NCBI RefSeq assembly: GCF_013315695.1
Contig: NZ_CP054353.1
Reading direction: 5' to 3' (one strand)
Source: Escherichia coli
Lineage (GTDB): Bacteria; Pseudomonadota; Gammaproteobacteria; Enterobacterales; Enterobacteriaceae
Length of the DNA: 64,000 nucleotides
Shown: positions 1 through 64,000 of the stretch, in pieces
Layout of the letters: the number at the start of each line of letters is the position of its first letter
Position numbering within the stretch: the first letter of the stretch is position 1
Program-made: the position numbers and the translations under genes
The notes under the pieces: model-generated
What the model was told of the DNA's origin: nothing
What the model saw: only the letters and a program-made list of their open reading frames with translations
Databases searched by the model: none

Positions 1-632
1 TGGGCACCGCAGCTGGCCCACATCCTTATCCGACCATTGTCCGTGAGTTTCAGCGAATGATTGGCGAAGAAACCAAAGCACAGATTCTGGAAAGAGAAGG
101 TCGCCTGCCGGATGCGGTTATCGCCTGTGTTGGCGGCGGTTCGAATGCCATCGGCATGTTTGCAGATTTCATCAACGAAACCGACGTCGGCCTGATTGGT
201 GTGGAGCCTGGCGGCCACGGTATCGAAACTGGCGAGCACGGCGCACCGTTAAAACATGGTCGCGTGGGCATCTATTTCGGTATGAAAGCGCCGATGATGC
301 AAACCGAAGACGGGCAAATTGAAGAGTCTTACTCCATTTCTGCCGGGCTGGATTTCCCGTCCGTCGGCCCGCAACATGCGTATCTCAACAGCACTGGACG
401 CGCTGATTACGTGTCTATTACCGACGATGAAGCCCTGGAAGCCTTTAAAACGCTTTGCCTGCATGAAGGGATCATCCCGGCGCTGGAATCCTCCCACGCC
501 CTGGCCCATGCGCTGAAAATGATGCGCGAAAATCCGGAAAAAGAGCAGCTATTGGTGGTTAACCTTTCCGGTCGCGGCGATAAAGACATCTTCACCGTTC
601 ACGATATTTTGAAAGCACGAGGGGAAATCTGA
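1..632 (+). CDS. trpB: tryptophan synthase beta chain, 3' portion (5' end outside window)
   Basis: Frame open from window edge; translated C-terminus (...[13 protein letters not shown]...NLSGRGDKD...) is TrpB-like; stop overlaps next start as TGATG. Confidence 0.9.
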
Positions 633-1438
633 TGGAACGCTACGAATCTCTGTTTGCCCGTTTGAAGGAGCGCAAAGAAGGCGCATTCGTTCCTTTCGTC
701 ACCCTCGGTGATCCGGGCATTGAGCAGTCGCTGAAAATTATCGATGCGCTAATTGAAGCCGGTGCTGACGCGCTGGAGTTAGGCATCCCCTTCTCCGACC
801 CACTGGCAGATGGCCCGACGATTCAAAACGCCACACTGCGTGCCTTTGCGGCAGGTGTGACCCCGGCGCAGTGCTTTGAGATGCTGGCACTCATTCGCCA
901 GAAACACCCGACCATTCCCATTGGCCTGCTGATGTATGCCAACCTGGTGTTTAACAAAGGCATTGATGAGTTTTATGCCCAGTGCGAAAAAGTCGGCGTC
1001 GATTCGGTGCTGGTTGCCGATGTGCCCGTGGAAGAGTCCGCGCCCTTCCGCCAGGCCGCGTTGCGTCATAATGTCGCACCTATCTTTATCTGCCCGCCAA
1101 ATGCCGATGACGACCTGCTGCGCCAGATAGCCTCTTACGGTCGTGGTTACACCTATTTATTGTCGCGTGCGGGCGTGACCGGCGCAGAAAACCGCGCCGC
1201 GTTACCCCTCAATCATCTGGTCACGAAGCTGAAAGAATACAATGCTGCGCCTCCATTGCAGGGATTTGGTATTTCCGCCCCGGATCAGGTAAAAGCAGCG
1301 ATTGATGCAGGAGCTGCGGGCGCGATTTCTGGTTCGGCCATCGTTAAAATCATCGAGCAACATATTAATGAGCCAGAGAAAATGCTGGCGGCACTGAAAG
1401 CTTTTGTACAACCGATGAAAGCGGCGACGCGCAGTTAA
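632..1438 (+). CDS. trpA: tryptophan synthase alpha chain
   Basis: 268-aa [32 protein letters not shown]...; start overlaps trpB stop. Confidence 0.95.
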
Positions 1439-1445
1439 TCCCACA

Positions 1446-1472
1446 GCCGCCAGTTCCGCTGGCGGCATTTTT
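1446..1472 (+). terminator. intrinsic terminator after trpA (trp t)
   Basis: Stem GCCGCCAG/CTGGCGGC with 5-nt loop followed by a T-run, directly after the trpA stop. Confidence 0.7.
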
Positions 1473-1818
1473 ACTTTCTTTAACGAAGCCGGAAAAATCC
1501 TAAATTCATTTATTATTTATCTTTTTACCGTTTCGCTTACCCCTGTCGAACGTCAACTTACGTCTTTTTTCCGCCCAACAGTAATATAATCAAACAAATT
1601 AATCCCGCAACATAACACCAGTAAAGTCAATAATTTTCTCTAAGTCACTTATTCCTCAGGCAATTGTTAATATATCCAGAATGTTCCTCAAAATATATTT
1701 TTCCTCTTTTTTCTCGTTACGCTTAATTTGACTAATTCTCATTTGCGACTAATTTTAATGAGTGTCGACACACAACACTCATATTAATCAAACAATGCAG
1801 CGCAACGGGAGAAATAAC

Positions 1819-1998
1819 ATGGCCGAACATCGTGGTGGTTCAGGAAATTTCGCCGAAGACCGTGAGAAGGCATCCGACGCAGGCCGTAAAGGCGGTCAGC
1901 ATAGCGGCGGTAATTTTAAAAATGATCCGCAACGCGCATCTGAAGCAGGTAAAAAATGCGGTCAACAAAGCGGTGGTAATAAATCAGGAAAATCCTGA
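1819..1998 (+). CDS. yciG: small KGG-repeat stress protein
   Basis: 59-aa product MAEHRGGSGNFAEDREKASDAGRKGGQHSGGNF...; GGGAG 8 nt upstream; the ORF-track ORF starts earlier at 1762. Confidence 0.8.
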   Translation: MAEHRGGSGNFAEDREKASDAGRKGGQHSGGNFKNDPQRASEAGKKCGQQSGGNKSGKS

Positions 1999-2083
1999 TT
2001 CACCGTTCATTATTAATATCAGCTGATAAAGATAATTGCATCTGCGGGCCGTATGGCTCGCAGTGATTTCACTGGAGAAAAAT

Positions 2084-2584
2084 ATGAATATGAAGACCAT
2101 TGAAGATGTATTTATTCACCTGCTTTCAGACACCTACAGTGCAGAAAAACAATTAACACGTGCACTGGCAAAACTCGCTAGAGCAACATCAAACGAAAAA
2201 TTAAGTCAGGCTTTTCATGCGCACCTCGAGGAAACACATGGACAGATTGAACGTATTGATCAAGTTGTGGAATCAGAATCGAATCTGAAAATTAAGCGCA
2301 TGAAATGTGTGGCAATGGAAGGTCTTATTGAAGAAGCTAATGAGGTCATCGAAAGTACCGAGAAAAACGAAGTGCGTGATGCCGCACTGATTGCCGCAGC
2401 ACAGAAAGTCGAGCATTATGAGATTGCCAGTTACGGGACATTAGCGACGCTGGCTGAACAATTAGGTTACCGTAAAGCAGCTAAGCTTCTGAAAGAAACT
2501 CTTGAAGAAGAAAAGGCCACCGACATCAAACTAACTGATCTGGCCCTTAATAACGTAAATAAGAAAGCCGAAAATAAAGCCTGA
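2084..2584 (+). CDS. yciF: ferritin-like stress protein YciF
   Basis: 166-aa product from MNMKTIEDVFIHLLSDTYSAEKQ...; ORF-track ORF extends upstream to 2036. Confidence 0.85.
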   Translation: MNMKTIEDVFIHLLSDTYSAEKQLTRALAKLARATSNEKLSQAFHAHLEETHGQIERIDQVVESESNLKIKRMKCVAMEGLIEEANEVIESTEKNEVRDAALIAAAQKVEHYEIASYGTLATLAEQLGYRKAAKLLKETLEEEKATDIKLTDLALNNVNKKAENKA

Positions 2585-2629
2585 AATATGAACTTTAACT
2601 TTTAGTCATTTTATAAAGAGGACATTTTC

Positions 2630-2921
2630 ATGAATCGTATTGAACATTATCATGACTGGTTACGTGACGCCCACGCAATGGAAAAGCAAGCCGAATCTAT
2701 GCTTTAATCCATGGCCAGCCGTATAGATAATTATCCTGAACTACGCGCTCGTATTGAACAACATCTTAGTGAAACCAAAAACCGATTGTTCAACTGGAAA
2801 CTATTCTTGATCGTAATGACATTTCACGTTCAGTCATTAAAGATTCCATGAGTAAAATGGCTGCGCTTGGGCAGTCAATCGGTGGTATATTTCCTTCTGA
2901 TGAAATAGTCAAAGGCTCTAT
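2630..2921 (+). pseudogene. yciE: yciE remnant: in-frame stop, -1 frameshift and truncation by IS1
   Basis: ATG at 2630 gives MNRIEHYHDWLRDAHAMEKQAESML then TAA at 2705-2707; same frame continues SMASRIDNYPELRARIEQHLSETKN; homologous reading resumes in another frame (VQLETILDRNDISRSVIKDSMSKMAALGQSIGGIFPSDEIVKGS) and runs into the IS1 end at 2922. Confidence 0.7.
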
Positions 2922-2976
2922 GGTGATGCTGCCAACTTACTGATTTAGTGTATGATGGTGTTTTTGAGGTGCTCCA

Positions 2977-3252
2977 GTGGCTTCTGTTTCTATCAGCTGT
3001 CCCTCCTGTTCAGCTACTGACGGGGTGGTGCGTAACGGCAAAAGCACCGCCGGACATCAGCGCTATCTCTGCTCTCACTGCCGTAAAACATGGCAACTGC
3101 AGTTCACTTACACCGCTTCTCAACCCGGTACGCACCAGAAAATCATTGATATGGCCATGAATGGCGTTGGATGCCGGGCAACAGCCCGCATTATGGGCGT
3201 TGGCCTCAACACGATTTTACGTCACTTAAAAAACTCAGGCCGCAGTCGGTAA
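2977..3252 (+). CDS. insA: IS1 InsA
   Basis: 91-aa product [39 protein letters not shown]... Confidence 0.95.
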
Positions 3253-3674
3253 CCTCGCGCATACAGCCGGGCAGTGACGTCATCGTCTGCGCGGAAATGG
3301 ACGAACAGTGGGGCTATGTCGGGGCTAAATCGCGCCAGCGCTGGCTGTTTTACGCGTATGACAGGCTCCGGAAGACGGTTGTTGCGCACGTATTCGGTGA
3401 ACGCACTATGGCGACGCTGGGGCGTCTTATGAGCCTGCTGTCACCCTTTGACGTGGTGATATGGATGACGGATGGCTGGCCGCTGTATGAATCCCGCCTG
3501 AAGGGAAAGCTGCACGTAATCAGCAAGCGATATACGCAGCGAATTGAGCGGCATAACCTGAATCTGAGGCAGCACCTGGCACGGCTGGGACGGAAGTCGC
3601 TGTCGTTCTCAAAATCGGTGGAGCTGCATGACAAAGTCATCGGGCATTATCTGAACATAAAACACTATCAATAA
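3171..3674 (+). CDS. insB: IS1 InsB frame (expressed as InsAB' by -1 frameshifting)
   Basis: 167-aa frame overlapping the insA 3' end; sequence typical of IS1 transposase. Confidence 0.9.
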
Positions 3675-3888
3675 GTTGGAGTCATTACCGTGATAAACAT
3701 CCGGTTTCTTCCACCATCGCACCGGACAGGCGACTATGAGGGGACAACGCCGCGCTCCGTTAACGCGGTAAACCCCGGTGTGTATCGTTTTTGATTATCC
3801 CCGCACACTCGCGCAGAGGAGTCTCCCTGTCGGGCTGCGGTCTCTGTTAATGAGGGAATACAGCGACGATACGGCGCATCAACAAAAC

Positions 3889-4356
3889 TTATTTCAGGCA
3901 CTGAGTACGGATATATTCCTGCGCCCCTTCCAGTTGCTTCTGCATCGTCATCAGCCGCTCTCTGAGGGTGAAATAATCCCGTGTAACGGTGTCTGCCAGT
4001 TGGGGGCCGGTTGCATTATCCACGCGGGCGGTGCCGGTGGCTTCACGCACGGGACCTGGACAGGTGGCGTTGATACGCAGGCGCTTACGACCAGCGGCAA
4101 CGTCAGCGCGAAGAGTTTCATTTTCAGCTTTCGCATCAGCTAACTCCTTCGTGTATTTTGCATCGAGCGCAGCAACATCACGCTGACGCATCTGCATGTC
4201 AGTAATTGCCGCGTTCGCCAGCTTCAGTTCTCTGACATTTTTGTCGCGCTGGGCTTTGTAGGTAATGGCGTTATCACGGTAATGATTCAGCCCCAGACTA
4301 AGCGCACCACAGGCCACCAGCAGGGCAATGATGACCACGCACAGTACGCGGTTCAT
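3889..4356 (-). CDS. Rz i-spanin
   Basis: 155-aa product with N-terminal TM segment ([16 protein letters not shown]) and coiled-coil-like periplasmic part; contains an embedded Rz1 frame. Confidence 0.85.
3951..4136 (-). CDS. Rz1 o-spanin lipoprotein, embedded in Rz in another frame
   Basis: 61-aa frame with signal peptide plus lipobox-like LVVSAC and a proline-rich mature part. Confidence 0.7.
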
Positions 4357-4357
4357 T

Positions 4358-4456
4358 TCACCACCAGCGTATCTGACCGATGAAATAACCGGAGGCCATA
4401 ATCACAAACACCAGCCAGATAAGAATGAACTTCCAGGTGGATAATTTTTCAGCCAT
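4358..4456 (-). CDS. putative 32-aa single-TM peptide, translationally coupled to Rz
   Basis: ATG preceded by GGGAG at 9-nt spacing; product [32 protein letters not shown]; its TGA lies 1 nt before the Rz ATG. Confidence 0.35.
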
Positions 4457-4654
4457 CACTCGAATCTCCCGAATCAGTTTGCTAAAATCAAACACACTTT
4501 CTCCTTTGACTTTTCCGGAGTCAGGAAACACAAAACCCCGCTTGGTGCCAACAAACGGGGTTTTTACTTTTATTCACTTACGTTTCGCCAGTTCGCAGGA
4601 TTTCGTGTTATCCGCCCGCGTGGCCATGCCTTATTTTTCAGCAAAATATTCTGC

Positions 4655-5188
4655 TTATCTGTCGATTCCCCAGCACGCCAGCGCGCTCTCCTGGTCACGA
4701 CGGGATACCTGACCATAACAGTTGTTTGAGCGGATACGGCAGTCTCTGCCACCGTCCTTAATCCACCAGCGAATCGCCTCACACGCTCCCCTGCGATCAC
4801 CTGCATTAATTCGTTTATAAAACGTCGACGGGAAACACTTACCGGGACCAATGTTGTACGGACAGAATGACGCGATCCCCGCTTTCTGGGGTTCACTCAA
4901 TGGCACTCTGATGTTTTTCTCCACCCATGCCAGCGCCTCATCACGCTCAATGGCGTTAACCCGGTCGCATTTTTCCTTCGACAACTTCATGCCCGGAACG
5001 ACAGGTTTGCCATCCACCAGGATGGCACCGCGGCAGATGGTCCAGATACCCGCACCATCACGGTATGCCGTGGTGTGGTTACCTTCCTTTTCATCCAGAA
5101 ACTGGTCGAGAATGTCAGGCGCAGGCGCACCAGCGGCAATCAGCGCCAGAACGGCAGCCGACAGGCCGTATCTGATTTTTGCGTTCAT
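4655..5188 (-). CDS. SAR endolysin (phage lysozyme, T4-lysozyme family)
   Basis: 177-aa product; N-terminal weakly hydrophobic signal-anchor-release segment (YGLSAAVLALIAAGAPAP) followed by a lysozyme-like domain. Confidence 0.85.
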   Translation of the reverse strand: MNAKIRYGLSAAVLALIAAGAPAPDILDQFLDEKEGNHTTAYRDGAGIWTICRGAILVDGKPVVPGMKLSKEKCDRVNAIERDEALAWVEKNIRVPLSEPQKAGIASFCPYNIGPGKCFPSTFYKRINAGDRRGACEAIRWWIKDGGRDCRIRSNNCYGQVSRRDQESALACWGIDR

Positions 5189-5293
5189 GGATATTTATCA
5201 GGATTTATCGGTTTCTGAGCCCTGGATATGTTTATCAGTTCCAGCCTGTTGCCTCAGGCTGCTAACAGGTCAATACAATCATGAGGATTATTT

Positions 5294-5566
5294 ATGGACA
5301 ATAACACCATTTCTCTACAGGAGTTGCTCGACAGCATTTCCAGGCTTCGGGAAGACGTGAATACCCTTACCGTCGCCTTCTCATATCTGGCATTCTCAAT
5401 TCCAAGGGAACAGATGCAATCAACGCTGGCATCAATCCAGTTTGAATCATGCAATCCCAAATGGTCTCAGGAACAACAAGACTCTTTCAGGCGGCTTGCT
5501 GTATTACTGGATGAAAAATATGCTGGTAAAATTACCATTTCGGCGGACTCTTCAGAGAACCCGTAA
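5294..5566 (+). CDS. hypothetical protein (90 aa), opposite strand to the lysis genes
   Basis: ATG with GAGGA 6 nt upstream; no recognised domain; 3' end overlaps the convergent 114-aa ORF by 35 bp. Confidence 0.4.
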   Translation: MDNNTISLQELLDSISRLREDVNTLTVAFSYLAFSIPREQMQSTLASIQFESCNPKWSQEQQDSFRRLAVLLDEKYAGKITISADSSENP

Positions 5567-5876
5567 TTATTCCCGGTAGTTTTCCTCTGTAGGTTATCAA
5601 CACATCCTGCGCCTCTAAAATTACGGGGCGCTTTTCCGGCGACTGCTCATCCCCTTCACATAACCCGGCAGCAACATCCAGGAAGACCTGTCTGATGCTC
5701 CTTCTGGCTGCTGCCTCATAAAACTCCAGCGCGGCACCTTCAACACGGTCCAGCGAGATGTCCAGGTCAAAAATTTCACCGTCAAAGCGTTTTTTGTCCC
5801 GTAACGCTAAAGTTACCGTAACTTTATTCTCAAAATTGCGGATCCCTTTCACAATCAGTTCATAGTTTTGAGTCAT
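5532..5876 (-). CDS. hypothetical protein (114 aa) immediately downstream of the holin
   Basis: ATG 4 nt after the holin stop with GGGGAGAG as SD; soluble-looking product MTQNYELIVKGIRNFENKV...; no recognised domain. Confidence 0.55.
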   Translation of the reverse strand: MTQNYELIVKGIRNFENKVTVTLALRDKKRFDGEIFDLDISLDRVEGAALEFYEAAARRSIRQVFLDVAAGLCEGDEQSPEKRPVILEAQDVLITYRGKLPGIITGSLKSPPKW

Positions 5877-5880
5877 TGAA

Positions 5881-6096
5881 TTACTCTCCCCGTGCAGCCT
5901 TACGACGGTCCTCTCTGATTTTGAAATACAGGTTAGTCAGATATGTCAGCAGCCCAAACAGCAGACTCCCCAGCACGCCTATTGCCGCCCACTGAGACGG
6001 GGAAACCCTGTCCAGCAACTGCAGGAACCAGTAGCCCGTTCCCACCGCTGACGTGGTGTATGACACACCTGTTGTGATTTTTTCCATCTGGTACAT
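5881..6096 (-). CDS. class II pinholin, phage-21 S-like, dual start (71-aa and 68-aa forms)
   Basis: [13 protein letters not shown]... with two in-frame Met codons 3 codons apart (starts at 6096 and 6087); two TM segments; C-terminus ...[14 protein letters not shown]; ORF-track ORF extends to 6174. Confidence 0.8.
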
Positions 6097-6131
6097 ACCC
6101 CGTCTCCCGTTATCCGGAAGCTGACAACAAT

Positions 6132-6162
6132 AAAAAAAGCCACCAGTTAAGTACTGATGGCT
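6132..6162 (-). terminator. intrinsic terminator between esterase and holin
   Basis: On the minus strand, a 10-bp stem (one mismatch) followed by TTTTTTTATT. Confidence 0.45.
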
Positions 6163-6246
6163 CTGATAACTCATGCAGGCATCTCAGACGACCCACTGAC
6201 ACTACCGGTGAGTTTAACGATACCTTCCATTTGGCTGGCTCACTTT

Positions 6247-8100
6247 TTATGATGATGCCGGTGCATTTATCTCCAGCACCAGACTTTCTATCTCAACGCC
6301 ATACGCTGCATTTTTGGTAATATCCGTCAGCGTCAGCGCATTCAGCCCCAGTGTCAGACTGTCTTTTATGACCTGGAATGCCGGGCCAGCCACTCCATTC
6401 AGTTTCGGAGTAACCGTGGCACTGCCGGCGGTGAACACCAGCTCCAGCGTCTGCCAGTCGTTACTGTAATTCCCGAACTCGCCCAACTTTGTGTTTCCTG
6501 CTTTCTTGTGATGCATCAGATTCAGTTTGCCGTCTGTGGTCTGGGTGAAGAACGACATCAGGAACGGGTTACCAGTCCCGGTCATCGCCACGACGTCAGG
6601 TAACGCTACATCGGTATACAGATAAATTCCCAGACCGAACTGGTTGTTGGTCAGTGCGCCTGACAGTCGAAACTTACAGCTCAGTCTGCCACCCCGTGTC
6701 AGCAGGGAGACTGCGTCATCCACCGGGCGCGTCAGGGACCAGGCTTTATTGCTCTGCTTGGTGATCTTAAATACACCATCTGACAACTGAATTCCGCCAT
6801 TCTTAATGCTCCAGCCCTGCGCAGCAGCGTCTCCGGCTGTCGGCAACAGGGAGATTGTGCGTATGGATGCATCTTCAGACGGCCCCGATGGCGTGTCGCC
6901 GCCGGGCGAGGGTTTGATTTCCGGTGCCTTACCACTAATGAAGGCTAAGGTGCGACCGGCTACGTTCAGAATAGCAGTTGCCATACGATCGGGAATAATG
7001 CCACGACGCGCCCATGAGCTGAAATGCGTCGGGCGATTTGATGATACCCAGTTTTTGTTCGTTCGGGATGCCGAACCGTAATAACCAGACCCGGCAATAT
7101 CAGGATCTTCTGACGGGTTGTTTGTCGGTGTATTAACTCCGCTACCATCGGTCATAAAGGGAACAAAATAAATCTGCTGGGATTCTTTACCTTTATATGC
7201 ACCATATACCACTTCATATTGCGTACCGTGTTCTTGTTTCCACGCGTATGTCGTGTCGCCACAAATCCAGGGGACTGATGCCGGACTTCCACCGTGACAC
7301 TGCGCCGCCAGCCCGGCAAGGTCAGCACGGAACTGCTGTACCATTGCAAGAAATGCTGCTGGCTGCTGGGCGTAACTGGCATTCGTCATATCGAATTCCC
7401 CCTGCATCCAGCATATCGCCAGCAAAACGTTTTTCGGGTTTTTCTGCAATGCTGCCTTCGTGCGGAAAAGCAGATCCTGATATAACGGCTTACCCACTCC
7501 CCAGCGAGCCGAATCCTGACTGGCTCCCGTGGACTCGCTGAATGTCCCCTCCGTGCCCTGGGTGAATGCCGAACCACCACGACAGCATGGTACCAGCAGG
7601 ATCCCCGCATTATTAGGGATATACGGAAGCAGTTTTTTGGCAATATGTAAGCCCTGTCCGACACAGCCGTACTGCCCTTTGCTCAGGTCAGCCCGGGGAT
7701 GGTTAATCGTACTCATATCCTGAACATCATGCAGACAATGGTCAGCAGGAATGATGTCGTTAAATACGCATACTTCACCACCGGGAGTCACTGTGTTACG
7801 ACGGGCCAGTTGCTTAATGCGCGGATGGGGCGCATCGTATGAATCCGGAAGCGGAAGCCCTTCACCGTAAGCCATGGCATTGGATTGCCCGGCCAGTACG
7901 ATGACGTAGTACCACTCCGGCTCAGTTGCACCACTGACGACCACATCACCTTCTGCTGCAATCGCCTGCATCAGGGTATAAGGGGTTATGGCCACCGGAC
8001 TACCAAACGGCTGCCAGCCCTCCTTCAGTTTTTGTGTCAGTCGTTTCGCAAGGTCTGACGGCGATGCCGCCCTGACCACGTCATAGTGTTTAAATGCCAT
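6247..8100 (-). CDS. prophage sialate O-acetylesterase-like SGNH hydrolase (NanS-p-like)
   Basis: 617-aa product; LAGQSNAMAYGEG block typical of SASA/SGNH esterases; GGGAGGA SD 5 nt upstream; position between tRNA genes and holin as in Stx-type lambdoid phages. Confidence 0.65.
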   Translation of the reverse strand: MAFKHYDVVRAASPSDLAKRLTQKLKEGWQPFGSPVAITPYTLMQAIAAEGDVVVSGATEPEWYYVIVLAGQSNAMAYGEGLPLPDSYDAPHPRIKQLARRNTVTPGGEVCVFNDIIPADHCLHDVQDMSTINHPRADLSKGQYGCVGQGLHIAKKLLPYIPNNAGILLVPCCRGGSAFTQGTEGTFSESTGASQDSARWGVGKPLYQDLLFRTKAALQKNPKNVLLAICWMQGEFDMTNASYAQQPAAFLAMVQQFRADLAGLAAQCHGGSPASVPWICGDTTYAWKQEHGTQYEVVYGAYKGKESQQIYFVPFMTDGSGVNTPTNNPSEDPDIAGSGYYGSASRTNKNWVSSNRPTHFSSWARRGIIPDRMATAILNVAGRTLAFISGKAPEIKPSPGGDTPSGPSEDASIRTISLLPTAGDAAAQGWSIKNGGIQLSDGVFKITKQSNKAWSLTRPVDDAVSLLTRGGRLSCKFRLSGALTNNQFGLGIYLYTDVALPDVVAMTGTGNPFLMSFFTQTTDGKLNLMHHKKAGNTKLGEFGNYSNDWQTLELVFTAGSATVTPKLNGVAGPAFQVIKDSLTLGLNALTLTDITKNAAYGVEIESLVLEINAPASS

Positions 8101-8294
8101 GAATCCTCCCGGGCGGGATAATGTTGTGAGTCAGATAAGGAGCAGGCTGAAGTCCGGAAGTTACAGGACAATGGCAGAAGGGAGACTACAGCCCGCAATT
8201 CGAAAAAGACCGCGCAGTTGCGCAGAGTGATTACTATGGGGTATTATTCGCCAGCTGAAATATTACTTCACGTTTTATTGTTTATTCCTTGCCG

Positions 8295-8322
8295 CCCGCG
8301 TCTCCCAGCGCGGGCTTTTTTT
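8295..8322 (+). terminator. plus-strand intrinsic terminator
   Basis: CCCGCG-loop-CGCGGG hairpin followed by a T7 run. Confidence 0.4.
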
Positions 8323-8325
8323 GTC

Positions 8326-8562
8326 CATAAGAAAGCCCCTCCGGAGAGGGGCTAAAGCCGCGTATCTGTATCATCATGCACATGGTGCCGGGTGCCTCCC
8401 GGTGAGTTCAGCCCGGTGCCACTAAACCCGCGTCATTCTCGTTTTGATAATCAGAGATTATACCGTCACCAGTCGCCCCTCCGCTCAGGGGGATTCACCA
8501 TGCGAAATTTTTTTAACAAATGCCCAGTCTGACAGGCAACTGTCAACTTACTGAATTGTGAG
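8326..8562. repeat. direct repeat copy A (about 237 bp) in the late operon
   Basis: Shares with copy B the blocks AAAGCCCCTCCGGAGAGGGGCT, CATGGTGCCGGGTGCCTCCCGGTGA, GCCCCTCCGC-CAGGGGGATTCACCATGC, TTTTAACAAA and CTGAATTGTGAG. Confidence 0.6.
8335..8352 (-). terminator. hairpin GCCCCTC-CGGA-GAGGGGC with downstream U-rich tract on the minus strand (repeat A)
   Basis: Perfect 7-bp GC stem; in minus orientation followed by TTTCTT. Confidence 0.45.
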
Positions 8563-8812
8563 CAACATAGCATTTAACGGGGAACCTGTTTTCTGCAGTA
8601 AAAAGGCCCACCGGAGCGGATGGGCCTGGAAGGATAGCGGTCATGTGATGCCGGTTTCCCGGTAACTCAGCACCGGTATCTGAGTCAACGTTTTCTCTAC
8701 TGGGTCATTTCCGATACGCCCTGCCTGCTGACAGGCTTTCATCACATCTGAAAATATAGCACCCTGACTGATACTGTAGTACCTAAGGTTCCAGAAACTG
8801 TGATGTATCCGG

Positions 8813-9038
8813 CACAGAAAAGCCCCTCCGGAGAGGGGCTGGAGAGTGGCGCTATGTGCCATTGCATGGTGCCGGGTGCCTCCCGGTGAATTCAGTACCA
8901 GCACCTGAATCCGCGATTATCCCATATACCTACTCGCTGATTGCCCCTCCGCACAGGGGGATTCACCATGCCAGTTTCTTTTAACAAACTCCCCGCAAAC
9001 CAGACAACAGTCAACCGCCTGAATTGTGAGACATTTAA
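8813..9038. repeat. direct repeat copy B
   Basis: Imperfect copy of repeat A about 480 bp away. Confidence 0.6.
8822..8839 (-). terminator. hairpin GCCCCTC-CGGA-GAGGGGC with downstream U-rich tract on the minus strand (repeat B)
   Basis: Same hairpin as copy A; in minus orientation followed by TTTTCT. Confidence 0.45.
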
Positions 9039-9074
9039 AAAAAGCCCGCAAAAGCGAGCCAGGGAAAATAAGTG

Positions 9075-9151
9075 TGGCGCGTTGTACTGGATTCGAACCA
9101 GTGACCGATTGCTTAGAAGGCAATTGCTCTGTCCGGCTGAGCTAACAACGC
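9075..9151 (-). tRNA. tRNA-Arg (anticodon UCU)
   Basis: Manual fold of the reverse complement: acceptor GCGTTGT/ACAACGC, D-arm GCTC/GAGC, anticodon stem ATTGC/GCAAT with loop CTTCTAA, T-arm ACTGG-TTCGAAT-CCAGT, discriminator G, CCA encoded. Confidence 0.8.
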
Positions 9152-9164
9152 AGGATACAGATAA

Positions 9165-9241
9165 TGGACCGCCTTCGGGGACCCGAACTCCGCGCAACCA
9201 GCTTCGAAAGCTGGCGCTCTTTCCTGATGAGCTAATGGCGG
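9165..9241 (-). tRNA. tRNA-like gene, Arg-type (anticodon UCG by manual fold), possibly degenerate
   Basis: D-arm TAGCTCATCAGGAAAGAGC, anticodon stem CCAGC/GCTGG with loop TTTCGAA, CCA encoded; one mismatch in the acceptor stem and one in the T stem; T-loop TTCGGGT is non-consensus. Confidence 0.5.
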
Positions 9242-9248
9242 TATGTGA

Positions 9249-9324
9249 TGGTGGCCCTTGCTGGATTTGAACCAGCGACCTGGCGATTATGAGTCGCTCG
9301 CTCTCACCACTGAGCTAAAGGGCC
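9249..9324 (-). tRNA. tRNA with CAU anticodon, ileX-like (tRNA-Ile2/lysidine type; could be Met)
   Basis: Acceptor GGCCCTT/AAGGGCC perfect, anticodon loop CTCATAA, T-arm GCTGG-TTCAAAT-CCAGC, discriminator A, CCA encoded; closely resembles E. coli ileX from memory. Confidence 0.8.
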
Positions 9325-9373
9325 GGGAGCAGAATAATAATGGTGCGTAATTAATTCTGCAATCTCATCCGTT

Positions 9374-10423
9374 TCAAACGATTAAATCCTGAACTTCCCT
9401 GACTGTCTGCTCAAAACGTCCGGTCTCCAGTTCAACGCCAATCGCACGACGCCCAAGCGCCAGTGCCGCTTTTACCGTTGAACCTGAGCCCATAAAAAAA
9501 TCTGCAACCAGGTCACCCGGACGACTGCTTGCGCTGATTATCTGCTGCAGCATTTCTGCCGGTTTTTCGCACGGATGTTTCCCGGGATAGAACTGCACCG
9601 GTTTATGTGTCCACACATCCGTGTACGGCACCTGCGCCGTCACACCAAAATACCGCCGCAGATGCTTATATTCACTCTGCAGCTCCACATACTGCCGGTT
9701 CAGTGACGTATACGTATCCACCAGCTGGTGGTGGGGCTTTTCCAGTTCACCGCGCTGATGTTTCTCTTCTGCCACCCGGGCAAACAGCGACTGTAATTTC
9801 AGATAATCGCTTTCGTTCGGTAGCTGCCACTGACTGGCACTGAACCAGTGCGACACCATGTTTTTCTTTCCTGTGGCATCTGCAATCTGTTTTGCCGTTA
9901 TCCCCAGGGCAGCGCGCGCATCACGAAAGTAAGAAATCAGCGGGGCCATCACATGCTGTTTCAGTGCACTGCCCTTCGCCGCATACCCGGCATCTTTCGG
10001 ACGATACGGCCCCTGATAATGTTCCGCGAACAGAATGCGCTCTGTGGCGGGGAAATACGCCCGCAGGCTTTCCTTGTTGCATCCGTTCCAGCGTCCGGAC
10101 GGCTTCGCCCAGATAATATGGTTCAGCACACTGAAGCGTTCACGCATCATGATTTCGATATCAGATGCCAGGCGATGACCACAGAACAGGTAAAGACTTC
10201 CGACAGGTTTCAGCACCCGCCAGAACTGCGCCAGACACTGGTCCAGCCACTTCAGGTAATCATCGTCGCCCTTCCACTGGTTATCCCAGCCCTCAGGCTT
10301 CACTTTAAAGTACGGCGGGTCCGTGACTATCAGGTCAACAGAATTTTCGGGTAACGACCGGATAAATTCCAGGCAGTCGGCGTTGATTAACTCACAACTG
10401 GATATTTTTACAGTATTAAGCAT
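9374..10423 (-). CDS. orphan DNA methyltransferase (beta-class N6-adenine/N4-cytosine type)
   Basis: 349-aa product with catalytic DPPY motif near the N-terminus (LIVTDPPYF) and AdoMet motif FFMGSGST near the C-terminus; no adjacent restriction endonuclease gene. Confidence 0.8.
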   Translation of the reverse strand: MLNTVKISSCELINADCLEFIRSLPENSVDLIVTDPPYFKVKPEGWDNQWKGDDDYLKWLDQCLAQFWRVLKPVGSLYLFCGHRLASDIEIMMRERFSVLNHIIWAKPSGRWNGCNKESLRAYFPATERILFAEHYQGPYRPKDAGYAAKGSALKQHVMAPLISYFRDARAALGITAKQIADATGKKNMVSHWFSASQWQLPNESDYLKLQSLFARVAEEKHQRGELEKPHHQLVDTYTSLNRQYVELQSEYKHLRRYFGVTAQVPYTDVWTHKPVQFYPGKHPCEKPAEMLQQIISASSRPGDLVADFFMGSGSTVKAALALGRRAIGVELETGRFEQTVREVQDLIV

Positions 10424-10561
10424 GGATCATTAAGCCTGTCTCTGATAGGCTCATTCTGCTTTTGCGCAAAGCAGTGGGCCTGAGGTTTGCTTGTGAACCC
10501 AACGCATGAGCAGATGGCTGGTGGGTGCCCCTAACACCCACCAGCCGCCCATTTACCACAA

Positions 10562-10587
10562 ATAAAAAAGCCTTCAGGACTGAAGGC
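10562..10587 (-). terminator. intrinsic terminator after the 65-aa ORF
   Basis: Minus-strand hairpin GCCTTCAG-TC-CTGAAGGC followed by TTTTTTATTT; stem overlaps the last codons of the upstream ORF. Confidence 0.55.
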
Positions 10588-10771
10588 GTCTGTAACAACC
10601 GAACTGATAGTCTGCCAGACCCGCCATAACCAGCTGGGTCAGTATTAACTGGCAGCGTTCGCGTGAAAGGTAAGTATTCTGCGCTATCTCCCCGACTGTC
10701 GCCGGTTCGGTAACGCTTAATTCATTAAACACCACTCTGGCGGTTTCTGTCATATCCTGCTGTTTTAGCAT
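10574..10771 (-). CDS. small winged-helix-like protein (65 aa)
   Basis: ATG at 10771 preceded by AAGGAAAAAG; product MLKQQDMTETARVVFNELSVTEPATVGEIAQNTYLSRERCQLILTQLVMAGLADY...; ORF-track ORF extends to 10858. Confidence 0.45.
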   Translation of the reverse strand: MLKQQDMTETARVVFNELSVTEPATVGEIAQNTYLSRERCQLILTQLVMAGLADYQFGCYRRLQS

Positions 10772-10902
10772 GTCTTTTTCCTTTTTCCGGTTAACGTGAC
10801 ATACCAATAACTCTTGTCGAAAAAGCCAGCAAGCTGAAAGACCCGTATTCGCAACCACCAGCGTGTTTACTGTACTGACGCGATTTTGGGCATAAAAAAA
10901 AA

Positions 10903-10925
10903 CCGCCTGACGGCAGTTTTTTTTC
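10903..10925 (-). terminator. bidirectional intrinsic terminator just downstream of Q (tR'-like)
   Basis: Short GC hairpin CUGCC-GUCA-GGCGG flanked by A8 and T9 runs. Confidence 0.5.
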
Positions 10926-10929
10926 TTAC

Positions 10930-10985
10930 TTTGCCATCGCGTACAAAATCGGCAAAATATCAGATTTATATGAAACGTACGCTAT
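10930..10985 (-). promoter_or_regulatory. candidate late promoter PR' region
   Basis: Minus-strand TATAAA hexamer about 20 nt after the Q stop with weak TCAATT 17 nt upstream; position analogous to lambda PR'; not verified. Confidence 0.25.
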
Positions 10986-11675
10986 TTAATTGACTTTTGC
11001 AATATCTCGTCGTGAAAAAGTCGCTTTTTGTTGCGCTCTTATTTTCACGGTGCAAATCACAGATTCTCTATCGAGACTCTTAAAAATATCGCACATCTCA
11101 CGCCAGTAGTTCGCATAATTATGGCTCCAGTTATCAGGCTTAACTCCACACAGTCTGGCAAGCTCCTGTCTCTGGTAGACCTCACACCCGGTAATCCATC
11201 CTCTGACATCCTGTGCCGCCAGCCAGATCAACTTCTTCACGCGCTCCTGCGTTTTCCCTGCAATTTTTCTGGTGCCGTACCGGGTTTTAAATTCATTCCA
11301 CACCCACTGCGTTATCGCGATCTGATATTCCCAACAAATACTCCCGCTGTAACACCACAACAACCAGGCTTTATGATGTTCTTCAAGAGACAGAACAGCC
11401 CGCCGCCACGATGATGTCGAAAACTCAACCGGACTGACGAGAGGAATTGACACCCCCTTCGCCAGCGATTGCTTTCCCGGGATTGGTGGATTATCCCGCG
11501 TTATCATTTTTCCAGTCACTTCATCGCGGTACCGGATTTTTTTACGCCTGTAACGCCCTGTATCAAACATGGCATTCTCCTGCCAGGCCTCAAGCTGCCC
11601 TTTTGTTGATCCACTCAAATCGGCGGTGGCAATCATGAGTTGCTCACGAACAAACTGTAAATACTGGTTATTCAT
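10986..11675 (-). CDS. putative late-gene antiterminator Q
   Basis: 229-aa ORF in the canonical position (after rusA, before the terminator-rich late operon); Cys-rich central region; the family assignment is by position and my recall only. Confidence 0.55.
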   Translation of the reverse strand: MNNQYLQFVREQLMIATADLSGSTKGQLEAWQENAMFDTGRYRRKKIRYRDEVTGKMITRDNPPIPGKQSLAKGVSIPLVSPVEFSTSSWRRAVLSLEEHHKAWLLWCYSGSICWEYQIAITQWVWNEFKTRYGTRKIAGKTQERVKKLIWLAAQDVRGWITGCEVYQRQELARLCGVKPDNWSHNYANYWREMCDIFKSLDRESVICTVKIRAQQKATFSRRDIAKVN

Positions 11676-12037
11676 GCGTACTCCAGTTCTGTGATTTTTA
11701 TCCCCAACCGCCCACCAGGAACAAGCTGACCGCGCACAATATTAATTTCATCAAACTGCTCGTCGTCTATGAGCAGCCCCGCATGCGTCAGTACATCCAG
11801 TGGTGCCTTCAGGATATTGTCCAGGTCACGACGGCGCTTATCCGGTGGCTCTGCAATAATTTCTATTGCCGGCCTTCCGGACAGGTTTAATTTCAGTTGC
11901 TGCTGGCGAACAATAAGCGCCACATCACGGCGATAACGCTCACCGACTTTTGATACAAAATATGTGCTGCCACGACGTCGCCAGTAAGTGTTCACCGTTG
12001 GCGGGTAAGGCAAAACAAATTCTATGCGTTCAGTCAT
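11672..12037 (-). CDS. rusA: RusA-type Holliday junction resolvase
   Basis: 121-aa product MTERIEFVLPYPPTVNTYWRRRG...DKRRRDLDNILKAPLDVLTHAGLLIDDEQ... matches the RusA pattern. Confidence 0.8.
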   Translation of the reverse strand: MTERIEFVLPYPPTVNTYWRRRGSTYFVSKVGERYRRDVALIVRQQQLKLNLSGRPAIEIIAEPPDKRRRDLDNILKAPLDVLTHAGLLIDDEQFDEINIVRGQLVPGGRLGIKITELEYA

Positions 12038-13093
12038 TTATGCTTTCCACTTCAGAACACCCGAATTTCTCGCGTGCATTAAAAAACGAATCAGCAACAA
12101 CAGCTGGCTGCCGTGTTTTTCTTCAAAATCTTTTACCCCGGCGTGTAGTTCGCTATGGCATTTACGGCACAGCGGAATAACAAACAAATCATCAGCCTTT
12201 GTTCCCATCCCTCCCAGTCCATGACCAATGATGTGATGCGGATCATCTGCCTGATTGCCACACGTCATGCATTTCTGCGTTTTTACCCAACGCGTGTATA
12301 CAGGCATCTCTTCCCGTTGTGATTTCTGGCGCTGGAGATACTGAGCCGGTGACTCCGGATCAACGGCAATGCTGACCACCGTCTTTTCCTGTGGCGGGTT
12401 TTGCTGGTGGGCGTGAGGCAGCGGCGCAAGATTTTTTGTGCGCTGCTTCAGTATGCTGGTGGCGGTCTGCTCTCCCGGTACGATGTCGCTTTCACGGTAC
12501 ATTGAGCGGATTTTTTCCGCACGCAACCCCAGCGAACGACGTAATACCGCTTCCGGTAGCGCGTCCGCCACCTGATTGCGGACCGCCCACCAGGATAATT
12601 CAGCCAGCGATAATTCCCGTTCCTGCGAGCCATTCATTGCATGGCGTATGACGTCAATCATCCATGCAGACAGGTTTTGGTGAGCAAGTTGCCCGAGTGA
12701 TTCGGAGGTCTGGTCGCGCAGCTGGTTGTCGCAGTGCCAGCACAACACCATTGCGCCGGTACCATAACGGTGAATGACGGTTTCACTGTGGTGATAATCG
12801 CCGTGTGGCCACTGGCAGGATTTAACATGGCGCAGTAACCAGTCAGACAATGCGCCAGCGCCACCAGCAGCACGAATCACTCGTTCGTCGCTGAAAAATG
12901 GCAGTAATGATTTATCCTCCGCCAGCGGCTGGCGAACGGCAGGAACGACCCCGGACGGCAGATTACGCATGCTTTTCGGTTCCGGCTCCACCAGTACCCG
13001 GGTATTGTGGAATACCGGCATGGATTCACGGCCCGGCTTAACGATCACCAGCCCGAGTTCCGGTACCAGAACAGGTCGAAGTAATACCCGCAC
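12038..13093 (-). CDS. DUF968-type phage protein (YdfU-like) with C-terminal HNH/zinc-finger-like motif
   Basis: 351-aa product; C-terminal CMTCGNQADDPHHIIGHG...CRKCHSELH motif. Confidence 0.6.
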   Translation of the reverse strand: MRVLLRPVLVPELGLVIVKPGRESMPVFHNTRVLVEPEPKSMRNLPSGVVPAVRQPLAEDKSLLPFFSDERVIRAAGGAGALSDWLLRHVKSCQWPHGDYHHSETVIHRYGTGAMVLCWHCDNQLRDQTSESLGQLAHQNLSAWMIDVIRHAMNGSQERELSLAELSWWAVRNQVADALPEAVLRRSLGLRAEKIRSMYRESDIVPGEQTATSILKQRTKNLAPLPHAHQQNPPQEKTVVSIAVDPESPAQYLQRQKSQREEMPVYTRWVKTQKCMTCGNQADDPHHIIGHGLGGMGTKADDLFVIPLCRKCHSELHAGVKDFEEKHGSQLLLLIRFLMHARNSGVLKWKA

Positions 13094-13094
13094 G

Positions 13095-13367
13095 TTACCT
13101 CCAGATGCGTTGCTGGAATGTGCGGGACGGACGCGGTGGGCGTTCAGAGTAAGGAAGCCTGACGGAGATTATCCAGTGACGATAATCGAGGCTGAGGGCT
13201 TTCTTAATCTCGTATCCGCGTCTGCGGTAGTTATGAATTAGCCATTCGGCCTGTTCTTCAGTACATGGTGGGTGTTGGTACCAGTCGGTTTTAAATGCGT
13301 GTGAACGCCGCCCATGCCGGATGGCAAGGTCGGTATCAGAATTGTGAAATTTGGTTTTGTGCGCCAT
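13095..13367 (-). CDS. hypothetical phage protein (90 aa), position of Qin rem
   Basis: ORF between hok and the DUF968 gene; no recognised domain. Confidence 0.4.
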   Translation of the reverse strand: MAHKTKFHNSDTDLAIRHGRRSHAFKTDWYQHPPCTEEQAEWLIHNYRRRGYEIKKALSLDYRHWIISVRLPYSERPPRPSRTFQQRIWR

Positions 13368-13432
13368 CTGTTTTCTCTGCTGGCGCAGCAGGTGTCAGGT
13401 GTTCAGGCTGACGTGCGAATTGTAAACCAGAA

Positions 13433-13466
13433 TGCCAGAAAAAAACAAAACCCGCCGAAGCGGGTT
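13433..13466 (-). terminator. intrinsic terminator downstream of hok
   Basis: Minus-strand hairpin AACCCGC-UUCG-GCGGGUU followed by a U-rich tract. Confidence 0.6.
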
Positions 13467-13534
13467 AAGTGCGGGTGCGTTGAGGATGCCTGACACATCA
13501 GAGGTGGCGAGGGATTTCTCCCCCGCCAGGTCTC

Positions 13535-13690
13535 TTACTCCTCAGGTTCGTAAGCTGTGAAGACAGCGACCTCCGTCTGGCCGGTTCGGAGTCGTACCTC
13601 GCAGAGGTCTTTCCTCGTTACCAGTGCCGTCACTATGACGGTTAAACAGATGACGATCAGGGCGATTAACATCGCCTTTTGCTGCTTCAT
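13535..13690 (-). CDS. hok: Hok/Gef-family type I toxin (HokD-like)
   Basis: 51-aa product MKQQKAMLIALIVICLTVIVTALVTRKDLCEVRLRTGQTEVAVFTAYEPEE; the ORF-track ORF carries a 19-codon in-frame upstream extension. Confidence 0.85.
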   Translation of the reverse strand: MKQQKAMLIALIVICLTVIVTALVTRKDLCEVRLRTGQTEVAVFTAYEPEE

Positions 13691-13927
13691 AGCCTGCTTC
13701 CCCTTGCCTTTCGGCACGTAAGAGGCTAACCTACATTTGTGAGACATAGATTGGGCCTCAGATTAATGTTAAGCGTCTTGCAGGACGCGAAATGTTAACT
13801 GGGGCTTTTCTCTATCTGCCTTTCAGTGTTCATGCCTGAGACAGATAGCCTCAAGCACCCGCAGCCATTCTACTTAACTCACGTCACCTCGCCAATATGA
13901 AATCAATCAGAAAGGTGATCCATAAAA

Positions 13928-14614
13928 TCACTCCTTCTCTTCTTTTCCGTAGTGGAGTTGGCCAATTTTGATAAGAGGGCGTCCCTGAGATTTGCGGTGT
14001 AGATTGGTATCGCGCAGAGAATACACACAGCCACAATATTCCTGCTGATAGAATTTTTCGCGCTTGCTGATTTCAATCATACGGGACGAGCCGCCCTGCT
14101 TGCGCCAGTTATAATCCCAGTACACCATACCCGGATAATGCGCAACAGCTCGCCGCCCACACTCGTTAACCTGCTGCATATTTTTCCAGCGTGAAATGCC
14201 CAGTGAACTGCTGATCACACTGAAACCATTTTCAGCAGCGTACAACGCTGTCCGCTCAAAACGCATGTCAAAACACATGGTACAACGGATCCCCCTCTCA
14301 GGCTCCCATTCCATTCCTTTGGCACGTTCAAACCAGTTGTCGGTGTCGTAATCAGCATCGATAAACGGCACGCCGTGTTGTTCAGCAAAGCGAATATTTT
14401 CATCCTTACGAATTAAATACTCTTTCTGAGGATGAATGTTCGGGTTGTAGAAAAAGATGGTGTAGTCGATTCCCGAGGCCTGAAGCGCCTCCATCACTTC
14501 ACCGGAACATGGAGCACAGCAAGAGTGCAGTAGTAGTTTGTTTGCCCCGTTTGGGAGCTCCAATTTAGGCCGTTTGAAATCAGCAATAGTCATAAATATT
14601 TTTATTGGGGTCAT
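13928..14614 (-). CDS. QueH-like (DUF208) epoxyqueuosine reductase homologue
   Basis: 228-aa product with N-terminal [11 protein letters not shown] motif and further Cys motifs (CTMCF, YCGCVY) characteristic of the QueH/DUF208 family; true start may be the Met 7 codons downstream. Confidence 0.6.
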
Positions 14615-14767
14615 GAAAATAGCACAGAGTGTAGCATCAGAGCAGGTCTATCGGGAATATATGTCTAAATCTGGTAATATCTGGTTTTGACGCAAAGCGG
14701 ACAACCACGCTGGCTCTACCCTGCGCCATGAAAATGTCAATTCACATCTGAACTAATGCTCTTTAAT

Positions 14768-15208
14768 CTAGTAACGTCTAAAATACCTAACATTTCCTTG
14801 ATAAAATGCCAGTACACGCTGCATAGCTTCGCTCTTCCGGCACTCGCGACAGATTATATTCAGGCGCCTGTCGTAGCGGCGTATTTCGCCGTCTGGTAAC
14901 GACCAGATAAGGTCCGGATCAACCACTGCAGGTTTCTTCACCTTTGCCCTTGAGAGTTTTTTGCGAGCATTTTGCCAGTCCTTACGCGCCTGTTCAGACG
15001 GGAATAACCCGTAACCAGAGTTGTATACATCGCCACTGGCAACCAGCTCTCTGGCGAGAACACTCATCAGATATCTTGTCGCACCTGTCCTGGCTTCCAG
15101 TTGCCGCAACGTCTCGCGACCGCTCAGACGTACAAGTTCAACAACCTGCCCTTTAATTTTTTCCCGCTCTTCTTGTGTAAATACTTTTGCCATAAGCGCC
15201 TCCGGCAA
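14768..15208 (-). CDS. hypothetical phage protein (146 aa)
   Basis: ORF in the nin-like region; C-terminal CRECRK motif; no confident domain call. Confidence 0.5.
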   Translation of the reverse strand: MPEALMAKVFTQEEREKIKGQVVELVRLSGRETLRQLEARTGATRYLMSVLARELVASGDVYNSGYGLFPSEQARKDWQNARKKLSRAKVKKPAVVDPDLIWSLPDGEIRRYDRRLNIICRECRKSEAMQRVLAFYQGNVRYFRRY

Positions 15209-15979
15209 TCACTTTTCCGATACAACACGGCGGGAAGAATCAGTAATCTGTCGAACAATATCCCGGTGCTTGTTCAGCTCCCGCAGCGCGGCGCAGACTC
15301 GCTCCCACTTCTGAACATCACTTTTCGCCCTGCGCAGCGCCAGGTTTGCCCTGCGAAGGGACGGAAAAATCAGCTCATCTGCTTGCGTTTCGGTAAACGA
15401 TGGCAACGGCTGCACAATGTCCGCCACAGTTTCTGTTTTAATTTCTTCCTGTGTTGCGGCTTCCCGGACTGGTAACGCAGCACCTGCTGGCTGAGGAAAG
15501 GCCTTACCATCACTTTCCGTTACCAGCGCGGCTTTCGGCTCTGCTGGTAAATTATCGCCCGGCATGCAGTAACGAAATTTACCGTTCTGATTAACGCGTG
15601 CCAGCCGCCCCGTTGCGGTTACCACCGCCAGCGTGGAAGCAACCTTGCGAGTACTGACACCGAACTTACCCGCCAGTTCCTCACACGTTTTAGCCCCATC
15701 CTGACCGATAAACTCAATCATCATGTCTGCGGTAACTTTTTGTTCGACCTCCCCGGTCAGCATATCCTGTGCTTCAGATTTTACTGGCCGCTCTTCGGTT
15801 ACCCGGGATTCACCTTCGCCAGCCAGAAACCAGGTGTGACCAGTTTTATCAACGACGCCTTTTCTTTTGAGTTCCCACAGCTCGTTGACAGCCTCTTCAC
15901 GACTGATTCCAAGGCGAGCTGCCACCACATGTGAAGAGGCTTTTTTCAGTGCTTTCAGTGCGTCAGATACGGTTTCCAT
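15209..15979 (-). CDS. hypothetical phage protein (256 aa) with N-terminal winged-helix-like repeats
   Basis: ORF directly downstream of the DnaC-like gene; two similar N-terminal segments (SHVVAARLGISREEAVNELWELKRKG / KTCEELAGKFGVSTRKVASTLAVV). Confidence 0.5.
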   Translation of the reverse strand: METVSDALKALKKASSHVVAARLGISREEAVNELWELKRKGVVDKTGHTWFLAGEGESRVTEERPVKSEAQDMLTGEVEQKVTADMMIEFIGQDGAKTCEELAGKFGVSTRKVASTLAVVTATGRLARVNQNGKFRYCMPGDNLPAEPKAALVTESDGKAFPQPAGAALPVREAATQEEIKTETVADIVQPLPSFTETQADELIFPSLRRANLALRRAKSDVQKWERVCAALRELNKHRDIVRQITDSSRRVVSEK

Positions 15980-16000
15980 TAAAATTTCCTCCGGACAAAA

Positions 16001-16747
16001 TTACTTCACAACCCTCATATTGCTGACATTTGGACGCCAGCTATCCCAGTTAAACGTCACCCATCGACCACCGTTCATGGTCATGCGGTCCATAATCCTC
16101 TCACCAAGAAGCGTACTCATTGCGGCATGATTCAGGTTTGTTAACATCCCGACACTGCACAGTGATGCTGTCCGGCGATCAATTATCTGGTGCAATACCA
16201 CCTGCTCGTTTTTCGTCTCCCGCTGAACGCCTATTTCATCCAGGACCAGCAAATCAACCCCGCAAAGCTCCTGTAAAAATTTTTCCCCGGATTTGCCGTT
16301 GTCGTAGCTGTCATGCAACACGCTCATGACGTCAGACACGGTGACGATAATCACGCTGCGCCCCTTCACCATCAGCCGGTTGCCCATCGCCGCTGCAAGG
16401 TGATTTTTCCCGGTGCCGGTTTTACCGCTGAACACAAAATTCGTGCACCCGGTCATCAGTTCGTCAGCTATGGATTTGGCCTGGCTCAGCGCGTATTTTT
16501 GCCCGTCGTTCTGCACCTGATAATTTGCAAACGAGCATTTGCTGTGCAGAGGCTGGATGCCCGAACGATTCAGGATTTTTTCCACCCGCAACTGGCGATT
16601 CTGGCGGTTAATCTCCTCGCTGCGTTTTCGTCCTTCAGCAAGTTGCCATTCCCGCCACTCCTCCACCGTCCGGTACGGTGGAACCGACCCCTGTGGTGCA
16701 AGTCTGCGAATACGTTCAAGACCCCCAACTGCCGCAATGTTTTTCAT
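16001..16747 (-). CDS. phage replication protein, DnaC-like helicase loader (YdaV-like)
   Basis: 248-aa product with Walker A GKTGTGKNHLAAAMG and Walker B LLVLDEIG. Confidence 0.85.
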   Translation of the reverse strand: MKNIAAVGGLERIRRLAPQGSVPPYRTVEEWREWQLAEGRKRSEEINRQNRQLRVEKILNRSGIQPLHSKCSFANYQVQNDGQKYALSQAKSIADELMTGCTNFVFSGKTGTGKNHLAAAMGNRLMVKGRSVIIVTVSDVMSVLHDSYDNGKSGEKFLQELCGVDLLVLDEIGVQRETKNEQVVLHQIIDRRTASLCSVGMLTNLNHAAMSTLLGERIMDRMTMNGGRWVTFNWDSWRPNVSNMRVVK

Positions 16748-16753
16748 GACACG

Positions 16754-17731
16754 TCACCCCCTGAATCCCGGCGGTATTTCAGTGTCCGGTTCAGAAATGT
16801 GATTCACGCAACGCTGCGCAGGCGAACGCCCCAGGCGGATAACCAGTTCATCCCATTTTTCCCGGAGTTTTGCCGGACTCATGATGTTTTTTACCCAGAA
16901 CGAATCCCGCTGGAGACGCCCAAACATTTCACAAATTTGTCTGTGAGTTCTGCCATCCAGCATCCGCATTGTGCGAACGTCATTGGCCCATGCTGTCCAG
17001 TTGGGTTCTTTCGGTCTAGTGATCTCGCCATCATAGCTGGCCGCCTGCTCGTAAAGACTCACGATTCGTCCCCAGATCCACTGTGCGCACACCAAATCTT
17101 CCTGACTTCCCCACTGGCGTTTTTTCGCACTGAACACAACCGCGTCAGGGTGTCGGGTTAAAAAATCCTGTTCAGCCGTCTGCGGGTCCGGTTGCGAAGC
17201 GTCCGGACAAGAAGATCTTTTATCTGACGGATCAGGTTTTAATACTGACGGATCGGGGTCAATCATCGCCCCCCTAATCGGCAGTTTTTTATCAACAGTT
17301 GATCCATCAAAATTTGACGGGTCAACCGTTGAGGGGTCAATATTTGACGGGTCAACTGTTAACGGGTCATTTTTTGCCGGGCTAATTTTTCTTTTCGGTT
17401 TATATGACTCACGCGCCGCCGCCGCAGCTGCTTCGAGTTTTTCCACATTAAGCCGATAGATATTGCTTACATTACGCCCACCGACCTTACGCTCTTCCTT
17501 CGTCAGCCAGCCCTCTTTCGCCAGTTCTGCAATAGCCGATTTCACTGTGGATTCACTTCTTGCACCGATCTGACGCCGGATAGTTTCAATGGCAGGCCAT
17601 GACACGCCCTCGTCATTGCTGTAGTCTGCAAGACGGGCCATAACCGCCACCCTGGATAAGATCATGCCGGTGAAGGCGCACCCTTCCCAGACAAGACCAT
17701 GAAGCTTGCTGCTCATAAAACCCCCGAACAC
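16754..17731 (-). CDS. phage replication initiator, O-like (YdaU-like)
   Basis: 325-aa product with N-terminal HTH-like region; central repeated peptide DPSNIDPSTVDPSNFDGSTVD encoded by DNA iterons; immediately upstream of the DnaC-like gene. Confidence 0.6.
   Translation of the reverse strand: MFGGFMSSKLHGLVWEGCAFTGMILSRVAVMARLADYSNDEGVSWPAIETIRRQIGARSESTVKSAIAELAKEGWLTKEERKVGGRNVSNIYRLNVEKLEAAAAAARESYKPKRKISPAKNDPLTVDPSNIDPSTVDPSNFDGSTVDKKLPIRGAMIDPDPSVLKPDPSDKRSSCPDASQPDPQTAEQDFLTRHPDAVVFSAKKRQWGSQEDLVCAQWIWGRIVSLYEQAASYDGEITRPKEPNWTAWANDVRTMRMLDGRTHRQICEMFGRLQRDSFWVKNIMSPAKLREKWDELVIRLGRSPAQRCVNHISEPDTEIPPGFRG
17220..17400. repeat. replication-origin-like iteron array inside the O-like gene
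   Basis: Repeated TGACGGGTCAA-type units (TTGACGGGTCAACCG, TTGACGGGTCAACTG, CTGACGGATCGGGGTCAAT, GTTGAGGGGTCAAT, GTTAACGGGTCA) followed by an AT-rich tract. Confidence 0.6.
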
Positions 17732-17738
17732 CGTGCTT

Positions 17739-18164
17739 TTAGTGCATCACCACAGCATTCCCTGCCGGGCCGCCGCGATTCATCTGGTCATACAAAACAA
17801 CCGCTGACGCAACAAAATCATCGACATCCTTCACCAGCCGATCCCTCCGTTCGACGATCTCACGGTAATATTCAGAACTGTGGCTGCGCATACGGGCCAC
17901 CAGCAAAGGCGGCATCGCCTTTTCGATCGCCGGTAACAGAGCCTGCATTTTTTCAACAGCATCAGGGGGGGCTTTCTCTACCCAGCGGAAAATTTTCTGG
18001 GTATTGCGAGCCAGGGCTTCCGGATGGCTGTCGTCATACAGTTCCGGGAACGTCATACCCAACTCAAAATAAGCCTGGGTTATTCCAGCTGCTGGAACTT
18101 TTTCGCCATCAGGACGCGCCCAGGCATTCATCGCCATGCGGATGTGTTCATGCTTGATTTTCAT
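17739..18164 (-). CDS. YdaT-like CII-type regulator
   Basis: 141-aa product MKIKHEHIRMAMNAWARPDGEKVPAAG...; position after the cro-like gene; assignment from my recall of Rac YdaT. Confidence 0.6.
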   Translation of the reverse strand: MKIKHEHIRMAMNAWARPDGEKVPAAGITQAYFELGMTFPELYDDSHPEALARNTQKIFRWVEKAPPDAVEKMQALLPAIEKAMPPLLVARMRSHSSEYYREIVERRDRLVKDVDDFVASAVVLYDQMNRGGPAGNAVVMH

Positions 18165-18429
18165 GAATCAAGCTCCTAGAAAGTGGTTGTGTTAACGTTT
18201 TGGTATCTTCCAGCTCGGGCCAAATATTCATCCAATCAAAAGGCCTTAGTTGCTGACGTGTAACTTCACCATTACTGGCTCGCTCAATAAGGACACATAA
18301 CGATGCCCCTAACACTTGACCTTTACTCAATGCCTTTCTTAGATAACCGATGCTGGTACCACACTCGCATGCAAACATACGCTGTTCATCTGACGAAAGA
18401 GAATTGAGAAATATTCTTAATTCTTCCAT
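18148..18429 (-). CDS. Cro-like HTH regulator (YdaS-like)
   Basis: 93-aa ORF divergent from the repressor gene; first gene of the minus-strand early operon. Confidence 0.55.
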   Translation of the reverse strand: MEELRIFLNSLSSDEQRMFACECGTSIGYLRKALSKGQVLGASLCVLIERASNGEVTRQQLRPFDWMNIWPELEDTKTLTQPLSRSLIHENQA

Positions 18430-18458
18430 AGCTACTCCTTAGTAAACACAGCAAAGAA

Positions 18459-18536
18459 TACCCACAGGTAAACAAAAGCCAATACCCACAGGTTGTTTAC
18501 CTTGCGGTAATCGCATCTATTATTTACCTATGGACA
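18459..18536. promoter_or_regulatory. OR-like operator cluster between cro-like and repressor genes
   Basis: Three TACC-N4-GGTA-type sites: TACCCACAGGTA (18459-18470), TACCCACAGGTT (18483-18494), TACCTATGGACA (18525-18536, overlapping the repressor ATG). Confidence 0.55.
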
Positions 18537-18949
18537 AATATGAATTTAGACGACAGCAACTCATCAAAATTCGTGATGAGAAATGCGATGGTAAAGCGGT
18601 TAACGTGGCCAGAAAGATCGGGCGCGAGCCTTCTTATGTATCAAGAATGTTGTACCCAGAGGGGAAAAAGGGAAAAAAACGGATCGCTGATGATATGGTG
18701 GAGATTATCGAAGAGTCCTTTGGGTTACCCCGGGGATGGATGGATGGTATCGTTTCATCATCAACGAACACAGCCTCCAGTTATGAAACAAGGGTTCTAA
18801 CGCCACGACAACGTATTTTTTTAGATCTCTTAGACGAACTGCCAGAAAGTGAAGCGGATAAATTATTAAAAACTCTTGAAGAGAAAAAACAGTATTACAA
18901 TATGATCTACGAAGAAATCCGTAAAAAGAAAGCACAAAACGCATCATAG
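18530..18949 (+). CDS. prophage repressor (CI-like, HTH)
   Basis: 139-aa ORF divergent from the cro-like gene; N-terminal HTH-like segment AVNVARKIGREPSYVSRMLY. Confidence 0.55.
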   Translation: MDKYEFRRQQLIKIRDEKCDGKAVNVARKIGREPSYVSRMLYPEGKKGKKRIADDMVEIIEESFGLPRGWMDGIVSSSTNTASSYETRVLTPRQRIFLDLLDELPESEADKLLKTLEEKKQYYNMIYEEIRKKKAQNAS

Positions 18950-18990
18950 CTCACCAAACAACTAGTCACCAGTTAAGACACCGCAAAATT

Positions 18991-19027
18991 TACCCATGGG
19001 TATTTACTTTTTAAATACCTATGGGTA
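18991..19027. promoter_or_regulatory. OL-like operator pair downstream of the repressor gene
   Basis: Perfect palindrome TACCCATGGGTA (18991-19002) and TACCTATGGGTA (19016-19027), same TACC-N4-GGTA architecture as the OR sites. Confidence 0.55.
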
Positions 19028-19213
19028 TCCTTCTTTTCATACCAACCCACCCCGCCCCACAGAATGCAGGGCAATACTTCGAGTTACCAGGCAGTGGTCA
19101 GGGGTTAAGTAGCCAGCCCGAGGCGTAAGAACATGACGGCAGGGTTCAACTTTAATAACTATGCAGCAGGTTTTTGTTCCGCTACCCCGGCGTTAAGGGG
19201 AAATGAGGTCAGC

Positions 19214-19366
19214 ATGGATACTATCGATCTTGGCAACAGCGAATCTCTGGTATGTGGCGTGTTCCCCAACCAGGACGGTACGTTCACCGCGATGACGTAT
19301 ACCAGAAGCAAAACGTTTAAAACTGAAGCTGGCGCGCGTCGCTGGTTAACCAGAAACACTGACTGA
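19214..19366 (+). CDS. small early-left protein (50 aa)
   Basis: ATG with GAGG 5 nt upstream; C-terminal Arg-rich stretch; ORF-track ORF starts earlier at 19133. Confidence 0.4.
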   Translation: MDTIDLGNSESLVCGVFPNQDGTFTAMTYTRSKTFKTEAGARRWLTRNTD

Positions 19367-19377
19367 TGAGGTTGACG

Positions 19378-19779
19378 ATGGAATTTAAAGATTTACCAGT
19401 ACCATTCCAGGAAATGGCATCGAATGTGGTTCGCTCTCAACTGGCGACTCTTGACCTGAGTACCGTAGAAAAGGAAACCATCGATACTATATCCGGTAAC
19501 GTGCGTCGTGCCTTTATAGGTCTGTATGAAGAGAAGCGCCTATTCGGCGGACAGAATTCGCCTGAAAACAAGAATCAAGCAAATGATGAGAAGCTGAAAC
19601 ACATTATCGCCTTACTTTTGGAAGACGCAAAACGTCTACAGCAACTGGAACCAAATGCAGGCACAGAGGCCCGCATTTGGATTGCCATGAAATCACTCAA
19701 ATGTGAAAGCAGTGATTATTTCAAAACAACAATTAAAACTACTCAACTTTCGGGAGAGCTACTGAAGAAATTGCCATAA
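19378..19779 (+). CDS. hypothetical early-left protein (133 aa)
   Basis: ATG with GAGG upstream, 12 nt after the previous stop; no recognised domain. Confidence 0.45.
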   Translation: MEFKDLPVPFQEMASNVVRSQLATLDLSTVEKETIDTISGNVRRAFIGLYEEKRLFGGQNSPENKNQANDEKLKHIIALLLEDAKRLQQLEPNAGTEARIWIAMKSLKCESSDYFKTTIKTTQLSGELLKKLP

Positions 19780-20017
19780 GAGCATGGTCTTTCTCTTGTT
19801 CTGCAAGATGAGCATTAATACCTGGTATGGTTTTTTCAAATTTATCTATCTGTTGAATAACAACTTCGCGGTATACGTTTGTTTTTGTACCACCAAGCGC
19901 AGCCGTTAATGCAGAAAGCATATTTAGTATCATATCAGTGCGATATGAAAGAATCCTGATAGCTTCATCTTGTTCTTCAATAATAGATTGCAGGGCCTCA
20001 ATTTGCTTTTTATCCAT
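19739..20017 (-). CDS. hypothetical coiled-coil-like protein (92 aa), antisense to the early-left operon
   Basis: ATG preceded by perfect AGGAGG at 5-nt spacing; overlaps the 3' end of the convergent 133-aa gene by 41 bp; ORF-track ORF extends to 20056. Confidence 0.5.
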   Translation of the reverse strand: MDKKQIEALQSIIEEQDEAIRILSYRTDMILNMLSALTAALGGTKTNVYREVVIQQIDKFEKTIPGINAHLAEQEKDHALMAISSVALPKVE

Positions 20018-20588
20018 TTCACCCTCCTGAGGGTTGGTAATTAAGGAGTTCTCCACGGGTCAGGTGGAGTGCGTGCGCCGGACACGGGTGAGCATCCGGC
20101 ACTGACAGCTTACTGAAAGGATATGTCCCTGAAAAGTCAGGGCATAACGCGAAAGCGCACGGCGAAATTGGTCTCTCTGTACGGTGTCGTTAAATTTAGT
20201 TCGACCGTGCGCTTCCGGTTGTGGCACTCCGCGAAATGGCGCGGCGGTAAGTATGGCTGGGGTTTCCTCCATTGCTCCAGAAAATGCACCGGGTTGTCAG
20301 GTTGACCATACGCTTAAGTGACAACCCCGCTACAACGCCCTCTGTTATCAATTTTCTGGTGACATTTGGCGGTATCAGTTTTACTCCGTGACTGCTCTGC
20401 CGCCCTTTTTAAAGTGAATTTTGTGATGCGGTGAATGCGGCTATGCGCACGCGGAACAGTTAAAGCAGTAAGGCGGTATTTTACGGGCGTAACGAGCATC
20501 AACTAACCCGGCGTTAATTGTTAACTGGTTAACGTCACCTGGAGGCACCAGGCACTGCATCACAAAATTCATTGTTGAGGACGCGATA

Positions 20589-20777
20589 ATGGAAACGTTA
20601 TTACCAAACGTTAATACGTCTGAAGGTTGTTTTGATATTGGTGTTCTGCTCAGTAACCGGGAGTTTACTGAAGATGCCATTAATATGAGGAAATATGAGC
20701 CTTATCTGCTCAATGATAATTCCATACTTTCCCGAATTGCTCTTCTTGAACTTGGTATTTTCGGAGAACGTCAATGA
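20589..20777 (+). CDS. hypothetical small protein (62 aa)
   Basis: AT-rich ORF with GAGGA upstream; stop overlaps next start (ATGA). Confidence 0.4.
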   Translation: METLLPNVNTSEGCFDIGVLLSNREFTEDAINMRKYEPYLLNDNSILSRIALLELGIFGERQ

Positions 20778-20962
20778 CTTCAGCATTTGCACTGATGATG
20801 ACGGTTTTTCTTATAACGGGTGAATCACAGAATGTGATTACCGGAATTTATGCAAGTAAAGAATCCTGCCTCCAGGCAAGAGACGAGCAAAAAATTTCTG
20901 GTGAATGCCTCCCGCTAAAAAAAGTATCGCTGTACCTGAATAACGAAACACCGGCTGGATAA
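20774..20962 (+). CDS. hypothetical small protein (62 aa) with N-terminal hydrophobic segment
   Basis: Translationally coupled to the preceding ORF; N-terminus MTSAFALMMTVFLITG is signal/TM-like. Confidence 0.4.
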   Translation: MTSAFALMMTVFLITGESQNVITGIYASKESCLQARDEQKISGECLPLKKVSLYLNNETPAG

Positions 20963-21057
20963 CCCTCCAGCCATATTAACACCATACCAACGGATTAAAA
21001 ATGCCAGCAATGGCAGGGATTCGTTCACCCTGAAATCTGTAATGAGGTTAAAACAAA

Positions 21058-23529
21058 ATGAGTAAGGTCTTTATTTGCGCTGCTATTCCTGATGAACAGG
21101 CCATAAAAGAAGATAGCGCTGTTGCGGTGGCCACTGCCATTGAAGCTGGTGATGAGCGTCGCGCACGCGCAAAATTTCATTGGCAATTTCTGGAGCAATT
21201 CCCTGCAGCTCAGGACTGCGCTTATAAATTTATTGTCTGTGAGGATAAACCCGGCATACCCCGCCCTGCCCTCGATTCCTGGGATGCTGAATATATGCAG
21301 GAAAACCGCTGGGATGAGGAGTCTGCTTCCTTTGTCCCGGTTGAGACTGAATCCGATCCGATGAACGTCACTTTTGACAAGCTGGCCCCTGAAGTACAGA
21401 ACGCTGTCATGGTTAAGTTCGACACATGTGAAAACATCACCGTTGATATGGTTATTAGCGCACAGGAATTGTTGCAGGAAGACATGGCAACATTCGACGG
21501 ACATATCGTTGAAGCGTTGATGAAAATGCCAGAAGTTAACGCCATGTATCCGGAGCTTAAGCTGCATGCCATCGGGTGGGTTAAGCATAAATGTAAGCCT
21601 GGTGCCAAATGGCCCGAAATTCAGGCAGAGATGCGCATCTGGAAAAAACGTCGCGAAGGTGAACGTAAGGAAACCGGAAAATACACGTCTGTTATTGATC
21701 TCGCCCGCGCCAGAACCAATCAACAGCACAGTGAAAATTCAACAGGAAAAATCAGCCCGGTCATTGCTGCCATTCATCGCGAATACAAGCAGACATGGAA
21801 AACACTGGATGACGAACTGGCCTACGCTCTCTGGCCTGGTGATGTGGATGCCGGAAACATTGACGGCAGCATCCATCGCTGGGCAAAAAATGAAGTTATC
21901 GACAACGACCGCGAAGACTGGAAGCGTATCTCGGCATCAATGCGCAAACAGCCTGATGCCCTTCGCTACGACCGCCAAACTATTTTTGGCCTTGTCCGTG
22001 AGCGTCCGATCGACATTCACAAAGATCCCGTAGCACTGAACAAATATATCTGCGAATACCTGACGACAAAGGGCGTGTTTGAGAATGAAGAAACAGACCT
22101 GGGCACTGTTGATGTTCTCCAGTCATCAGAAACACAAACTGATGCAGTGGAAACTGAGGTATCTGATATCCCAAAAAATGAAACCGCGCCGGAAGCTGAA
22201 CCATCTGTAGAGCGTGAGGGGCCGTTCTATTTCCTCTTCGCAGATAAGGACGGAGAAAAATGCGGTCGCGCAAACAAACTTTCTGGTCTGGATAAGGCAC
22301 TGGCTGCTGGCGCCACTGAAATCACAAAAGAAGAATATTTTGCCCGAAAAAATGGCACATACACGGGCTTACCGCAAAATGTAGATACCGCTGAAGATTC
22401 AGAACAACCAGAGCCGATAAAAGTTACCGCTGACGAAGTAAACAAAATTATGCAGGCAGCCAATATCAGCCAGCCTGACGCCGATAAGTTGCTTGCTGCA
22501 TCACGTGGTGAATTTGTTGAAGGGATTAGTGACCCGAATGATCCGAAATGGGTTAAGGGGATCCAGACCCGCGATTCTGTGAACCAGAACCAGCATGAAT
22601 CGGAACGGAACTACCAAAAAGCGGAACAAAACAGCCCAAATGCGTTACAAAACGAGCCAGAAACGAAACAGCCTGAACCAGTGGCGCAACAGGAAGTGGA
22701 AAAAGTCTGCACCGCCTGCGGTCAGACCGGCGGCGGCAACTGCCCTGATTGTGGCGCGGTGATGGGCGACGCAACATACCAGGAAACATTCGATGAAGAG
22801 TATCAGGTTGAAGTTCAGGAAGATGATCCGGAGGAAATGGAAGGCGCTGAACATCCACACAAGGAGAACACTGGCGGCAATCAGCATCACGATAGCGATA
22901 ATGAAACTGGCGAGACGGCAGATCGCTCAATTAAGGTGAACGGTCATCACGAAATCACATCCACCAGCAGGACGTGTGACCATCTAATGATCGACCTTGA
23001 AACCATGGGAAAAAATCCTGATGCCCCGATCATCTCAATAGGTGCAATATTTTTCGATCCGCAAACCGGAGATATGGGACCGGAATTTAGTAAGACTATC
23101 GATCTGGAAACTGCTGGCGGAGTCATTGATCGGGACACCATTAAATGGTGGCTTAAGCAATCACGCGAAGCGCAATCTGCCATTATGACCGATGAAATCC
23201 CGTTAGATGATGCACTGTTACAATTGCGGGAATTTATCGACGAAAACTCCGGTGAATTTTTTGTTCAGGTTTGGGGAAATGGAGCCAACTTCGACAACAC
23301 GATTTTGCGCCGTTCATACGAACGGCAGGGGATCCCCTGCCCGTGGCGTTACTACAACGATCGCGATGTACGCACAATCGTTGAGCTGGGGAAAGCCATA
23401 GACTTCGATGCCAGAACGGCTATTCCATTCGAAGGTGAGCGCCATAATGCACTTGATGACGCCCGTTACCAGGCAAAATACGTTTCAGTTATCTGGCAAA
23501 AACTGATCCCGAGTCAGGCTGATTTTTAA
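21058..23529 (+). CDS. prophage exonuclease (823 aa) with C-terminal DnaQ-like DEDDh 3'-5' exonuclease domain
   Basis: C-terminal motifs MIDLETMG (Exo I), GNGANFDNTIL (Exo II), HNALDDARY (Exo III); central zinc-ribbon-like CTACGQTGGGNCPDCG; long acidic region; early-left operon position of recE. Confidence 0.6.
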   Translation: MSKVFICAAIPDEQAIKEDSAVAVATAIEAGDERRARAKFHWQFLEQFPAAQDCAYKFIVCEDKPGIPRPALDSWDAEYMQENRWDEESASFVPVETESDPMNVTFDKLAPEVQNAVMVKFDTCENITVDMVISAQELLQEDMATFDGHIVEALMKMPEVNAMYPELKLHAIGWVKHKCKPGAKWPEIQAEMRIWKKRREGERKETGKYTSVIDLARARTNQQHSENSTGKISPVIAAIHREYKQTWKTLDDELAYALWPGDVDAGNIDGSIHRWAKNEVIDNDREDWKRISASMRKQPDALRYDRQTIFGLVRERPIDIHKDPVALNKYICEYLTTKGVFENEETDLGTVDVLQSSETQTDAVETEVSDIPKNETAPEAEPSVEREGPFYFLFADKDGEKCGRANKLSGLDKALAAGATEITKEEYFARKNGTYTGLPQNVDTAEDSEQPEPIKVTADEVNKIMQAANISQPDADKLLAASRGEFVEGISDPNDPKWVKGIQTRDSVNQNQHESERNYQKAEQNSPNALQNEPETKQPEPVAQQEVEKVCTACGQTGGGNCPDCGAVMGDATYQETFDEEYQVEVQEDDPEEMEGAEHPHKENTGGNQHHDSDNETGETADRSIKVNGHHEITSTSRTCDHLMIDLETMGKNPDAPIISIGAIFFDPQTGDMGPEFSKTIDLETAGGVIDRDTIKWWLKQSREAQSAIMTDEIPLDDALLQLREFIDENSGEFFVQVWGNGANFDNTILRRSYERQGIPCPWRYYNDRDVRTIVELGKAIDFDARTAIPFEGERHNALDDARYQAKYVSVIWQKLIPSQADF

Positions 23530-23593
23530 TGTTCAACCCCGGTCGTTGCCCACCAGCTATAGTGGCGGCGACCATGATTAGCGAACGACGCCC

Positions 23594-23842
23594 ATGGCAA
23601 GACTTATTCTGCTCACTGAGTGGGCAAAAGAGGAATTCAGTGAACCGGTCCCTACTCCGAGTACGTTAAGTAAATACGCTAAAGCCGGAATGATATTTCC
23701 TCTCCCCAAAAAAGTTGGAAGACGCTGGCGAGTGGATCCGCAAGCTCGCTTTGTCGGAATGGTAAACAAGCCGGAGGTGATCGCCACAGATCACCCTGCT
23801 TTGAAGAGGATACTGGAAGATGGCGCGCCCGCGAAAATATAA
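23594..23842 (+). CDS. xis: excisionase (Xis-like)
   Basis: 82-aa ORF immediately upstream of and overlapping the integrase gene; contains ...GMIFPLPKKVGRRWRVDP... Confidence 0.6.
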   Translation: MARLILLTEWAKEEFSEPVPTPSTLSKYAKAGMIFPLPKKVGRRWRVDPQARFVGMVNKPEVIATDHPALKRILEDGAPAKI

Positions 23843-24950
23843 AACCGATGTTCCGGGATTATCTCCGTATTTTGACAAAAGAAATAACAAAGTTTACTGG
23901 CGTTACAGGCATCCCATAACAGGCAAAAATCACGGTCTCGGCAGTATTGACCAGAAACTGGCAGAAACTATTGCAGCAGAAGCGAACAGCCGTCTTGCCC
24001 GGCAGCAAATGGAACAAATGCTCAGTCTGCAGGAGAAAATTATTAGTGATACCGGCGGTTCATCAACCGTTACCATTTTTCTGAATAATTACAGAAAAAT
24101 TCAACAGGAAAGATATGAAAACGGCGAGATCAAACTCAACACGCTGAAACAGAAAGCAGCTCCTCTCAGGGTATTTGATGAACGTTTTGGCACCAGACCG
24201 TTAGATGCCATAACCGTAAAAGATGTGGTATCAGTACTGGAAGAGTACAAGGCCAGAGGACATAACAGAATGGGACAAATTTTCAGGAAAGTACTGATCG
24301 ATGTTTTCCGGGAAGCTCAGCAAACGGGCGATGTCCCGCCAGGCTTTAACCCTGCAGAATCGGCAAAAAAACCGCAGGTGCGGATATCAAGACAGCGACT
24401 GACTTTTGATGAGTGGATGATGATTTATAACGCAGCGGAAAAGGATGGTTACTTTTTACAGCGCGGTATGCTGCTGGCACTGATGACAGGCCAGCGCCTT
24501 TCAGATATTTGCAAAATGCAATTTTCGGATATCCGGGATGGTTATCTTCATGTCGAACAGCAAAAAACAGGAACCCGGATTGCCATCCCTCTGGCTCTGC
24601 GTTGCGATAAATTAAATCTCACCCTGGATGATGTGGTGTCATCCTGCCGCGATTGCGTTCTTAGTCCGTGGCTATTGCACCACCATCACGCGAAAGGGAC
24701 AGCTAAGCGCGGCGGGATGGTTAAGCCAGCAACATTAACCGTTGCATTTAAAAAAGCCCGGGATTCTGTGGATTACAACTGGCGTGCTAATGGCACCCCT
24801 CCCTCTTTCCATGAGCAGAGATCTTTATCAGAGCGATTGTTCAGAGAGCAGGGGGTTGATACCAAAATTTTGCTAGGCCATTCGAATCAAAAAATGACCG
24901 ATATTTACAACGACGCACGCGGTAAGGAATGGAAAAAACTGGTCATTTGA
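23820..24950 (+). CDS. int: tyrosine site-specific integrase (lambda Int family)
   Basis: 376-aa product; C-terminal catalytic-domain pattern (...RLSDICKMQFSDI...HEQRSLSERLF...LLGHSNQKMTDIY...) consistent with a tyrosine recombinase. Confidence 0.9.
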   Translation: MARPRKYKTDVPGLSPYFDKRNNKVYWRYRHPITGKNHGLGSIDQKLAETIAAEANSRLARQQMEQMLSLQEKIISDTGGSSTVTIFLNNYRKIQQERYENGEIKLNTLKQKAAPLRVFDERFGTRPLDAITVKDVVSVLEEYKARGHNRMGQIFRKVLIDVFREAQQTGDVPPGFNPAESAKKPQVRISRQRLTFDEWMMIYNAAEKDGYFLQRGMLLALMTGQRLSDICKMQFSDIRDGYLHVEQQKTGTRIAIPLALRCDKLNLTLDDVVSSCRDCVLSPWLLHHHHAKGTAKRGGMVKPATLTVAFKKARDSVDYNWRANGTPPSFHEQRSLSERLFREQGVDTKILLGHSNQKMTDIYNDARGKEWKKLVI

Positions 24951-24984
24951 TGACCAGTTTTGCAGAGGGGTTTTGCAGAGAAAA
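24951..24984. other. prophage-host junction (att region) between int stop and ompW stop
   Basis: 34-bp spacer containing the direct repeat TTTTGCAGAG x2; preceded by palindrome GGTCATTTGATGACC spanning the int stop. Confidence 0.4.
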
Positions 24985-25623
24985 TTAAAAACGATATCCT
25001 GCGGAGAACATAAACACCCACGGATCCAGTCGTACCGAGTCTTTTACGGTAGTAACACCAGATTTGTACTTAGCCGTGGTATCGATATCCATGTACCACA
25101 CTGACATGTTAACCAACCAGTCACGGTTAATCAGATAATCAACCCCCACCTGCCCGGCAGCTCCCCAGGAATCTTTCAGACTGAGATCGGAAAGCCCCGC
25201 CTCTTTGCCATGATCGTTAAATCCATTATCAAAGAAGGTGGTGTAGTTAATACCTGCCCCAACGTAAGGACGGAATTTGCTGCTGGCATCACCAAAATAC
25301 CACTGCGCCATCAGTGTTGGCGGCAGATGATGAACGGTTGCAATATCGCCGGTCGCCCGGGTGCCGATTTTATGGCGGAACGGCGTCGCAGCCAGTAATT
25401 CCACACCAATGTTGTCGGTCGCCATATAAGTAAACGTCAGGCCCAGTTGCGTGTTATTGGTCACGCTGAATCCACCCAGACTTCCTAACGTACCACCAGC
25501 ACCTTCTGTTGGACGTACGGTTGCAGACCCTGCACGCATAAAAAATTCGCCTGCTTCATGCGCATAGGCACTGCCAGAGAGAAGAGTTGTTACTGCCAAA
25601 GCCGCCACTGTTAACTTTTTCAT
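24985..25623 (-). CDS. ompW: outer membrane protein W
   Basis: 212-aa product MKKLTVAALAVTTLLSGSAYA... ending ...FSAGYRF; ORF-track ORF extends upstream to 25701. Confidence 0.95.
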   Translation of the reverse strand: MKKLTVAALAVTTLLSGSAYAHEAGEFFMRAGSATVRPTEGAGGTLGSLGGFSVTNNTQLGLTFTYMATDNIGVELLAATPFRHKIGTRATGDIATVHHLPPTLMAQWYFGDASSKFRPYVGAGINYTTFFDNGFNDHGKEAGLSDLSLKDSWGAAGQVGVDYLINRDWLVNMSVWYMDIDTTAKYKSGVTTVKDSVRLDPWVFMFSAGYRF

Positions 25624-25977
25624 ATCCGCTCCGTCGTTATGGTTATAAAAACGTGACGAATATACCCACATTGGAGTAACAAATGATCCTACACAGATCA
25701 CATTATATATGATAATTCACCCTTTATTGATCTGGATTAATTTAGAAGTTGCACTGTGAATCCTGGTTAATGTGATTTAAATCAATTCCTATATATTTCA
25801 CTACGCAAACATTAACTCGCTCGCCACTTGCTGCGGTTTGCCCATAGCTTAGACCCGCAATTACCTCCGCTTTACAAAGATATGCTTTTCCATACAAGAC
25901 CTGATGCTGCCACCCGAGGCTTAACCAGGGTACAATTGCCCGCTAATTAACACCTGCATAAAACTCAAGGAGAGTGC

Positions 25978-26721
25978 ATGTCTATCACGGCGCAGTCCGT
26001 ATACCGTGACACCGGAAATTTCTTCCGTAATCAATTTATGACCATTCTGTTGGTATCGTTGCTATGTGCGTTTATCACAGTGGTGTTAGGGCATGTTTTC
26101 TCACCCAGTGATGCACAGCTTGCTCAGCTCAATGACGGCGTGCCCGTTAGCGGCAGTAGTGGGTTGTTCGACCTGGTTCAGAATATGTCACCTGAACAGC
26201 AACAAATTTTGCTGCAGGCTTCAGCGGCGTCCACTTTTTCAGGATTAATCGGTAACGCCATTCTCGCCGGAGGCGTAATATTAATTATCCAGCTGGTGTC
26301 TGCGGGTCAGAGAGTCAGTGCGCTTCGAGCTATTGGTGCCAGTGCGCCGATATTGCCAAAGTTATTTATTCTGATTTTTCTGACTACCCTTTTAGTACAG
26401 ATTGGCATCATGCTGGTGGTCGTTCCGGGAATTATCATGGCCATTTTACTGGCTCTGGCACCGGTGATGTTGGTACAGGACAAAATGGGCATTTTTGCCT
26501 CGATGCGTAGCAGTATGCGGCTGACATGGGCGAATATGCGTCTGGTGGCACCCGCAGTACTGAGCTGGTTGCTGGCAAAAACACTGTTGCTGCTTTTTGC
26601 CTCTTCTTTTGCCGCATTAACCCCGGAAATTGGTGCCGTACTGGCGAACACCTTGAGCAACCTGATTTCAGCCGTATTGCTCATCTATCTGTTCCGCCTG
26701 TATATGTTGATTCGCCAATAA
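25978..26721 (+). CDS. yciC: inner membrane protein YciC (UPF0259)
   Basis: 247-aa multi-TM ORF. Confidence 0.9.
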
Positions 26722-26750
26722 CCTTAAGCATTTGATTACGGAATCGTAAA

Positions 26751-27290
26751 ATGAAGCAGTTTCTTGATTTTTTACCGCTGGTTGTCTTTTTCGCGTTCTA
26801 CAAGATTTATGACATCTATGCGGCTACTGCGGCGCTCATCGTCGCCACGGCGATTGTGCTTATCTATAGCTGGGTTCGCTTTCGTAAGGTTGAGAAGATG
26901 GCCCTGATCACTTTTGTTCTGGTGGTCGTCTTCGGTGGCTTAACGCTGTTCTTCCACAATGATGAGTTTATTAAATGGAAGGTTACTGTCATTTATGCCC
27001 TGTTTGCGGGTGCCCTGTTAGTCAGTCAATGGGTGATGAAAAAGCCGCTAATTCAGCGGATGCTGGGTAAAGAACTCACCCTGCCGCAATCGGTATGGTC
27101 GAAGCTGAATCTGGCCTGGGCTGTTTTCTTTATCCTTTGCGGCCTGGCAAACATCTACATCGCATTCTGGCTGCCGCAAAATATTTGGGTCAACTTTAAA
27201 GTCTTTGGCCTGACCGCCCTTACCTTAATCTTCACATTGTTAAGCGGTATCTATATCTACCGCCACATGCCGCAGGAAGATAAATCCTAA
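26751..27290 (+). CDS. yciB: inner membrane protein YciB (intracellular septation protein family)
   Basis: 179-aa multi-TM ORF. Confidence 0.9.
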
Positions 27291-27394
27291 CCAGACTGCC
27301 AGTCCTTCGGGGCTGGCGCTGTATCTCCTCTGTTCTCCTCAGGAAAATCATAGTAGCATCGCGCCTGTGATTTTCCTTTTAAGTCGGTTTTACC

Positions 27395-27793
27395 ATGTCT
27401 ACAACACATAACGTCCCTCAGGGCGATCTTGTTTTACGTACTTTAGCCATGCCCGCCGATACCAATGCCAATGGTGACATCTTTGGTGGTTGGTTAATGT
27501 CACAAATGGATATTGGCGGCGCTATTCTGGCGAAAGAAATTGCCCACGGTCGTGTAGTGACCGTGCGGGTTGAAGGAATGACTTTCTTACGACCGGTTGC
27601 GGTCGGCGATGTGGTGTGCTGCTATGCACGCTGTGTCCAGAAAGGGACGACATCGGTCAGCATTAATATTGAAGTGTGGGTGAAAAAAGTCGCGTCTGAA
27701 CCCATCGGGCAACGCTATAAAGCGACAGAAGCATTATTTAAGTATGTCGCGGTTGATCCTGAAGGAAAACCTCGCGCCTTACCTGTTGAGTAA
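27395..27793 (+). CDS. yciA: acyl-CoA thioesterase YciA
   Basis: 132-aa hotdog-fold-like ORF. Confidence 0.9.
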   Translation: MSTTHNVPQGDLVLRTLAMPADTNANGDIFGGWLMSQMDIGGAILAKEIAHGRVVTVRVEGMTFLRPVAVGDVVCCYARCVQKGTTSVSINIEVWVKKVASEPIGQRYKATEALFKYVAVDPEGKPRALPVE

Positions 27794-27796
27794 TAG

Positions 27797-27824
27797 TCAA
27801 AAGCCTCCGGTCGGAGGCTTTTGA
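27797..27824. terminator. bidirectional terminator between yciA and tonB
   Basis: Perfect 14-bp palindrome GTCAAAAGCCTCCG/CGGAGGCTTTTGAC between convergent genes. Confidence 0.8.
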
Positions 27825-27832
27825 CTTTATGC

Positions 27833-28549
27833 TTACTGAATTTCGGTAGTGCCGTTAATTTTAAACAGGATATTCACCACAATCCCACTGCCTGGCTTAC
27901 CCGGCTCATAACGCCATCTGCGCATCGCATTTTTCACTTCACGCTCAAACATGTTCGCAGGCTTGGCTGAGAGGATTTGTACGTTATCCACGCGACCATC
28001 TGGCGTGACATCAAATTTAACTTTAACCTGCCCTTCAATGCGCAATGCCTGTGCTCGTGCCGGATACTGCGGCTGATTACGGCTTAATGCGCGTGGTCCT
28101 GAAGCCACACTGGTAACCGGCTTGCTGGTTGCAGCCGTTGCCGTACTTGATGTCGGGCGCGCGGGTGCCGTATTTTCAAACGGTGATGCCGGACGCGACT
28201 CTACGGGTTTGACATCGCGTTTTGGCTGCTCCACCTTTTTCACCGGCTTCGGTTTTGGCTTAGGTTTCGGCTTCGGCTTTTCAATGACCACCGGAGCTTC
28301 TTTTGGCGGTTCAGGGATCGGCTCAGGTTCCGGTTCTGGCTCTACCACCGGCTCCGGTGGTGGTTGAACGGCTTGTGGCGGTTCGAGATCCGCTGGCGCA
28401 ACCATCGTGACAGAAATCGGCTGCGCGGGCGCAGGTAGTTCAATAACCTGATGTACCGAGGTATAGAGCAAACCCGCCACAACAGCACCATGAATGCAGA
28501 CCGAAAGTAACGTCGGCCAGGGGAAGCGGCGAGGTAAATCAAGGGTCAT
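27833..28549 (-). CDS. tonB: TonB energy transducer
   Basis: Product [28 protein letters not shown]... with (EP)n and (KP)n repeat tract; ORF-track ORF extends to 28600. Confidence 0.95.
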
Positions 28550-28772
28550 TGAAGTCATAATCATTTCAGTAGAAAAACCAGGCCCCGATTTTAAATGCAA
28601 ATAGCAATCATATTCAATAAGGCAAGACGATCAGGATCAGTGAAAATGTCATTTTTGGCGTAATTGACCTTACTTTATGCATGGTCTTAACAAAGACATC
28701 ATCTTTCCGTTGCAGATCTTCGCCCTTTCAAATAACGTACTTTACAACTTTCCCGAACAAGGAGTTGTGCCT

Positions 28773-29069
28773 GTGTTGTATGTTATTTACGCTCAAGACA
28801 AAGCTGATAGCCTCGAAAAACGCCTTTCCGTTCGTCCGGCACATTTAGCACGTTTACAGTTACTGCATGATGAAGGTCGTTTGTTGACCGCCGGTCCAAT
28901 GCCAGCAGTAGACAGTAACGATCCAGGGGCTGCGGGATTTACTGGCTCAACCGTTATTGCTGAATTTGAGTCGCTGGAAGCAGCTCAGGCCTGGGCCGAT
29001 GCTGACCCGTACGTAGCGGCAGGAGTCTATGAACACGTTTCAGTGAAACCATTTAAGAAAGTGTTTTGA
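28773..29069 (+). CDS. yciI: YciI-like protein
   Basis: GTG start 5 nt after AAGGAG; product [38 protein letters not shown]... Confidence 0.85.
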
Positions 29070-29221
29070 ATAAATTAAATATTATTTAAATTCAAAGCAA
29101 TAACGAAAGACAGTCAACATAATCAATAATAAAGGGCGCATTTAAGTACACATTAATCTAAGCGCCCCTTTTTTTTCGCTACGACTTATACTTTCAGTCT
29201 GACATCTGGCTGGAGGTTTCT

Positions 29222-29479
29222 ATGTGCGGACGCTTTTCACAGTCAATGACGCGTGAAGACTATCTCGCCCTTCTCGCAGATGAAGTCGAGCAAGACATTC
29301 CATATGACCCTGAACCGATCGGACGTTTCAACGTTGCGCCAGGCACCAAAGTTCTGCTTCTGAGCGAACGTGACGAGAAACTCCATCTTGATCCAGTTTT
29401 CTGGGGATACGCCCCGGATGGTGGGATAAACCTGGATTTTTACACATACCAAAGACAGATTAGATACTCTACTAATTAG
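29222..29479 (+). pseudogene. 5' fragment of an SRAP/YedK-family gene (about 70 codons), truncated
   Basis: MCGRFSQSMTREDYLALLADEVEQDIPYDPEPIGRFNVAPGTKVLLLSERDEKLHLDPVFWGYAP then unrelated AT-rich sequence and a stop; full-length family members are about 220 aa. Confidence 0.6.
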
Positions 29480-29587
29480 ATTTTAAACTCATGATTAGTA
29501 AGAGAGACTACCATGATTTATTTAACCAAAATGTCATTTTGTGATATTCTGCATAAAAGTTCATTATTCTAGAGATAGAGCATTAAT

Positions 29588-31381
29588 ATGAGTATCGGTT
29601 TGAGCAAAGTCGTTACAAGATATAAAAACTTAAAGTTGAAATCATATGTTTTCGACATTGTCAACGTTATGTTTTTATTGTACTTATTTTGTTTTCTAAA
29701 TCAGTCAATAGTTATCATAGGAAATATTGAACCGCCTAAAGAGTTAATTGGTGCAATATTGAATTTCATCTGGCGTTCATCCCCCATTTTGTTTATTTAT
29801 TTGTTATTTAGAATAATAAACATTCCAATTTTTCTATGTTCTTATTTATCAGGCATCGCAATTATAACATTGATGTTTGTGAACAGTACTAAAATGGCGT
29901 TAACCGGTGAGCCTTTATCATTTAATGACATTGTTTCTGGATTCAATTTGAGTGTCGCAGGAAAATACCTCAACTTATCATCCATTACTTACTCTGTCGC
30001 TATTCTAATTGGCGCAATAATCTCAATCCTACTTAGCAAAAAAACGGTCACAACAAGAAAAAATTATATATCGTTATTTCTTTTAATTATCATTACGATC
30101 CCCTTTTCATTCTACCCCTATATTGGAACCATTTTTAGCCCTAACAATAGGATTTCTGAAATCATAAACTCCAGCGCGAACAACTTAAATATAAAATATA
30201 TTTACTGGAATTGGTCTCAAAATATTGGCGTTAATGGCTTGCCAATGCATATAATACAAACAAGTGTCAGAAAATCTGTACCACATGCAACTGATGCAGA
30301 ACAATTAAGATATTTAGATGAAAAAAGATCTTTAGTATCCACTCATATAAAAAATAAAACCATTATTTATGTTTTATGTGAATCATGTTGGTATGATAAA
30401 AAAAACTTCCGAGAAAATTTCAAACCTGTTATTGATGAAGGTTACAGTGAATTACGGGCCATCTCACCAGTTTACGGTGGAGGTACCGCAAATGCCGAAT
30501 TTGAAATGCTGACAGGACTACCAAGTAATTCAGATAAAATATCAGGAATCATCTATCAAGAATATTCAGATGCATTCAAACCAAAAGTTGACGCATTACC
30601 TAATGCCCTGAAAAACAAAGGCTATATTACTTTCGCAGCACATAATTACCAAGCAGACTTTTGGTATAGGAATAAAATTTACCCTAAATTTGGATTTGAT
30701 AGATTTGATAGCATTATTAATATGGGAGATTTACCACCAGAGTATAGCAGTATTAAAAAACCATGGCAGTGGCAACCTGATGACTACCTGCTTTACAATG
30801 CAGCATTAAAAGCCATCCAAAATGCAGGAAACAAAGATATTTTTGTACATTTGATCACTATGTCAACTCATGGTCCTTATCAACACATTAATGATTATGG
30901 TGAAGGTGTTTATACCTATGAGATTAATGAGGCAGTCAAAAGATTCGTTCAATTTTCACAGCAAGTAGAAAAAATAGATCCAAATGCTGTAATCGTCTTT
31001 TACGGTGACCATAAACCACCACTAAATAAATATTTCGTCGAAAATGGGGTGCTACCAAGTAATATTTTCAACAAAATCGGAGAAGAAAAAGATGAAGATT
31101 TCGTCTTTAAAATGAGCACAACCCCACTCGATTTTGGTGATGTTCCTGTGCTTATTAAATCAAATGATAAAGACGCCATTAAAAAATTCATAACCGACGC
31201 CAATGGAAAACCTTTTTTCTGTGTATCTTCATTAGTTGATAAACATTTCATTCAATCTGGATTGGTATCATTTAATCACAACGCAAAGCATGTCTGTGAA
31301 AACAGTGATAACTTTAATTATGATAAGTTAATTAACATGACCCCGTCGTGGATTTATTCAATGTCATTATTTCACGATTAG
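29588..31381 (+). CDS. sulfatase-superfamily membrane protein (LTA-synthase / phosphoethanolamine-transferase-like), AT-rich
   Basis: 597-aa product; N-terminal multi-TM region, C-terminal domain with YVLCESCW and STHGPYQH motifs; codon usage strongly AT-biased. Confidence 0.6.
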   Translation: MSIGLSKVVTRYKNLKLKSYVFDIVNVMFLLYLFCFLNQSIVIIGNIEPPKELIGAILNFIWRSSPILFIYLLFRIINIPIFLCSYLSGIAIITLMFVNSTKMALTGEPLSFNDIVSGFNLSVAGKYLNLSSITYSVAILIGAIISILLSKKTVTTRKNYISLFLLIIITIPFSFYPYIGTIFSPNNRISEIINSSANNLNIKYIYWNWSQNIGVNGLPMHIIQTSVRKSVPHATDAEQLRYLDEKRSLVSTHIKNKTIIYVLCESCWYDKKNFRENFKPVIDEGYSELRAISPVYGGGTANAEFEMLTGLPSNSDKISGIIYQEYSDAFKPKVDALPNALKNKGYITFAAHNYQADFWYRNKIYPKFGFDRFDSIINMGDLPPEYSSIKKPWQWQPDDYLLYNAALKAIQNAGNKDIFVHLITMSTHGPYQHINDYGEGVYTYEINEAVKRFVQFSQQVEKIDPNAVIVFYGDHKPPLNKYFVENGVLPSNIFNKIGEEKDEDFVFKMSTTPLDFGDVPVLIKSNDKDAIKKFITDANGKPFFCVSSLVDKHFIQSGLVSFNHNAKHVCENSDNFNYDKLINMTPSWIYSMSLFHD

Positions 31382-31731
31382 TATCTAGAAAATAATTGTA
31401 ATAAATCATCATTAATTATGTAGACGCCTAAAATTAGGCATCTACATTTTATTAGAAAAGAGGTTGTCCTGACTAGGTTGTGGAAATGTGCATCGCATAA
31501 ATCAAGGCTATAGAGCATGAAAGTGCGTTCTTCCCCCTCTACCATTGATAAATATTTAAAAGTGCTCACGCTGGATTCGATCCAGGCATTAGCATCTTTG
31601 AGTGAGAATTCCCAGTTAACTTTGCTCAACCCCTGAACAAATCGCTGTGTAGTGACGGTCTTCCGGCCATTCGGCTCTTGCTGTATCGAAGAATACCAGG
31701 CTATTTCAATATCGCTGCGTCGTGGCATCAT
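31378..31731 (-). CDS. hypothetical protein (117 aa), possibly a gene fragment
   Basis: ATG pair with GAGGG upstream; divergent from the dinI-like gene; ORF-track ORF extends to 31977. Confidence 0.35.
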   Translation of the reverse strand: MMPRRSDIEIAWYSSIQQEPNGRKTVTTQRFVQGLSKVNWEFSLKDANAWIESSVSTFKYLSMVEGEERTFMLYSLDLCDAHFHNLVRTTSFLIKCRCLILGVYIINDDLLQLFSRY

Positions 31732-31771
31732 TACGCCCTCTCTTGAATACCGGATAAAAACACAGTATAAA

Positions 31772-31791
31772 TACTGTATATACACCCAGTA
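31772..31791. promoter_or_regulatory. LexA (SOS) box upstream of the dinI-like gene
   Basis: TACTGTATATACACCCAGTA: CTGT-N8-CCAG, one mismatch from the CTGT-N8-ACAG core; overlapping palindrome ACAGTATAAATACTGT just upstream. Confidence 0.6.
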
Positions 31792-31806
31792 AAGAGGCAA
31801 TGAGCA

Positions 31807-32034
31807 ATGTTCGTGGAACTCGTTTATGGCAAAAGGAATTTTGATGGACTGCCCGGTGCAAAAGATATCATTCTGGGCGAGTTGACCAAGAGGGTTCACC
31901 GGATTTTCCCCGGCGCTGATGTCCGGGTTAAACCGATGATGACATTGCCGGCGATCAACACTGACGCCAACAAGCATGAGAATGAACAGATAAGCCGTAC
32001 TGTTCAGGAAATGTTTGAAGAGACTGATATGTAG
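31807..32034 (+). CDS. DinI-like protein
   Basis: 75-aa product MFVELVYGKRNFDGLPGAKDIILGELTKRVHRIFPGADVRVKPMMTLPAINTDANKHENEQISRTVQEMFEETDM; AGAGG RBS; LexA box upstream. Confidence 0.7.
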   Translation: MFVELVYGKRNFDGLPGAKDIILGELTKRVHRIFPGADVRVKPMMTLPAINTDANKHENEQISRTVQEMFEETDM

Positions 32035-32122
32035 CTGTTTTCAGATTAAACGCCTTGAACCGTCACACTGATTAAGTACAATCCGGCGTGGTTGCGGCTT
32101 CCAGATTATAAGAATGATTCCC

Positions 32123-32550
32123 TTACTCACTTTTCAGCGCATTCACTTCTTCTCGTAATTCACTGAGTTCGTTCATTAGTACCAGAATCGCTTCATGATG
32201 CAACGCTGCCGCAACGCCGTAAGTATCTGGAGAGAGTACTCCTTCCACCATAGTTCCATCAGGAAGTTGACGATCACCTCCCTCAGTTACTGCCTGGGGG
32301 AAGATTTTCTTAACATCCTGCGCGATAAACCCAATCCCCCATTGTCCGGTATCTTTTCGCGTCCAGGAACAACCTTTTAGCATTTCCATCTTACTGAGCG
32401 GGTCTCCAATTCTGGACACTCCATCTTTCAGGCGGCCATCTGAATTCGGAACCCATGCTCCAGGCGCTACAGCGTTACCAGTTGATTTCATAAAGCTCCA
32501 TGTGGTTCCTGAGCTTGCGTTTGCTACCTGAATATTCCCTGATAAAGAAC
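32123..32550 (-). pseudogene. C-terminal fragment of a phage tail-fibre protein (intramolecular chaperone-type domain), 5' end removed by IS insertion
   Basis: ...GQWGIGFIAQDVKKIFPQAVTEGGDRQLPDGTMVEGVLSPDTYGVAAALHHEAILVLMNELSELREEVNALKSE; the frame runs upstream into the IS inverted repeat. Confidence 0.6.
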
Positions 32551-33473
<923 letters not shown>

Positions 33474-33602
33474 GTATCGGTAGAAAAAAGAAACTTTACC
33501 AGCCTGACTGATCCTTGCGTTCAGCCCATGAGAATCTGAAATGGTTTCGATATCATCTCGTTTCTTGCCCAGGGACTTCCTGAGCTTTGTGTCGGTAATC
33601 AT
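33474..33602 (-). pseudogene. N-terminal fragment (43 codons) of a P4-type integrase, cut by the IS element
   Basis: [43 protein letters not shown] resembles the DUF4102-type N-terminus of P4-family integrases; frame runs into the IS right end. Confidence 0.5.
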
Positions 33603-34105
33603 TGAATGTGTACACATCTGGCTTGCGAGTACGCAAAAGTGTACACAAAACTCGTTGCTCAAAGATACCCGCAATGTAACACTTGTACTCGAAGTGTGAT
33701 GGCTTAGGGGCTGAAAGGCAGATGGCGTAAGGGTTCAACGTAACAGAACGTTTTTATGCGAAATTCTTCGAAATGGTCTGAATGACATTTTAAGAAAGTG
33801 TTCTGAATAGAAATTCAATATTTAAGGGCACGGTTTTTGCAACCGTGTTCTTGTTTGGCCTTTCCTTATAGGTCGGTCAGTGCATTCACCACCACAAGCA
33901 GATAATAACTTTATCTGTATTTCTTTATATGATGTGAACATATTCAGGAAAATGCCCTTTCCTGACGCAGAGTTGCTCACTCAAAACCTTTGATTACTGC
34001 GGATAAAGTCATCTACTATTGTTTAACACATTCACGCGCTGCATGTATGTTCAGAAAATGTGCACGTTGAGATAATTAAACAAAATTGTGGTTACAGAGG
34101 TATCA

Positions 34106-35359
34106 GTGAGTCACTGGACTACATTCAAACAAACAGCAACAAAGTTATGGGTGACCCTACGGCACGACATTCTCGCGCTGGCCGTCTTTTTAAATGGATT
34201 GCTTATTTTTAAAACAATCTATGGTATGTCGGTCAATTTGCTTGATATTTTCCATATCAAAGCATTTTCAGAGCTGGATCTCTCCTTGCTGGCAAACGCC
34301 CCACTATTTATGCTCGGCGTATTTCTTGTCCTGAACTCCATTGGCTTACTGTTCCGGGCAAAGCTCGCATGGGCAATCAGTATCATTTTGTTGTTGATAG
34401 CGCTAATTTACACTCTGCATTTTTATCCCTGGCTGAAATTTAGTATTGGATTTTGCATTTTTACGCTGGTGTTTTTGCTGATACTGCGCAAAGACTTCTC
34501 CCACAGTAGCGCAGCAGCCGGGACAATTTTCGCATTTATTAGTTTCACGACGTTACTGTTTTACTCCACTTACGGTGCGCTTTATTTAAGCGAAGGTTTT
34601 AATCCGCGAATAGAAAGTTTGATGACCGCGTTCTATTTTTCGATAGAAACCATGTCAACCGTCGGCTATGGCGATATTGTCCCTGTTTCTGAATCAGCAC
34701 GATTGTTCACTATTTCGGTCATTATTTCCGGCATTACCGTTTTTGCCACCTCTATGACCTCAATTTTTGGTCCGCTTATCCGCGGGGGATTCAACAAACT
34801 TGTAAAAGGAAACAATCATACAATGCATCGTAAAGATCATTTTATTGTTTGCGGACATTCGACTCTCGCCATCAATACGATCCTGCAACTGAATCAACGC
34901 GGACAAAACGTTACGGTTATCAGCAACTTGCCTGAAGATGATATCAAGCAACTTGAGCAACGCTTAGGCGATAACGCCGATGTTATCCCCGGTGACAGTA
35001 ATGACAGTTCAGTGTTAAAGAAAGCGGGAATCGATCGTTGCCGGGCCATTCTGGCGCTGAGTGATAACGATGCAGATAACGCGTTTGTTGTACTCTCGGC
35101 AAAAGATATGAGCAGTGATGTCAAAACAGTTCTCGCCGTCAGTGATAGCAAAAACCTGAATAAGATTAAGATGGTACATCCGGATATCATTCTCTCACCA
35201 CAACTGTTTGGCAGCGAAATTCTGGCGCGAGTTTTAAATGGTGAAGAGATTAATAATGATATGCTCGTTTCAATGTTGTTGAACTCCGGTCATGGCATTT
35301 TCAGCGATAACGATGAACAAGAAACGAAAGCTGAAAGTAAAGAATCGGCGCAAAAATAG
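34106..35359 (+). CDS. kch: voltage-gated potassium channel Kch
   Basis: GTG start; product VSHWTTFKQTATKLWV... with selectivity filter TVGYGD and C-terminal RCK-like domain. Confidence 0.9.
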   Translation: MSHWTTFKQTATKLWVTLRHDILALAVFLNGLLIFKTIYGMSVNLLDIFHIKAFSELDLSLLANAPLFMLGVFLVLNSIGLLFRAKLAWAISIILLLIALIYTLHFYPWLKFSIGFCIFTLVFLLILRKDFSHSSAAAGTIFAFISFTTLLFYSTYGALYLSEGFNPRIESLMTAFYFSIETMSTVGYGDIVPVSESARLFTISVIISGITVFATSMTSIFGPLIRGGFNKLVKGNNHTMHRKDHFIVCGHSTLAINTILQLNQRGQNVTVISNLPEDDIKQLEQRLGDNADVIPGDSNDSSVLKKAGIDRCRAILALSDNDADNAFVVLSAKDMSSDVKTVLAVSDSKNLNKIKMVHPDIILSPQLFGSEILARVLNGEEINNDMLVSMLLNSGHGIFSDNDEQETKAESKESAQK

Positions 35360-35413
35360 AGTTTAAAGACGGAAAAGTAAACTTATTGGGCACCGAAATG
35401 GTGCCCAGAACAT

Positions 35414-35587
35414 TTAGATATTGTAGATCGCAAACAATAACGAGTTACGCTGTTTGTTTAGAATGCACTTCCTGATGCTGTGGATACGCATATTTCGGCG
35501 CGACTGCCCCTCAAGCCAACGCGATTTACGTCGGCTAGCCTGACGCTGCATGCGCCAGCGCCCCACTTCCGTTCTACTCCGCTTCAT
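35414..35587 (-). CDS. yciY: small protein YciY (57 aa)
   Basis: MKRSRTEVGRWRMQRQASRRKSRWLEGQSRRNMRIHSIRKCILNKQRNSLLFAIYNI; ORF-track ORF extends to 35698. Confidence 0.6.
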   Translation of the reverse strand: MKRSRTEVGRWRMQRQASRRKSRWLEGQSRRNMRIHSIRKCILNKQRNSLLFAIYNI

Positions 35588-35729
35588 GTTAACTACTCTA
35601 TGCAATAACAGAATGGTCATTATACCCCCGCCCCCGACGCTGACCAGTGCTTTTCCCGCGTTTTTATTTGCCAGATGAATCCATATGCGTAAACTCATAA
35701 CAATGCGCTTTCAAAAGGATTTCTAATCT

Positions 35730-37554
<1,825 letters not shown>

Positions 37555-37576
37555 ATAATCGCTTTTGGAGTGAAAA

Positions 37577-37598
37577 AGGGCTGACAACTGTCAGCCCT
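37577..37598. terminator. bidirectional terminator between yciU and oppF
   Basis: Palindrome AGGGCTGACA-AC-TGTCAGCCCT between convergent genes. Confidence 0.7.
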
Positions 37599-37606
37599 TA
37601 TTGTGT

Positions 37607-38611
37607 TTAAAGCGGATCGACTTTCAGGCAAGAAACGGCGTGTCTGAAACTCCCCTCCAGCACAGGACGTGTTTTGGCACACTCCGGACCGGCAATCGGA
37701 CAACGGGTACGGAAAACACAACCGGAAGGCGGGTTGATCGGCGACGGTAATTCCCCTTCCAGTAACTGGATGGTTTTGTTCTTCTCCAGATCCGGATCAG
37801 GTATGGGGACTGCCGACATCAATGCCCTGGTGTAAGGATGTAGTGGATTGTGGTAGACCTCATCATAGGTCCCCAGTTCTACCGCATGGCCGAGATACAT
37901 CACTAACACACGATCGGAAATGTGTTTTACCACGGCCAGGTCGTGAGCGATAAAAATTAATGACAATCCCATCTCACGTTGTAACTGCTGGAGCAGGTTG
38001 ACCACCTGCGCCTGAATTGACACATCCAGCGCCGACACCGGCTCATCACAGATAATCAGCTTCGGTTCAAGAATAAGTGCACGTGCAATCCCGATACGCT
38101 GGCACTGCCCACCAGAGAACTCATGCGGATAGCGGTTAATCAGGTTAGGCAATAACCCGACTTTCAGCATCATCGCCTTCACGCGCTCGCGAACTTCCTG
38201 GCGTGACATTTTCGGATGATAAGTACGCAGTGGTTCAGCGATGATCTCGCCGATGGTCATACGCGGGTTCAGCGATGCCAACGGATCCTGGAAAATCATC
38301 TGAATATCACTGCGAACGGCACGCCATTCATCGGGCTTCATGCCCAGCAACTCTTTACCTAACCAGGCAACATGACCGTCGGTCGCCTTGACCAAACCGA
38401 TGATGGCGCGAGCAAAGGTGGACTTACCGCATCCCGATTCCCCTACCACACCTAATGTTTCCCCTTCATACAGGCGAAGAGTTACACCATCGACGGCTTT
38501 GAGCGTTTTCGGCGGTTGCCAGAACCACTGTTTGCCATCTTTGATTTCAAAGTGCACTTTCAGATCGGCGATTTCGAGGAGGACTTTTCTTCCTTCGGTT
38601 ACAGCATTCAT
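37607..38611 (-). CDS. oppF: oligopeptide ABC transporter ATP-binding protein OppF
   Basis: 334-aa ABC ATPase (Walker A GESGCGKST). Confidence 0.95.
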   Translation of the reverse strand: MNAVTEGRKVLLEIADLKVHFEIKDGKQWFWQPPKTLKAVDGVTLRLYEGETLGVVGESGCGKSTFARAIIGLVKATDGHVAWLGKELLGMKPDEWRAVRSDIQMIFQDPLASLNPRMTIGEIIAEPLRTYHPKMSRQEVRERVKAMMLKVGLLPNLINRYPHEFSGGQCQRIGIARALILEPKLIICDEPVSALDVSIQAQVVNLLQQLQREMGLSLIFIAHDLAVVKHISDRVLVMYLGHAVELGTYDEVYHNPLHPYTRALMSAVPIPDPDLEKNKTIQLLEGELPSPINPPSGCVFRTRCPIAGPECAKTRPVLEGSFRHAVSCLKVDPL

Positions 38612-39621
38612 AACAGTTCCTCCACCGGTTTAAAGCAAGCACGCAGACGGCCAGGCGTAAACTCTTCCAGCGGCGGTGCGCTACTACAAATTTCCATCGC
38701 ATGCGGACAACGTGGCTGGAACGGGCAACCTTTCGGTAATCGCAGCAGGTTTGGCGGATTACCCGGAATAGTCAACATTGTTTCACCTTCCGCATCGAGA
38801 CGCGGCACCGCGTTGAGCAAACCGATAGAATAAGGATGAACGGGTTGATAAAAGACATCGCGCGCGTTGCCATATTCCATCGTGCGCCCGGCGTACATTA
38901 CCAGCACTTTGTCGCAGATCCCCGCCACCACGCCAAGATCGTGGGTGATCATAATGATGGCGGTATTAAATTCCCGCTTCAGTTCATTCAATAGCGTCAT
39001 GATCTGCGCCTGTACGGTGACGTCCAGCGCAGTAGTGGGTTCATCCGCAATCAGCAGCTTAGGTCGACATAGCAACGCCATCGCAATCATGACTCGCTGA
39101 CGCATGCCGCCAGAAAATTCGTGCGGGTACATTTTCATGCGTTTACGCGCTTCCGGCATTTTTACCGCATCGAGCATCCGCACCGACTCTTCAAACGCCT
39201 CAGCTTTGCTCATGTTCTTATGCAGCATCAGCACTTCCATCAACTGCTCACCGACGCGCATATAGGGATTCAACGAAGTCATTGGGTCCTGAAAAATCAT
39301 TGAGATTTGTTCAGCTCGCAGTTTATTGAGTTCACGCTCTGGCAAATTGAGGATTTCACGCCCATTGAAGGTTGCCGATCCGCCAATACGTCCGTTGGCA
39401 GCCAACAGGCCCATCAACGCAAATGCGGTTTGCGATTTGCCCGAACCAGACTCACCTACGATGCCCAGCGTTTCTCCGGCACGTAGGGAAAAATTCAGAT
39501 CATTGACCGCCGTGACGTCGCCGTCCGGGGTATTAAAGGTGACACGCAAATCTTTCACGTTCAGCAGTGCGTCAGCCTGTTGTTGTGCGAGCGGCACAGT
39601 TGCAGTTTCAATTACGCTCAT
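38608..39621 (-). CDS. oppD: oligopeptide ABC transporter ATP-binding protein OppD
   Basis: 337-aa ABC ATPase (GESGSGKSQ). Confidence 0.95.
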   Translation of the reverse strand: MSVIETATVPLAQQQADALLNVKDLRVTFNTPDGDVTAVNDLNFSLRAGETLGIVGESGSGKSQTAFALMGLLAANGRIGGSATFNGREILNLPERELNKLRAEQISMIFQDPMTSLNPYMRVGEQLMEVLMLHKNMSKAEAFEESVRMLDAVKMPEARKRMKMYPHEFSGGMRQRVMIAMALLCRPKLLIADEPTTALDVTVQAQIMTLLNELKREFNTAIIMITHDLGVVAGICDKVLVMYAGRTMEYGNARDVFYQPVHPYSIGLLNAVPRLDAEGETMLTIPGNPPNLLRLPKGCPFQPRCPHAMEICSSAPPLEEFTPGRLRACFKPVEELL

Positions 39622-39632
39622 GGCTGCACTCC

Positions 39633-40541
39633 TTAACGATCTTTCGGGTCGAGGGCATCACGCAAGCCATCGCCGATAAAGTTGAAACAAAATAGCGTCA
39701 CCACGAGGAATCCCGCTGGGAACAACAGTAACCATGGAGAGACTTCCATCGAGTTCGCGCCATCACTCAGCAATGCGCCCCAGCTGCTTAACGGCTCTTG
39801 CGTCCCCAACCCCAGGAAGCTAAGGAAAGATTCAAAGAGGATCATGCTGGGCACCAATAGCGATGCGTAGACCACCACCACACCGAGTACGTTCGGCACA
39901 ATGTGGCGAATAACAATGCCCGGCGTCGATACACCGCCAACTTGTGCCGCCTCAATAAACTCTTTGCGCTTCAGACTCAGGGTTTGCCCACGCACAATAC
40001 GAGCCATATCCAGCCAGGAAACCATGCCAATCGCCACGAAAATCAGCAGGATGTTTTGACCGAAAAAGGTCACCAGCAAAATGACGAAGAACATGAATGG
40101 GAAGGAGTTGAGGATTTCCAGCAGACGCATCATTACCGAATCCACTTTACCGCCCAGATAACCGGAAAGCGAACCATAAAGTGTCCCCACGACCACTGCC
40201 ACCAGTGCCGCAGCAACACCGACCATGAGTGAGATACGCCCGCCAATCGCAACGCGCACAAGCAGGTCGCGACCAGATGAGTCAGTACCAAAGTAGTGAC
40301 CGGACTCCATATCCGGGGCGCTGGACATCATCGCCCAGTCAGTATCGTCATAGGCAAACTGCGAAAGCATCGGTGCCAGGATGACAAATAACGCGATCAG
40401 CACCAGCACTATCAGACTGGCAACCGCCGCACGGTTATGCATAAAACGTCGACGTGCGTCCTGCCACAAGCTGCGCCCTTCGACCTCCAGCTTTTCACTG
40501 AAATTTTCCAGCGTCTCGCTGTTTTTCTTACTTAACATCAT
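39633..40541 (-). CDS. oppC: oligopeptide ABC transporter permease OppC
   Basis: 302-aa multi-TM permease. Confidence 0.95.
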   Translation of the reverse strand: MMLSKKNSETLENFSEKLEVEGRSLWQDARRRFMHNRAAVASLIVLVLIALFVILAPMLSQFAYDDTDWAMMSSAPDMESGHYFGTDSSGRDLLVRVAIGGRISLMVGVAAALVAVVVGTLYGSLSGYLGGKVDSVMMRLLEILNSFPFMFFVILLVTFFGQNILLIFVAIGMVSWLDMARIVRGQTLSLKRKEFIEAAQVGGVSTPGIVIRHIVPNVLGVVVVYASLLVPSMILFESFLSFLGLGTQEPLSSWGALLSDGANSMEVSPWLLLFPAGFLVVTLFCFNFIGDGLRDALDPKDR

Positions 40542-40555
40542 CGCGAGCTCCAGTA

Positions 40556-41476
40556 TCAGTAACGGATTTTCGGGTCGATAACCGCATATAGCACATCGAC
40601 AATGGCATTAAACAAAATGGTTAAAGCACCAACCAGGATGGTCAGGCTTAACACTAAGGAATAGTCACGGTTCAATGCACCATTAACGAACAATTGCCCA
40701 ATCCCCGGCAAACCATAAATGGTTTCGATGACCATAGAACCGGTAATAATGCCGACAAATGCAGGGCCCATATAGGAGAGCACGGGTAACAGAGCAGGTT
40801 TTAATGCGTGGCGTAAAATGATCCGCCGCATAGGTAACCCTTTCGCCCGGGCAGTACGAATAAAGTTGGAGTGTAATACTTCAATCATAGAGCCACGGGT
40901 AATACGCGCAATACTGGCGATATAGGCGAGTGACAACGCCACCATTGGCAGTATCATGAATTTAAGCGCACCACCATTCCAGCCACCGCCCGGCAGCCAA
41001 TGCAAAATGATCGCAAATATCATGACTAATAATGGCGCAACCACAAAACTGGGGATAACAACCCCGGTCATTGCCAGCCCCATCACGGTATAGTCCCATT
41101 TGGTGTTTTGTTTTAATGCGGCAATAACGCCAGCACTAACACCCAGTATTACCGCAAGGAAAAATGCTGCGGCTCCCAGTTTGGCAGAAACGGGAAAACT
41201 GGATGCAACCAGGTCATTGACCGAATAATCTTTATATTTAAACGATGGACCGAAATCGCCATGCGCCAGTTGTTTCAGGTAGCTGAAATACTGTGTCATG
41301 ATCGGATCATTAAGATGATATTTCGCTTCGATATTGGCCATCACTTCCGGTGGTAAAGTACGTTCGCCGGTAAAAGGACTGCCCGGCGCGAGGCGCATCA
41401 TAAAGAACGAAATAGTAATAAGAATAAATAGCGTCGGAATCGCTTCCAGACAGCGACGTAGAATAAATTTTAACAT
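40556..41476 (-). CDS. oppB: oligopeptide ABC transporter permease OppB
   Basis: 306-aa multi-TM permease. Confidence 0.95.
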   Translation of the reverse strand: MLKFILRRCLEAIPTLFILITISFFMMRLAPGSPFTGERTLPPEVMANIEAKYHLNDPIMTQYFSYLKQLAHGDFGPSFKYKDYSVNDLVASSFPVSAKLGAAAFFLAVILGVSAGVIAALKQNTKWDYTVMGLAMTGVVIPSFVVAPLLVMIFAIILHWLPGGGWNGGALKFMILPMVALSLAYIASIARITRGSMIEVLHSNFIRTARAKGLPMRRIILRHALKPALLPVLSYMGPAFVGIITGSMVIETIYGLPGIGQLFVNGALNRDYSLVLSLTILVGALTILFNAIVDVLYAVIDPKIRY

Positions 41477-41561
41477 TGCCCTACCTTCTGGCCTGTGCCT
41501 TCTGTAATGCGATAAAAATCAGACACCGTGGAGCAGGACACTCCTGCCCCACGTATTGCCA

Positions 41562-43193
41562 TTAGTGCTTCACAATGTACATATTCCGGGTGTAGGTATT
41601 ATCCAGCGGATCTTTGCCGGTATAGCCACCAACCCACGGTTTCACCAGACGCGCATTCACGTAGTAATAAACAGGAACAATGGCCGAATCCTTATCCAGC
41701 TGTTGTTCTGCTTTAGTGTACAGAGCTGTGCGCTGCGCCTCGTCAGTCGCTTTCAGCGTTTCCGCCATAATGCTGTCAAAGGCCGGGCTCTTATAATGCG
41801 CGGTATTCATCGAGCTGTTCGACAGCATGGTGTTCAGGAAGGAAGTTGGTTCGTTGTAGTCTGCACACCAGCCTGCACGGGCCACATCAAAAGTGCCCTG
41901 GTGACGGGTGTCGAGGAACGTTTTCCACTCCTGGTTAACCAGTTTGACGTTTACACCAATGTTTTTCTTCCACAATGAAGAGGCAGCAATCGCCAGCTTT
42001 TTATGCAGATCGGAGGTGTTATACAACAGGTTGATGGTTAACGGTTTGTCTGCGGTATAACCCGCTTCAGCCAGCAGTTTTTTCGCTTCTTCGTTACGTT
42101 TTTCCTGGCTCCAGCCAAACCATTCCGGCTGAGTCAATTTTGCGCCATCAGTATATGGTGGAGTGTAACCATAGGCGGGCATGTCGCCCTGCGCTTTCAC
42201 TTTATTAACAATGATATCGCGGTCCATACCCAATTTCAGTGCGGTACGCACACGCACGTCATTAAATGGCGGTTTCTGGTTGTTAATTTCGTAATAGTAA
42301 GTGCACAGGTATGGATCAACGTGAACTTCGTCCGGGATCTCTTTTTTCAGCTTCTGGAACAATTCGATCGGCATGTTGTTATAAGTCATGTCGATTTCAC
42401 CACTACGGTAGCGGTTGACATCGGTAACTTCAGAAGCAATAGGCAAATAGGTTACCTGGTTAATAACGGTTTTCGCGTTGTTCCAGTAGGTCGGGCTGCG
42501 TTCAAGAACGATTCGTTCGTTTACGACCCAATCTTTTAAGGTATAGGCACCGTTGGTGACGATATTACCAGGCTGGGTCCATTTTTCGCCGAATTTCTCG
42601 ATAGCGGCTTTTGGCACCGGTGAAGTTGATGGGTGAACAAGTAATTTATAGAAGTACGGAACAGGTTCACTTAAGGTGACTTCTAATGTGTGATCATCAA
42701 TAGCTTTCACGCCGAGATCGGTAATCGGTTTTTTCCCTTCAAGAATTTCATCAATACCGGCGATATGCCCATATTGCAGATAACTGGCATACGGAGAAGC
42801 AGTGTTTGGATCAACAGAACGTTGCCAGCTATACACAAAGTCTTGTGCTGTGACTGGCGTGCCATCAGACCATTTCGCATCTTTACGCAAATGGAAGGTC
42901 CAGACTTTCGCGTCTTTATTATCCCAGGATTCAGCGACGCCAGGTGCCGGATGGCCGTCAAGATCGCTAACCAGTAAGCCTTCAAACAGGTCTCGGCTGA
43001 TATTAGACTCCGGAACACCTTCAATTTTGTGCGGATCTAATGACTGAACTTCTGAACCATTGTTACGTACCAGCGTTTGTTTTTCCGCCAGTGTGACACC
43101 TGCGGGTACATCAGCTGCCAGCGCGACATTCCCTGCCATAAGCGCAGCCAAAACGCCAGCTGCTACTAAACTTCTCTTGGTGATGTTGGTCAT
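41562..43193 (-). CDS. oppA: periplasmic oligopeptide-binding protein OppA
   Basis: 543-aa product from MTNITKRSLVAAGVLAALMAGNVALA (signal peptide); ORF-track ORF extends to 43265. Confidence 0.95.
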   Translation of the reverse strand: MTNITKRSLVAAGVLAALMAGNVALAADVPAGVTLAEKQTLVRNNGSEVQSLDPHKIEGVPESNISRDLFEGLLVSDLDGHPAPGVAESWDNKDAKVWTFHLRKDAKWSDGTPVTAQDFVYSWQRSVDPNTASPYASYLQYGHIAGIDEILEGKKPITDLGVKAIDDHTLEVTLSEPVPYFYKLLVHPSTSPVPKAAIEKFGEKWTQPGNIVTNGAYTLKDWVVNERIVLERSPTYWNNAKTVINQVTYLPIASEVTDVNRYRSGEIDMTYNNMPIELFQKLKKEIPDEVHVDPYLCTYYYEINNQKPPFNDVRVRTALKLGMDRDIIVNKVKAQGDMPAYGYTPPYTDGAKLTQPEWFGWSQEKRNEEAKKLLAEAGYTADKPLTINLLYNTSDLHKKLAIAASSLWKKNIGVNVKLVNQEWKTFLDTRHQGTFDVARAGWCADYNEPTSFLNTMLSNSSMNTAHYKSPAFDSIMAETLKATDEAQRTALYTKAEQQLDKDSAIVPVYYYVNARLVKPWVGGYTGKDPLDNTYTRNMYIVKH

Positions 43194-43930
43194 TGTTTTT
43201 TGGACTCCCTCATTATAATTACTGGTATTAACCAGCATGTGTAATCCCGGATTGGGACCCTGCACAGGCTCGGAGACTTTCTGCTGTCAGGTTACTTTAT
43301 CGTTACGTATTACTATCACCGACTTTATTAATTCTGGTGATTCAGACGATCACCTTATGTCGATTCGTACTGTGTCTCCCCTGTCGAGACACATTATTCT
43401 TTCGCGACGATCTTTAATTGTTAATTATTCTCATTACCAATAAAGAATCGCCTTGCGGTTGCCCGGAAAGTACCAAATGCGGTTCTTACTCGCCAATACA
43501 TTTTGCAAAATTGTTAAGCAATTCTCTTTTATTGACCGTATCAGAATCTATAGCTTGCATCCATGCCTTAACAAACATCTTTCAATTCAATCAAATAGAG
43601 GTTGGTTAAGCATGTCTCTCTTTTCTGATTACAGTTCCAGTAGTGAAATGCACAATAATTTAACAATTGATTATTATTTAGCACTTTCCTCTGCCAAAGG
43701 CAGTGGAATTACTAATATCATTTCAATTATTCTTCAGCAAGCCCAGGATTATGATGTGGCGAAAATAACATGATGGTGAGGAGAAGCAGTTGAGGAAATC
43801 CTTATAACTAACTGTAATTTGAGAAGAATATTTTTACCTACTCCTTTTGCTTTTGATAACTGCGCAGGAACAAAGTAAAAATAATGACGAAGTAAACGGA
43901 GCATGGCAGCTCCGTTTCAATTGAAAGGAA

Positions 43931-44578
43931 TTAATTAAGCAGGCCGGGGAAAATCCCCTTAATACCAGTAACGATAAATTCAATCCCCAATGCCATCAGC
44001 AATAGCCCCATAATACGCGTAATCACGTTGATGCCGGTCTGGCGTAAAACCCGTACCAGCCACGGTGCCATGCGAAACAATCCCCAGCAACATAAAGCGA
44101 ACAATGCAATAGCCACAAAGAAACCAAACAGATAGCTAATGCTGTGATAACGCGTACCCCAGACGATGGTAGAACTGATCGCCCCTGGCCCCGCCATCAA
44201 CGGCAACGCCAATGGCACCACACCAATGCTTTCACGTACCGCGGTTTCTGATTTTTCTTGCTTGTTCTGTTTATCCTCACCAAGCTTGCCGCTGATCATC
44301 GACATCGCTATTGTCACCACCAGGATGCCCCCGGCGATACGGAATGAATCAATTGATATACCAAAAAGTTGTAGAATCGTGTCGCCGAGAAAAAGCGAGA
44401 TCCACAAGATAATGGCCACAGACAGGTTGGCTGTAAGGTTCGTTTTGTTTCGCGCTGCCGCTGTCTGATAACTGGTCATGCTGATAAAGACGGGAATAAT
44501 CCCTACCGGGTTGACCAGCGCAAATAACCCGATGAAAAATTTGAAGTAAACGGGAAAATCAAAAAGGGTCTGAATCAC
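43931..44578 (-). CDS. ychE: MarC-family inner membrane protein YchE
   Basis: 215-aa multi-TM ORF. Confidence 0.9.
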   Translation of the reverse strand: MIQTLFDFPVYFKFFIGLFALVNPVGIIPVFISMTSYQTAAARNKTNLTANLSVAIILWISLFLGDTILQLFGISIDSFRIAGGILVVTIAMSMISGKLGEDKQNKQEKSETAVRESIGVVPLALPLMAGPGAISSTIVWGTRYHSISYLFGFFVAIALFALCCWGLFRMAPWLVRVLRQTGINVITRIMGLLLMALGIEFIVTGIKGIFPGLLN

Positions 44579-45054
44579 GGTTAGCTCCGAAGCAAAAGCC
44601 GGATAATGTTAGCCATAAATAAGGTTGAAAAGACGCGCTGACAATACGCCTTTTGACAGCATTTTTCACCTCCTAACTACTTAAAATTGCTATCATTCGT
44701 TATTGTTATCTAGTTGTGCAAAACATGCTAATGTAGCCAACAAATCATACTACAATTTATTAACTGTTAGCTATAATGGCGAAAAGCCATGCTGAAAGGT
44801 GTCAGCTTTGCAAAATTTTGATTTGGATCACGTAATCAGTACCCAGAAGTGAGTAATCTTGCTTACGCCACCTGGAAGTGACGCATTAGAGATAATAACT
44901 CTAATGTTTAAACTCTTTTAGTAAATCACAGTGAGTGTGAGCGCGAGTAAGCTTTTGATTTCCATCGGTTAAGCAAATCATCACCGCACTGACTATACTC
45001 TCGTATTCGAGCAGATGATTTACTAAAAAAGTTTAACATTATCAGGAGAGCATT

Positions 45055-47730
45055 ATGGCTGTTACTAATGTCGCTGAACTTAACGCACTCGTAGAGCGTG
45101 TAAAAAAAGCCCAGCGTGAATATGCCAGTTTCACTCAAGAGCAAGTAGACAAAATCTTCCGCGCCGCCGCTCTGGCTGCTGCAGATGCTCGAATCCCACT
45201 CGCGAAAATGGCCGTTGCCGAATCCGGCATGGGTATCGTCGAAGATAAAGTGATCAAAAACCACTTTGCTTCTGAATATATCTACAACGCTTATAAAGAT
45301 GAAAAAACCTGTGGTGTTCTGTCTGAAGACGACACTTTTGGTACCATCACTATCGCTGAACCCATCGGTATTATTTGCGGTATCGTTCCGACCACTAACC
45401 CGACTTCAACTGCTATCTTCAAATCGCTGATCAGCCTGAAGACCCGTAACGCCATTATCTTCTCCCCGCACCCGCGTGCAAAAGATGCAACCAACAAAGC
45501 GGCTGATATCGTTCTGCAGGCTGCTATCGCTGCCGGTGCTCCGAAAGATCTGATCGGCTGGATCGATCAACCTTCGGTTGAACTGTCTAACGCACTGATG
45601 CACCACCCAGACATCAACCTGATCCTCGCGACTGGTGGTCCGGGCATGGTTAAAGCCGCATACAGCTCCGGTAAACCAGCTATCGGCGTAGGCGCGGGCA
45701 ACACTCCGGTTGTTATCGATGAAACTGCTGATATCAAACGTGCAGTTGCATCTGTACTGATGTCCAAAACCTTCGACAACGGCGTAATCTGTGCTTCTGA
45801 ACAGTCTGTTGTTGTTGTTGACTCTGTTTATGACGCAGTACGTGAACGTTTCGCAACCCACGGCGGCTATCTGTTGCAGGGTAAAGAGCTGAAAGCTGTT
45901 CAGGACGTTATCCTGAAAAACGGTGCGCTGAACGCAGCTATCGTTGGTCAGCCAGCCTATAAAATTGCTGAACTGGCAGGCTTCTCTGTACCAGAAAACA
46001 CCAAGATTCTGATCGGTGAAGTGACCGTTGTTGATGAAAGCGAACCGTTCGCACATGAAAAACTGTCCCCAACTCTGGCAATGTACCGCGCTAAAGATTT
46101 CGAAGACGCGGTAGAAAAAGCAGAGAAACTGGTTGCTATGGGCGGTATCGGTCATACCTCTTGCCTGTACACTGACCAGGATAACCAACCGGCTCGCGTT
46201 TCTTACTTCGGTCAGAAAATGAAAACGGCTCGTATCCTGATTAACACCCCGGCTTCTCAGGGTGGTATCGGTGACCTGTATAACTTCAAACTCGCACCTT
46301 CCCTGACTCTGGGTTGTGGTTCCTGGGGTGGTAACTCCATCTCTGAAAACGTTGGTCCGAAACACCTGATCAACAAGAAAACCGTTGCTAAGCGAGCTGA
46401 AAACATGTTGTGGCACAAACTTCCGAAATCTATCTACTTCCGCCGTGGCTCCCTGCCAATCGCGCTGGATGAAGTGATTACTGATGGCCACAAACGTGCG
46501 CTCATCGTGACTGACCGCTTCCTGTTTAACAATGGTTATGCTGATCAGATCACTTCCGTACTGAAAGCAGCAGGCGTTGAAACTGAAGTCTTCTTCGAAG
46601 TAGAAGCTGACCCGACCCTGAGCATCGTTCGTAAAGGTGCAGAACTGGCAAACTCCTTCAAACCAGACGTGATTATCGCGCTGGGTGGTGGTTCCCCGAT
46701 GGACGCCGCGAAGATCATGTGGGTTATGTACGAACATCCGGAAACTCACTTCGAAGAGCTGGCGCTGCGCTTTATGGATATCCGTAAACGTATCTACAAG
46801 TTCCCGAAAATGGGCGTGAAAGCGAAAATGATCGCTGTCACCACCACTTCTGGTACAGGTTCTGAAGTCACTCCGTTTGCGGTTGTAACTGACGACGCTA
46901 CTGGTCAGAAATATCCGCTGGCAGACTATGCGCTGACCCCGGATATGGCGATTGTCGATGCCAATCTGGTTATGGACATGCCGAAGTCCCTGTGTGCTTT
47001 CGGTGGTCTGGACGCAGTAACTCACGCCATGGAAGCTTATGTTTCTGTACTGGCATCTGAGTTCTCTGATGGTCAGGCTCTGCAGGCGCTGAAACTGCTG
47101 AAAGAATATCTGCCAGCGTCCTACCACGAAGGATCTAAAAATCCGGTAGCGCGTGAACGTGTTCACAGTGCAGCAACTATCGCGGGTATCGCGTTTGCGA
47201 ACGCCTTCCTGGGTGTATGTCACTCAATGGCGCACAAACTGGGTTCCCAGTTCCATATTCCGCACGGTCTGGCAAACGCCCTGCTGATTTGTAACGTTAT
47301 TCGCTACAACGCGAACGACAACCCGACCAAGCAGACTGCATTCAGCCAGTATGACCGTCCGCAGGCTCGCCGTCGTTATGCTGAAATTGCTGACCACCTG
47401 GGTCTGAGCGCACCGGGCGACCGTACTGCTGCTAAGATCGAGAAACTGCTGGCATGGCTGGAAACGCTGAAAGCTGAACTGGGTATTCCGAAATCTATCC
47501 GTGAAGCTGGCGTTCAGGAAGCAGACTTCCTGGCGAATGTGGATAAACTGTCTGAAGATGCATTCGATGACCAGTGCACCGGCGCTAACCCGCGTTACCC
47601 ACTGATCTCCGAGCTGAAACAGATTCTGCTGGATACCTACTACGGTCGTGATTATGTAGAAGGTGAAACTGCAGCGAAAAAAGAAGCCGCTCCGGCTAAA
47701 GCTGAGAAAAAAGCGAAGAAATCCGCTTAA
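45055..47730 (+). CDS. adhE: bifunctional aldehyde/alcohol dehydrogenase
   Basis: 891-aa product [35 protein letters not shown]...; aldehyde dehydrogenase N-domain plus iron-type alcohol dehydrogenase C-domain. Confidence 0.97.
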
Positions 47731-47771
47731 TCAGTAGCGCTGTCTGGCAACATAAACGGTCCCTTCTGGGG

Positions 47772-49197
47772 TAATGCCAGTCAGTTAAGCAACTGACTGG
47801 CTCTTTTTCGGGGCTGTGGGGTATTTCCAGGGCCTCTCCTTTACCACTCTCGGGAAGGCCCTTTCCCTTCTTGTCGGTAATTTCACAAGTTGTCCCATAC
47901 TTGCAAGATCGCGCATCAGCTCCGGTATACGTCCCGGTGAAGCGCCCTGCAATGTCATCAGCATTCTCATCACCATTCCGCATGATTCTGAGAAACTCAG
48001 TTGATTCGGCCAGTAACCTTTCAGATGTTCCGCCATTTTAATCATCTGATATCTCACCAGATTATAAGCCAGTAAGACACCCCACAGCTCTTGCTCCACA
48101 AGCTCCGGTTTTTTACTTCTCAGCGTCAGCCTGCTCAGTTGCATCGTCTGTTTTATCTCCCTGTATCCCAGTTCGATTTCCCAGCGATGACTGTACAGAT
48201 CCGCCATTTCTCCTCCGGGGAAGCGCATGGCGTCCGTCATCGACGTCAGCAGATGGCAGACTTTTCCTTTGCGCGTCACGGTCAGCAGGCGGGCTGTCAC
48301 TTCATTTCCCAGTCCCGGCCACTTTTTTCGTGCCTGCGGGCTGGTTTTCAGCTTCACCAGATGATCGCCTTTACCCAGTTTTCTGATCTCTTCATATTGC
48401 GCTCCCTTTCTGAGAGGTATCATCCAGTGGCGGTGTTCTCCCGCCAGGCTCCAGGCATTTAACAGTCCCAGTGAGTAATAACCTTTATCCATTAACGTCA
48501 GAGTGTTATCGCCGGTTTGTTCTATAAGTTGCTCAGCAAGCTCATTTTCGCTGTTCTTCATCGTGCCGAAGGCTGCAGCCGTCAGCAGATGGCTGGTCAG
48601 TTCCATCTGGCAGACCATTTTGACCTGCGGGTAGAGCGCCGGGTTCCCGGCATGTGTCTGGCGGGGGAAGGCTGCATCGTTCTCTGGTGTATCCGGTGTG
48701 CGCCAGAACACACCATCGATGGCCAGCAGGGTCAGGCCGCACCAGTGCGGATGCGGCGTGGCGTTATGCCAGAGCTGCGCTGTTTTCGTGAACACGCGGC
48801 GGACAGCCTCACTTCCCAGGCGCTGGCGGGCCTGAATAACGGCACTGGGGGCAACGAAGGGGCGATTGCCCGGCAGCATGATGTCCAGGCGATTCACAAT
48901 CTGGTGAAGAGGTTCTTTACGCTCAAGCGCCATGCCAACAATACACCAGACCATCATTTCGAGGGGAAGACGGCGCTTGCGTAGCGTTACAGTACCTGAT
49001 TCGGCAAGGCAACGAGAGATGAGTTCGGGGTCGAGGTAATCCCCCAGAGAAGTCAGTGGGTTACGCAGAGAATCGTAACGGGATACCAGATCAAGAGCCT
49101 GTCCAATGTGCATAAAAAAATCCGGAAACAAGTGAGCGTTTCCGGATTCTTACACAGCCACTGGATCGGTCAACTGATCCTTAACTGATCGGCATTA
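47772..49197 (-). mobile_element. IS4 insertion sequence (1426 bp) with 12-bp target-site duplication
   Basis: Terminal inverted repeats TAATGCCAGTCAGTTAAG... (47772-) and ...CTTAACTGATCGGCATTA (-49197); TCCCTTCTGGGG present on both flanks (47760-47771 and 49198-49209). Confidence 0.9.
47785..49113 (-). CDS. insG: IS4 transposase
   Basis: 442-aa product [40 protein letters not shown]...; ORF-track ORF adds 6 upstream codons. Confidence 0.9.
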
Positions 49198-49470
49198 TCC
49201 CTTCTGGGGCCGTTTTTTTGTTTTACCCAAAGCAACTTTCCCATAAACCGACAGCATTTGCCTTCATCATATTTACGGCGATGTATAACGCCTACACACA
49301 GCGATATTGTACTTTACAGGTTACAAGTCAACGTCACTGTAAAAGCGCTCTGTGAGGGGTATAGTGGCGTTAAAGAACTGTCGAGAAGGGTATATACACC
49401 GGATGAAGTGAGTAAAACGAACTGACAGGATAAAAGCGCCCTGCTCACCCTGTCAGTAAAGAAATTCTTA

Positions 49471-50088
49471 TTAATCGTGGCGATGCCTTTCCTGAATAGC
49501 CGTTAATGAGCCGACTTCTAACGCTTCTTTATAGTGTTTACGGCATACAGAAACGTAGCGTTCATTACCACCAATAACCACCTGCTCACCTTCGTTATAA
49601 GGTCTGCCTGCTTGATCAAGACGCAGCACCATGCTTGCTTTGCGGCCACAAAAACAGATGGTTTTTAATTCAACCAGTTTGTCGGACCATGCCAGTAAGT
49701 ATTGGCTGCCAATAAATAACTCACCTCGAAAATCGGTACGTAAACCATAACAAAGTACGGGTATATCGAGTTGATCGACAACCTCCGATAATTCATATAC
49801 TTGTTGTCTGGTTAAAAACTGGCATTCATCAACCAGTACGCAATGAATTGCCTGCTGTTCATGTTCCGCACGAATCTCATCAAATAATGATGAATTTTGG
49901 TTAAATAATTTTGCAGGCGATGACAAACCTATACGCGAGCTGACTTTCCCGGCACCAAAGCGATCATCAATTTCTGCCGTATATACGACAGTGCGCATGC
50001 CGCGTTCCTGGTAATTGTATGAAGATTGCAACAATGCTGTAGACTTACCCGCATTCATTGCGGAATAGTAGAAATATAGCTGTGCCAT
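49471..50088 (-). CDS. tdk: thymidine kinase
   Basis: 205-aa product [30 protein letters not shown]... Confidence 0.95.
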
Positions 50089-50691
50089 CAGCCACAGGCC
50101 CTCAATGATATGAATTAAAGTTGGCTGGAGTTTATCATAATTCGTCAGTTTTACAGCTCAACAGTATGCACAGAAGTGGTATATGCGTTCTCCCTTACGA
50201 AGCCTTGCATAATCCTTCTGAGCTATCATTACAACTGCCTCGCTTGTTATAAGCGGGTAAATGACTGCTGGTAACTATTCACAATCTTTAACCTGTTGCG
50301 CAAGTAATAGCCCTCTGTTGACCTCCTGGAGATAGTGCAATACTAAGTCCCTGCTCTTATTGCGACTGTTCTACTTTTCATCATTCGCTTAATAGGGAAT
50401 TCTCGTAAACACGACTAATACAGAAGACTGAAAGGTCGTCAGCCTACGATAATCTCCCCATAAAATGTGACATGAATCAGGAAGTTTTAACCTCACGTGC
50501 TGCGAAATCATCGGTGCAAATAGGGCTATATGCCGCGTCTTTTCTGGCTAATTTTATGAAAAGATATTTATTGGCGGCACAAAATAAAGAACAATTTTGA
50601 ATTCCTTACATTCCTGGCTATTGCACAACTGAATTTAAGGCTCTATTATTACCTCAACAAACCACCCCAATATAAGTTTGAGATTACTACA

Positions 50692-51105
50692 ATGAGCGAA
50701 GCACTTAAAATTCTGAACAACATCCGTACTCTTCGTGCGCAGGCAAGAGAATGTACACTTGAAACGCTGGAAGAAATGCTGGAAAAATTAGAAGTTGTTG
50801 TTAACGAACGTCGCGAAGAAGAAAGCGCGGCTGCTGCTGAAGTTGAAGAGCGCACTCGTAAACTGCAGCAATATCGCGAAATGCTGATCGCTGACGGTAT
50901 TGACCCGAACGAACTGCTGAATAGCCTTGCTGCCGTTAAATCTGGCACCAAAGCTAAACGTGCTCAGCGTCCGGCAAAATATAGCTACGTTGACGAAAAC
51001 GGCGAAACTAAAACCTGGACTGGCCAGGGCCGTACTCCAGCTGTAATCAAAAAAGCAATGGATGAGCAAGGTAAATCCCTCGACGATTTCCTGATCAAGC
51101 AATAA
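50692..51105 (+). CDS. hns: nucleoid-associated protein H-NS
   Basis: 137-aa product [41 protein letters not shown]...TWTGQGRTP... Confidence 0.97.
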
Positions 51106-51130
51106 TCTTTTGTAGATTGCACTTGCTTAA

Positions 51131-51158
51131 AAATCCCGCCATCGGCGGGATTTTTTAT
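51131..51158 (+). terminator. hns intrinsic terminator
   Basis: AATCCCGCC-ATCG-GCGGGATT hairpin followed by a T-run. Confidence 0.8.
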
Positions 51159-51195
51159 TGTCCGGTTTAAGACAATTTAATAAGAATAAGCTATA

Positions 51196-51228
51196 AAAAA
51201 ACGGCGTCGATTGCTCAACGCCGTTTCG
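51196..51228 (-). terminator. galU intrinsic terminator
   Basis: Minus-strand hairpin AACGGCGT...ACGCCGTT followed by a T-run. Confidence 0.7.
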
Positions 51229-51249
51229 TGGATAACACCGATACGGATG

Positions 51250-52158
51250 TTACTTCTTAATGCCCATCTCTTCTTCAAGCCAGGCTTTAAATTCCGAGCC
51301 AAGGGTGTTATGACGAATACCGTATTCAACGAAGGCCTGCATGTAACCTAATTTATTACCGCAGTCATGGCTCTTCCCTTTCATATGATAGGCTTCCACC
51401 GTTTCTTTTTCGATCAGCATATCAATTGCGTCGGTGAGCTGAATTTCATCACCAGCACCCGGAGGGGTTTTTGCCAGCAACGGCCAAATATCCGCGCTAA
51501 GAACGTAACGACCCACAATAGCGAGATTAGACGGCGCAACATCCGCTTTTGGTTTTTCAACCACGCCAACCATCGGTACGCTTTCACCCGGCGCTAATTC
51601 AACGCCTTTGCAATCCACAACGCCATATGCGGTCACATCAGCAACCGGTTCAACCATGATCTGGCTATGACCCGTTTCATCAAAGCGGCGGATCATCTCT
51701 GCCAGGTTATCCTGTGACAAATCGGATTCATATTCATCCAGAATAACGTCAGGCAAAATAACAGCCACAGGTTCATCACCCACTACCGGGTGAGCACACA
51801 ATACCGCGTGTCCCAGGCCTTTCGCCAGCCCCTGACGAACTTGCATAATAGTCACGTGCGGCGGACAAATAGACTGCACTTCATCAAGCAGTTGACGTTT
51901 TACACGTTTTTCCAGCATTGCTTCCAGTTCAAAACTGGTATCAAAGTGGTTTTCAATAGAGTTTTTAGATGAGTGAGTAACCAGCACAATTTCAGTAATG
52001 CCAGCCGCAATACATTCATTCACGACGTATTGAATTAATGGCTTATCGACAAGTGGCAGCATCTCTTTCGGGATGGCTTTCGTCGCCGGCAACATCCTGG
52101 TTCCTAATCCCGCAACGGGGATAACGGCTTTTTTGACTTTCGTATTAATGGCAGCCAT
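51250..52158 (-). CDS. galU: UTP--glucose-1-phosphate uridylyltransferase
   Basis: 302-aa product [35 protein letters not shown]... Confidence 0.95.
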
Positions 52159-52359
52159 TTAAATTCTCCTGGACTGTTCGTGTTTTGAACGTGTTCATAT
52201 TTCTGTATCGCATCCCAGTATATCAGTACCCCGAAGGGGCTAAGTTCTGAAAAGGAGGCGAGTTAGCATAATTAAGACAATTACTTATACGAATGGCGAC
52301 GATAGTACCACCAGCCGACATTAGCAGGTAATGCAAATTTAGCCCGCGTTATCGTTTGC

Positions 52360-53373
52360 TCATTCTGCAGACAACATCAAGCGCAGCCGACCACCGGTTC
52401 CCCATATTTGGCATTGCCAGGCATCGCATCGCTGGCTCAATTGATTCAAATAAGCGTTACCTAAAGTGCCTAACGGAACACCATTACTGATTTGTACCTG
52501 GTGTTCGCCGGTATTTAACGTCGCATTCAGACCCGCAGAAACCAGAATGAGATTTTTCAGTTCGCGATGATAATAGCCAACTAATAGCGGAAACTGCCCC
52601 GGCAGATTGGCCTGACGGAGTAAATGGTTTACCTGCTTCAATAACGCGCCCAACTCTGGCAACCGTTGATTTTGGTGTGCAAGCTGTTCCTGTAATAATC
52701 CGTTAAACAATGCGCGTAATAACAAGGCAGCAAGTACGCCATTATGTCCAGCTCGGGTGACATCAAGGCAATAAAATGCCAGATCGTTTTCCGAAAGTGC
52801 GGCAATATCAAGCACCAGGCCGGGTTTGTCCGCGGCAACCAATTGACGATAATTAACCCGGCAATGGGAAATCACCTGCTGAACCGGCGGTTGCAATTCC
52901 TGTAATAATTTCGCCGCTGCGGCAGGGTTATCAACCATTGCATCCCAGTCGCGAAAAAGCCTTTCCTCTTCCTCAACGCGGGAATTAAACATGCTGGGAT
53001 AGAGACAGGCAAAAACCATCTCGCGCAAGCGATTCAGATCTTTAACTGGTTTCAGCAAAACATCTTCAACGCCCAGACGTAACGCTTTGGCAATATCTGC
53101 CATATTTTCAGTGGCAGATATCACCAGAACCGGTGTCTGGTCACCTCTGTTGCGCATATGTTCCAGCAGTTTAAGCCCGTTCATTCTGGGCATCGCGATA
53201 TCACATATCATCAGGTCTGGAGTGAAACCTCCCAGCAACTCAAGGGCATCCACCCCATCAGCCGCCAGTACCGTTGTCGCTCCCAATGAGGAAAACCACG
53301 AATCCAGAAGCGAGCGAAATACCTGCTCATCTTCAACAATGAGAATCTGTTTTCCGACCAATGGCTGCGTCAT
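52360..53373 (-). CDS. rssB: RpoS-proteolysis adaptor response regulator RssB
   Basis: 337-aa product with N-terminal receiver domain (ILIVEDE...DLMICDIAMPRMNG). Confidence 0.95.
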   Translation of the reverse strand: MTQPLVGKQILIVEDEQVFRSLLDSWFSSLGATTVLAADGVDALELLGGFTPDLMICDIAMPRMNGLKLLEHMRNRGDQTPVLVISATENMADIAKALRLGVEDVLLKPVKDLNRLREMVFACLYPSMFNSRVEEEERLFRDWDAMVDNPAAAAKLLQELQPPVQQVISHCRVNYRQLVAADKPGLVLDIAALSENDLAFYCLDVTRAGHNGVLAALLLRALFNGLLQEQLAHQNQRLPELGALLKQVNHLLRQANLPGQFPLLVGYYHRELKNLILVSAGLNATLNTGEHQVQISNGVPLGTLGNAYLNQLSQRCDAWQCQIWGTGGRLRLMLSAE

Positions 53374-53464
53374 GTTCTCTCCCCTGACTGGCTTTACTCA
53401 ATAGTGGCATGCTATTGCCACCTGCGCCTGTCAGAATTAACTTAAGTGTAGATAAAAATTCTGG

Positions 53465-54370
53465 TCAAATGTTGGTGCGTACCAACGGCAAAAGTTCGTC
53501 CATTTTCTTTTCCACTGCCAGCTGCCCAGCCGCAATGGCAGCGTGCGCGCGATGGAAATCAAGCGTAGATATTTGCGGGCAAACAGGTTGAATCAGAATA
53601 TCGGGCGGATCACCTGCCATGCGGTTCCTTTTAAGGCGGTTCTCCAGCACCTGGATAGAAGTGGTCATAATCTCTGTTGCCGTTGGCGCTGTCACCGCCC
53701 GACGTGTCGTTATGCTGCCCAACCTTTCTTTCAGACGCGCATGCCACGGCAGAGAATCACCATTCTCGCTATTTTCTTCACTGACATTAAAGGAGAGCAG
53801 ATCTTGTTGCATCAAATGAGCATCGTGCTGCAGGTCGACCGCTATCACAATATCAGCACCCAATGCACGCGTGAGCGAAATAGGAATTGGGTTAACTACA
53901 GCGCCATCAACCAGCCAGTAGCCGTTATGCGCAACGGGTGCCATTAGTCCTGGAATACTGCATGATGCACGAATAGCAAGATGGAGATCGCCTTCAGTAA
54001 ACCATAATTCGCGCCCAGTACTTAAATTGGTGGCAACAGCCGCGAAGCGACGGGAACAATTTTCGATCTCTGTTTCCGGCATTATTTCGCGATATTGATT
54101 GAAGACACGCTCGCCGCGCAGTAACCCACCGCGCTGCCAGGAGAGATCCATCAGGCGTAAAACATCCCAATAACTGAAAGAGGTTACCCAATCTTCCAGC
54201 GCAGATAATCGATCGCATGCATAGGCCGCGCCCACCAGCGAACCAATTGAGCATCCTGCAACGATATCAATTTCAATACCCACTTTTTTTAGCGCATTAA
54301 TAACGCCAATATGCGACCAACCTCTCGCCGCGCCAGATCCCAGCGCCAGCCCTATTTTTATCTTTCTCAT
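53465..54370 (-). CDS. rssA: patatin-like phospholipase RssA
   Basis: 301-aa product MRKIKIGLALGSGAARGWSHIG...GCSIGSLVGA; ORF-track ORF extends to 54409. Confidence 0.9.
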   Translation of the reverse strand: MRKIKIGLALGSGAARGWSHIGVINALKKVGIEIDIVAGCSIGSLVGAAYACDRLSALEDWVTSFSYWDVLRLMDLSWQRGGLLRGERVFNQYREIMPETEIENCSRRFAAVATNLSTGRELWFTEGDLHLAIRASCSIPGLMAPVAHNGYWLVDGAVVNPIPISLTRALGADIVIAVDLQHDAHLMQQDLLSFNVSEENSENGDSLPWHARLKERLGSITTRRAVTAPTATEIMTTSIQVLENRLKRNRMAGDPPDILIQPVCPQISTLDFHRAHAAIAAGQLAVEKKMDELLPLVRTNI

Positions 54371-54482
54371 TATTCCCGCAAGATTCCCCTGGAATGCAAT
54401 CGTAGCCACATCGCTACTGCTCGGTTAACATAGTGCTACTCAGGCGGTTAATACGCCGTTATTGTTTCCAGGGAGATTATTT

Positions 54483-54941
54483 GTGTCTCAGCTTTGTCCC
54501 TGTGGTAGTGCTGTCGAGTATAGCCTATGTTGCCACCCTTATGTGTCTGGTGAAAAGGTTGCACCTGATCCAGAACATCTCATGCGTTCGCGTTACTGCG
54601 CTTTTGTGATGCAAGACGCAGATTATTTAATAAAGACCTGGCATCCATCTTGTGGAGCAGCGGCGTTACGTGCCGAATTGATGGCCGGATTTGCGCATAC
54701 TGAATGGTTGGGATTGACCGTATTTGAACATTGTTGGCAGGACGCCGACAATATCGGATTTGTCAGTTTTGTTGCTCGATTTACCGAAGGTGGCAAAACA
54801 GGTGCAATCATTGAACGTTCGCGATTTTTGAAAGAAAACGGTCAATGGTACTATATTGACGGTACACGTCCGCAGTTTGGCCGCAACGATCCCTGCCCTT
54901 GTGGTTCAGGTAAAAAATTTAAAAAGTGCTGCGGCCAATAA
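54483..54941 (+). CDS. ychJ: UPF0225 SEC-C-motif protein YchJ
   Basis: GTG start; product [20 protein letters not shown]... with C-terminal [14 protein letters not shown]. Confidence 0.85.
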
Positions 54942-54990
54942 TGGTTGACGGTACGGTTTAGCAAACACTCTCAACAAGGTTTTTCCAGCA

Positions 54991-55833
54991 ATGCATTCAC
55001 TCCAACGTAAAGTTCTGCGTACTATTTGTCCGGACCAAAAAGGTCTGATCGCACGTATCACCAATATTTGCTACAAGCACGAGTTAAATATCGTACAGAA
55101 CAATGAATTTGTTGATCACCGTACCGGGCGCTTTTTTATGCGCACGGAACTGGAAGGGATTTTTAATGATTCCACCCTGCTGGCGGATCTCGATAGCGCA
55201 TTGCCAGAAGGCTCCGTACGTGAGCTGAATCCTGCCGGTCGTCGCCGGATAGTGATTCTGGTCACTAAAGAGGCGCATTGCCTTGGCGATTTGTTGATGA
55301 AAGCCAATTACGGCGGCCTGGATGTCGAAATCGCGGCAGTTATTGGTAACCACGATACTTTACGTTCTCTGGTTGAGCGTTTTGATATTCCGTTTGAGCT
55401 GGTAAGCCATGAAGGGTTAAGCCGCAACGAGCACGATCAAAAGATGGCGGATGCCATTGATGCTTATCAGCCTGACTACGTGGTGCTGGCGAAGTATATG
55501 CGGGTATTAACGCCAGAATTTGTGGCACGCTTCCCGAATAAGATCATCAATATTCACCATTCATTCCTGCCAGCGTTTATCGGCGCACGTCCTTATCACC
55601 AGGCCTATGAACGTGGCGTGAAGATTATTGGCGCAACCGCTCACTATGTGAATGACAATCTGGACGAAGGTCCAATCATCATGCAGGACGTTATTCATGT
55701 CGATCATACCTACACAGCTGAAGATATGATGCGCGCAGGTCGTGACGTCGAGAAAAACGTCTTAAGTCGCGCACTCTACAAAGTACTGGCGCAGCGCGTC
55801 TTTGTTTACGGTAATCGGACGATTATTCTTTAA
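54991..55833 (+). CDS. purU: formyltetrahydrofolate deformylase
   Basis: 280-aa product with N-terminal ACT-like region and formyltransferase domain. Confidence 0.95.
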   Translation: MHSLQRKVLRTICPDQKGLIARITNICYKHELNIVQNNEFVDHRTGRFFMRTELEGIFNDSTLLADLDSALPEGSVRELNPAGRRRIVILVTKEAHCLGDLLMKANYGGLDVEIAAVIGNHDTLRSLVERFDIPFELVSHEGLSRNEHDQKMADAIDAYQPDYVVLAKYMRVLTPEFVARFPNKIINIHHSFLPAFIGARPYHQAYERGVKIIGATAHYVNDNLDEGPIIMQDVIHVDHTYTAEDMMRAGRDVEKNVLSRALYKVLAQRVFVYGNRTIIL

Positions 55834-55992
55834 TCGCCAGCAAAAATAACTGGTTACCTTTAATCCGTTACGGATGAAAATTACGCAACCAGTTCATTTT
55901 TCTCAACGTAACACTTTACAGCGGCGCGTCATTTGATATGATGCGCCCCGCTTCCCGATAAGGGAGCAGGCCAGTAAAAAGCATTACCCCGT

Positions 55993-56076
<84 letters not shown>

Positions 56077-56110
56077 TCTCAAGCATTACCTCAAAATTTG
56101 AATTACCCTT

Positions 56111-56195
<85 letters not shown>

Positions 56196-56333
56196 TTACT
56201 TCCTGAAATACTCAAAACCTGTTACTCCGAGCTAATTCTGCCCGATGGCACCGCGTTTACCGGACCTAAAATATCCTCCCCTGAAGTTCGGATAAGCGAA
56301 GCGCATCCGACAACTCACCCCGCACCGTGCCCA

Positions 56334-56357
56334 TAAAAAAACCCCGCCGAAGCAGGG
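56334..56357 (-). terminator. intrinsic terminator after narI
   Basis: Minus-strand hairpin CCCTGC-UUCG-GCGGGG followed by a U7 run. Confidence 0.7.
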
Positions 56358-56378
56358 TCTGTGTGAACTAAAATTCGC

Positions 56379-57056
56379 TTAGTGACGAGCGCGCACCAGC
56401 TGGTACTTACGTGTCAGATACTCCACCGGGACGCTCCAGATGTGTACCAGACGTGAGAACGGGAACAGCAGGAATAACGTCATCCCCAACACCAGGTGCA
56501 GACGGAAGATAAATGCCACACCATCAAGATGTTGAGAAGCACCACCGTGGAAGGTCACTACCGACTGCGCCCAGCCAACCAGTTTCATCATCTCGCTACC
56601 GTCCATATGCTGGGCTGAGAACGGAATGGTCAGCAAGCCCAGCGCGCACTGGATAACGAGCAGCGACAGGATCAGGATATCCGCTCCGGTAGTGGTTGCA
56701 CGCACGCGTGGGCTGAACAGACGACGCTTCAGCAACAGCACGCCGCCAATCAGACACAGCACACCGCTGGCACCACCAGCAAACATCGCCATTTTCTGTT
56801 TCACTTCAATCGGCAGCCAGGCTTCATACATCCAGTGCGGCGTCAGCATACCGAAGAAGTGACCGACAAAAATCCCCAGAATACCGATATGGAACAGGTT
56901 CGACGCCAGGTTCATCCCTTTGCGATCCAGCATCTGGCTGGACGCCGCGCGCCAGGTGTACTGCCCGTAGTCATAACGCAGCCAGCTACCAATCAGGAAG
57001 ACCGCCCCGGCTATGTACGGGTAGATATCAAAGAAGAACATATTCAGGAATTGCAT
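56379..57056 (-). CDS. narI: respiratory nitrate reductase 1 gamma subunit
   Basis: 225-aa multi-TM product [35 protein letters not shown]... Confidence 0.95.
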
Positions 57057-57766
57057 TAGTGCTGTCCTCCGGTGGTGATATTCAGATATTGCGGCGCGAC
57101 GGCACCGGCAAAGCGACGCTGATGAGCAGTGATTGCTGAATCACCGCAGCCTTTGTCAGCAAAGAATTTAACCTGCTCTTCTTCCCAGACGGCATCCAGC
57201 GCCTGCGGCGTATCGTCGCGCGCTTCGTCGGCAATTTTTTCCGCCACTTTGTCGCTGTCGATAGCGGTATTCGCCAGTTTCAGCAGCAGATCAAACAGCA
57301 CGGCATAACGGCTTTCACGCTGTTGCAGACGCGCACTCAGCAATGCCAGAATCGGCGCAATATCTTTCAAACCCTCCACGGCTTCGCTTTGCGGCAGCTG
57401 CGCCAGGTACTCCAGATACAGCGGCAGATGGTCGGGCAATTCGCGGCTGTTTAACTGCAAACCGTGCTGCTCATACTGCGCCAGCAGGTCTACCATCGCC
57501 TGACCGCGGTCGCGGGATTCACCGTGCACATGTTCAAACAGCAACAGTGACGTGGCACGGCCACGGTCGAACAGTTCGCTGTACTGGGCCTGAGCATCGA
57601 GCGGATCCATCGCCGTTAAATCGCGCAGGAAAATGCCCAGCGCATGGGCATCTTCTTTCGACAGATTTTTCGACGCGGCAATCGCCTCAAACATCTCTTG
57701 TTGATGCTGCCATAAGGCAGCATCCGGATATTCAAGGAGACGCGATACAATCACGAGTTCGATCAT
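57056..57766 (-). CDS. narJ: nitrate reductase molybdenum cofactor assembly chaperone
   Basis: 236-aa ORF between narH and narI; start overlaps narI stop. Confidence 0.95.
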
Positions 57767-59301
57767 GGGTGCGGCTCCGTTTTGCTGGTTACGTCGATGG
57801 CATCGATACGGCGGCTGTTGAACAGATTGAATTTGGTATCTGAACCGTGGCAGCCATCACCAAAGGTAAAGCCGCAGCCATTTTTCTCCGGGAAGGCTTC
57901 CCGCGCCAGTTCACGATGACTACTCGGCACCACAAAGCGATCTTCGTAGTTAGCAATCGCCAGATAACGGTACATCTCCTGTGCCTGGGCTTCGGTCAGA
58001 CCGACCTCTTCCAGCGCACGGGTATCCACTTTCCCGTCAACGGTTTCAGCACGTTTATAATGACGCATCGCCAGCATACGTTTCAGCGCGCGCAGTACCG
58101 GTTTGGTATCACCGGCGGTCAGCAGATTCGCCAGATACTGTACCGGAATACGCAGGCTTTCGACGTCTGGCAGAATGCCGTTGCTGCCCAGCTCACCCGC
58201 ATCTGCTGCAGACTGAATCGGAGACAGAGGCGGCACGTACCAGACCATCGGCAGTGTGCGATATTCCGGATGCAGCGGCAGCGCCAGTTTCCATTCCATC
58301 GCCATTTTATAAACCGGCGACTGCTGTGCGGCTTCAATAACGCTCAGCGGAATACCGTCTTTAATCGCCTGCTCGATGACTTTCGGATCGTTCGGATCGA
58401 GGAACACGTCCAGCTGACGCTGGTAAAGATCTTTCTCGTTCTCAGTGCTGGCTGCACGTTCAATAGCGTCGGCATCGTACAACAGCACGCCGAGATAACG
58501 GATACGACCGACACAGGTTTCTGAGCACACGGTCGGCTGACCCGCTTCAATACGCGGATAGCAGAAGATGCACTTCTCAGACTTACCGCTCTTCCAGTTG
58601 AAATAGATTTTTTTGTACGGGCATCCGGTGATGCACATACGCCAGCCACGGCATTTATCCTGGTCGATCAGAACGATGCCATCTTCTTCACGCTTGTAAA
58701 TCGCACCGCTCGGGCAGGTCGCCACACATGCCGGGTTCAGGCAGTGTTCGCACAGGCGCGGCAAATACATCATGAAGGTGTTTTCGAACTGGCTATACAT
58801 CGCCTTCTGGATGTTGTCGAAGTTCTTGTCTTTCGCCAGCTTGTCGAACTCACCGCCCAGGTCATCTTCCCAGTTCGGCCCTTTTTCGATTTTCGCCATC
58901 CGTTCGCCGGTAATCAGCGAACGCGGACGGGCAATCGGCTGCGACTTGCTGCCTTCCGGCGCGGTATGCAGGTTCTGATAGTCAAAATCGAACGGCTCGT
59001 AATAATCGTCGATCCCCGGCAGATGCGGGTTAGCGAAGATTTTACCCAGCAGCATGGCGCGGTTACCCATGCGCGGCTGCAGTTTGCCGTTGATTTTACG
59101 GATCCAGCCGCCTTTGTATTTTTCCTGGTTTTCCCAGTCAGTCGGGAAGCCCTGGCCCGGCTTGGTTTCCACGTTGTTGAACCACGCGTATTCCACGCCT
59201 TCGCGGCTGGTCCAGACGTTTTTACAGGTAACTGAACAGGTGTGGCAGCCGATGCACTTATCGAGATTCAGCACCATGCCGACTTGTGAACGAATTTTCA
59301 T
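57763..59301 (-). CDS. narH: respiratory nitrate reductase 1 beta subunit
   Basis: 512-aa Cys-rich iron-sulfur protein (CIGCHTCSVTC..., CEHCLNPACVATCP...). Confidence 0.95.
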   Translation of the reverse strand: MKIRSQVGMVLNLDKCIGCHTCSVTCKNVWTSREGVEYAWFNNVETKPGQGFPTDWENQEKYKGGWIRKINGKLQPRMGNRAMLLGKIFANPHLPGIDDYYEPFDFDYQNLHTAPEGSKSQPIARPRSLITGERMAKIEKGPNWEDDLGGEFDKLAKDKNFDNIQKAMYSQFENTFMMYLPRLCEHCLNPACVATCPSGAIYKREEDGIVLIDQDKCRGWRMCITGCPYKKIYFNWKSGKSEKCIFCYPRIEAGQPTVCSETCVGRIRYLGVLLYDADAIERAASTENEKDLYQRQLDVFLDPNDPKVIEQAIKDGIPLSVIEAAQQSPVYKMAMEWKLALPLHPEYRTLPMVWYVPPLSPIQSAADAGELGSNGILPDVESLRIPVQYLANLLTAGDTKPVLRALKRMLAMRHYKRAETVDGKVDTRALEEVGLTEAQAQEMYRYLAIANYEDRFVVPSSHRELAREAFPEKNGCGFTFGDGCHGSDTKFNLFNSRRIDAIDVTSKTEPHP

Positions 59302-62300
59302 TTTACGCTCTCCTGTACCTGGTCATTGCCTTCGCCATCTAACCAGTCAATGTTCTTCATCTTACGCACTACAACAAACTCATCGCGGTTAGAACCTACG
59401 GTGCCGTAGTAGTTAAAGCCGTATGCCAGATGGGCATAGCCGCCGATCATATGCGTCGGTTTCGGCGTGATACGGGTGACCGAGTTATGGATACCACCAC
59501 GCTGTTGGGTAATTTCCGAACCAGGCAGGTTAACGATACGTTCCTGCGCGTGGTACATCATGGTCATCCCTGCCGGAACACGCTGGCTGACAACCGCACG
59601 GGCAGTCAGAGCACCGTTGCTGTTGAAGACTTCAATCCAGTCGTTATCGGCAATGCCCAGATCTTTGGCATCGGCTTCACTCAGCCAGACCACCGGACCA
59701 CCGCGACCTAAAGTCAGCATCAGCAGGTTGTCGCTGTAGGTGGAGTGGATACCCCACTTCTGGTGCGGCGTCAGGAAGTTGAGCGCTTTTTCCGGGTTGC
59801 CGTTGGATTTCTGCCCCATCACTTCTTTCACCGAACGGGTGTCGATCGGCGGACGATAAACCAGCAGGCTTTCACCGAAATCACGCATCCACTGGTGATC
59901 CTGATACAGTTGCTGACGACCAGAGAGCGTACGCCATGGGATCAGCTCGTGAACGTTGGTGTAACCGGCGTTGTAAGAAACGTGTTCATCTTCCAGACCA
60001 GACCAGGTCGGGCTGGAGATAATTTTGCGCGGCTGTGCCTGAATATCGCGGAAGCGGATCTTCTCGTCTTCTTTATTCAGCGCCAGATGCGTATGGTCAC
60101 GACCGGTAAATTCGCTCAGGGCAGCCCAGGCTTTTACAGCTACCTGACCATTGGTTTCCGGTGCCAGCGTCAGGATCATCTCTGCTGCATCAATTGCGGT
60201 ATTGAGCATCGGCTGACCTTTTGCCGGACCTTCCGCTTTGGTGTAGTTGAGCTTACGCAGCAGATCCATCTCGCTCTGGGTGTTCCAGGCAATCCCTTTA
60301 CCGCCATTACCGATTTTCTCCATCAGCGGGCCGATAGAGGTAAAGCGTTCGTAAGTCGCCGGATAATCGCGCTCTACGACCATAATGTGCGGTGCAGTTT
60401 TACCTGGGATCAGGTCGCATTCGCCTTTTTTCCAGTCTTTCACATCCAGCGGCTGTGCCAGTTCAGCGGCAGAGTCGTGCTGGATAGGCAGCGTGACGAT
60501 GTCGGTTTCTTTACCCAGATGACCAACGCACACTTCGGAGAATTTCCTGGCGATGGCTTTGTAGATTTCCCAGTCGCTTTTCGCTTCCCAGGCCGGATCG
60601 ACCGCCGCAGACAGCGGGTGAATAAACGGATGCATATCCGAAGTATTCATGTCGTCTTTTTCGTACCAGGTCGCCGTCGGCAAAATGATGTCGGAATAGA
60701 GACAGGTGCTCGACAGACGGAAGTCCAGCGTCACCACCAGATCCAGCTTGCCTTCCAGACCATTGTCCTGCCAGTCCACTTCTTCCGGCTTCACGCCGCC
60801 CTGCTGCCCCAGATCTTTACCCTGGATACCGTGCTCCGTCCCCAGCAGGTACTTGAGCATAAACTCATGACCTTTACCGGAAGAACCGAGCAGGTTAGAA
60901 CGCCAGATGAACAGGTTACGCGGGTGGTTTTTACCGTTTTCCGGCTGTTCCGCAGCGAAACGGATAGAACCCTCTTTCAGGGATTTCACCGTATAGTCCA
61001 CCGGATTCATCCCGGCTTTTTCTGCTTCGCGAGCGATAGTCAGCGGGTTAGTGCCTAACTGCGGTGCAGACGGCAGCCAGCCCATGCGTTCCGCACGGAC
61101 GTTAAAGTCGATCAGGTGTCCGGTATAACGGGATTTATCCGCCATCGGTGACAGCAACTCTTCCGCCGTGACGGTTTCATAACGCCACTGGCTGGAGTGG
61201 TTATAGAAATAAGAAGTGCTGTTCATGTGACGCGCCGGACGCTGCCAGTCAAGGGCAAACGCCAGCGGCTGCCAGCCGGTTTGCGGACGCAGTTTTTCCT
61301 GACCTACATAGTGCGCCCAGCCACCCCCGCTCTGACCGACACAGCCGCAGAAAATCAGCATGTTGATCAGACCACGATAGTTCATGTCCAGGTGATACCA
61401 GTGGTTCAGTCCCGCACCGACGATAATCATCGAACGACCGTGCGTTTTATCAGCGTTATCGGCAAATTCACGGGCGATGCGAATAATCTGGCTGCGAGAA
61501 ACGCCAGTGATTTGCTCGGCCCACGCCGGAGTGTAAGCTTTCACATCGTCATAGCTGGCTGCACAGTTAACGTCGTTCAGGCCACGTTCCAGACCATAGT
61601 TTGCCAGCGTCAGATCATAAACGGTGGTCACCAGGGCGGTGCTGCCATCAGCCAGTTGCAAGCGTTTCACCGGCAGCTTGTGCAGCAGCACGTTTTCCAG
61701 TTCCACTTTGTTGAAGTGTTCCGTGCCGTCGCCACCAAAGTACGGGAAGCCCACCTCAGCGATCTCATCCTGGCTACCCAGCAGGCTCAGTTGCAGCTCG
61801 GTTTCTTCGCCAGTTTTGCCGTCGCGCTGCTCAAGATTCCATTTGCCCTTCTCGCCCCAGCGGAAGCCAATAGAACCGTTCGGCGCAACCATTTCGCCAT
61901 TGGTATTAAAGGCGACAGTTTTCCATTCCGGATTGTTTTCCTGGCCCAGCGCATCCACCAGATCGGCAGCGCGCAGCATACGACCTGCGGCGTAGTAACC
62001 GTCGCGTTCTTCCAGCATCACCAGCATCGGCATGTCGGTGTAGCGACGCACATAGTCGGTGAAATACTGGCTTGGGTTGTCGAGGTGGAATTCACGCAGC
62101 ATTACGTGACCCATTGCCAGCGCCATTGCCGCATCGGTGCCCTGTTTCGGTGCCAGCCACAGATCGCACAGTTTGGCGATTTCAGCGTAGTCTGGTGTGA
62201 CGGCAACAGTTTTGGTGCCTTTGTAACGCACTTCAGTAAAGAAGTGAGCATCCGGGGTACGCGTCTGCGGCACGTTTGAACCCCAAGCGATGATGTAGCT

Positions 62301-63041
62301 GGAGTTGTACCAGTCAGCAGATTCCGGTACGTCAGTTTGCTCGCCCCAGGTTTGCGGAGACGCAGGAGGCAGGTCGCAGTACCAGTCGTAGAAGCTTAAG
62401 CAAGTACCGCCAATCAGCGAAAGATAGCGTGCACCCGATGCGTAAGAAACCATCGACATTGCCGGAATTGGCGAGAAGCCAGCGACGCGGTCCGGGCCGT
62501 AGTTTTTGATGGTGTAAACGTTAGAGGCGGCGATCAGTTCATTCACTTCCTGCCAGGAAGAACGAACAAAACCACCGCGTCCACGCGCCTGCTTAAAGCT
62601 TTTCGCTTTATCGGCGTCTTCAATGATAGAAGCCCATGCCTCAACCGGATCGCTATGCAGCGCCTTCGCTTCACGCCACATTTTCATCAGGCGTTTGCGC
62701 ATCATTGGGTATTTCAGGCGGTTGGCGCTGTAAAGATACCAGGAGTAGCTGGCACCGCGCGGGCAGCCGCGAGGTTCATGGTTTGGCAGGTCCGGGCGAG
62801 TACGCGGATAGTCAGTCTGCTGGGTTTCCCAGGTCACCAGACCGTTTTTGACGTAGATTTTCCAGCTGCAGGAGCCGGTGCAGTTTACCCCGTGGGTAGA
62901 GCGGACGATTTTGTCATGCTGCCAACGCTGGCGATATCCATCCTCCCAGTCACGGTTGGTATTGAGAAGCTGGCCATGCCCATCGGCAAAGGTTTCACCC
63001 TTCTGTTTGAAGTAGCGAAACCGGTCCAGGAATTTACTCAT
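59298..63041 (-). CDS. narG: respiratory nitrate reductase 1 alpha subunit
   Basis: 1247-aa molybdopterin oxidoreductase MSKFLDRFRYFKQKGETFADGHGQ... Confidence 0.97.
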   Translation of the reverse strand: MSKFLDRFRYFKQKGETFADGHGQLLNTNRDWEDGYRQRWQHDKIVRSTHGVNCTGSCSWKIYVKNGLVTWETQQTDYPRTRPDLPNHEPRGCPRGASYSWYLYSANRLKYPMMRKRLMKMWREAKALHSDPVEAWASIIEDADKAKSFKQARGRGGFVRSSWQEVNELIAASNVYTIKNYGPDRVAGFSPIPAMSMVSYASGARYLSLIGGTCLSFYDWYCDLPPASPQTWGEQTDVPESADWYNSSYIIAWGSNVPQTRTPDAHFFTEVRYKGTKTVAVTPDYAEIAKLCDLWLAPKQGTDAAMALAMGHVMLREFHLDNPSQYFTDYVRRYTDMPMLVMLEERDGYYAAGRMLRAADLVDALGQENNPEWKTVAFNTNGEMVAPNGSIGFRWGEKGKWNLEQRDGKTGEETELQLSLLGSQDEIAEVGFPYFGGDGTEHFNKVELENVLLHKLPVKRLQLADGSTALVTTVYDLTLANYGLERGLNDVNCAASYDDVKAYTPAWAEQITGVSRSQIIRIAREFADNADKTHGRSMIIVGAGLNHWYHLDMNYRGLINMLIFCGCVGQSGGGWAHYVGQEKLRPQTGWQPLAFALDWQRPARHMNSTSYFYNHSSQWRYETVTAEELLSPMADKSRYTGHLIDFNVRAERMGWLPSAPQLGTNPLTIAREAEKAGMNPVDYTVKSLKEGSIRFAAEQPENGKNHPRNLFIWRSNLLGSSGKGHEFMLKYLLGTEHGIQGKDLGQQGGVKPEEVDWQDNGLEGKLDLVVTLDFRLSSTCLYSDIILPTATWYEKDDMNTSDMHPFIHPLSAAVDPAWEAKSDWEIYKAIARKFSEVCVGHLGKETDIVTLPIQHDSAAELAQPLDVKDWKKGECDLIPGKTAPHIMVVERDYPATYERFTSIGPLMEKIGNGGKGIAWNTQSEMDLLRKLNYTKAEGPAKGQPMLNTAIDAAEMILTLAPETNGQVAVKAWAALSEFTGRDHTHLALNKEDEKIRFRDIQAQPRKIISSPTWSGLEDEHVSYNAGYTNVHELIPWRTLSGRQQLYQDHQWMRDFGESLLVYRPPIDTRSVKEVMGQKSNGNPEKALNFLTPHQKWGIHSTYSDNLLMLTLGRGGPVVWLSEADAKDLGIADNDWIEVFNSNGALTARAVVSQRVPAGMTMMYHAQERIVNLPGSEITQQRGGIHNSVTRITPKPTHMIGGYAHLAYGFNYYGTVGSNRDEFVVVRKMKNIDWLDGEGNDQVQESVK

Positions 63042-63132
63042 CGGTTTTCTCCTGTGGGAGCCTGTCGGCCCTCTGATAAATCGACATTGCTAATGTTTAA
63101 GGGCAAAGTAACGCTCTGAAACAGCGTGAGAA

Positions 63133-63146
63133 TTGATAACGATCAA
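63133..63146. promoter_or_regulatory. FNR box in the narG promoter
   Basis: Perfect TTGAT-AACG-ATCAA about 92 bp upstream of the narG start codon; NarL-heptamer-like TACCCCT further upstream (about 63184-63190). Confidence 0.7.
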
Positions 63147-63434
63147 GAGTGATGGGGATGAAAAATAAAGTAAATTCCTAAGATACCCCTTTAGGATAAT
63201 TAGCAGTTACAGCATAACACGCTGTAAATTAAGACGTTTTATACCTGTAGTTATTTAAACTATTAAGATTTTTATGCAGATGGGTATTAAGGAGTATTCC
63301 CCATGGGTAACATATTAATGGCTCTTAATGAAATCCGGCGAAATAAGCCAATATAATATGAGTATGTTGTAACTAAATGACGCATAAAAAAAGCGCGACA
63401 TCATGCCGCGCAAAGGATAATCAAATATTAAGAT

Positions 63435-64000
63435 TTATTTTTTAGAATGCCGACCATATACCGCCCAGGTAATCACCACGCAGGCGATATAGAAAATCAA
63501 AAATACTTTCATTGCGCCGACTGGCGAACCCGTTAATGCCAGCGAGCTACCAAACGCTTTCGGGATAAAGAAGCCACCAATCGCGCCAATCGCAGAGATG
63601 AAACCCAGCGCCGCCGCCGTGTCGGTTGCCGCTTCACGCATCGCACGTTCGTCAGAACCCCCTTCTGCTTTCACGCGATCCATTGTCAGTTTACGGAAGA
63701 TCACGGAAATCATCTGGAAAGTGGAACCACTACCCAGCCCAGCTGTCAGGAACAGCGCCAGGAAGACTGCGAAGAACGCCATGAAGCTTCCGCCCTGTCC
63801 GTCAGTCGGTAAGGTCAGGAACAGCAGGCCGCTGAAAATCGCCATCAGGATAAAGTTCACCAGCGTGACACGAGTTCCGCCCAGACGGTCAGATAATGCA
63901 CCACCTGCAGAACGCGCCAGCGCACCAATAAACGGCCCGAAGAAAGCGTATTGCAGAATCTGAACATCCGGGAACTGCGTTTTTGACAGCATCGCAAAGC
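63435..64000 (-). CDS. narK: nitrate/nitrite antiporter NarK, 3' portion (5' end outside window)
   Basis: MFS-type membrane ORF running off the window end, upstream of narG on the same strand. Confidence 0.85.
   Translation of the reverse strand, partial: FAMLSKTQFPDVQILQYAFFGPFIGALARSAGGALSDRLGGTRVTLVNFILMAIFSGLLFLTLPTDGQGGSFMAFFAVFLALFLTAGLGSGSTFQMISVIFRKLTMDRVKAEGGSDERAMREAATDTAAALGFISAIGAIGGFFIPKAFGSSLALTGSPVGAMKVFLIFYIACVVITWAVYGRHSKK

Follow-up and report, generated by a model that had tools for sequence, protein, structure and literature searches.

A putative LexA-controlled SOS module with a truncated DinI-like gene in a phi80/HK225-type prophage relic of Escherichia coli

Introduction

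Does a small DinI-like gene that lies behind its own LexA box, in an island of the E. coli chromosome, supply the cell with an additional modulator of RecA, or is it what is left of a phage? The locus is part of a 64,000-nucleotide (64-kb) stretch of E. coli DNA, the whole of which was analysed and is referred to here as the window. A sequence-only reading of the window had proposed a 75-aa DinI-family gene preceded by its own SOS box, and had suggested that its product could modulate RecA activity and prophage induction. It now appears probable that a lambdoid prophage of the phi80/HK225 type has decayed and left its SOS module behind, that this module is controlled by LexA, and that its DinI-like product is truncated.

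A phage-type DinI-like gene

The DinI-like gene occupies positions 31807..32034 on the plus strand and encodes 75 aa followed by a TAG (amber) stop at 32032-32034. It is annotated in RefSeq as 'DinI-like family protein' (WP_000497462.1). The start originally given for the feature, 31732, takes in the promoter region; the gene proper begins at 31807. A ribosome-binding site that was judged to be good (AAGAGG, 31792-31797) lies 9 nt 5' of the ATG. Membership in the DinI family was borne out by profile searches. Pfam DinI (PF06183) matches the ORF over profile positions 3-61 of 63 (E 3.5e-15), and the 56.5 bits obtained exceed the gathering score of 24.2; the ORF also matches the PHROG family phrog_189 'RecA filament binding protein DinI' (E 1.1e-15). 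An Rfam scan of the control region and the DinI-like gene found no known RNA.

Is the gene then a second copy of chromosomal dinI? The protein fails the NCBIfam DinI equivalog NF007893 (24.6 bits versus a cut-off of 111) and is 35% identical to K-12 DinI (b1061). By these two measures it is a phage-type paralogue, not an orthologue of chromosomal DinI. Its identity to phi80 DinL, HK225 gp27, and phiKO2 gp22 is 63-73%; among the relatives, only DinI has a solved structure (PDB 1GHH/7YWA). In the alignment, the equivalents of residues by which DinI contacts RecA are kept or conservatively replaced, namely L15, I22, and F70 of the pocket and the acidic E25 and E68, the latter two corresponding to the acidic contacts E24 and E69 of DinI. 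DinI W71 is replaced by F and DinI D76 by M (M75) across the whole phage-type subfamily. Pairwise dN/dS of the gene against its relatives is 0.19-0.24.

Two adjacent LexA-type boxes in the control region

A 75-bp control region separates the DinI-like gene from a divergent small gene and carries two adjacent LexA-type boxes. The strong one, box 2 (TACTGTATATACACCCAGTA, 31772-31791), begins 1 nt past the predicted -10, leaving 15 nt between its end and the ATG. Boxes were scored with a matrix of 17 operators, each verified upstream of its gene in MG1655 (11 regions). With this 17-site matrix, the heterology index of box 2 is 0.55 oriented and 3.00 symmetric, as compared to leave-one-out medians of 6.5 and 7.9 for the known operators (n=17), and box 2 ranks within the best of the 17 verified E. 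coli LexA operators. The 16-nt core of box 2 is identical to lexA operator 2 of MG1655; when that operator is removed from the matrix, the index is 1.06 oriented and 3.28 symmetric. None of 1000 permutations of the window reached a symmetric index of 3.00 or lower. Furthermore, box 2 is the sole match in the 64-kb window to TACTG(TA)5CAGTA at up to 3 mismatches, and 100 dinucleotide shuffles contained none. The proposal of an SOS box before the ORF is upheld by matrix scoring. The variant named for chromosomal dinI, CTGT-N8-CCAG, was also found, as ACCTGTATAAATAACCAGTA located 19 nt upstream of dinI in MG1655.

Box 1 (TACCGGATAAAAACACAGTA, 31748-31767) is degenerate. Its symmetric heterology index is 8.13, and 64 kb would be expected to contain ~0.032 sites of at least this quality. 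With CCG where all of the reference operators (17/17) have CTG, it may be unable to bind LexA. A relative, GF8, carries a canonical box at this position (CACTGGATAAAAAAACAGCA, index 6.38). The palindrome that had been described as overlapping the SOS box is present (ACAGTAT-AA-ATACTGT, 31762-31777), but it is formed where the two boxes meet and does not stand as an element of its own. A larger imperfect inverted repeat (31748-31768 against 31771-31791) includes it.

The predicted promoter of the DinI-like gene (31743..31771, plus strand) was read from the sequence and consists of a -35 TTGAAT (31743-31748), a 17-nt spacer, and a -10 TATAAA (31766-31771). Its assignment rests on homology to phiKO2 and Gifsy-2, as the hexamers align with the TTGACA and the AT-rich -10 region of both. 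The -35/-10 signals are annotated in the phiKO2 record, and putative -35/-10 motifs have been marked for the Gifsy dinI homologue (PMC3121763). A generic promoter scan of the control region listed no plus-strand promoter, since the -10 ends in A. The predicted -10 TATAAA is without the usually invariant final T. On the minus strand, a consensus scan (9/12 matches) placed a predicted promoter of the divergent gene at 31764..31793, with a -35 TTTACT (31793 to 31788), an 18-nt spacer, and a -10 TATACT (31769 to 31764). In this arrangement, box 2 would lie over the expected start site of the DinI-like gene and fill the spacer of the predicted divergent promoter, and box 1 would fill the spacer of the predicted DinI-like promoter and cover the -10 and the start of the divergent one. 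A strong operator within a predicted promoter probably marks a LexA-regulated unit.

The divergent gene (31378..31731, minus strand) encodes a 117-aa protein of the phrog_3893 family (E 3.4e-27). Residues 3-76 match 74 of the 79 profile positions and the C-terminal tail is diverged; the ORF has no Pfam or NCBIfam match. HK225 gp28 and the GF8 homologue, each divergent from a DinI-like gene, also match phrog_3893. An S24/LexA-like repressor, as suggested by RefSeq labels on relatives, was considered for this ORF and rejected, since it is a phrog_3893 protein. The S24 (HumD-like) gene of GF8 is a separate downstream ORF and not the neighbour of the box. EcN, E41, and phiKO2 have a HumD/UmuD-like gene as the divergent partner.

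How well is the operator conserved? Three relatives in E. coli, at other loci, have both boxes in the same layout, 15 and 39 nt from the ATG. Each of the other DinI-like copies whose start was read correctly has one strong box or more, namely the second copy of E. coli E41 (two boxes), phiKO2, phi80, HK225, and Gifsy-2. The phage boxes compared are those of phiKO2, phi80, HK225, and Gifsy-2 (FSL SP-016 was left out), and their index is 2.6-3.3. The phiKO2 and phi80 records annotate LexA sites before the DinI-like gene, and the predicted promoter aligns base for base with the Gifsy-2 promoter. The position and register of box 2 are kept across relatives that share only 64-73% protein identity. 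A comparison with dinI copies of other prophages, which the sequence-only reading had called for, thus places the module with those of phiKO2, phi80, HK225, and Gifsy-2, each with a strong box upstream.

The island is a prophage relic at yciI-kch

The island (29052-33809) begins and ends in a 21-bp direct repeat (29052-29072 versus 33789-33809, 95% identical). The left att repeat (TTTAAGAAAGTGTTTTGAATA, 29052..29072) holds the phi80/HK225 attP core and aligns to the annotated attP of HK225 and to the attP core of phi80. The right att repeat (TTTAAGAAAGTGTTCTGAATA, 33789..33809) holds all but the first base of the HK225 attP core (TTTAAGAAAGTGTTCT, 16/17 nt). HK225 attP is annotated in its record as matching yciI. 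Further evidence comes from an N-terminal fragment of a phage integrase (33475..33620, minus strand; RefSeq 'Arm DNA-binding domain-containing protein', partial), whose peptide, ending FFYRY, matches the HK225 Int N-terminus. Window positions 33475-33804 have 79% DNA identity to the HK225 int/attP segment, and the int N-terminus and the far side of attP are 74-79% identical to HK225. The 21-bp att repeats, the int fragment, and the HK225/phi80 attP core identify the island as the relic of a phi80/HK225-type (lambdoid) prophage at the classical yciI-kch attachment site.

Judged by its gene content, the relic is dead. Only 4.8 kb is left, and no lytic or immunity genes were found in 29052-33809; nearly all phage genes are lost, and pseudogenes and IS3 fragments are abundant. 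An N-terminal fragment of an SRAP (SOS-response-associated peptidase) pseudogene lies at 29222..29445 on the plus strand (Pfam SRAP PF02586, E 2.1e-07, profile positions 1-65 of 214) and is labelled frameshifted and partial in RefSeq. It is followed by an LTA-synthase/sulfatase-family gene (29588..31381, plus strand; Pfam Sulfatase, E 2.8e-27; RefSeq 'LTA synthase family protein') in a low-GC insert (GC 0.29-0.34 versus 0.44-0.55 in the flanks). This gene is cargo and unrelated to the SOS module. On the other side, a C-terminal fragment of a tail-fibre gene with an S74 intramolecular chaperone domain (32123..32599, minus strand; Pfam Peptidase_S74, E 3.1e-12; RefSeq 'tail fiber domain-containing protein') is convergent with the DinI-like gene, 88 bp beyond its end. 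This is the position that tail-fibre genes have beside dinL in phi80 and HK225. The deletion junction carries an IS3-family transposase remnant (32587..33465, plus strand; Pfam rve and HTH domains; RefSeq IS3-family pseudogenes). A Gifsy-type antirepressor or irsA was looked for downstream, but 32035-32122 contains no start of an ORF of at least 30 aa.

Because the prophage is dead, there is no resident induction for a DinI-like protein to modulate. The suggested role in prophage induction also finds no encouragement in the Gifsy prophages, where loss of the dinI homologue by deletion did not change induction significantly (PMC3121763).

An amber mutation at codon 76

The DinI-like gene differs from four 80-aa relatives by a TGG>TAG change at codon 76, which by this alignment is a derived mutation and removes the five C-terminal residues (WLVSD). 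Two of the 80-aa relatives, GF8 and L023, read ATG TGG CTG GTT TCA GAT TAA here. In an alignment with them, the orphaned former codons 77-80 and the original stop are still recognizable at 32035..32049 on the plus strand (CTG TTT TCA GAT TAA), with an extra GTT>TTT change 3' of the amber stop. Trp is present at position 76 in all of the other aligned family members (8/8), chromosomal DinI included. The 75-aa protein thus misses the conserved C-terminal Trp-(Phe/Leu) pair, the equivalent of DinI W77 and F78. In DinI, RecA F203 is received by a pocket made of these two residues together with L13, L21, and W71, and replacing pocket residues by alanine is reported to impair filament stabilisation (PMC9926225). 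Since the amber removes the equivalents of W77 and F78, modulation of RecA, as put forward in the sequence-only reading, is doubtful for this allele, and its product is probably impaired or altered in RecA binding. The importance of W76 and L77 is extrapolated from chromosomal DinI, which is only 35% identical and from which the phage-type subfamily already departs at the W71 and D76 contacts.

The amber is not a sequencing error, because a 751-bp stretch with the TAG is 100% identical in 25 complete genomes among the matches listed, and the exact 75-aa protein occurs on at least 1000 contigs. Among the matches listed, 29 complete genomes cover at least 80% of the 751-bp query, and 30 of 5426 complete genomes carry the island, with the allele at 99% identity or more; SMS-3-5 is one carrier strain. 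In L023, the same island, with the sulfatase gene upstream, has an intact 80-aa gene. The high frequency of the truncated allele, in an ORF that is otherwise intact, would also fit a still-useful protein.

Two possible signs of selection were considered and rejected. A Citrobacter copy carries the same amber at the same codon (TGG>TAG) in a separate lineage, which could mean that truncation is tolerated or even favoured. Ascertainment explains the recurrence at least as well, because genes with earlier nonsense mutations are not called or retrieved as DinI proteins. Likewise, the seemingly private non-synonymous changes D8G, D36G, S55N (K59N), and A73T do not point to relaxed selection, because all but A73T are also found in the intact 80-aa P0006 and L023 and therefore predate the truncation.

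A model for the module and its alternatives

In an undamaged cell, host LexA would occupy at least box 2 and thereby shut off both predicted promoters. Upon DNA damage, RecA filaments would trigger self-cleavage of LexA, and its loss would allow transcription of the DinI-like gene and the divergent phrog_3893 gene. By homology with DinI, the full-length 80-aa relatives would bind the groove of RecA filaments. The 75-aa allele is without the Trp-Leu pair, and its binding to RecA would probably be impaired or altered.

What does the truncated gene do today? The locus may be a decaying leftover without current function, the gene being effectively a pseudogene and the operator conserved only by the close kinship of its carriers. 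This explanation, which deserves serious attention but falls short of being probable, would account for the loss of nearly all phage genes, the pseudogenes and IS3 fragments, the nonsense mutation, and the further change after the stop; in addition, identity of 100% among close carriers makes conservation there silent on selection. However, LexA would still bind a near-consensus operator, so that an SOS-regulated unit is probably real; only five codons are lost; and the divergent phrog_3893 ORF keeps most of its profile. At the other extreme, the loss of five residues may be immaterial and the accessory DinI fully functional, an SOS-induced protein that tunes RecA filaments and so affects the induction of other resident prophages or SOS mutagenesis. 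The otherwise intact ORF with its good ribosome-binding site, an operator stronger than in relatives, the wide spread of the allele, the retention of E25, E68, L15, I22, and F70, and the low dN/dS speak for such a protein, yet it is possible only with considerable doubt. The Trp at position 76 of all other aligned members, the contribution of DinI W77 and F78 to the RecA F203 pocket, and the Gifsy deletion all count against it, and the low dN/dS goes back for the most part to the time before the nonsense mutation, as the intact P0006 and L023 have the same substitutions. Selection for a variant that acts differently on RecA filaments, such as one that binds through the acidic patch without stabilisation or competes with host DinI, would explain both the spread of the allele and the same TGG>TAG in the Citrobacter lineage; it is nevertheless very unlikely.

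The alternatives concerning the operator fare less well. It is unlikely that the LexA boxes chiefly control the divergent gene and that the DinI-like gene is a passenger on a shared operator, even though the partner in EcN, E41, and phiKO2 is HumD/UmuD'-like, a translesion subunit with a classic SOS function, and the only promoter from the generic scan is the minus-strand one with box 2 in its spacer. In Gifsy-2 the dinI homologue is damage-induced (PMC3121763, PMC8072944) and has this box, too, at a distance of 15 nt; in phi80 a LexA site likewise precedes dinL, where nothing but pseudogene fragments is annotated on the upstream side. The idea is also not exclusive, as shared control of both genes is the simplest expectation. 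It is scarcely credible that an AT-rich stretch matches the operator by chance and that the ORF lies outside SOS control. The loose core CTGT-N9-CAG is indeed not enriched in the 64-kb window (9 found versus 6.2 expected), but neither the permutations nor the shuffles produced a site this good, and the box keeps its position and register across 64-73% identical relatives. A probably LexA-controlled remnant with a truncated product accounts best for the locus.

What the locus adds

Beyond annotation, the importance of the locus is small, and RefSeq already names the DinI-like gene. The operator is unannotated in the RefSeq record, and its coordinates and strength are given here, together with the recognition of the palindrome as a junction of two boxes and of the island as a phi80-type relic at yciI-kch. 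The allele, truncated by a nonsense mutation at the RecA-contact residues of DinI, is a warning against reading function from a family name. In the carrier genomes, the strong orphan LexA site may act as a minor LexA sink or as an SOS-inducible promoter.

Comparison with known systems

A LexA box and a DinI-like gene beside tail-fibre genes, divergent from a small gene, is an ordinary and already known module. Further documented cases of a LexA-controlled DinI homologue at a temperate phage's tail end are phage 186 (Tum) and Serratia phages. The locus has the features of the phi80/HK225/phiKO2-type tail-end module, as its gene is convergent with a tail-fibre gene, lies near attP, and has a small divergent gene across the LexA site.

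The closest protein among these phages is gp22 of phiKO2, a linear plasmid prophage of Klebsiella oxytoca (73% identity). Both loci have a divergent pair (gp22/gp23 in phiKO2, with an annotated lexA binding site), a short intergenic region, and then a convergent tail gene, and both have the motif ACAGTATAAATACTGTATAT and box 2 in common, almost base for base. The phiKO2 DinI-like gene is stated to be LexA-regulated (PMC7556043). In contrast to the relic, phiKO2 is an intact phage whose protein has 80 aa with the WL motif, whose divergent partner gp23 is UmuD-like and not of phrog_3893, and whose left box is only a half-site. In phi80 (dinL) and HK225 (gp27/gp28), as here, the site lies between tail-fibre genes and attP, attachment is on the yciI side, the attP core and the int N-terminus match, the gene is preceded by a strong LexA box (in phi80 one annotated as predicted), and the divergent gene, HK225 gp28, belongs to phrog_3893. 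They differ in having a single box further upstream (38-56 nt) and full-length 79-aa proteins (63-64% identity to the 75-aa protein), and in being intact inducible phages with a DNA invertase, which the relic does not have.

The Gifsy-1/-2/-3 prophages of Salmonella share the -35, the AT-rich -10 region, and a 20-bp LexA box that ends 15 nt before the ATG (19 in the paper), with ~61% identity over 85% of the protein. Their dinI homologue, however, heads a LexA-repressed dinI-antirepressor-irsA operon that has no counterpart here. In Gifsy-2, induction by mitomycin C requires the segment with the LexA box, and damaged cells accumulate the DinI homologue (PMC3121763); RNA data indicate that all three Gifsy copies are SOS-induced (PMC8072944). 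Chromosomal DinI (b1061; PDB 1GHH, 7YWA) is of the same Pfam family and is likewise a small single domain, and its LexA box is the CTGT-N8-CCAG variant, as is box 2; two boxes have been reported for Salmonella dinI (PMC8072944). Compared with this distant host homologue, the relic's protein carries the W71 to F and D76 to M replacements, and it is the amber that has deprived it of the equivalents of W77 and F78.

A phage-type DinI-like gene

The DinI-like ORF lies at 31807..32034 on the + strand, specifies a 75-aa product (MFVELVYGKRNFDGLPGAKDIILGELTKRVHRIFPGADVRVKPMMTLPAINTDANKHENEQISRTVQEMFEETDM), with TAG as its stop codon. The motif AAGAGG (31792-31797, + strand) is positioned 9 nt 5' of its ATG. 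The assignment of this ORF to the DinI family in the sequence-only reading was borne out by a profile search, in which it matched Pfam DinI (PF06183) with 56.5 bits vs a gathering score of 24.2 (E 3.5e-15), and by its assignment in PHROGs to phrog_189, 'RecA filament binding protein DinI'. The sole relative with a solved structure is E. coli DinI (1GHH, 7YWA). Judged by its sequence, the protein is a phage-type paralogue and not chromosomal DinI, because it is 35% identical to K-12 DinI and does not reach the NCBIfam equivalog cut-off for chromosomal DinI (24.6 bits vs 111). RefSeq names the gene 'DinI-like family protein' (WP_000497462.1). Over the DinI-like region, the matches listed include at least 25 complete genomes with 100% identity to the window, one of them E. 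coli SMS-3-5.

LexA boxes upstream of the gene

The LexA consensus is TACTG(TA)5CAGTA (PMC6590174). At up to three mismatches, it has a single match in the 64-kb window, box 2 (31772-31791, TACTGTATATACACCCAGTA), and 0/100 dinucleotide shuffles of the window give a match. Box strength was scored as a Berg-von Hippel/Lewis-type heterology index (HI) with a matrix from 17 E. coli operators (recA, lexA (two), uvrA/ssb, uvrB, sulA, umuDC, recN (three), dinI, uvrD, ruvAB, polB, dinB, dinG, and yebG), each confirmed upstream of its gene in eleven MG1655 regions. Box 2 has an oriented HI of 0.55 and a symmetric HI of 3.00. Because its core is identical to that of lexA operator 2 of MG1655, it was rescored with this operator omitted, giving 1.06 and 3.28, respectively. 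The known operators, scored leave-one-out, have a median of 6.5 (oriented) and 7.9 (symmetric) and a maximum of 12.5 and 16.2. A symmetric HI of 3.00 or less was reached in 0/1000 window permutations, the lowest permuted site scoring 5.08. The proposed SOS box 5' of the ORF is thus found at box 2. The statement that chromosomal dinI uses CTGT-N8-CCAG was also accurate, as ACCTGTATAAATAACCAGTA is present 19 nt 5' of dinI in MG1655. To the extent that sequence alone can show, the earlier reading is right on both the family and LexA control.

The overlapping palindrome that had been reported is present as the inverted repeat ACAGTAT-AA-ATACTGT (31762-31777). It is not a separate element; it is the junction of two boxes, at which ACAGTA, the right half-site of box 1, is separated by 4 nt from TACTGT, the left half-site of box 2. 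A repeat finder extends it into a larger repeat whose 21-nt arms (31748-31768 and 31771-31791) are complementary with imperfections, and phage phiKO2 carries the identical ACAGTATAAATACTGTATAT string. Box 1 (31748-31767, TACCGGATAAAAACACAGTA) lies directly upstream of box 2 and has a symmetric HI of 8.13, with 0.032 sites so good expected per 64 kb. It may bind LexA weakly or not at all because it has CCG where 17/17 reference operators have CTG. At the same position, E. coli GF8 has a canonical box (CACTGGATAAAAAAACAGCA, HI 6.38).

A second strong LexA-like box is located at 10396-10415, reading TACTGTAAAAATATCCAGTT on the - strand (symmetric HI 4.27; 0/1000 window permutations as good). The box overlaps the opening codons of an N6/N4 DNA methylase ORF of phage type (9374-10423, - strand), which itself lies downstream of a gene for phage antiterminator Q (10986-11675, - strand). 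Another prophage segment of the window may therefore include a gene under SOS control.

Predicted promoters and the divergent gene

The predicted + strand promoter of the dinI-like gene consists of a -35 TTGAAT (31743-31748), a 17-nt spacer, and a -10 TATAAA (31766-31771). In a control-region alignment, these hexamers line up with TTGACA and an AT-rich -10 region in phiKO2 and the Salmonella prophage Gifsy-2, in both of which box 2 keeps the same register after the -10. On this alignment, the start site would be expected within box 2, and the promoter spacer would be occupied by box 1. A generic promoter scan predicts a divergent - strand promoter, TTTACT-18-TATACT (31793 to 31764), whose spacer is box 2 and whose -10 and start lie under box 1. 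The gene under its control would be the divergent ORF at 31378-31731, which has no Pfam or NCBIfam match and belongs to phrog_3893 (E 3.4e-27). HK225 gp28 and a GF8 homologue occupy the same divergent position and are also phrog_3893 members, whereas the divergent partner in EcN, E41, and phiKO2 is a HumD/UmuD'-like gene. In GF8, whose copy is in an e14-like prophage at icd, a HumD-like gene sits downstream of the phrog_3893 gene and is interrupted at ~5690-5740 of the contig by a (CTGG)n tandem repeat, read as repeated SQPA; hence its annotated frameshift.

An amber codon truncates the protein

Relatives at 89-91% protein identity (GF8, EcN, and E41) extend four to five residues further (W-(L/F)-V/T...), an end also carried by phiKO2, phi80, HK225, and chromosomal DinI. 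In the window, codon 76 has changed from TGG to TAG, and 3' of the amber lie the codons thus orphaned, then the original TAA. The amber is the derived state, because another contig (L023) with the same island, including the 597-aa sulfatase gene upstream, has an intact 80-aa gene and an identical promoter. It is no assembly error, since 751 bp including the TAG are 100% identical in 25 complete genomes among the matches listed (29 cover at least 80% of the query) and the exact 75-aa protein is found on at least 1000 contigs. Among the best 120 homologues, the usual length is 80 aa, and the only 75-aa forms are this allele group and a single copy from Citrobacter portucalensis that has this TGG>TAG in a different sequence background. 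That independent copy (JAKWHP010000180.1, 3001-3228; 84% identity, TAG at codon 76) has a similar arrangement of SRAP gene, small ORFs, and DinI-like gene and the same two-box promoter. Its amber could be a recurrent mutation or an effect of ascertainment bias.

A cryo-EM structure of RecA with DinI shows RecA F203 entering a pocket of DinI L13, L21, W71, W77, and F78, at which alanine substitution is reported to compromise filament stabilisation, and DinI E24, E69, and D76 make charge contacts with RecA (PMC9926225). By alignment, the window protein keeps L15, I22, F70, E25, and E68; the equivalents of W77 and F78 are missing. Extrapolating from the 35%-identical DinI, RecA binding by the 75-aa protein would be impaired or altered. 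The suggestion that the gene modulates RecA activity overreaches, given an allele truncated at RecA-contact residues.

The island is a prophage relic

The whole 4.8-kb island (29052-33809), between yciI and kch, occupies the yciI-kch attachment site and is what is left of a phi80/HK225-type prophage. At either end lies a copy of a 21-bp direct repeat (29052-29072 and 33789-33809) that includes the attP core annotated for phi80 and HK225, and the HK225 record annotates attP as matching yciI. The right end (33475-33804) is 79% identical to the HK225 int-attP segment and codes for the first ~50 integrase residues, and the left end (29048-29155) is 74% identical to HK225 sequence across attP from the int side. 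Between the repeats remain an SRAP fragment, an LTA-synthase/sulfatase insert, the phrog_3893 and DinI-like genes, a tail-fibre C-terminal fragment, IS3 remnants, and the integrase fragment, with IS3 debris at the deletion junction. The relic is without any gene needed for lysogeny control or lytic growth.

At the relic, SMS-3-5 has ~1.3 kb more sequence than the window, a stretch in which a complete IS3-family element is annotated. The 597-aa LTA-synthase/sulfatase-family gene (29588-31381), which lies in a low-GC block (0.29-0.34), seems to have taken the place of the 3' end of the SRAP gene and of the distal part of the divergent operon; in GF8 this operon includes the HumD-like gene. The sulfatase-family gene resembles a moron or cargo insertion within the relic. 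An Rfam isrC (Hfq-binding sRNA) match (32619-32741, 145 bits) lies within an IS3-family transposase remnant and probably reflects the IS-derived origin of the Rfam family, not a separate sRNA gene.

Comparison with known DinI-like modules

Temperate phages commonly carry DinI-like genes, and the phiKO2 gene is LexA-regulated (PMC7556043); LexA sites are annotated ahead of these genes in the records of phiKO2 and phi80. The Salmonella Gifsy dinI homologues head an operon repressed by LexA. Their mitomycin-C induction requires the LexA-box segment, the DinI homologue builds up after damage, and non-polar deletions of the homologues do not significantly change prophage induction (PMC3121763). Attributing modulation of prophage induction to the window gene also goes too far, as the resident prophage is dead and the Gifsy homologues have no measurable induction role. 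A transcriptomic study counts the three Gifsy copies among the SOS genes; their heterology indices are 3.9-5.3, and the reported distance from box to ATG is 19 bp (PMC8072944). Scans found a strong box at every other DinI-like copy whose start was read correctly (HI 2.60 in phiKO2, 3.34 in phi80, 2.93 in HK225, and 2.76 in Gifsy-2), a tally that leaves out phage FSL SP-016. The E41 genome has a second, more DinI-like paralogue of 82 aa near prfC, with two tandem LexA boxes (3692-3739 of its contig; HI 5.05 and 5.60) 41 and 13 nt from the ATG. Such pairs of boxes seem common ahead of dinI-type genes. The module is of a well-known kind, its gene already annotated in RefSeq, and the window shares with phi80 (dinL), HK225 (gp27), and phiKO2 (gp22) a gene order in which the DinI-like gene is convergent with the tail-fibre genes near attP.

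Follow-up and report, generated by a model that had tools for sequence, protein, structure and literature searches.

In the E. coli genome fragment analyzed here (a 64,000-nt stretch, referred to below as the window), the short spacer between the convergent genes adhE and tdk is occupied by a complete insertion sequence (IS). Its presence raises the question of what this element is, why it sits at this particular place, and how long it has been there. An earlier note, written from the sequence alone, had identified an IS4 copy in the 3′ flank of adhE, and all that it described in the sequence was confirmed at the stated coordinates; the position of the element proved to be more informative than the note had assumed.

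An intact IS4 inside the predicted adhE terminator

The element starts with TAATGCC and finishes with GGCATTA, with 16 of 18 positions matching between its terminal inverted repeats. A search of the entire 64-kb window for degenerate inverted repeats of this kind returned these two ends only, with 0.05 such hits expected by chance. On both sides, the element is flanked by TCCCTTCTGGGG; the two copies are identical, show no further extension, and represent the only two occurrences of this sequence on either strand of the window. By chance, a given 12-mer would turn up again at one specified position with a probability of ~6e-8. The earlier note had reported IS4 ends with an identical 12-bp duplication on each side, and both the coordinates and the repeats were reproduced by a script. 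Of the two features on which that reading had been staked, the repeats are indeed identical and the transposase frame is uninterrupted. The proposed simple transposition also agrees with the presence of a single element, a clean duplication, and native adhE and tdk flanks, and the suggested comparison with uninserted genomes gave the expected result: the window without the IS and one repeat copy is the empty site of strain 7/2. An assembly artefact was dismissed, given the native flanks, the clean repeats, and the same junction in independent assemblies, as was a composite transposon, given a single element between native flanks with clean repeats. The coordinates of all features are listed in Table 1.

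Table 1. Features of the IS4 insertion and its surroundings (positions in the window)
Feature	Coordinates	Strand	Basis or comment
adhE, 891-aa ORF (context)	45055..47730	+	annotated adhE in all related genomes
Left half of the split predicted adhE terminator: AAACGG, then duplicated core (TCCC stem top, TTCT loop, GGGG)	47754..47771	+	
Left 12-bp target-site duplication, TCCCTTCTGGGG	47760..47771	no strand	identical to 49198-49209
IS4, complete, 1426 bp	47772..49197	- (that of the transposase gene)	full-length DNA identity to annotated IS4 copies
Terminal inverted repeat at the transposase 3′ end, TAATGCCAGTCAGTTAAG	47772..47789	+	
Inward-facing hairpin (47776-47801, 11 pairs) followed by TCTTTTTCGG	47776..47811	+	top plus-strand terminator-like site in the scan
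Transposase ORF, 442 codons plus stop (ATG 49113, stop 47785-47787)	47785..49113	-	Pfam, DDE and YREK motifs
Hairpin TCCGGAAAC-N8-GTTTCCGGA, extendable to at least 11 bp, then U7	49114..49148	-	own RNA fold
Sigma-70-like promoter candidate: TTGACC, 16-nt spacer, TG, AAGAAT	49146..49173	-	consensus match only
Terminal inverted repeat at the transposase 5′ end, TAATGCCGATCAGTTAAG	49180..49197	-	
Right 12-bp target-site duplication, TCCCTTCTGGGG	49198..49209	no strand	identical to 47760-47771
Right half of the split predicted adhE terminator: duplicated core, CCG, T7, G, TTTT	49198..49224	+	
tdk (context)	49471..50088	-	annotated tdk in related genomes

The transposase frame is complete and free of internal stops, as the note had claimed for its 442 codons; a TTG at position 49131, six codons upstream of the ATG, is an alternative start that would give a protein of 448 aa and is used by both the ORF list and RefSeq/PGAP. 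The protein matches the Pfam domains Nterm_IS4 (E = 3e-33, profile positions 2-95 of 95) and DDE_Tnp_1 (E = 8.7e-32). De Palmenaer et al. (2008, PMC2266710) define the IS4 family by a D(60-110)D(100-150)E triad, a Y(2)R(3)E(6)K motif, and a single ORF for the transposase; for the IS4 subgroup, their Table 1 gives 10-13 bp direct repeats, -AATR ends, and a length between 1400 and 1650 bp. In the window, the triad consists of D133, D209, and E314, separated by 75 and 104 residues, both within the family ranges; the YREK motif is intact (Y307-R310-E314-K321, residues 307-321); and a single ORF covers most of the element. The subgroup assignment follows from the length of 1426 bp, the TAATGCC ends (N-A-A-T-G), the 12-bp repeat, and the IS4-type N-terminal domain. 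A phmmer sequence search against solved structures gave no match at E <= 0.01, which means that the Tn5 transposase is too distant for phmmer.

At the DNA level, the 1426 bp are 100% identical to many copies in complete E. coli genomes that are annotated as ‘IS4-like element IS4 family transposase’. The K-12 insG copy has the same length, 16/18 terminal repeats, one 442-codon ORF, and a duplication in the same range (11-13 bp), and shows 99.72% DNA identity, differing at 4 of 1426 nt and at 2 of 442 aa. The two represent different alleles, the window carrying the commoner WP_000483766.1, which is the commonest IS4 allele, and K-12 carrying WP_000483767.1; otherwise, nothing substantial distinguishes them. 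The element is thus IS4 itself, intact. Known since the 1970s, IS4 is the element on which its family was founded; in K-12, it encodes InsG. It is present in 2686 of 5426 complete E. coli genomes, with the median genome having it at one place and the richest at 32. Judging by its intact motifs, by the identical copies at many sites, and by these numbers of places per genome, the copy in the window is plausibly transposition-competent, as the note had supposed.

The stop codon of adhE ends at 47730, with the direct repeat following after 29 bp and the IS after 41 bp, and the tdk stop at 49471 lies 273 bp from the far IS end, which bears out the location given in the note, 41 bp downstream of adhE and between convergent genes. 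That description has to be amended in one respect, as the element sits not merely downstream of adhE but inside the predicted adhE terminator hairpin. Nor is the site incidental, being a recurrent hot spot of IS4-group insertion. The predicted adhE intrinsic terminator has the form AAACGGTCCC-TTCT-GGGGCCGTTT followed by T7. In the uninserted genome L002, a terminator scan called it as AAACGGTCCCTTCTGGGGCCGTTT plus TTTTGTTTTA, with 10 pairs, 6 of them GC, and a 4-nt loop, followed by TTTTGTTTT. The empty-site hairpin begins 24 bp past the adhE stop, shows the GC-rich stem and T-run expected of an intrinsic terminator, and folds as RNA at -18.4 kcal/mol (z = -5.1), with none of 200 shuffled sequences folding as well. 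After deletion of the IS and one repeat, the window reads ...CATAAACGGTCCCTTCTGGGGCCGTTTTTTTGTTTT..., a sequence that strain 7/2 contains uninterrupted (399 bp at 99.7% identity) and that O157:H7 also has, apart from a few substitutions.

The 12 duplicated bases correspond to the stem top and loop of this hairpin, which means that the IS4 cut was symmetrical with respect to the dyad. The predicted adhE terminator is now separated into two halves 1.4 kb apart, and a scan of the window no longer calls it. The suggestion in the note that the insertion could affect adhE termination was, if anything, understated, the 12-bp core being the top of the predicted hairpin itself. Such an arrangement would be produced by the entry of a complete IS4 into the apex of the terminator through the DDE cut-and-paste mechanism of its family, with a 12-bp staggered cut centered on the hairpin loop. 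Given the A-run that precedes it, the hairpin could plausibly serve the convergent tdk, too, as a weak terminator. A literature search found no paper on adhE transcripts ending at this hairpin, and an Rfam scan of positions 47000-51500 found nothing within the IS or the adhE-tdk spacer.

Target choice and recurrent occupancy of the adhE hairpin

Empty sites were reconstructed from sampled IS4 copies, resulting in a set of nine independent sites: adhE and eight others, namely, an IS-rich region of strain 2452, a site in NCTC86 that recurs near glcA, ygeA, yihL/typA, feaB/tynA, aroA/ycaL, bamD/raiA, and the K-12 insG site. At all nine, the duplicated core of 11-13 bp is preceded by an A-run at a distance of 0-5 bp and followed by a T-run at 3-4 bp, although at two sites one of the runs is only two bases long. 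In most cases, the duplication lies at the tip of a GC-rich palindrome, as expected from the anatomy of a terminator. Under a strict test that required a fold of -12 kcal/mol or stronger together with a left-hand AAA and a right-hand TTT, 5 of 8 sites (adhE included) passed, compared to 0.6% of 3000 random 44-mers from the window (binomial P = 4e-10). On this reading, the adhE site was chosen rather than hit at random: IS4 and its close relatives favor an A-run, 3-5 bp, an 11-13 bp core that is duplicated, 3-4 bp, and a T-run, the same anatomy as that of terminators made of a hairpin and a T-run, which are often bidirectional.

What exactly is recognized at these sites is less certain. IS4 could sense structure or termination (a cruciform, a stalled polymerase, or some feature of replication forks at terminators) instead of the A-run and T-run arms. 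In favor of such a mechanism, a fold of -12.7 kcal/mol or below was obtained for six of the nine sites (for five of these, between -15 and -22), and every newly sampled site is located just past the 3′ end of a gene. However, ygeA, where the insertion is within the coding sequence, the strain 2452 site, and the K-12 insG site fold only weakly (-10.1, -5.6, and -8.1 kcal/mol, respectively) and yet retain A- and T-runs ~18-20 bp apart; a hairpin is thus not obligatory for IS4 insertion. An AAA-N20-TTT consensus was reportedly given by Mayaux et al. in 1984, along with an account of IS4 inserted into the pheST attenuator; the N20 spacing is exactly that of the K-12 insG site. Arm specificity is already in the literature, conserved target arms having been described (PMC2266710), and this also speaks against recognition of structure, which we regard as rather improbable, if deserving of some weight. 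From the sequences of these sites, the arms look like the primary target determinant, and the IS4 enzyme may read them rather than terminators as such. There is some resemblance here to the ISs that target REP palindromes (reviewed in PMC1525189): these, too, select extragenic palindromes between genes, where insertions are mostly harmless and similar sites are used repeatedly. Those elements belong mostly to other families and their targets are REP repeats, whereas those of IS4 are unique sites of the A-run/palindrome/T-run type.

The occupancy of the adhE hairpin was surveyed with junction-specific probes in 5426 complete E. coli genomes, a collection that is strongly biased to clinical clones, so that the counts refer to sequenced genomes and not to population frequencies. 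The hairpin is empty in 2198 genomes, contains IS4 in the orientation seen in the window in 189 (by the left-junction count), contains IS4 in the opposite orientation in 1138, and harbors a relic of a different IS4-group element, the K-12-type insZ, in 1885. These four states add up to 5410 of the 5426 genomes, and 59% of all 5426 have an IS4-group element in the hairpin. A census based on the right junction (378 genomes at >=80% coverage) was discarded because the IS and the repeat alone make up 79.4% of the query; its count was also at odds with the four-state sum.

The occupied sites differ in several ways. CE10 and IAI39 carry an IS4 that is identical to the one in the window and is flanked by the same 12 bp but is flipped. 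In EC958 (ST131), the flipped IS4 has 98% identity, an internal deletion of ~270 bp, and a perfect 12-bp repeat, CCCCTTCTGGGG; a partial match had initially suggested an insZ-type relic, an assignment that was rejected when the alignment revealed a decayed true IS4. Among the copies in the orientation of the window, those of ST648, Ecol_881, CLSC36, and WB61 have an 11-bp repeat and two SNPs in the IS, and that of EC1 combines a 12-bp repeat with the K-12 allele of IS4. The existence of two repeat classes, 11 and 12 bp, and of two IS alleles led us to reject a single event as the origin of all 189 genomes in this group. The K-12 insZ pseudogene, which interrupts the same terminator hairpin at the same loop center, is almost identical to IS4 in its terminal 34 bp, corresponding to the IS4 end beside the transposase start. 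The rest of it is unrelated to IS4 in DNA sequence, and it further differs in being shortened (~980 bp), frameshifted, flipped relative to the IS4 of the window, and flanked by a 10-bp repeat. In about 1900-2000 genomes, this relic is single-copy and dead.

Since the orientation cannot be switched with native flanks and repeats kept, and since insZ is a different element, these data require at least three independent insertions; five or six are likely. The adhE hairpin is a recurrent hot spot of the IS4 group. An alternative would be that the element arrived only once or twice, in the distant past, and that repeat length, allele, and decay diverged later by point deletion, gene conversion, or recombination between strains. 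The 11- and 12-bp repeats are indeed distinguished by just one T at the right junction, gene conversion could homogenize IS4 alleles in multicopy genomes, and E. coli recombines, which would allow one insertion to spread across backgrounds. None of these processes accounts for the two orientations, which are separate events given the preserved flanks and repeats, or for the insZ-type element, which shares just 34 bp with IS4, has a 10-bp repeat, and represents a third event. Besides, with other IS4 sites showing the same target anatomy, repeated choice of this hairpin is to be expected. We consider a history without a hot spot unlikely. Selection could also be invoked: the element might be kept for a benefit to the host, through altered 3′ ends of adhE and tdk or regulation in an H-NS region, and be effectively domesticated instead of an active parasite. 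The 59% occupancy and the fixation of a dead, single-copy insZ relic in so many genomes are the observations that such a view would explain, but the 2198 genomes with an empty site do well, the relics decay by frameshifts and deletions as neutral insertions should, and a target preference combined with a harmless spot between convergent genes is a simpler account of the high occupancy. Maintenance by host benefit is therefore very unlikely, and repeated insertion at a preferred target remains the favored explanation.

Age of the insertion

Over ~33 kb in all, the flanks of the window differ by 0.005-0.014% from those of MSB1_4I and by ~0.045% from those of MS 21-1, by 0.5-0.8% from those of ST648 and CE10, and by ~1.5% from those of the empty-site strain 7/2. 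The closest relatives, MSB1_4I and MS 21-1, have the same junction and the same 12-bp repeat as the window, with 1-2 private SNPs within the IS. The insertion thus predates the common ancestor of their lineage, and the description of it in the earlier note as probably recent holds at the level of the lineage but not in the sense of a strain-private event. IS4 occupies 18 places in MSB1_4I and 12 in MS 21-1, indicating that it has been active in this lineage.

An insertion that is very recent and confined to the strain of the window would fit the perfect repeats, the 100% identity of the IS to the commonest allele, and the fact that none of the 5426 genomes matches the right junction at 100%. 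The last point loses its force on inspection: the 99.9% identity of the right junction in MSB1_4I and MS 21-1 is due to the 1-2 SNPs inside the IS, the junction itself being the same. These two genomes, which were inspected directly, share the 12-bp repeat at a flank divergence of only 0.005-0.05%, and they and three further genomes share the orientation. Nor do perfect repeats indicate youth, as they persist in the old, decayed copy of EC958 and are thus a poor clock. A private insertion is largely refuted by these observations, and we regard it as extremely improbable; the insertion would have arisen in an ancestor of the MSB1_4I/MS 21-1 lineage. As a separate observation, the IS4 copies at the adhE site of MSB1_4I and MS 21-1 differ from that in the window by 1-2 SNPs, and gene conversion among the many IS4 copies is possible.

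In sum, we consider it highly probable that IS4 transposed into the apex of the adhE terminator, a preferred target anatomy, in the ancestor of MSB1_4I and MS 21-1; the identity and intactness of the element, its target duplication, the splitting of the predicted hairpin, the repeated use of this site, and the common target anatomy are evident from the sequences, while replacement of the terminator, activity of the element, and escape of its own transposase mRNA from the right-end hairpin are the parts of this reading that we infer.

Candidate terminators carried by IS4 and their implications

Both ends of the element contain hairpins with a potential role in transcription. The one at the left end folds at -19.9 kcal/mol and overlaps the last transposase codons, which are on the opposite strand; its U run comprises just 5 U and is broken by a C. 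This hairpin is a candidate substitute terminator for read-through from adhE, and adhE transcripts would end there, at the hairpin and T-run, ~45-80 nt later than at the empty site. The hairpin at the right end, which was not called by the simple scan, folds at -21.4 kcal/mol (z = -5.8, with no shuffled sequence folding as well) and, together with its U7, is located directly upstream of the transposase ATG, on the strand that read-through from tdk would use. It is a candidate barrier to read-through from outside and a candidate mask of the start codon. The predicted transposase start, at ~49139, falls within the 5′ arm of this hairpin, so that mRNA from the putative transposase promoter would start inside the hairpin and escape it, whereas transcripts coming from outside would contain it. 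Read-through from tdk would be halted at the hairpin and U7 ahead of the ATG. In this way, IS4 would both insulate itself and replace the terminator that it destroyed.

A comparable arrangement exists in IS10 and IS50, two members of the IS4 family, where a hairpin covers the transposase start in outside transcripts and the element's own promoter fires inside the hairpin. The likeness consists in protection from outside transcription, which on the side of IS4 is suggested by its sequence features. The predicted IS4 hairpin is additionally followed by U7 and so resembles a true terminator. IS10 and IS50 also belong to different subgroups and have 9-bp duplications and different ends (PMC2266710).

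These observations raise the possibility that IS4-group elements are terminator-seeking ISs that bring along an inward terminator at each end, swap the split terminator for new ones on both sides, and are thereby insulated, with adhE-tdk as an outstanding hot spot. We put this forward tentatively, as a generalization that has somewhat less than an even chance of being correct. The element itself is already known and is annotated at the same position in related RefSeq genomes, and its behavior matches published descriptions. Literature searches did not find the recurrent use of the adhE hairpin, its 59% occupancy, or replacement terminators at both IS4 ends; no relevant paper was found on insZ with adhE or on IS4 with tdk and adhE, and searches on IS4 target sites and terminators returned papers on other elements only.

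As an element, this copy of an old IS matters little; it is the choice of site that is instructive. The four states of the adhE-tdk hairpin, combined with the 10-, 11-, and 12-bp repeats, offer a cheap lineage marker. Because the site has been hit recurrently, shared IS positions are unsafe as evidence of identity by descent. The 3′ ends of adhE probably differ among E. coli backgrounds, K-12 included, which matters for the mapping of adhE mRNA stability and for engineering of the locus. Finally, the target rule accounts for the harmless build-up of IS4 copies between genes.

IS4-related sequences at the adhE terminator in other genomes

In addition to the window copy, IS4 or an IS4-family relic was found downstream of adhE in several other E. 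coli genomes (see the table). A 10-bp repeat, CCCTTCTGGG, accompanies the insZ pseudogene of K-12. Over the initial 34 bp, insZ displays 97% identity to the IS4 end that adjoins the transposase start; beyond them its DNA is unrelated to IS4. Frameshifted insZ is encoded in ~1900-2000 genomes, in one copy each, and no intact version was seen among the rows sampled.

The IS4 copies in ST648, Ecol_881, CLSC36, and WB61 are flanked by an 11-bp repeat, CCCTTCTGGGG, and have in common two IS SNPs, 425T and 998A (RefSeq protein WP_024181814.1). Two origins are conceivable for this 11-bp class: an insertion event of its own, or the loss of 1 bp where the right end of the IS meets the flank. The EC958 element, which is annotated as frameshifted, is a true IS4 (98% identity) that has undergone an internal deletion of ~270 bp and is still surrounded by perfect 12-bp repeats. 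Because these repeats have outlasted the decay of the element, perfect repeats, such as those that the earlier note took as a sign of a probably recent transposition in the window, are not evidence of recency.

Features of the window and of other E. coli loci (coordinates outside the window are positions within the respective locus)
Feature	Location	Position	Remarks
insZ, IS4-family pseudogene	K-12 (L001)	~3703-4685	adhE terminator hairpin, corresponding to window 47760-47771
IS4	ST648, Ecol_881, CLSC36, WB61 (L010-L013)	junctions 20201 and 21626	orientation as in the window
Decayed IS4	EC958, ST131 (L015)	~20201-21345	orientation opposite to the window IS4
Synteny break	window	~29000-33800
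IS3-family transposase	window	~32590-33470
Truncated integrase fragment	window	~33475-33600	just before kch
frnS sRNA family match (Rfam)	window	51130-51231 (-)	hns-galU gap
IS200C copy	EC1 (L020)	6208-6666	hns-galU gap
RtT sRNA repeats	strain 7/2 (L014)	27237-28080	five in tandem, after tyrT/tyrV

Junction counts and the transposase start

In the whole collection of 5426 complete genomes, the right-junction probe identified 378 genomes (coverage of at least 80%) versus 189 for the left-junction probe. We attribute this discrepancy to probe design, as the IS and the repeat alone already account for 79.4% of the right-junction query.

The classical IS4 transposase (442 aa) starts at the ATG at window position 49113. 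For identical IS4 copies, RefSeq/PGAP assigns the start to an upstream TTG (49131), yielding 448 aa; this codon falls in the loop of the predicted hairpin that precedes the ATG.

Variation elsewhere in the neighborhood

In ST648, CE10, and strain 7/2, kch is adjacent to ompW-yciCBA-tonB-yciI. Relative to these genomes, synteny is broken in the window, which, like MSB1_4I and MS 21-1, carries there prophage remnants (a DinI-like protein and a tail-fiber fragment), an IS3-family transposase, and a truncated integrase fragment. The break is probably a rearrangement mediated by an IS or a prophage.

At 28 bits (E = 0.08), the frnS match falls short of the gathering score, which is 60, and is most likely due to chance. 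RtT repeats after tyrT/tyrV are listed in the annotation of strain 7/2 and in none of the others. With these repeats and the IS200C copy of EC1, the adhE-tdk neighborhood is variable beyond its IS4 state.

Follow-up and report, generated by a model that had tools for sequence, protein, structure and literature searches.

Known control of narGHJI and its neighbours in the narK-narG intergenic region of an Escherichia coli genome

The promoter of narGHJI in Escherichia coli K-12 is a well-described system. Transcription of narG is published to depend on FNR and anoxia in K-12 (PMC3688515, PMC4549865), and Myers et al. 2013 found an FNR peak at narGHJI by ChIP-seq and gave the site as -41.5 (PMC3688515). 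Activation of narG by nitrate and NarL is likewise published for K-12 (PMC4549865, PMC9314961). NarL-P footprints at narG are centred at -89 (high affinity) and at -195 (Katsir et al. 2015, PMC4549865), narG is without 7-2-7 NarL sites, and FNR and IHF are also required (PMC4549865), the requirement for IHF being described in other papers as well (PMC9314961, PMC3688515). At the far end of the same gap, NarS is known as a small RNA (sRNA) that depends on Hfq and arises by processing of the narK 3'UTR (Wang et al. 2020, PMC7038943).

The locus considered here lies in a window of 64 kb, by which we mean the whole stretch of DNA that was analysed. In a profile search, the long minus-strand open reading frame (ORF) scored 2596 bits with the narG equivalog model TIGR01580, whose cutoff is 1084. 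The gap that runs from the narG start to where the next gene, also on the minus strand, has its 3' end (63042..63434) is 393 bp long. The coding sequence and its ribosome-binding site are as follows.

59298..63041, minus strand: narG coding sequence (nitrate reductase A alpha subunit, 1247 aa), from the ORF list
63049..63053, minus strand: narG Shine-Dalgarno sequence (SD) AGGAG, read from sequence and at least 95% conserved in 109 species sequences

A 701-bp region spanning the gap is 100% identical to E. coli AR_0013, in which the RefSeq annotation gives the gene order narX, narK, narG; identity to K-12 over the same 701 bp is 97.8%, split in two pieces. The region is annotated as narK-narG in 5415 of 5426 complete E. 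coli genomes. Judged by homology, the stretch is the E. coli narK-narG intergenic region. The idea that this is instead the promoter of narZYWV (nitrate reductase Z) or of some other molybdoenzyme owes what appeal it has to the close paralogy of NarG and NarZ, which a family model alone might not part. We give it practically no credence, as narK stands immediately upstream of the gene and narX next to narK (AR_0013), the K-12 narK-narG gap aligns at 97.8%, and the RefSeq name is narG in 5415 genomes. The N-terminus also argues against NarZ: it reads MSKFLDR, and our locus search pattern demanded Phe at residue 4. Residue 4 is Leu in NarZ, versus Phe in the product of the window's gene. The earlier note had offered this locus as a positive control for strand and coordinates, and in that role it performs as intended, with organism (E. 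coli), strand (narG on the minus strand) and coordinates all in agreement. That first reading left the minus strand of narG unstated; its coordinates and distances were right.

The narG promoter and its regulatory sites

Upstream of narG, the gap contains the elements listed below, numbered relative to the transcription start.

63098, minus strand: predicted transcription start (+1), as placed by the FNR centre at -41.5 and the -10 geometry
63105..63110, minus strand: -10 hexamer TACTTT, with T, A and the final T at least 95% conserved
63133..63146, palindrome without strand: FNR site, TTGATCGTTATCAA on the narG strand, perfect consensus, class II, centre -41.5
63184..63190, plus strand: NarL heptamer TACCCCT, centre -89, inverted relative to narG (motif scan; footprinted region)
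63203..63221, strand not applicable: polymorphic hot-spot at -105..-123 with 7 differences from K-12 (alignments)
63215..63227, minus strand: candidate IHF core TTACAGCGTGTTA, -129..-117, 7/9 to WATCAR-N4-TTR
63280..63286, minus strand: NarL heptamer TACCCAT, centre -185 (motif scan; within the -195 NarL-P footprint region)
63290..63296, minus strand: NarL heptamer TACTCCT, centre -195 (motif scan)
63303..63309, minus strand: NarL-type heptamer TACCCAT, centre -208 (motif scan)

The FNR palindrome, which reads TTGATAACGATCAA on the plus strand, agrees with TTGAT-N4-ATCAA at 10/10 consensus positions and is the only match to that pattern in the window, where 0.15 would be expected. An FNR box about 92 bp upstream of the narG ATG had been claimed from the first reading, and the measured distances to the A of the ATG (63041) are 92 bp from the proximal edge of the box and 98.5 bp from its centre. 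Between the centre and the -10 hexamer there are 29 bp, a distance that Hothersall et al. 2022 (PMC9314961) give as optimal for class II. The published position of -41.5 and this 29-bp geometry both place the FNR site where the earlier note had expected it, near -41.5, and no inconsistency with that position was found.

The NarL heptamer TACCCCT was said to lie about 140 bp upstream of the ATG; it is present, occupying the bases from 143 to 149 bp upstream, and when the FNR centre is set at -41.5, it is centred exactly at -89. A fifth heptamer in the gap, TACTCAT (63358..63364, -263), was rejected as a NarL site, being part of the Ter core treated below.

The exact IHF site at narG is an inferred candidate. 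Besides the core listed above, a second candidate at -141..-129 has 2 mismatches to WATCAR-N4-TTR. In the species alignment, the only strongly conserved bases in the candidate stretch are C-126, A-125, T-118, and A-117, and these fit the IHF core WATCAR-N4-TTR. The N4 spacer of the candidate core holds two of the seven positions at which the hot-spot is polymorphic relative to K-12.

Taken together, the gap almost certainly holds the canonical sigma-70 class II promoter of E. coli narGHJI. The match to the known anaerobic and nitrate control of narGHJI, as the earlier note put it, is well supported by FNR ChIP-seq and NarL-P footprints in K-12 and by the same architecture here; the observation is confirmed, and it concerns an already known, textbook feature. 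Sequence, positions, conservation, and spacing come from the present analysis, and protein binding and dependence come from the K-12 experiments. Under anoxia, dimeric FNR would bind the palindrome at -41.5 and recruit RNA polymerase to a weak -10 hexamer (TACTTT), a usable -35 element being absent. In the presence of nitrate, phosphorylated NarL would occupy the inverted -89 heptamer and its neighbours together with the direct heptamers at -185, -195, and -208. An IHF bend around -122 would bring the distal NarL cluster to the promoter, so that full narG promoter activity would require FNR, NarL, and IHF together.

Variation among strains and conservation across Enterobacterales

Compared with the K-12 narG promoter, only nine positions differ between about -215 and the ATG, seven of them at -105..-123 and the others at -31 and -9. 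The FNR box, the four heptamers, their spacings, and the leader are base-for-base identical, and the comparison with K-12 that the earlier note had proposed thus returns the published architecture with the FNR box and every heptamer intact. The same box and heptamers are also identical in UTI89, O157:H7, two other strains, and E. albertii. The -10 hexamer is TACTTT in the window versus TACCTT in K-12 and most species, a C to T change at -9 (63107), and a second C to T change relative to K-12 is found at -31 (63129). This -10 hexamer is a rare variant, and among E. coli records only 34 of 5410 are identical to the window over -28..+35, an interval that includes -9 and excludes -31.

The hot-spot at -105..-123 lies in and beside the candidate IHF core and is mosaic, six E. 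coli strains showing at least five alleles of it. When a 101-bp segment was compared with the window, 123 records were at least 99% identical, 1135 fell at 95 to 99%, and 3029 fell at 90 to 95%. The window's allele is a minority form (123 records at 99% or more versus 3029 of the K-12 type).

For the wider comparison, we used 120 narG loci from different Enterobacterales species, anchored on narG codons 3-15 only, so that the choice of loci was blind to the promoter. A palindrome with at most one mismatch to the FNR consensus was found 93.5 to 127.5 bp from the ATG in 117 of the 120 loci. Its spacer varies across loci (CGTT, CATC, CGCC, CCCC, CGCA, and others) while the half-sites are fixed, and two of the three loci lacking the palindrome have incomplete upstream DNA. 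The third, Izhakiella capsodis (L103), is the sole full-length narG locus without an upstream FNR palindrome, conserved leader, or Ter site; its upstream region has 35% identity to that of the window and is seemingly unrelated.

In 109 distinct sequences, conservation reaches at least 95% in both half-sites of the FNR box, in the TAC of each element at -89, -185, and -195, and in the T-A---T of the -10 hexamer, where the background is roughly 20 to 40%. The spacing between elements is likewise held: measured from the FNR centre, the distance is 157 bp to the -195 block in 84% of loci and 49 bp to the -89 element in 94%. Spacing is tighter than sequence in this promoter. The DNA between the spaced elements is poorly conserved, which is what looping mediated by IHF predicts.

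The heptamers differ in how well they are kept. Of 107 species loci, 88 have an exact consensus heptamer at -195..-197, and only 15 have the strict TACYYMT pattern at -89, where the TAC is nevertheless at least 95% conserved. The -185 heptamer keeps its TACC across species. The -208 heptamer is identical among E. coli strains and poorly kept across genera. On this alignment, the -195 heptamer is the best conserved NarL element across genera and that at -89 is one of several. Because the strict consensus at -89 is so infrequent and -208 is poorly kept, not every heptamer need function everywhere.

These data bear on whether the motifs could be chance consensus matches in AT-rich intergenic DNA with no regulatory role. 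Counts over the whole window would allow it: TACYYMT has 41 matches versus 34.8 expected, a single heptamer match alone is not beyond chance, and 12 of 100 shuffled windows contained at least one perfect FNR palindrome. Within the 393-bp gap, however, there are five exact TACYYMT matches versus 0.52 in dinucleotide shuffles, an enrichment of about 10-fold that 0 of 5000 shuffles reached. Moreover, in 117 of 120 loci the palindrome stands at a conserved distance from the ATG, its half-sites fixed and its spacer free to vary; the spacings between elements are fixed across genera, and ChIP-seq (PMC3688515) and footprints (PMC4549865) in K-12 fall on identical sites. By position and cross-species conservation, the FNR box goes far beyond chance, and so do the elements at -89 and -195. 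An origin by chance, to which we would assign a negligible probability, is refuted by the conservation across species and by the experiments in K-12.

Elsewhere in the window, two palindromes of 12 bp each, TACCCATGGGTA and TACCTATGGGTA, lie 25 bp apart at 18988..19030 and account for four spurious NarL-heptamer matches. They stand beside a DUF1391 gene in a multi-copy, prophage-type region (median of 2 and up to 8 places per genome), and they look like candidate repressor operators.

NarS, the narK terminator, and the Ter site

The part of the gap nearest narK carries features of a different kind.

63357..63379, plus strand: TerD, putative Tus-binding terminus site, TATGAGTATGTTGTAACTAAATG (consensus match)
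63386..63411, minus strand: narK intrinsic terminator, with its stem at 63411..63393 and T-run at 63392..63386 (terminator scan)
63386..63446, minus strand: NarS sRNA, derived from the narK 3'UTR, short form of about 61 nt (K-12 homology)

The window's Ter site is presumably TerD of the K-12 ter list, being the only Ter-type match here. The label "narG control region," which the earlier note had given to the whole of 63042-63434, holds for the promoter part and fails for NarS, the narK terminator, and TerD, which share the gap; these occupy the narK-proximal 80 bp and are not part of the narG promoter. Neither NarS nor TerD appears in the earlier note, and the Ter site is not known to act in narG control.

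Downstream of the narK stop codon (63437..63435) come a seed-like stretch, the terminator hairpin, and the T-run, and the MG1655 annotation has narS (b4813) at the homologous place. Over 15 nt, the NarS seed is perfectly complementary to the nirC SD region (z = -6.4 versus shuffles). Like the NarS of PMC7038943, the RNA is found at the narK stop codon and has the narK terminator as its end. It differs in length: at about 61 nt, the window's NarS resembles the 63-nt Salmonella NarS-S, whereas the K-12 long form is about 230 nt (PMC7038943) and the length annotated in MG1655 is 184 nt. The window's form is shorter because an insertion is absent. K-12 has about 122 bp extra directly after the narK stop (467..595 in the K-12 locus, L001), and the corresponding point here lies between 63434 and 63435; the published account sizes an insertion at this place at 170 nt and describes it as lengthening the K-12 NarS (PMC7038943). 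Of 5426 complete E. coli genomes, 2457 carry the K-12 segment at an identity of at least 99%, and the strain studied here is among the approximately 55% without it. Set beside the ERIC primer sequences, the segment looks ERIC-like.

A sigma-70-like site on the plus strand (63328..63357, ATGAAA-18-TATAAT), directed antisense towards NarS and narK, was considered and rejected, one such site being found versus 1.8 expected; its -10 is not kept in K-12.

The Ter consensus GNRNGTTGTAACKA has one exact match in the window, where about 0.03 would be expected. As a reference, we took the tus-adjacent TerB from the genome, and 17 consecutive core bases (17/17) are shared with this TerB, which lies 11 bp upstream of tus; the core is defined, including G6 and positions 8-18, in PMC8347550. 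The K-12 homolog of the window's site is at 1279527..1279549 and differs from it at positions 1 and 4 of the 23-mer, outside the conserved core. The site is oriented as expected of a block to counter-clockwise forks, the direction published for TerA and TerD, which is consistent with polar fork arrest at TerD.

The 14-mer Ter core, allowing at most two mismatches, was found in 79 of 108 species loci, and the Ter island TAGTTACAACATACT (gene strand) is exact in 73 of 112, with unconserved flanks. In 89% of the Ter-bearing loci, the core starts 9 to 11 nt after the T-run of the narK terminator. The syntenic Ter is kept in Escherichia, Salmonella, Citrobacter, Enterobacter, Klebsiella, Kluyvera, Kosakonia, and others. 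Buttiauxella, Hafnia, and Atlantibacter lack it, as do those Raoultella, Pluralibacter, and Pseudocitrobacter loci whose upstream sequence is complete. A functional link of TerD with the NarL cluster was considered and found unsupported, the spacing from Ter to -195 being loose (mode in 36%, standard deviation of 8.2 bp).

The conserved narG leader

Counted from +1 as inferred at 63098, the narG leader would be 57 nt long. Most of its positions are conserved to at least 95% across genera, a level above that of the promoter, and two features stand out in it.

63058..63071, minus strand: leader hairpin GGGCC-GACA-GGCUC, +28..+41, predicted in minimum free energy (MFE) and centroid folds
63078..63090, minus strand: invariant leader box GCAATGTCGATTT, +9..+21, at least 95% conserved and predicted single-stranded

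The first nine bases of the box, GCAATGTCG, are present in 101 of 107 loci. When each leader was folded singly, anchored on the SD, a hairpin was predicted at this position in 82 of 82 distinct leaders, with a loop that varies freely; Hafnia, Enterobacillus, and Tenebrionibacter have alternative complementary stems. The mean MFE of the leaders is -8.2, versus -3.0 for shuffles. RNAalifold run on the 82 aligned leaders returned a 2-bp helix only, because the variable loop adds alignment gaps.

No Rfam family was found over the leader. A match to L20_leader in the window scored below threshold (24.9 bits versus 58.7), and sub-threshold matches to V_AS5 and RyhB in the K-12 locus were dismissed. 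An upstream ORF, MSIYQRADRLPQEKTDE (63033..63087, minus strand), starts with an ATG at +12 in the leader box and runs for 17 codons to a stop that overlaps narG codons 2-3. No SD was found ahead of its ATG, and it was rejected as a coding sequence, with a stop after three to four codons in many genera and indels that shift the frame.

It is conceivable, if on balance doubtful, that the near-invariant leader, with its box at +9..+21 and hairpin at +28..+41, serves as a post-transcriptional operator, and most likely as a pairing site for RyhB. Such pairing would lower translation of the iron-rich nitrate reductase when iron is scarce, adding a layer to the promoter. Nucleotides 37-46 of the RyhB core form a 10-nt perfect complement of leader positions +8..+17, within a stretch whose box is predicted to be single-stranded, and the leader's conservation above that of the promoter, together with a hairpin retained in every distinct leader and rebuilt from alternative stems in three genera, counts in favour of the idea. 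Furthermore, narG is a previously predicted RyhB target, with a Ribo-seq change of 1.07 (P = 0.022) at an unchanged RNA level (PMC4666370). Energetics speak against the pairing: the duplex with the RyhB core is no better than that with shuffled leaders or random window tiles (z = -0.31), and the duplex of full-length RyhB with the leader is likewise no better than background. With about 100 sRNAs set against an 88-nt leader, a 10-nt complement is expected about once by chance, and the box is conserved over 13 nt, beyond what complementarity to RyhB explains. In the literature searched, we found no compensatory-mutation test of RyhB-narG pairing. Because the duplex energies are not above background, we keep RyhB as a lead only. 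As a tentative proposal, which we regard as improbable rather than probable, the leader box GCAAUGUCGAUUU and the hairpin upstream of the SD may form an uncharacterised operator across Enterobacteriaceae, with a RyhB site as the most plausible identity.

Overall, the control of narG recovered here is nothing new biologically, and the locus serves as a positive control; as it shows, real regulatory sites are recognisable from raw sequence. The cross-genus footprint indicates that conservation runs deep in the FNR box, in the elements at -89 and -195, and in their spacings, and does not at -208, and the Ter site is shown to occupy the syntenic narK-narG position in many genera. Some 400 bp carry four functional layers that are unrelated to one another: a strongly constrained leader, a looped promoter that takes three factors, a barrier to replication forks, and an sRNA together with its terminator. 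If the leader is indeed a site of RyhB pairing, this would put nitrate reductase A under iron-sparing control.
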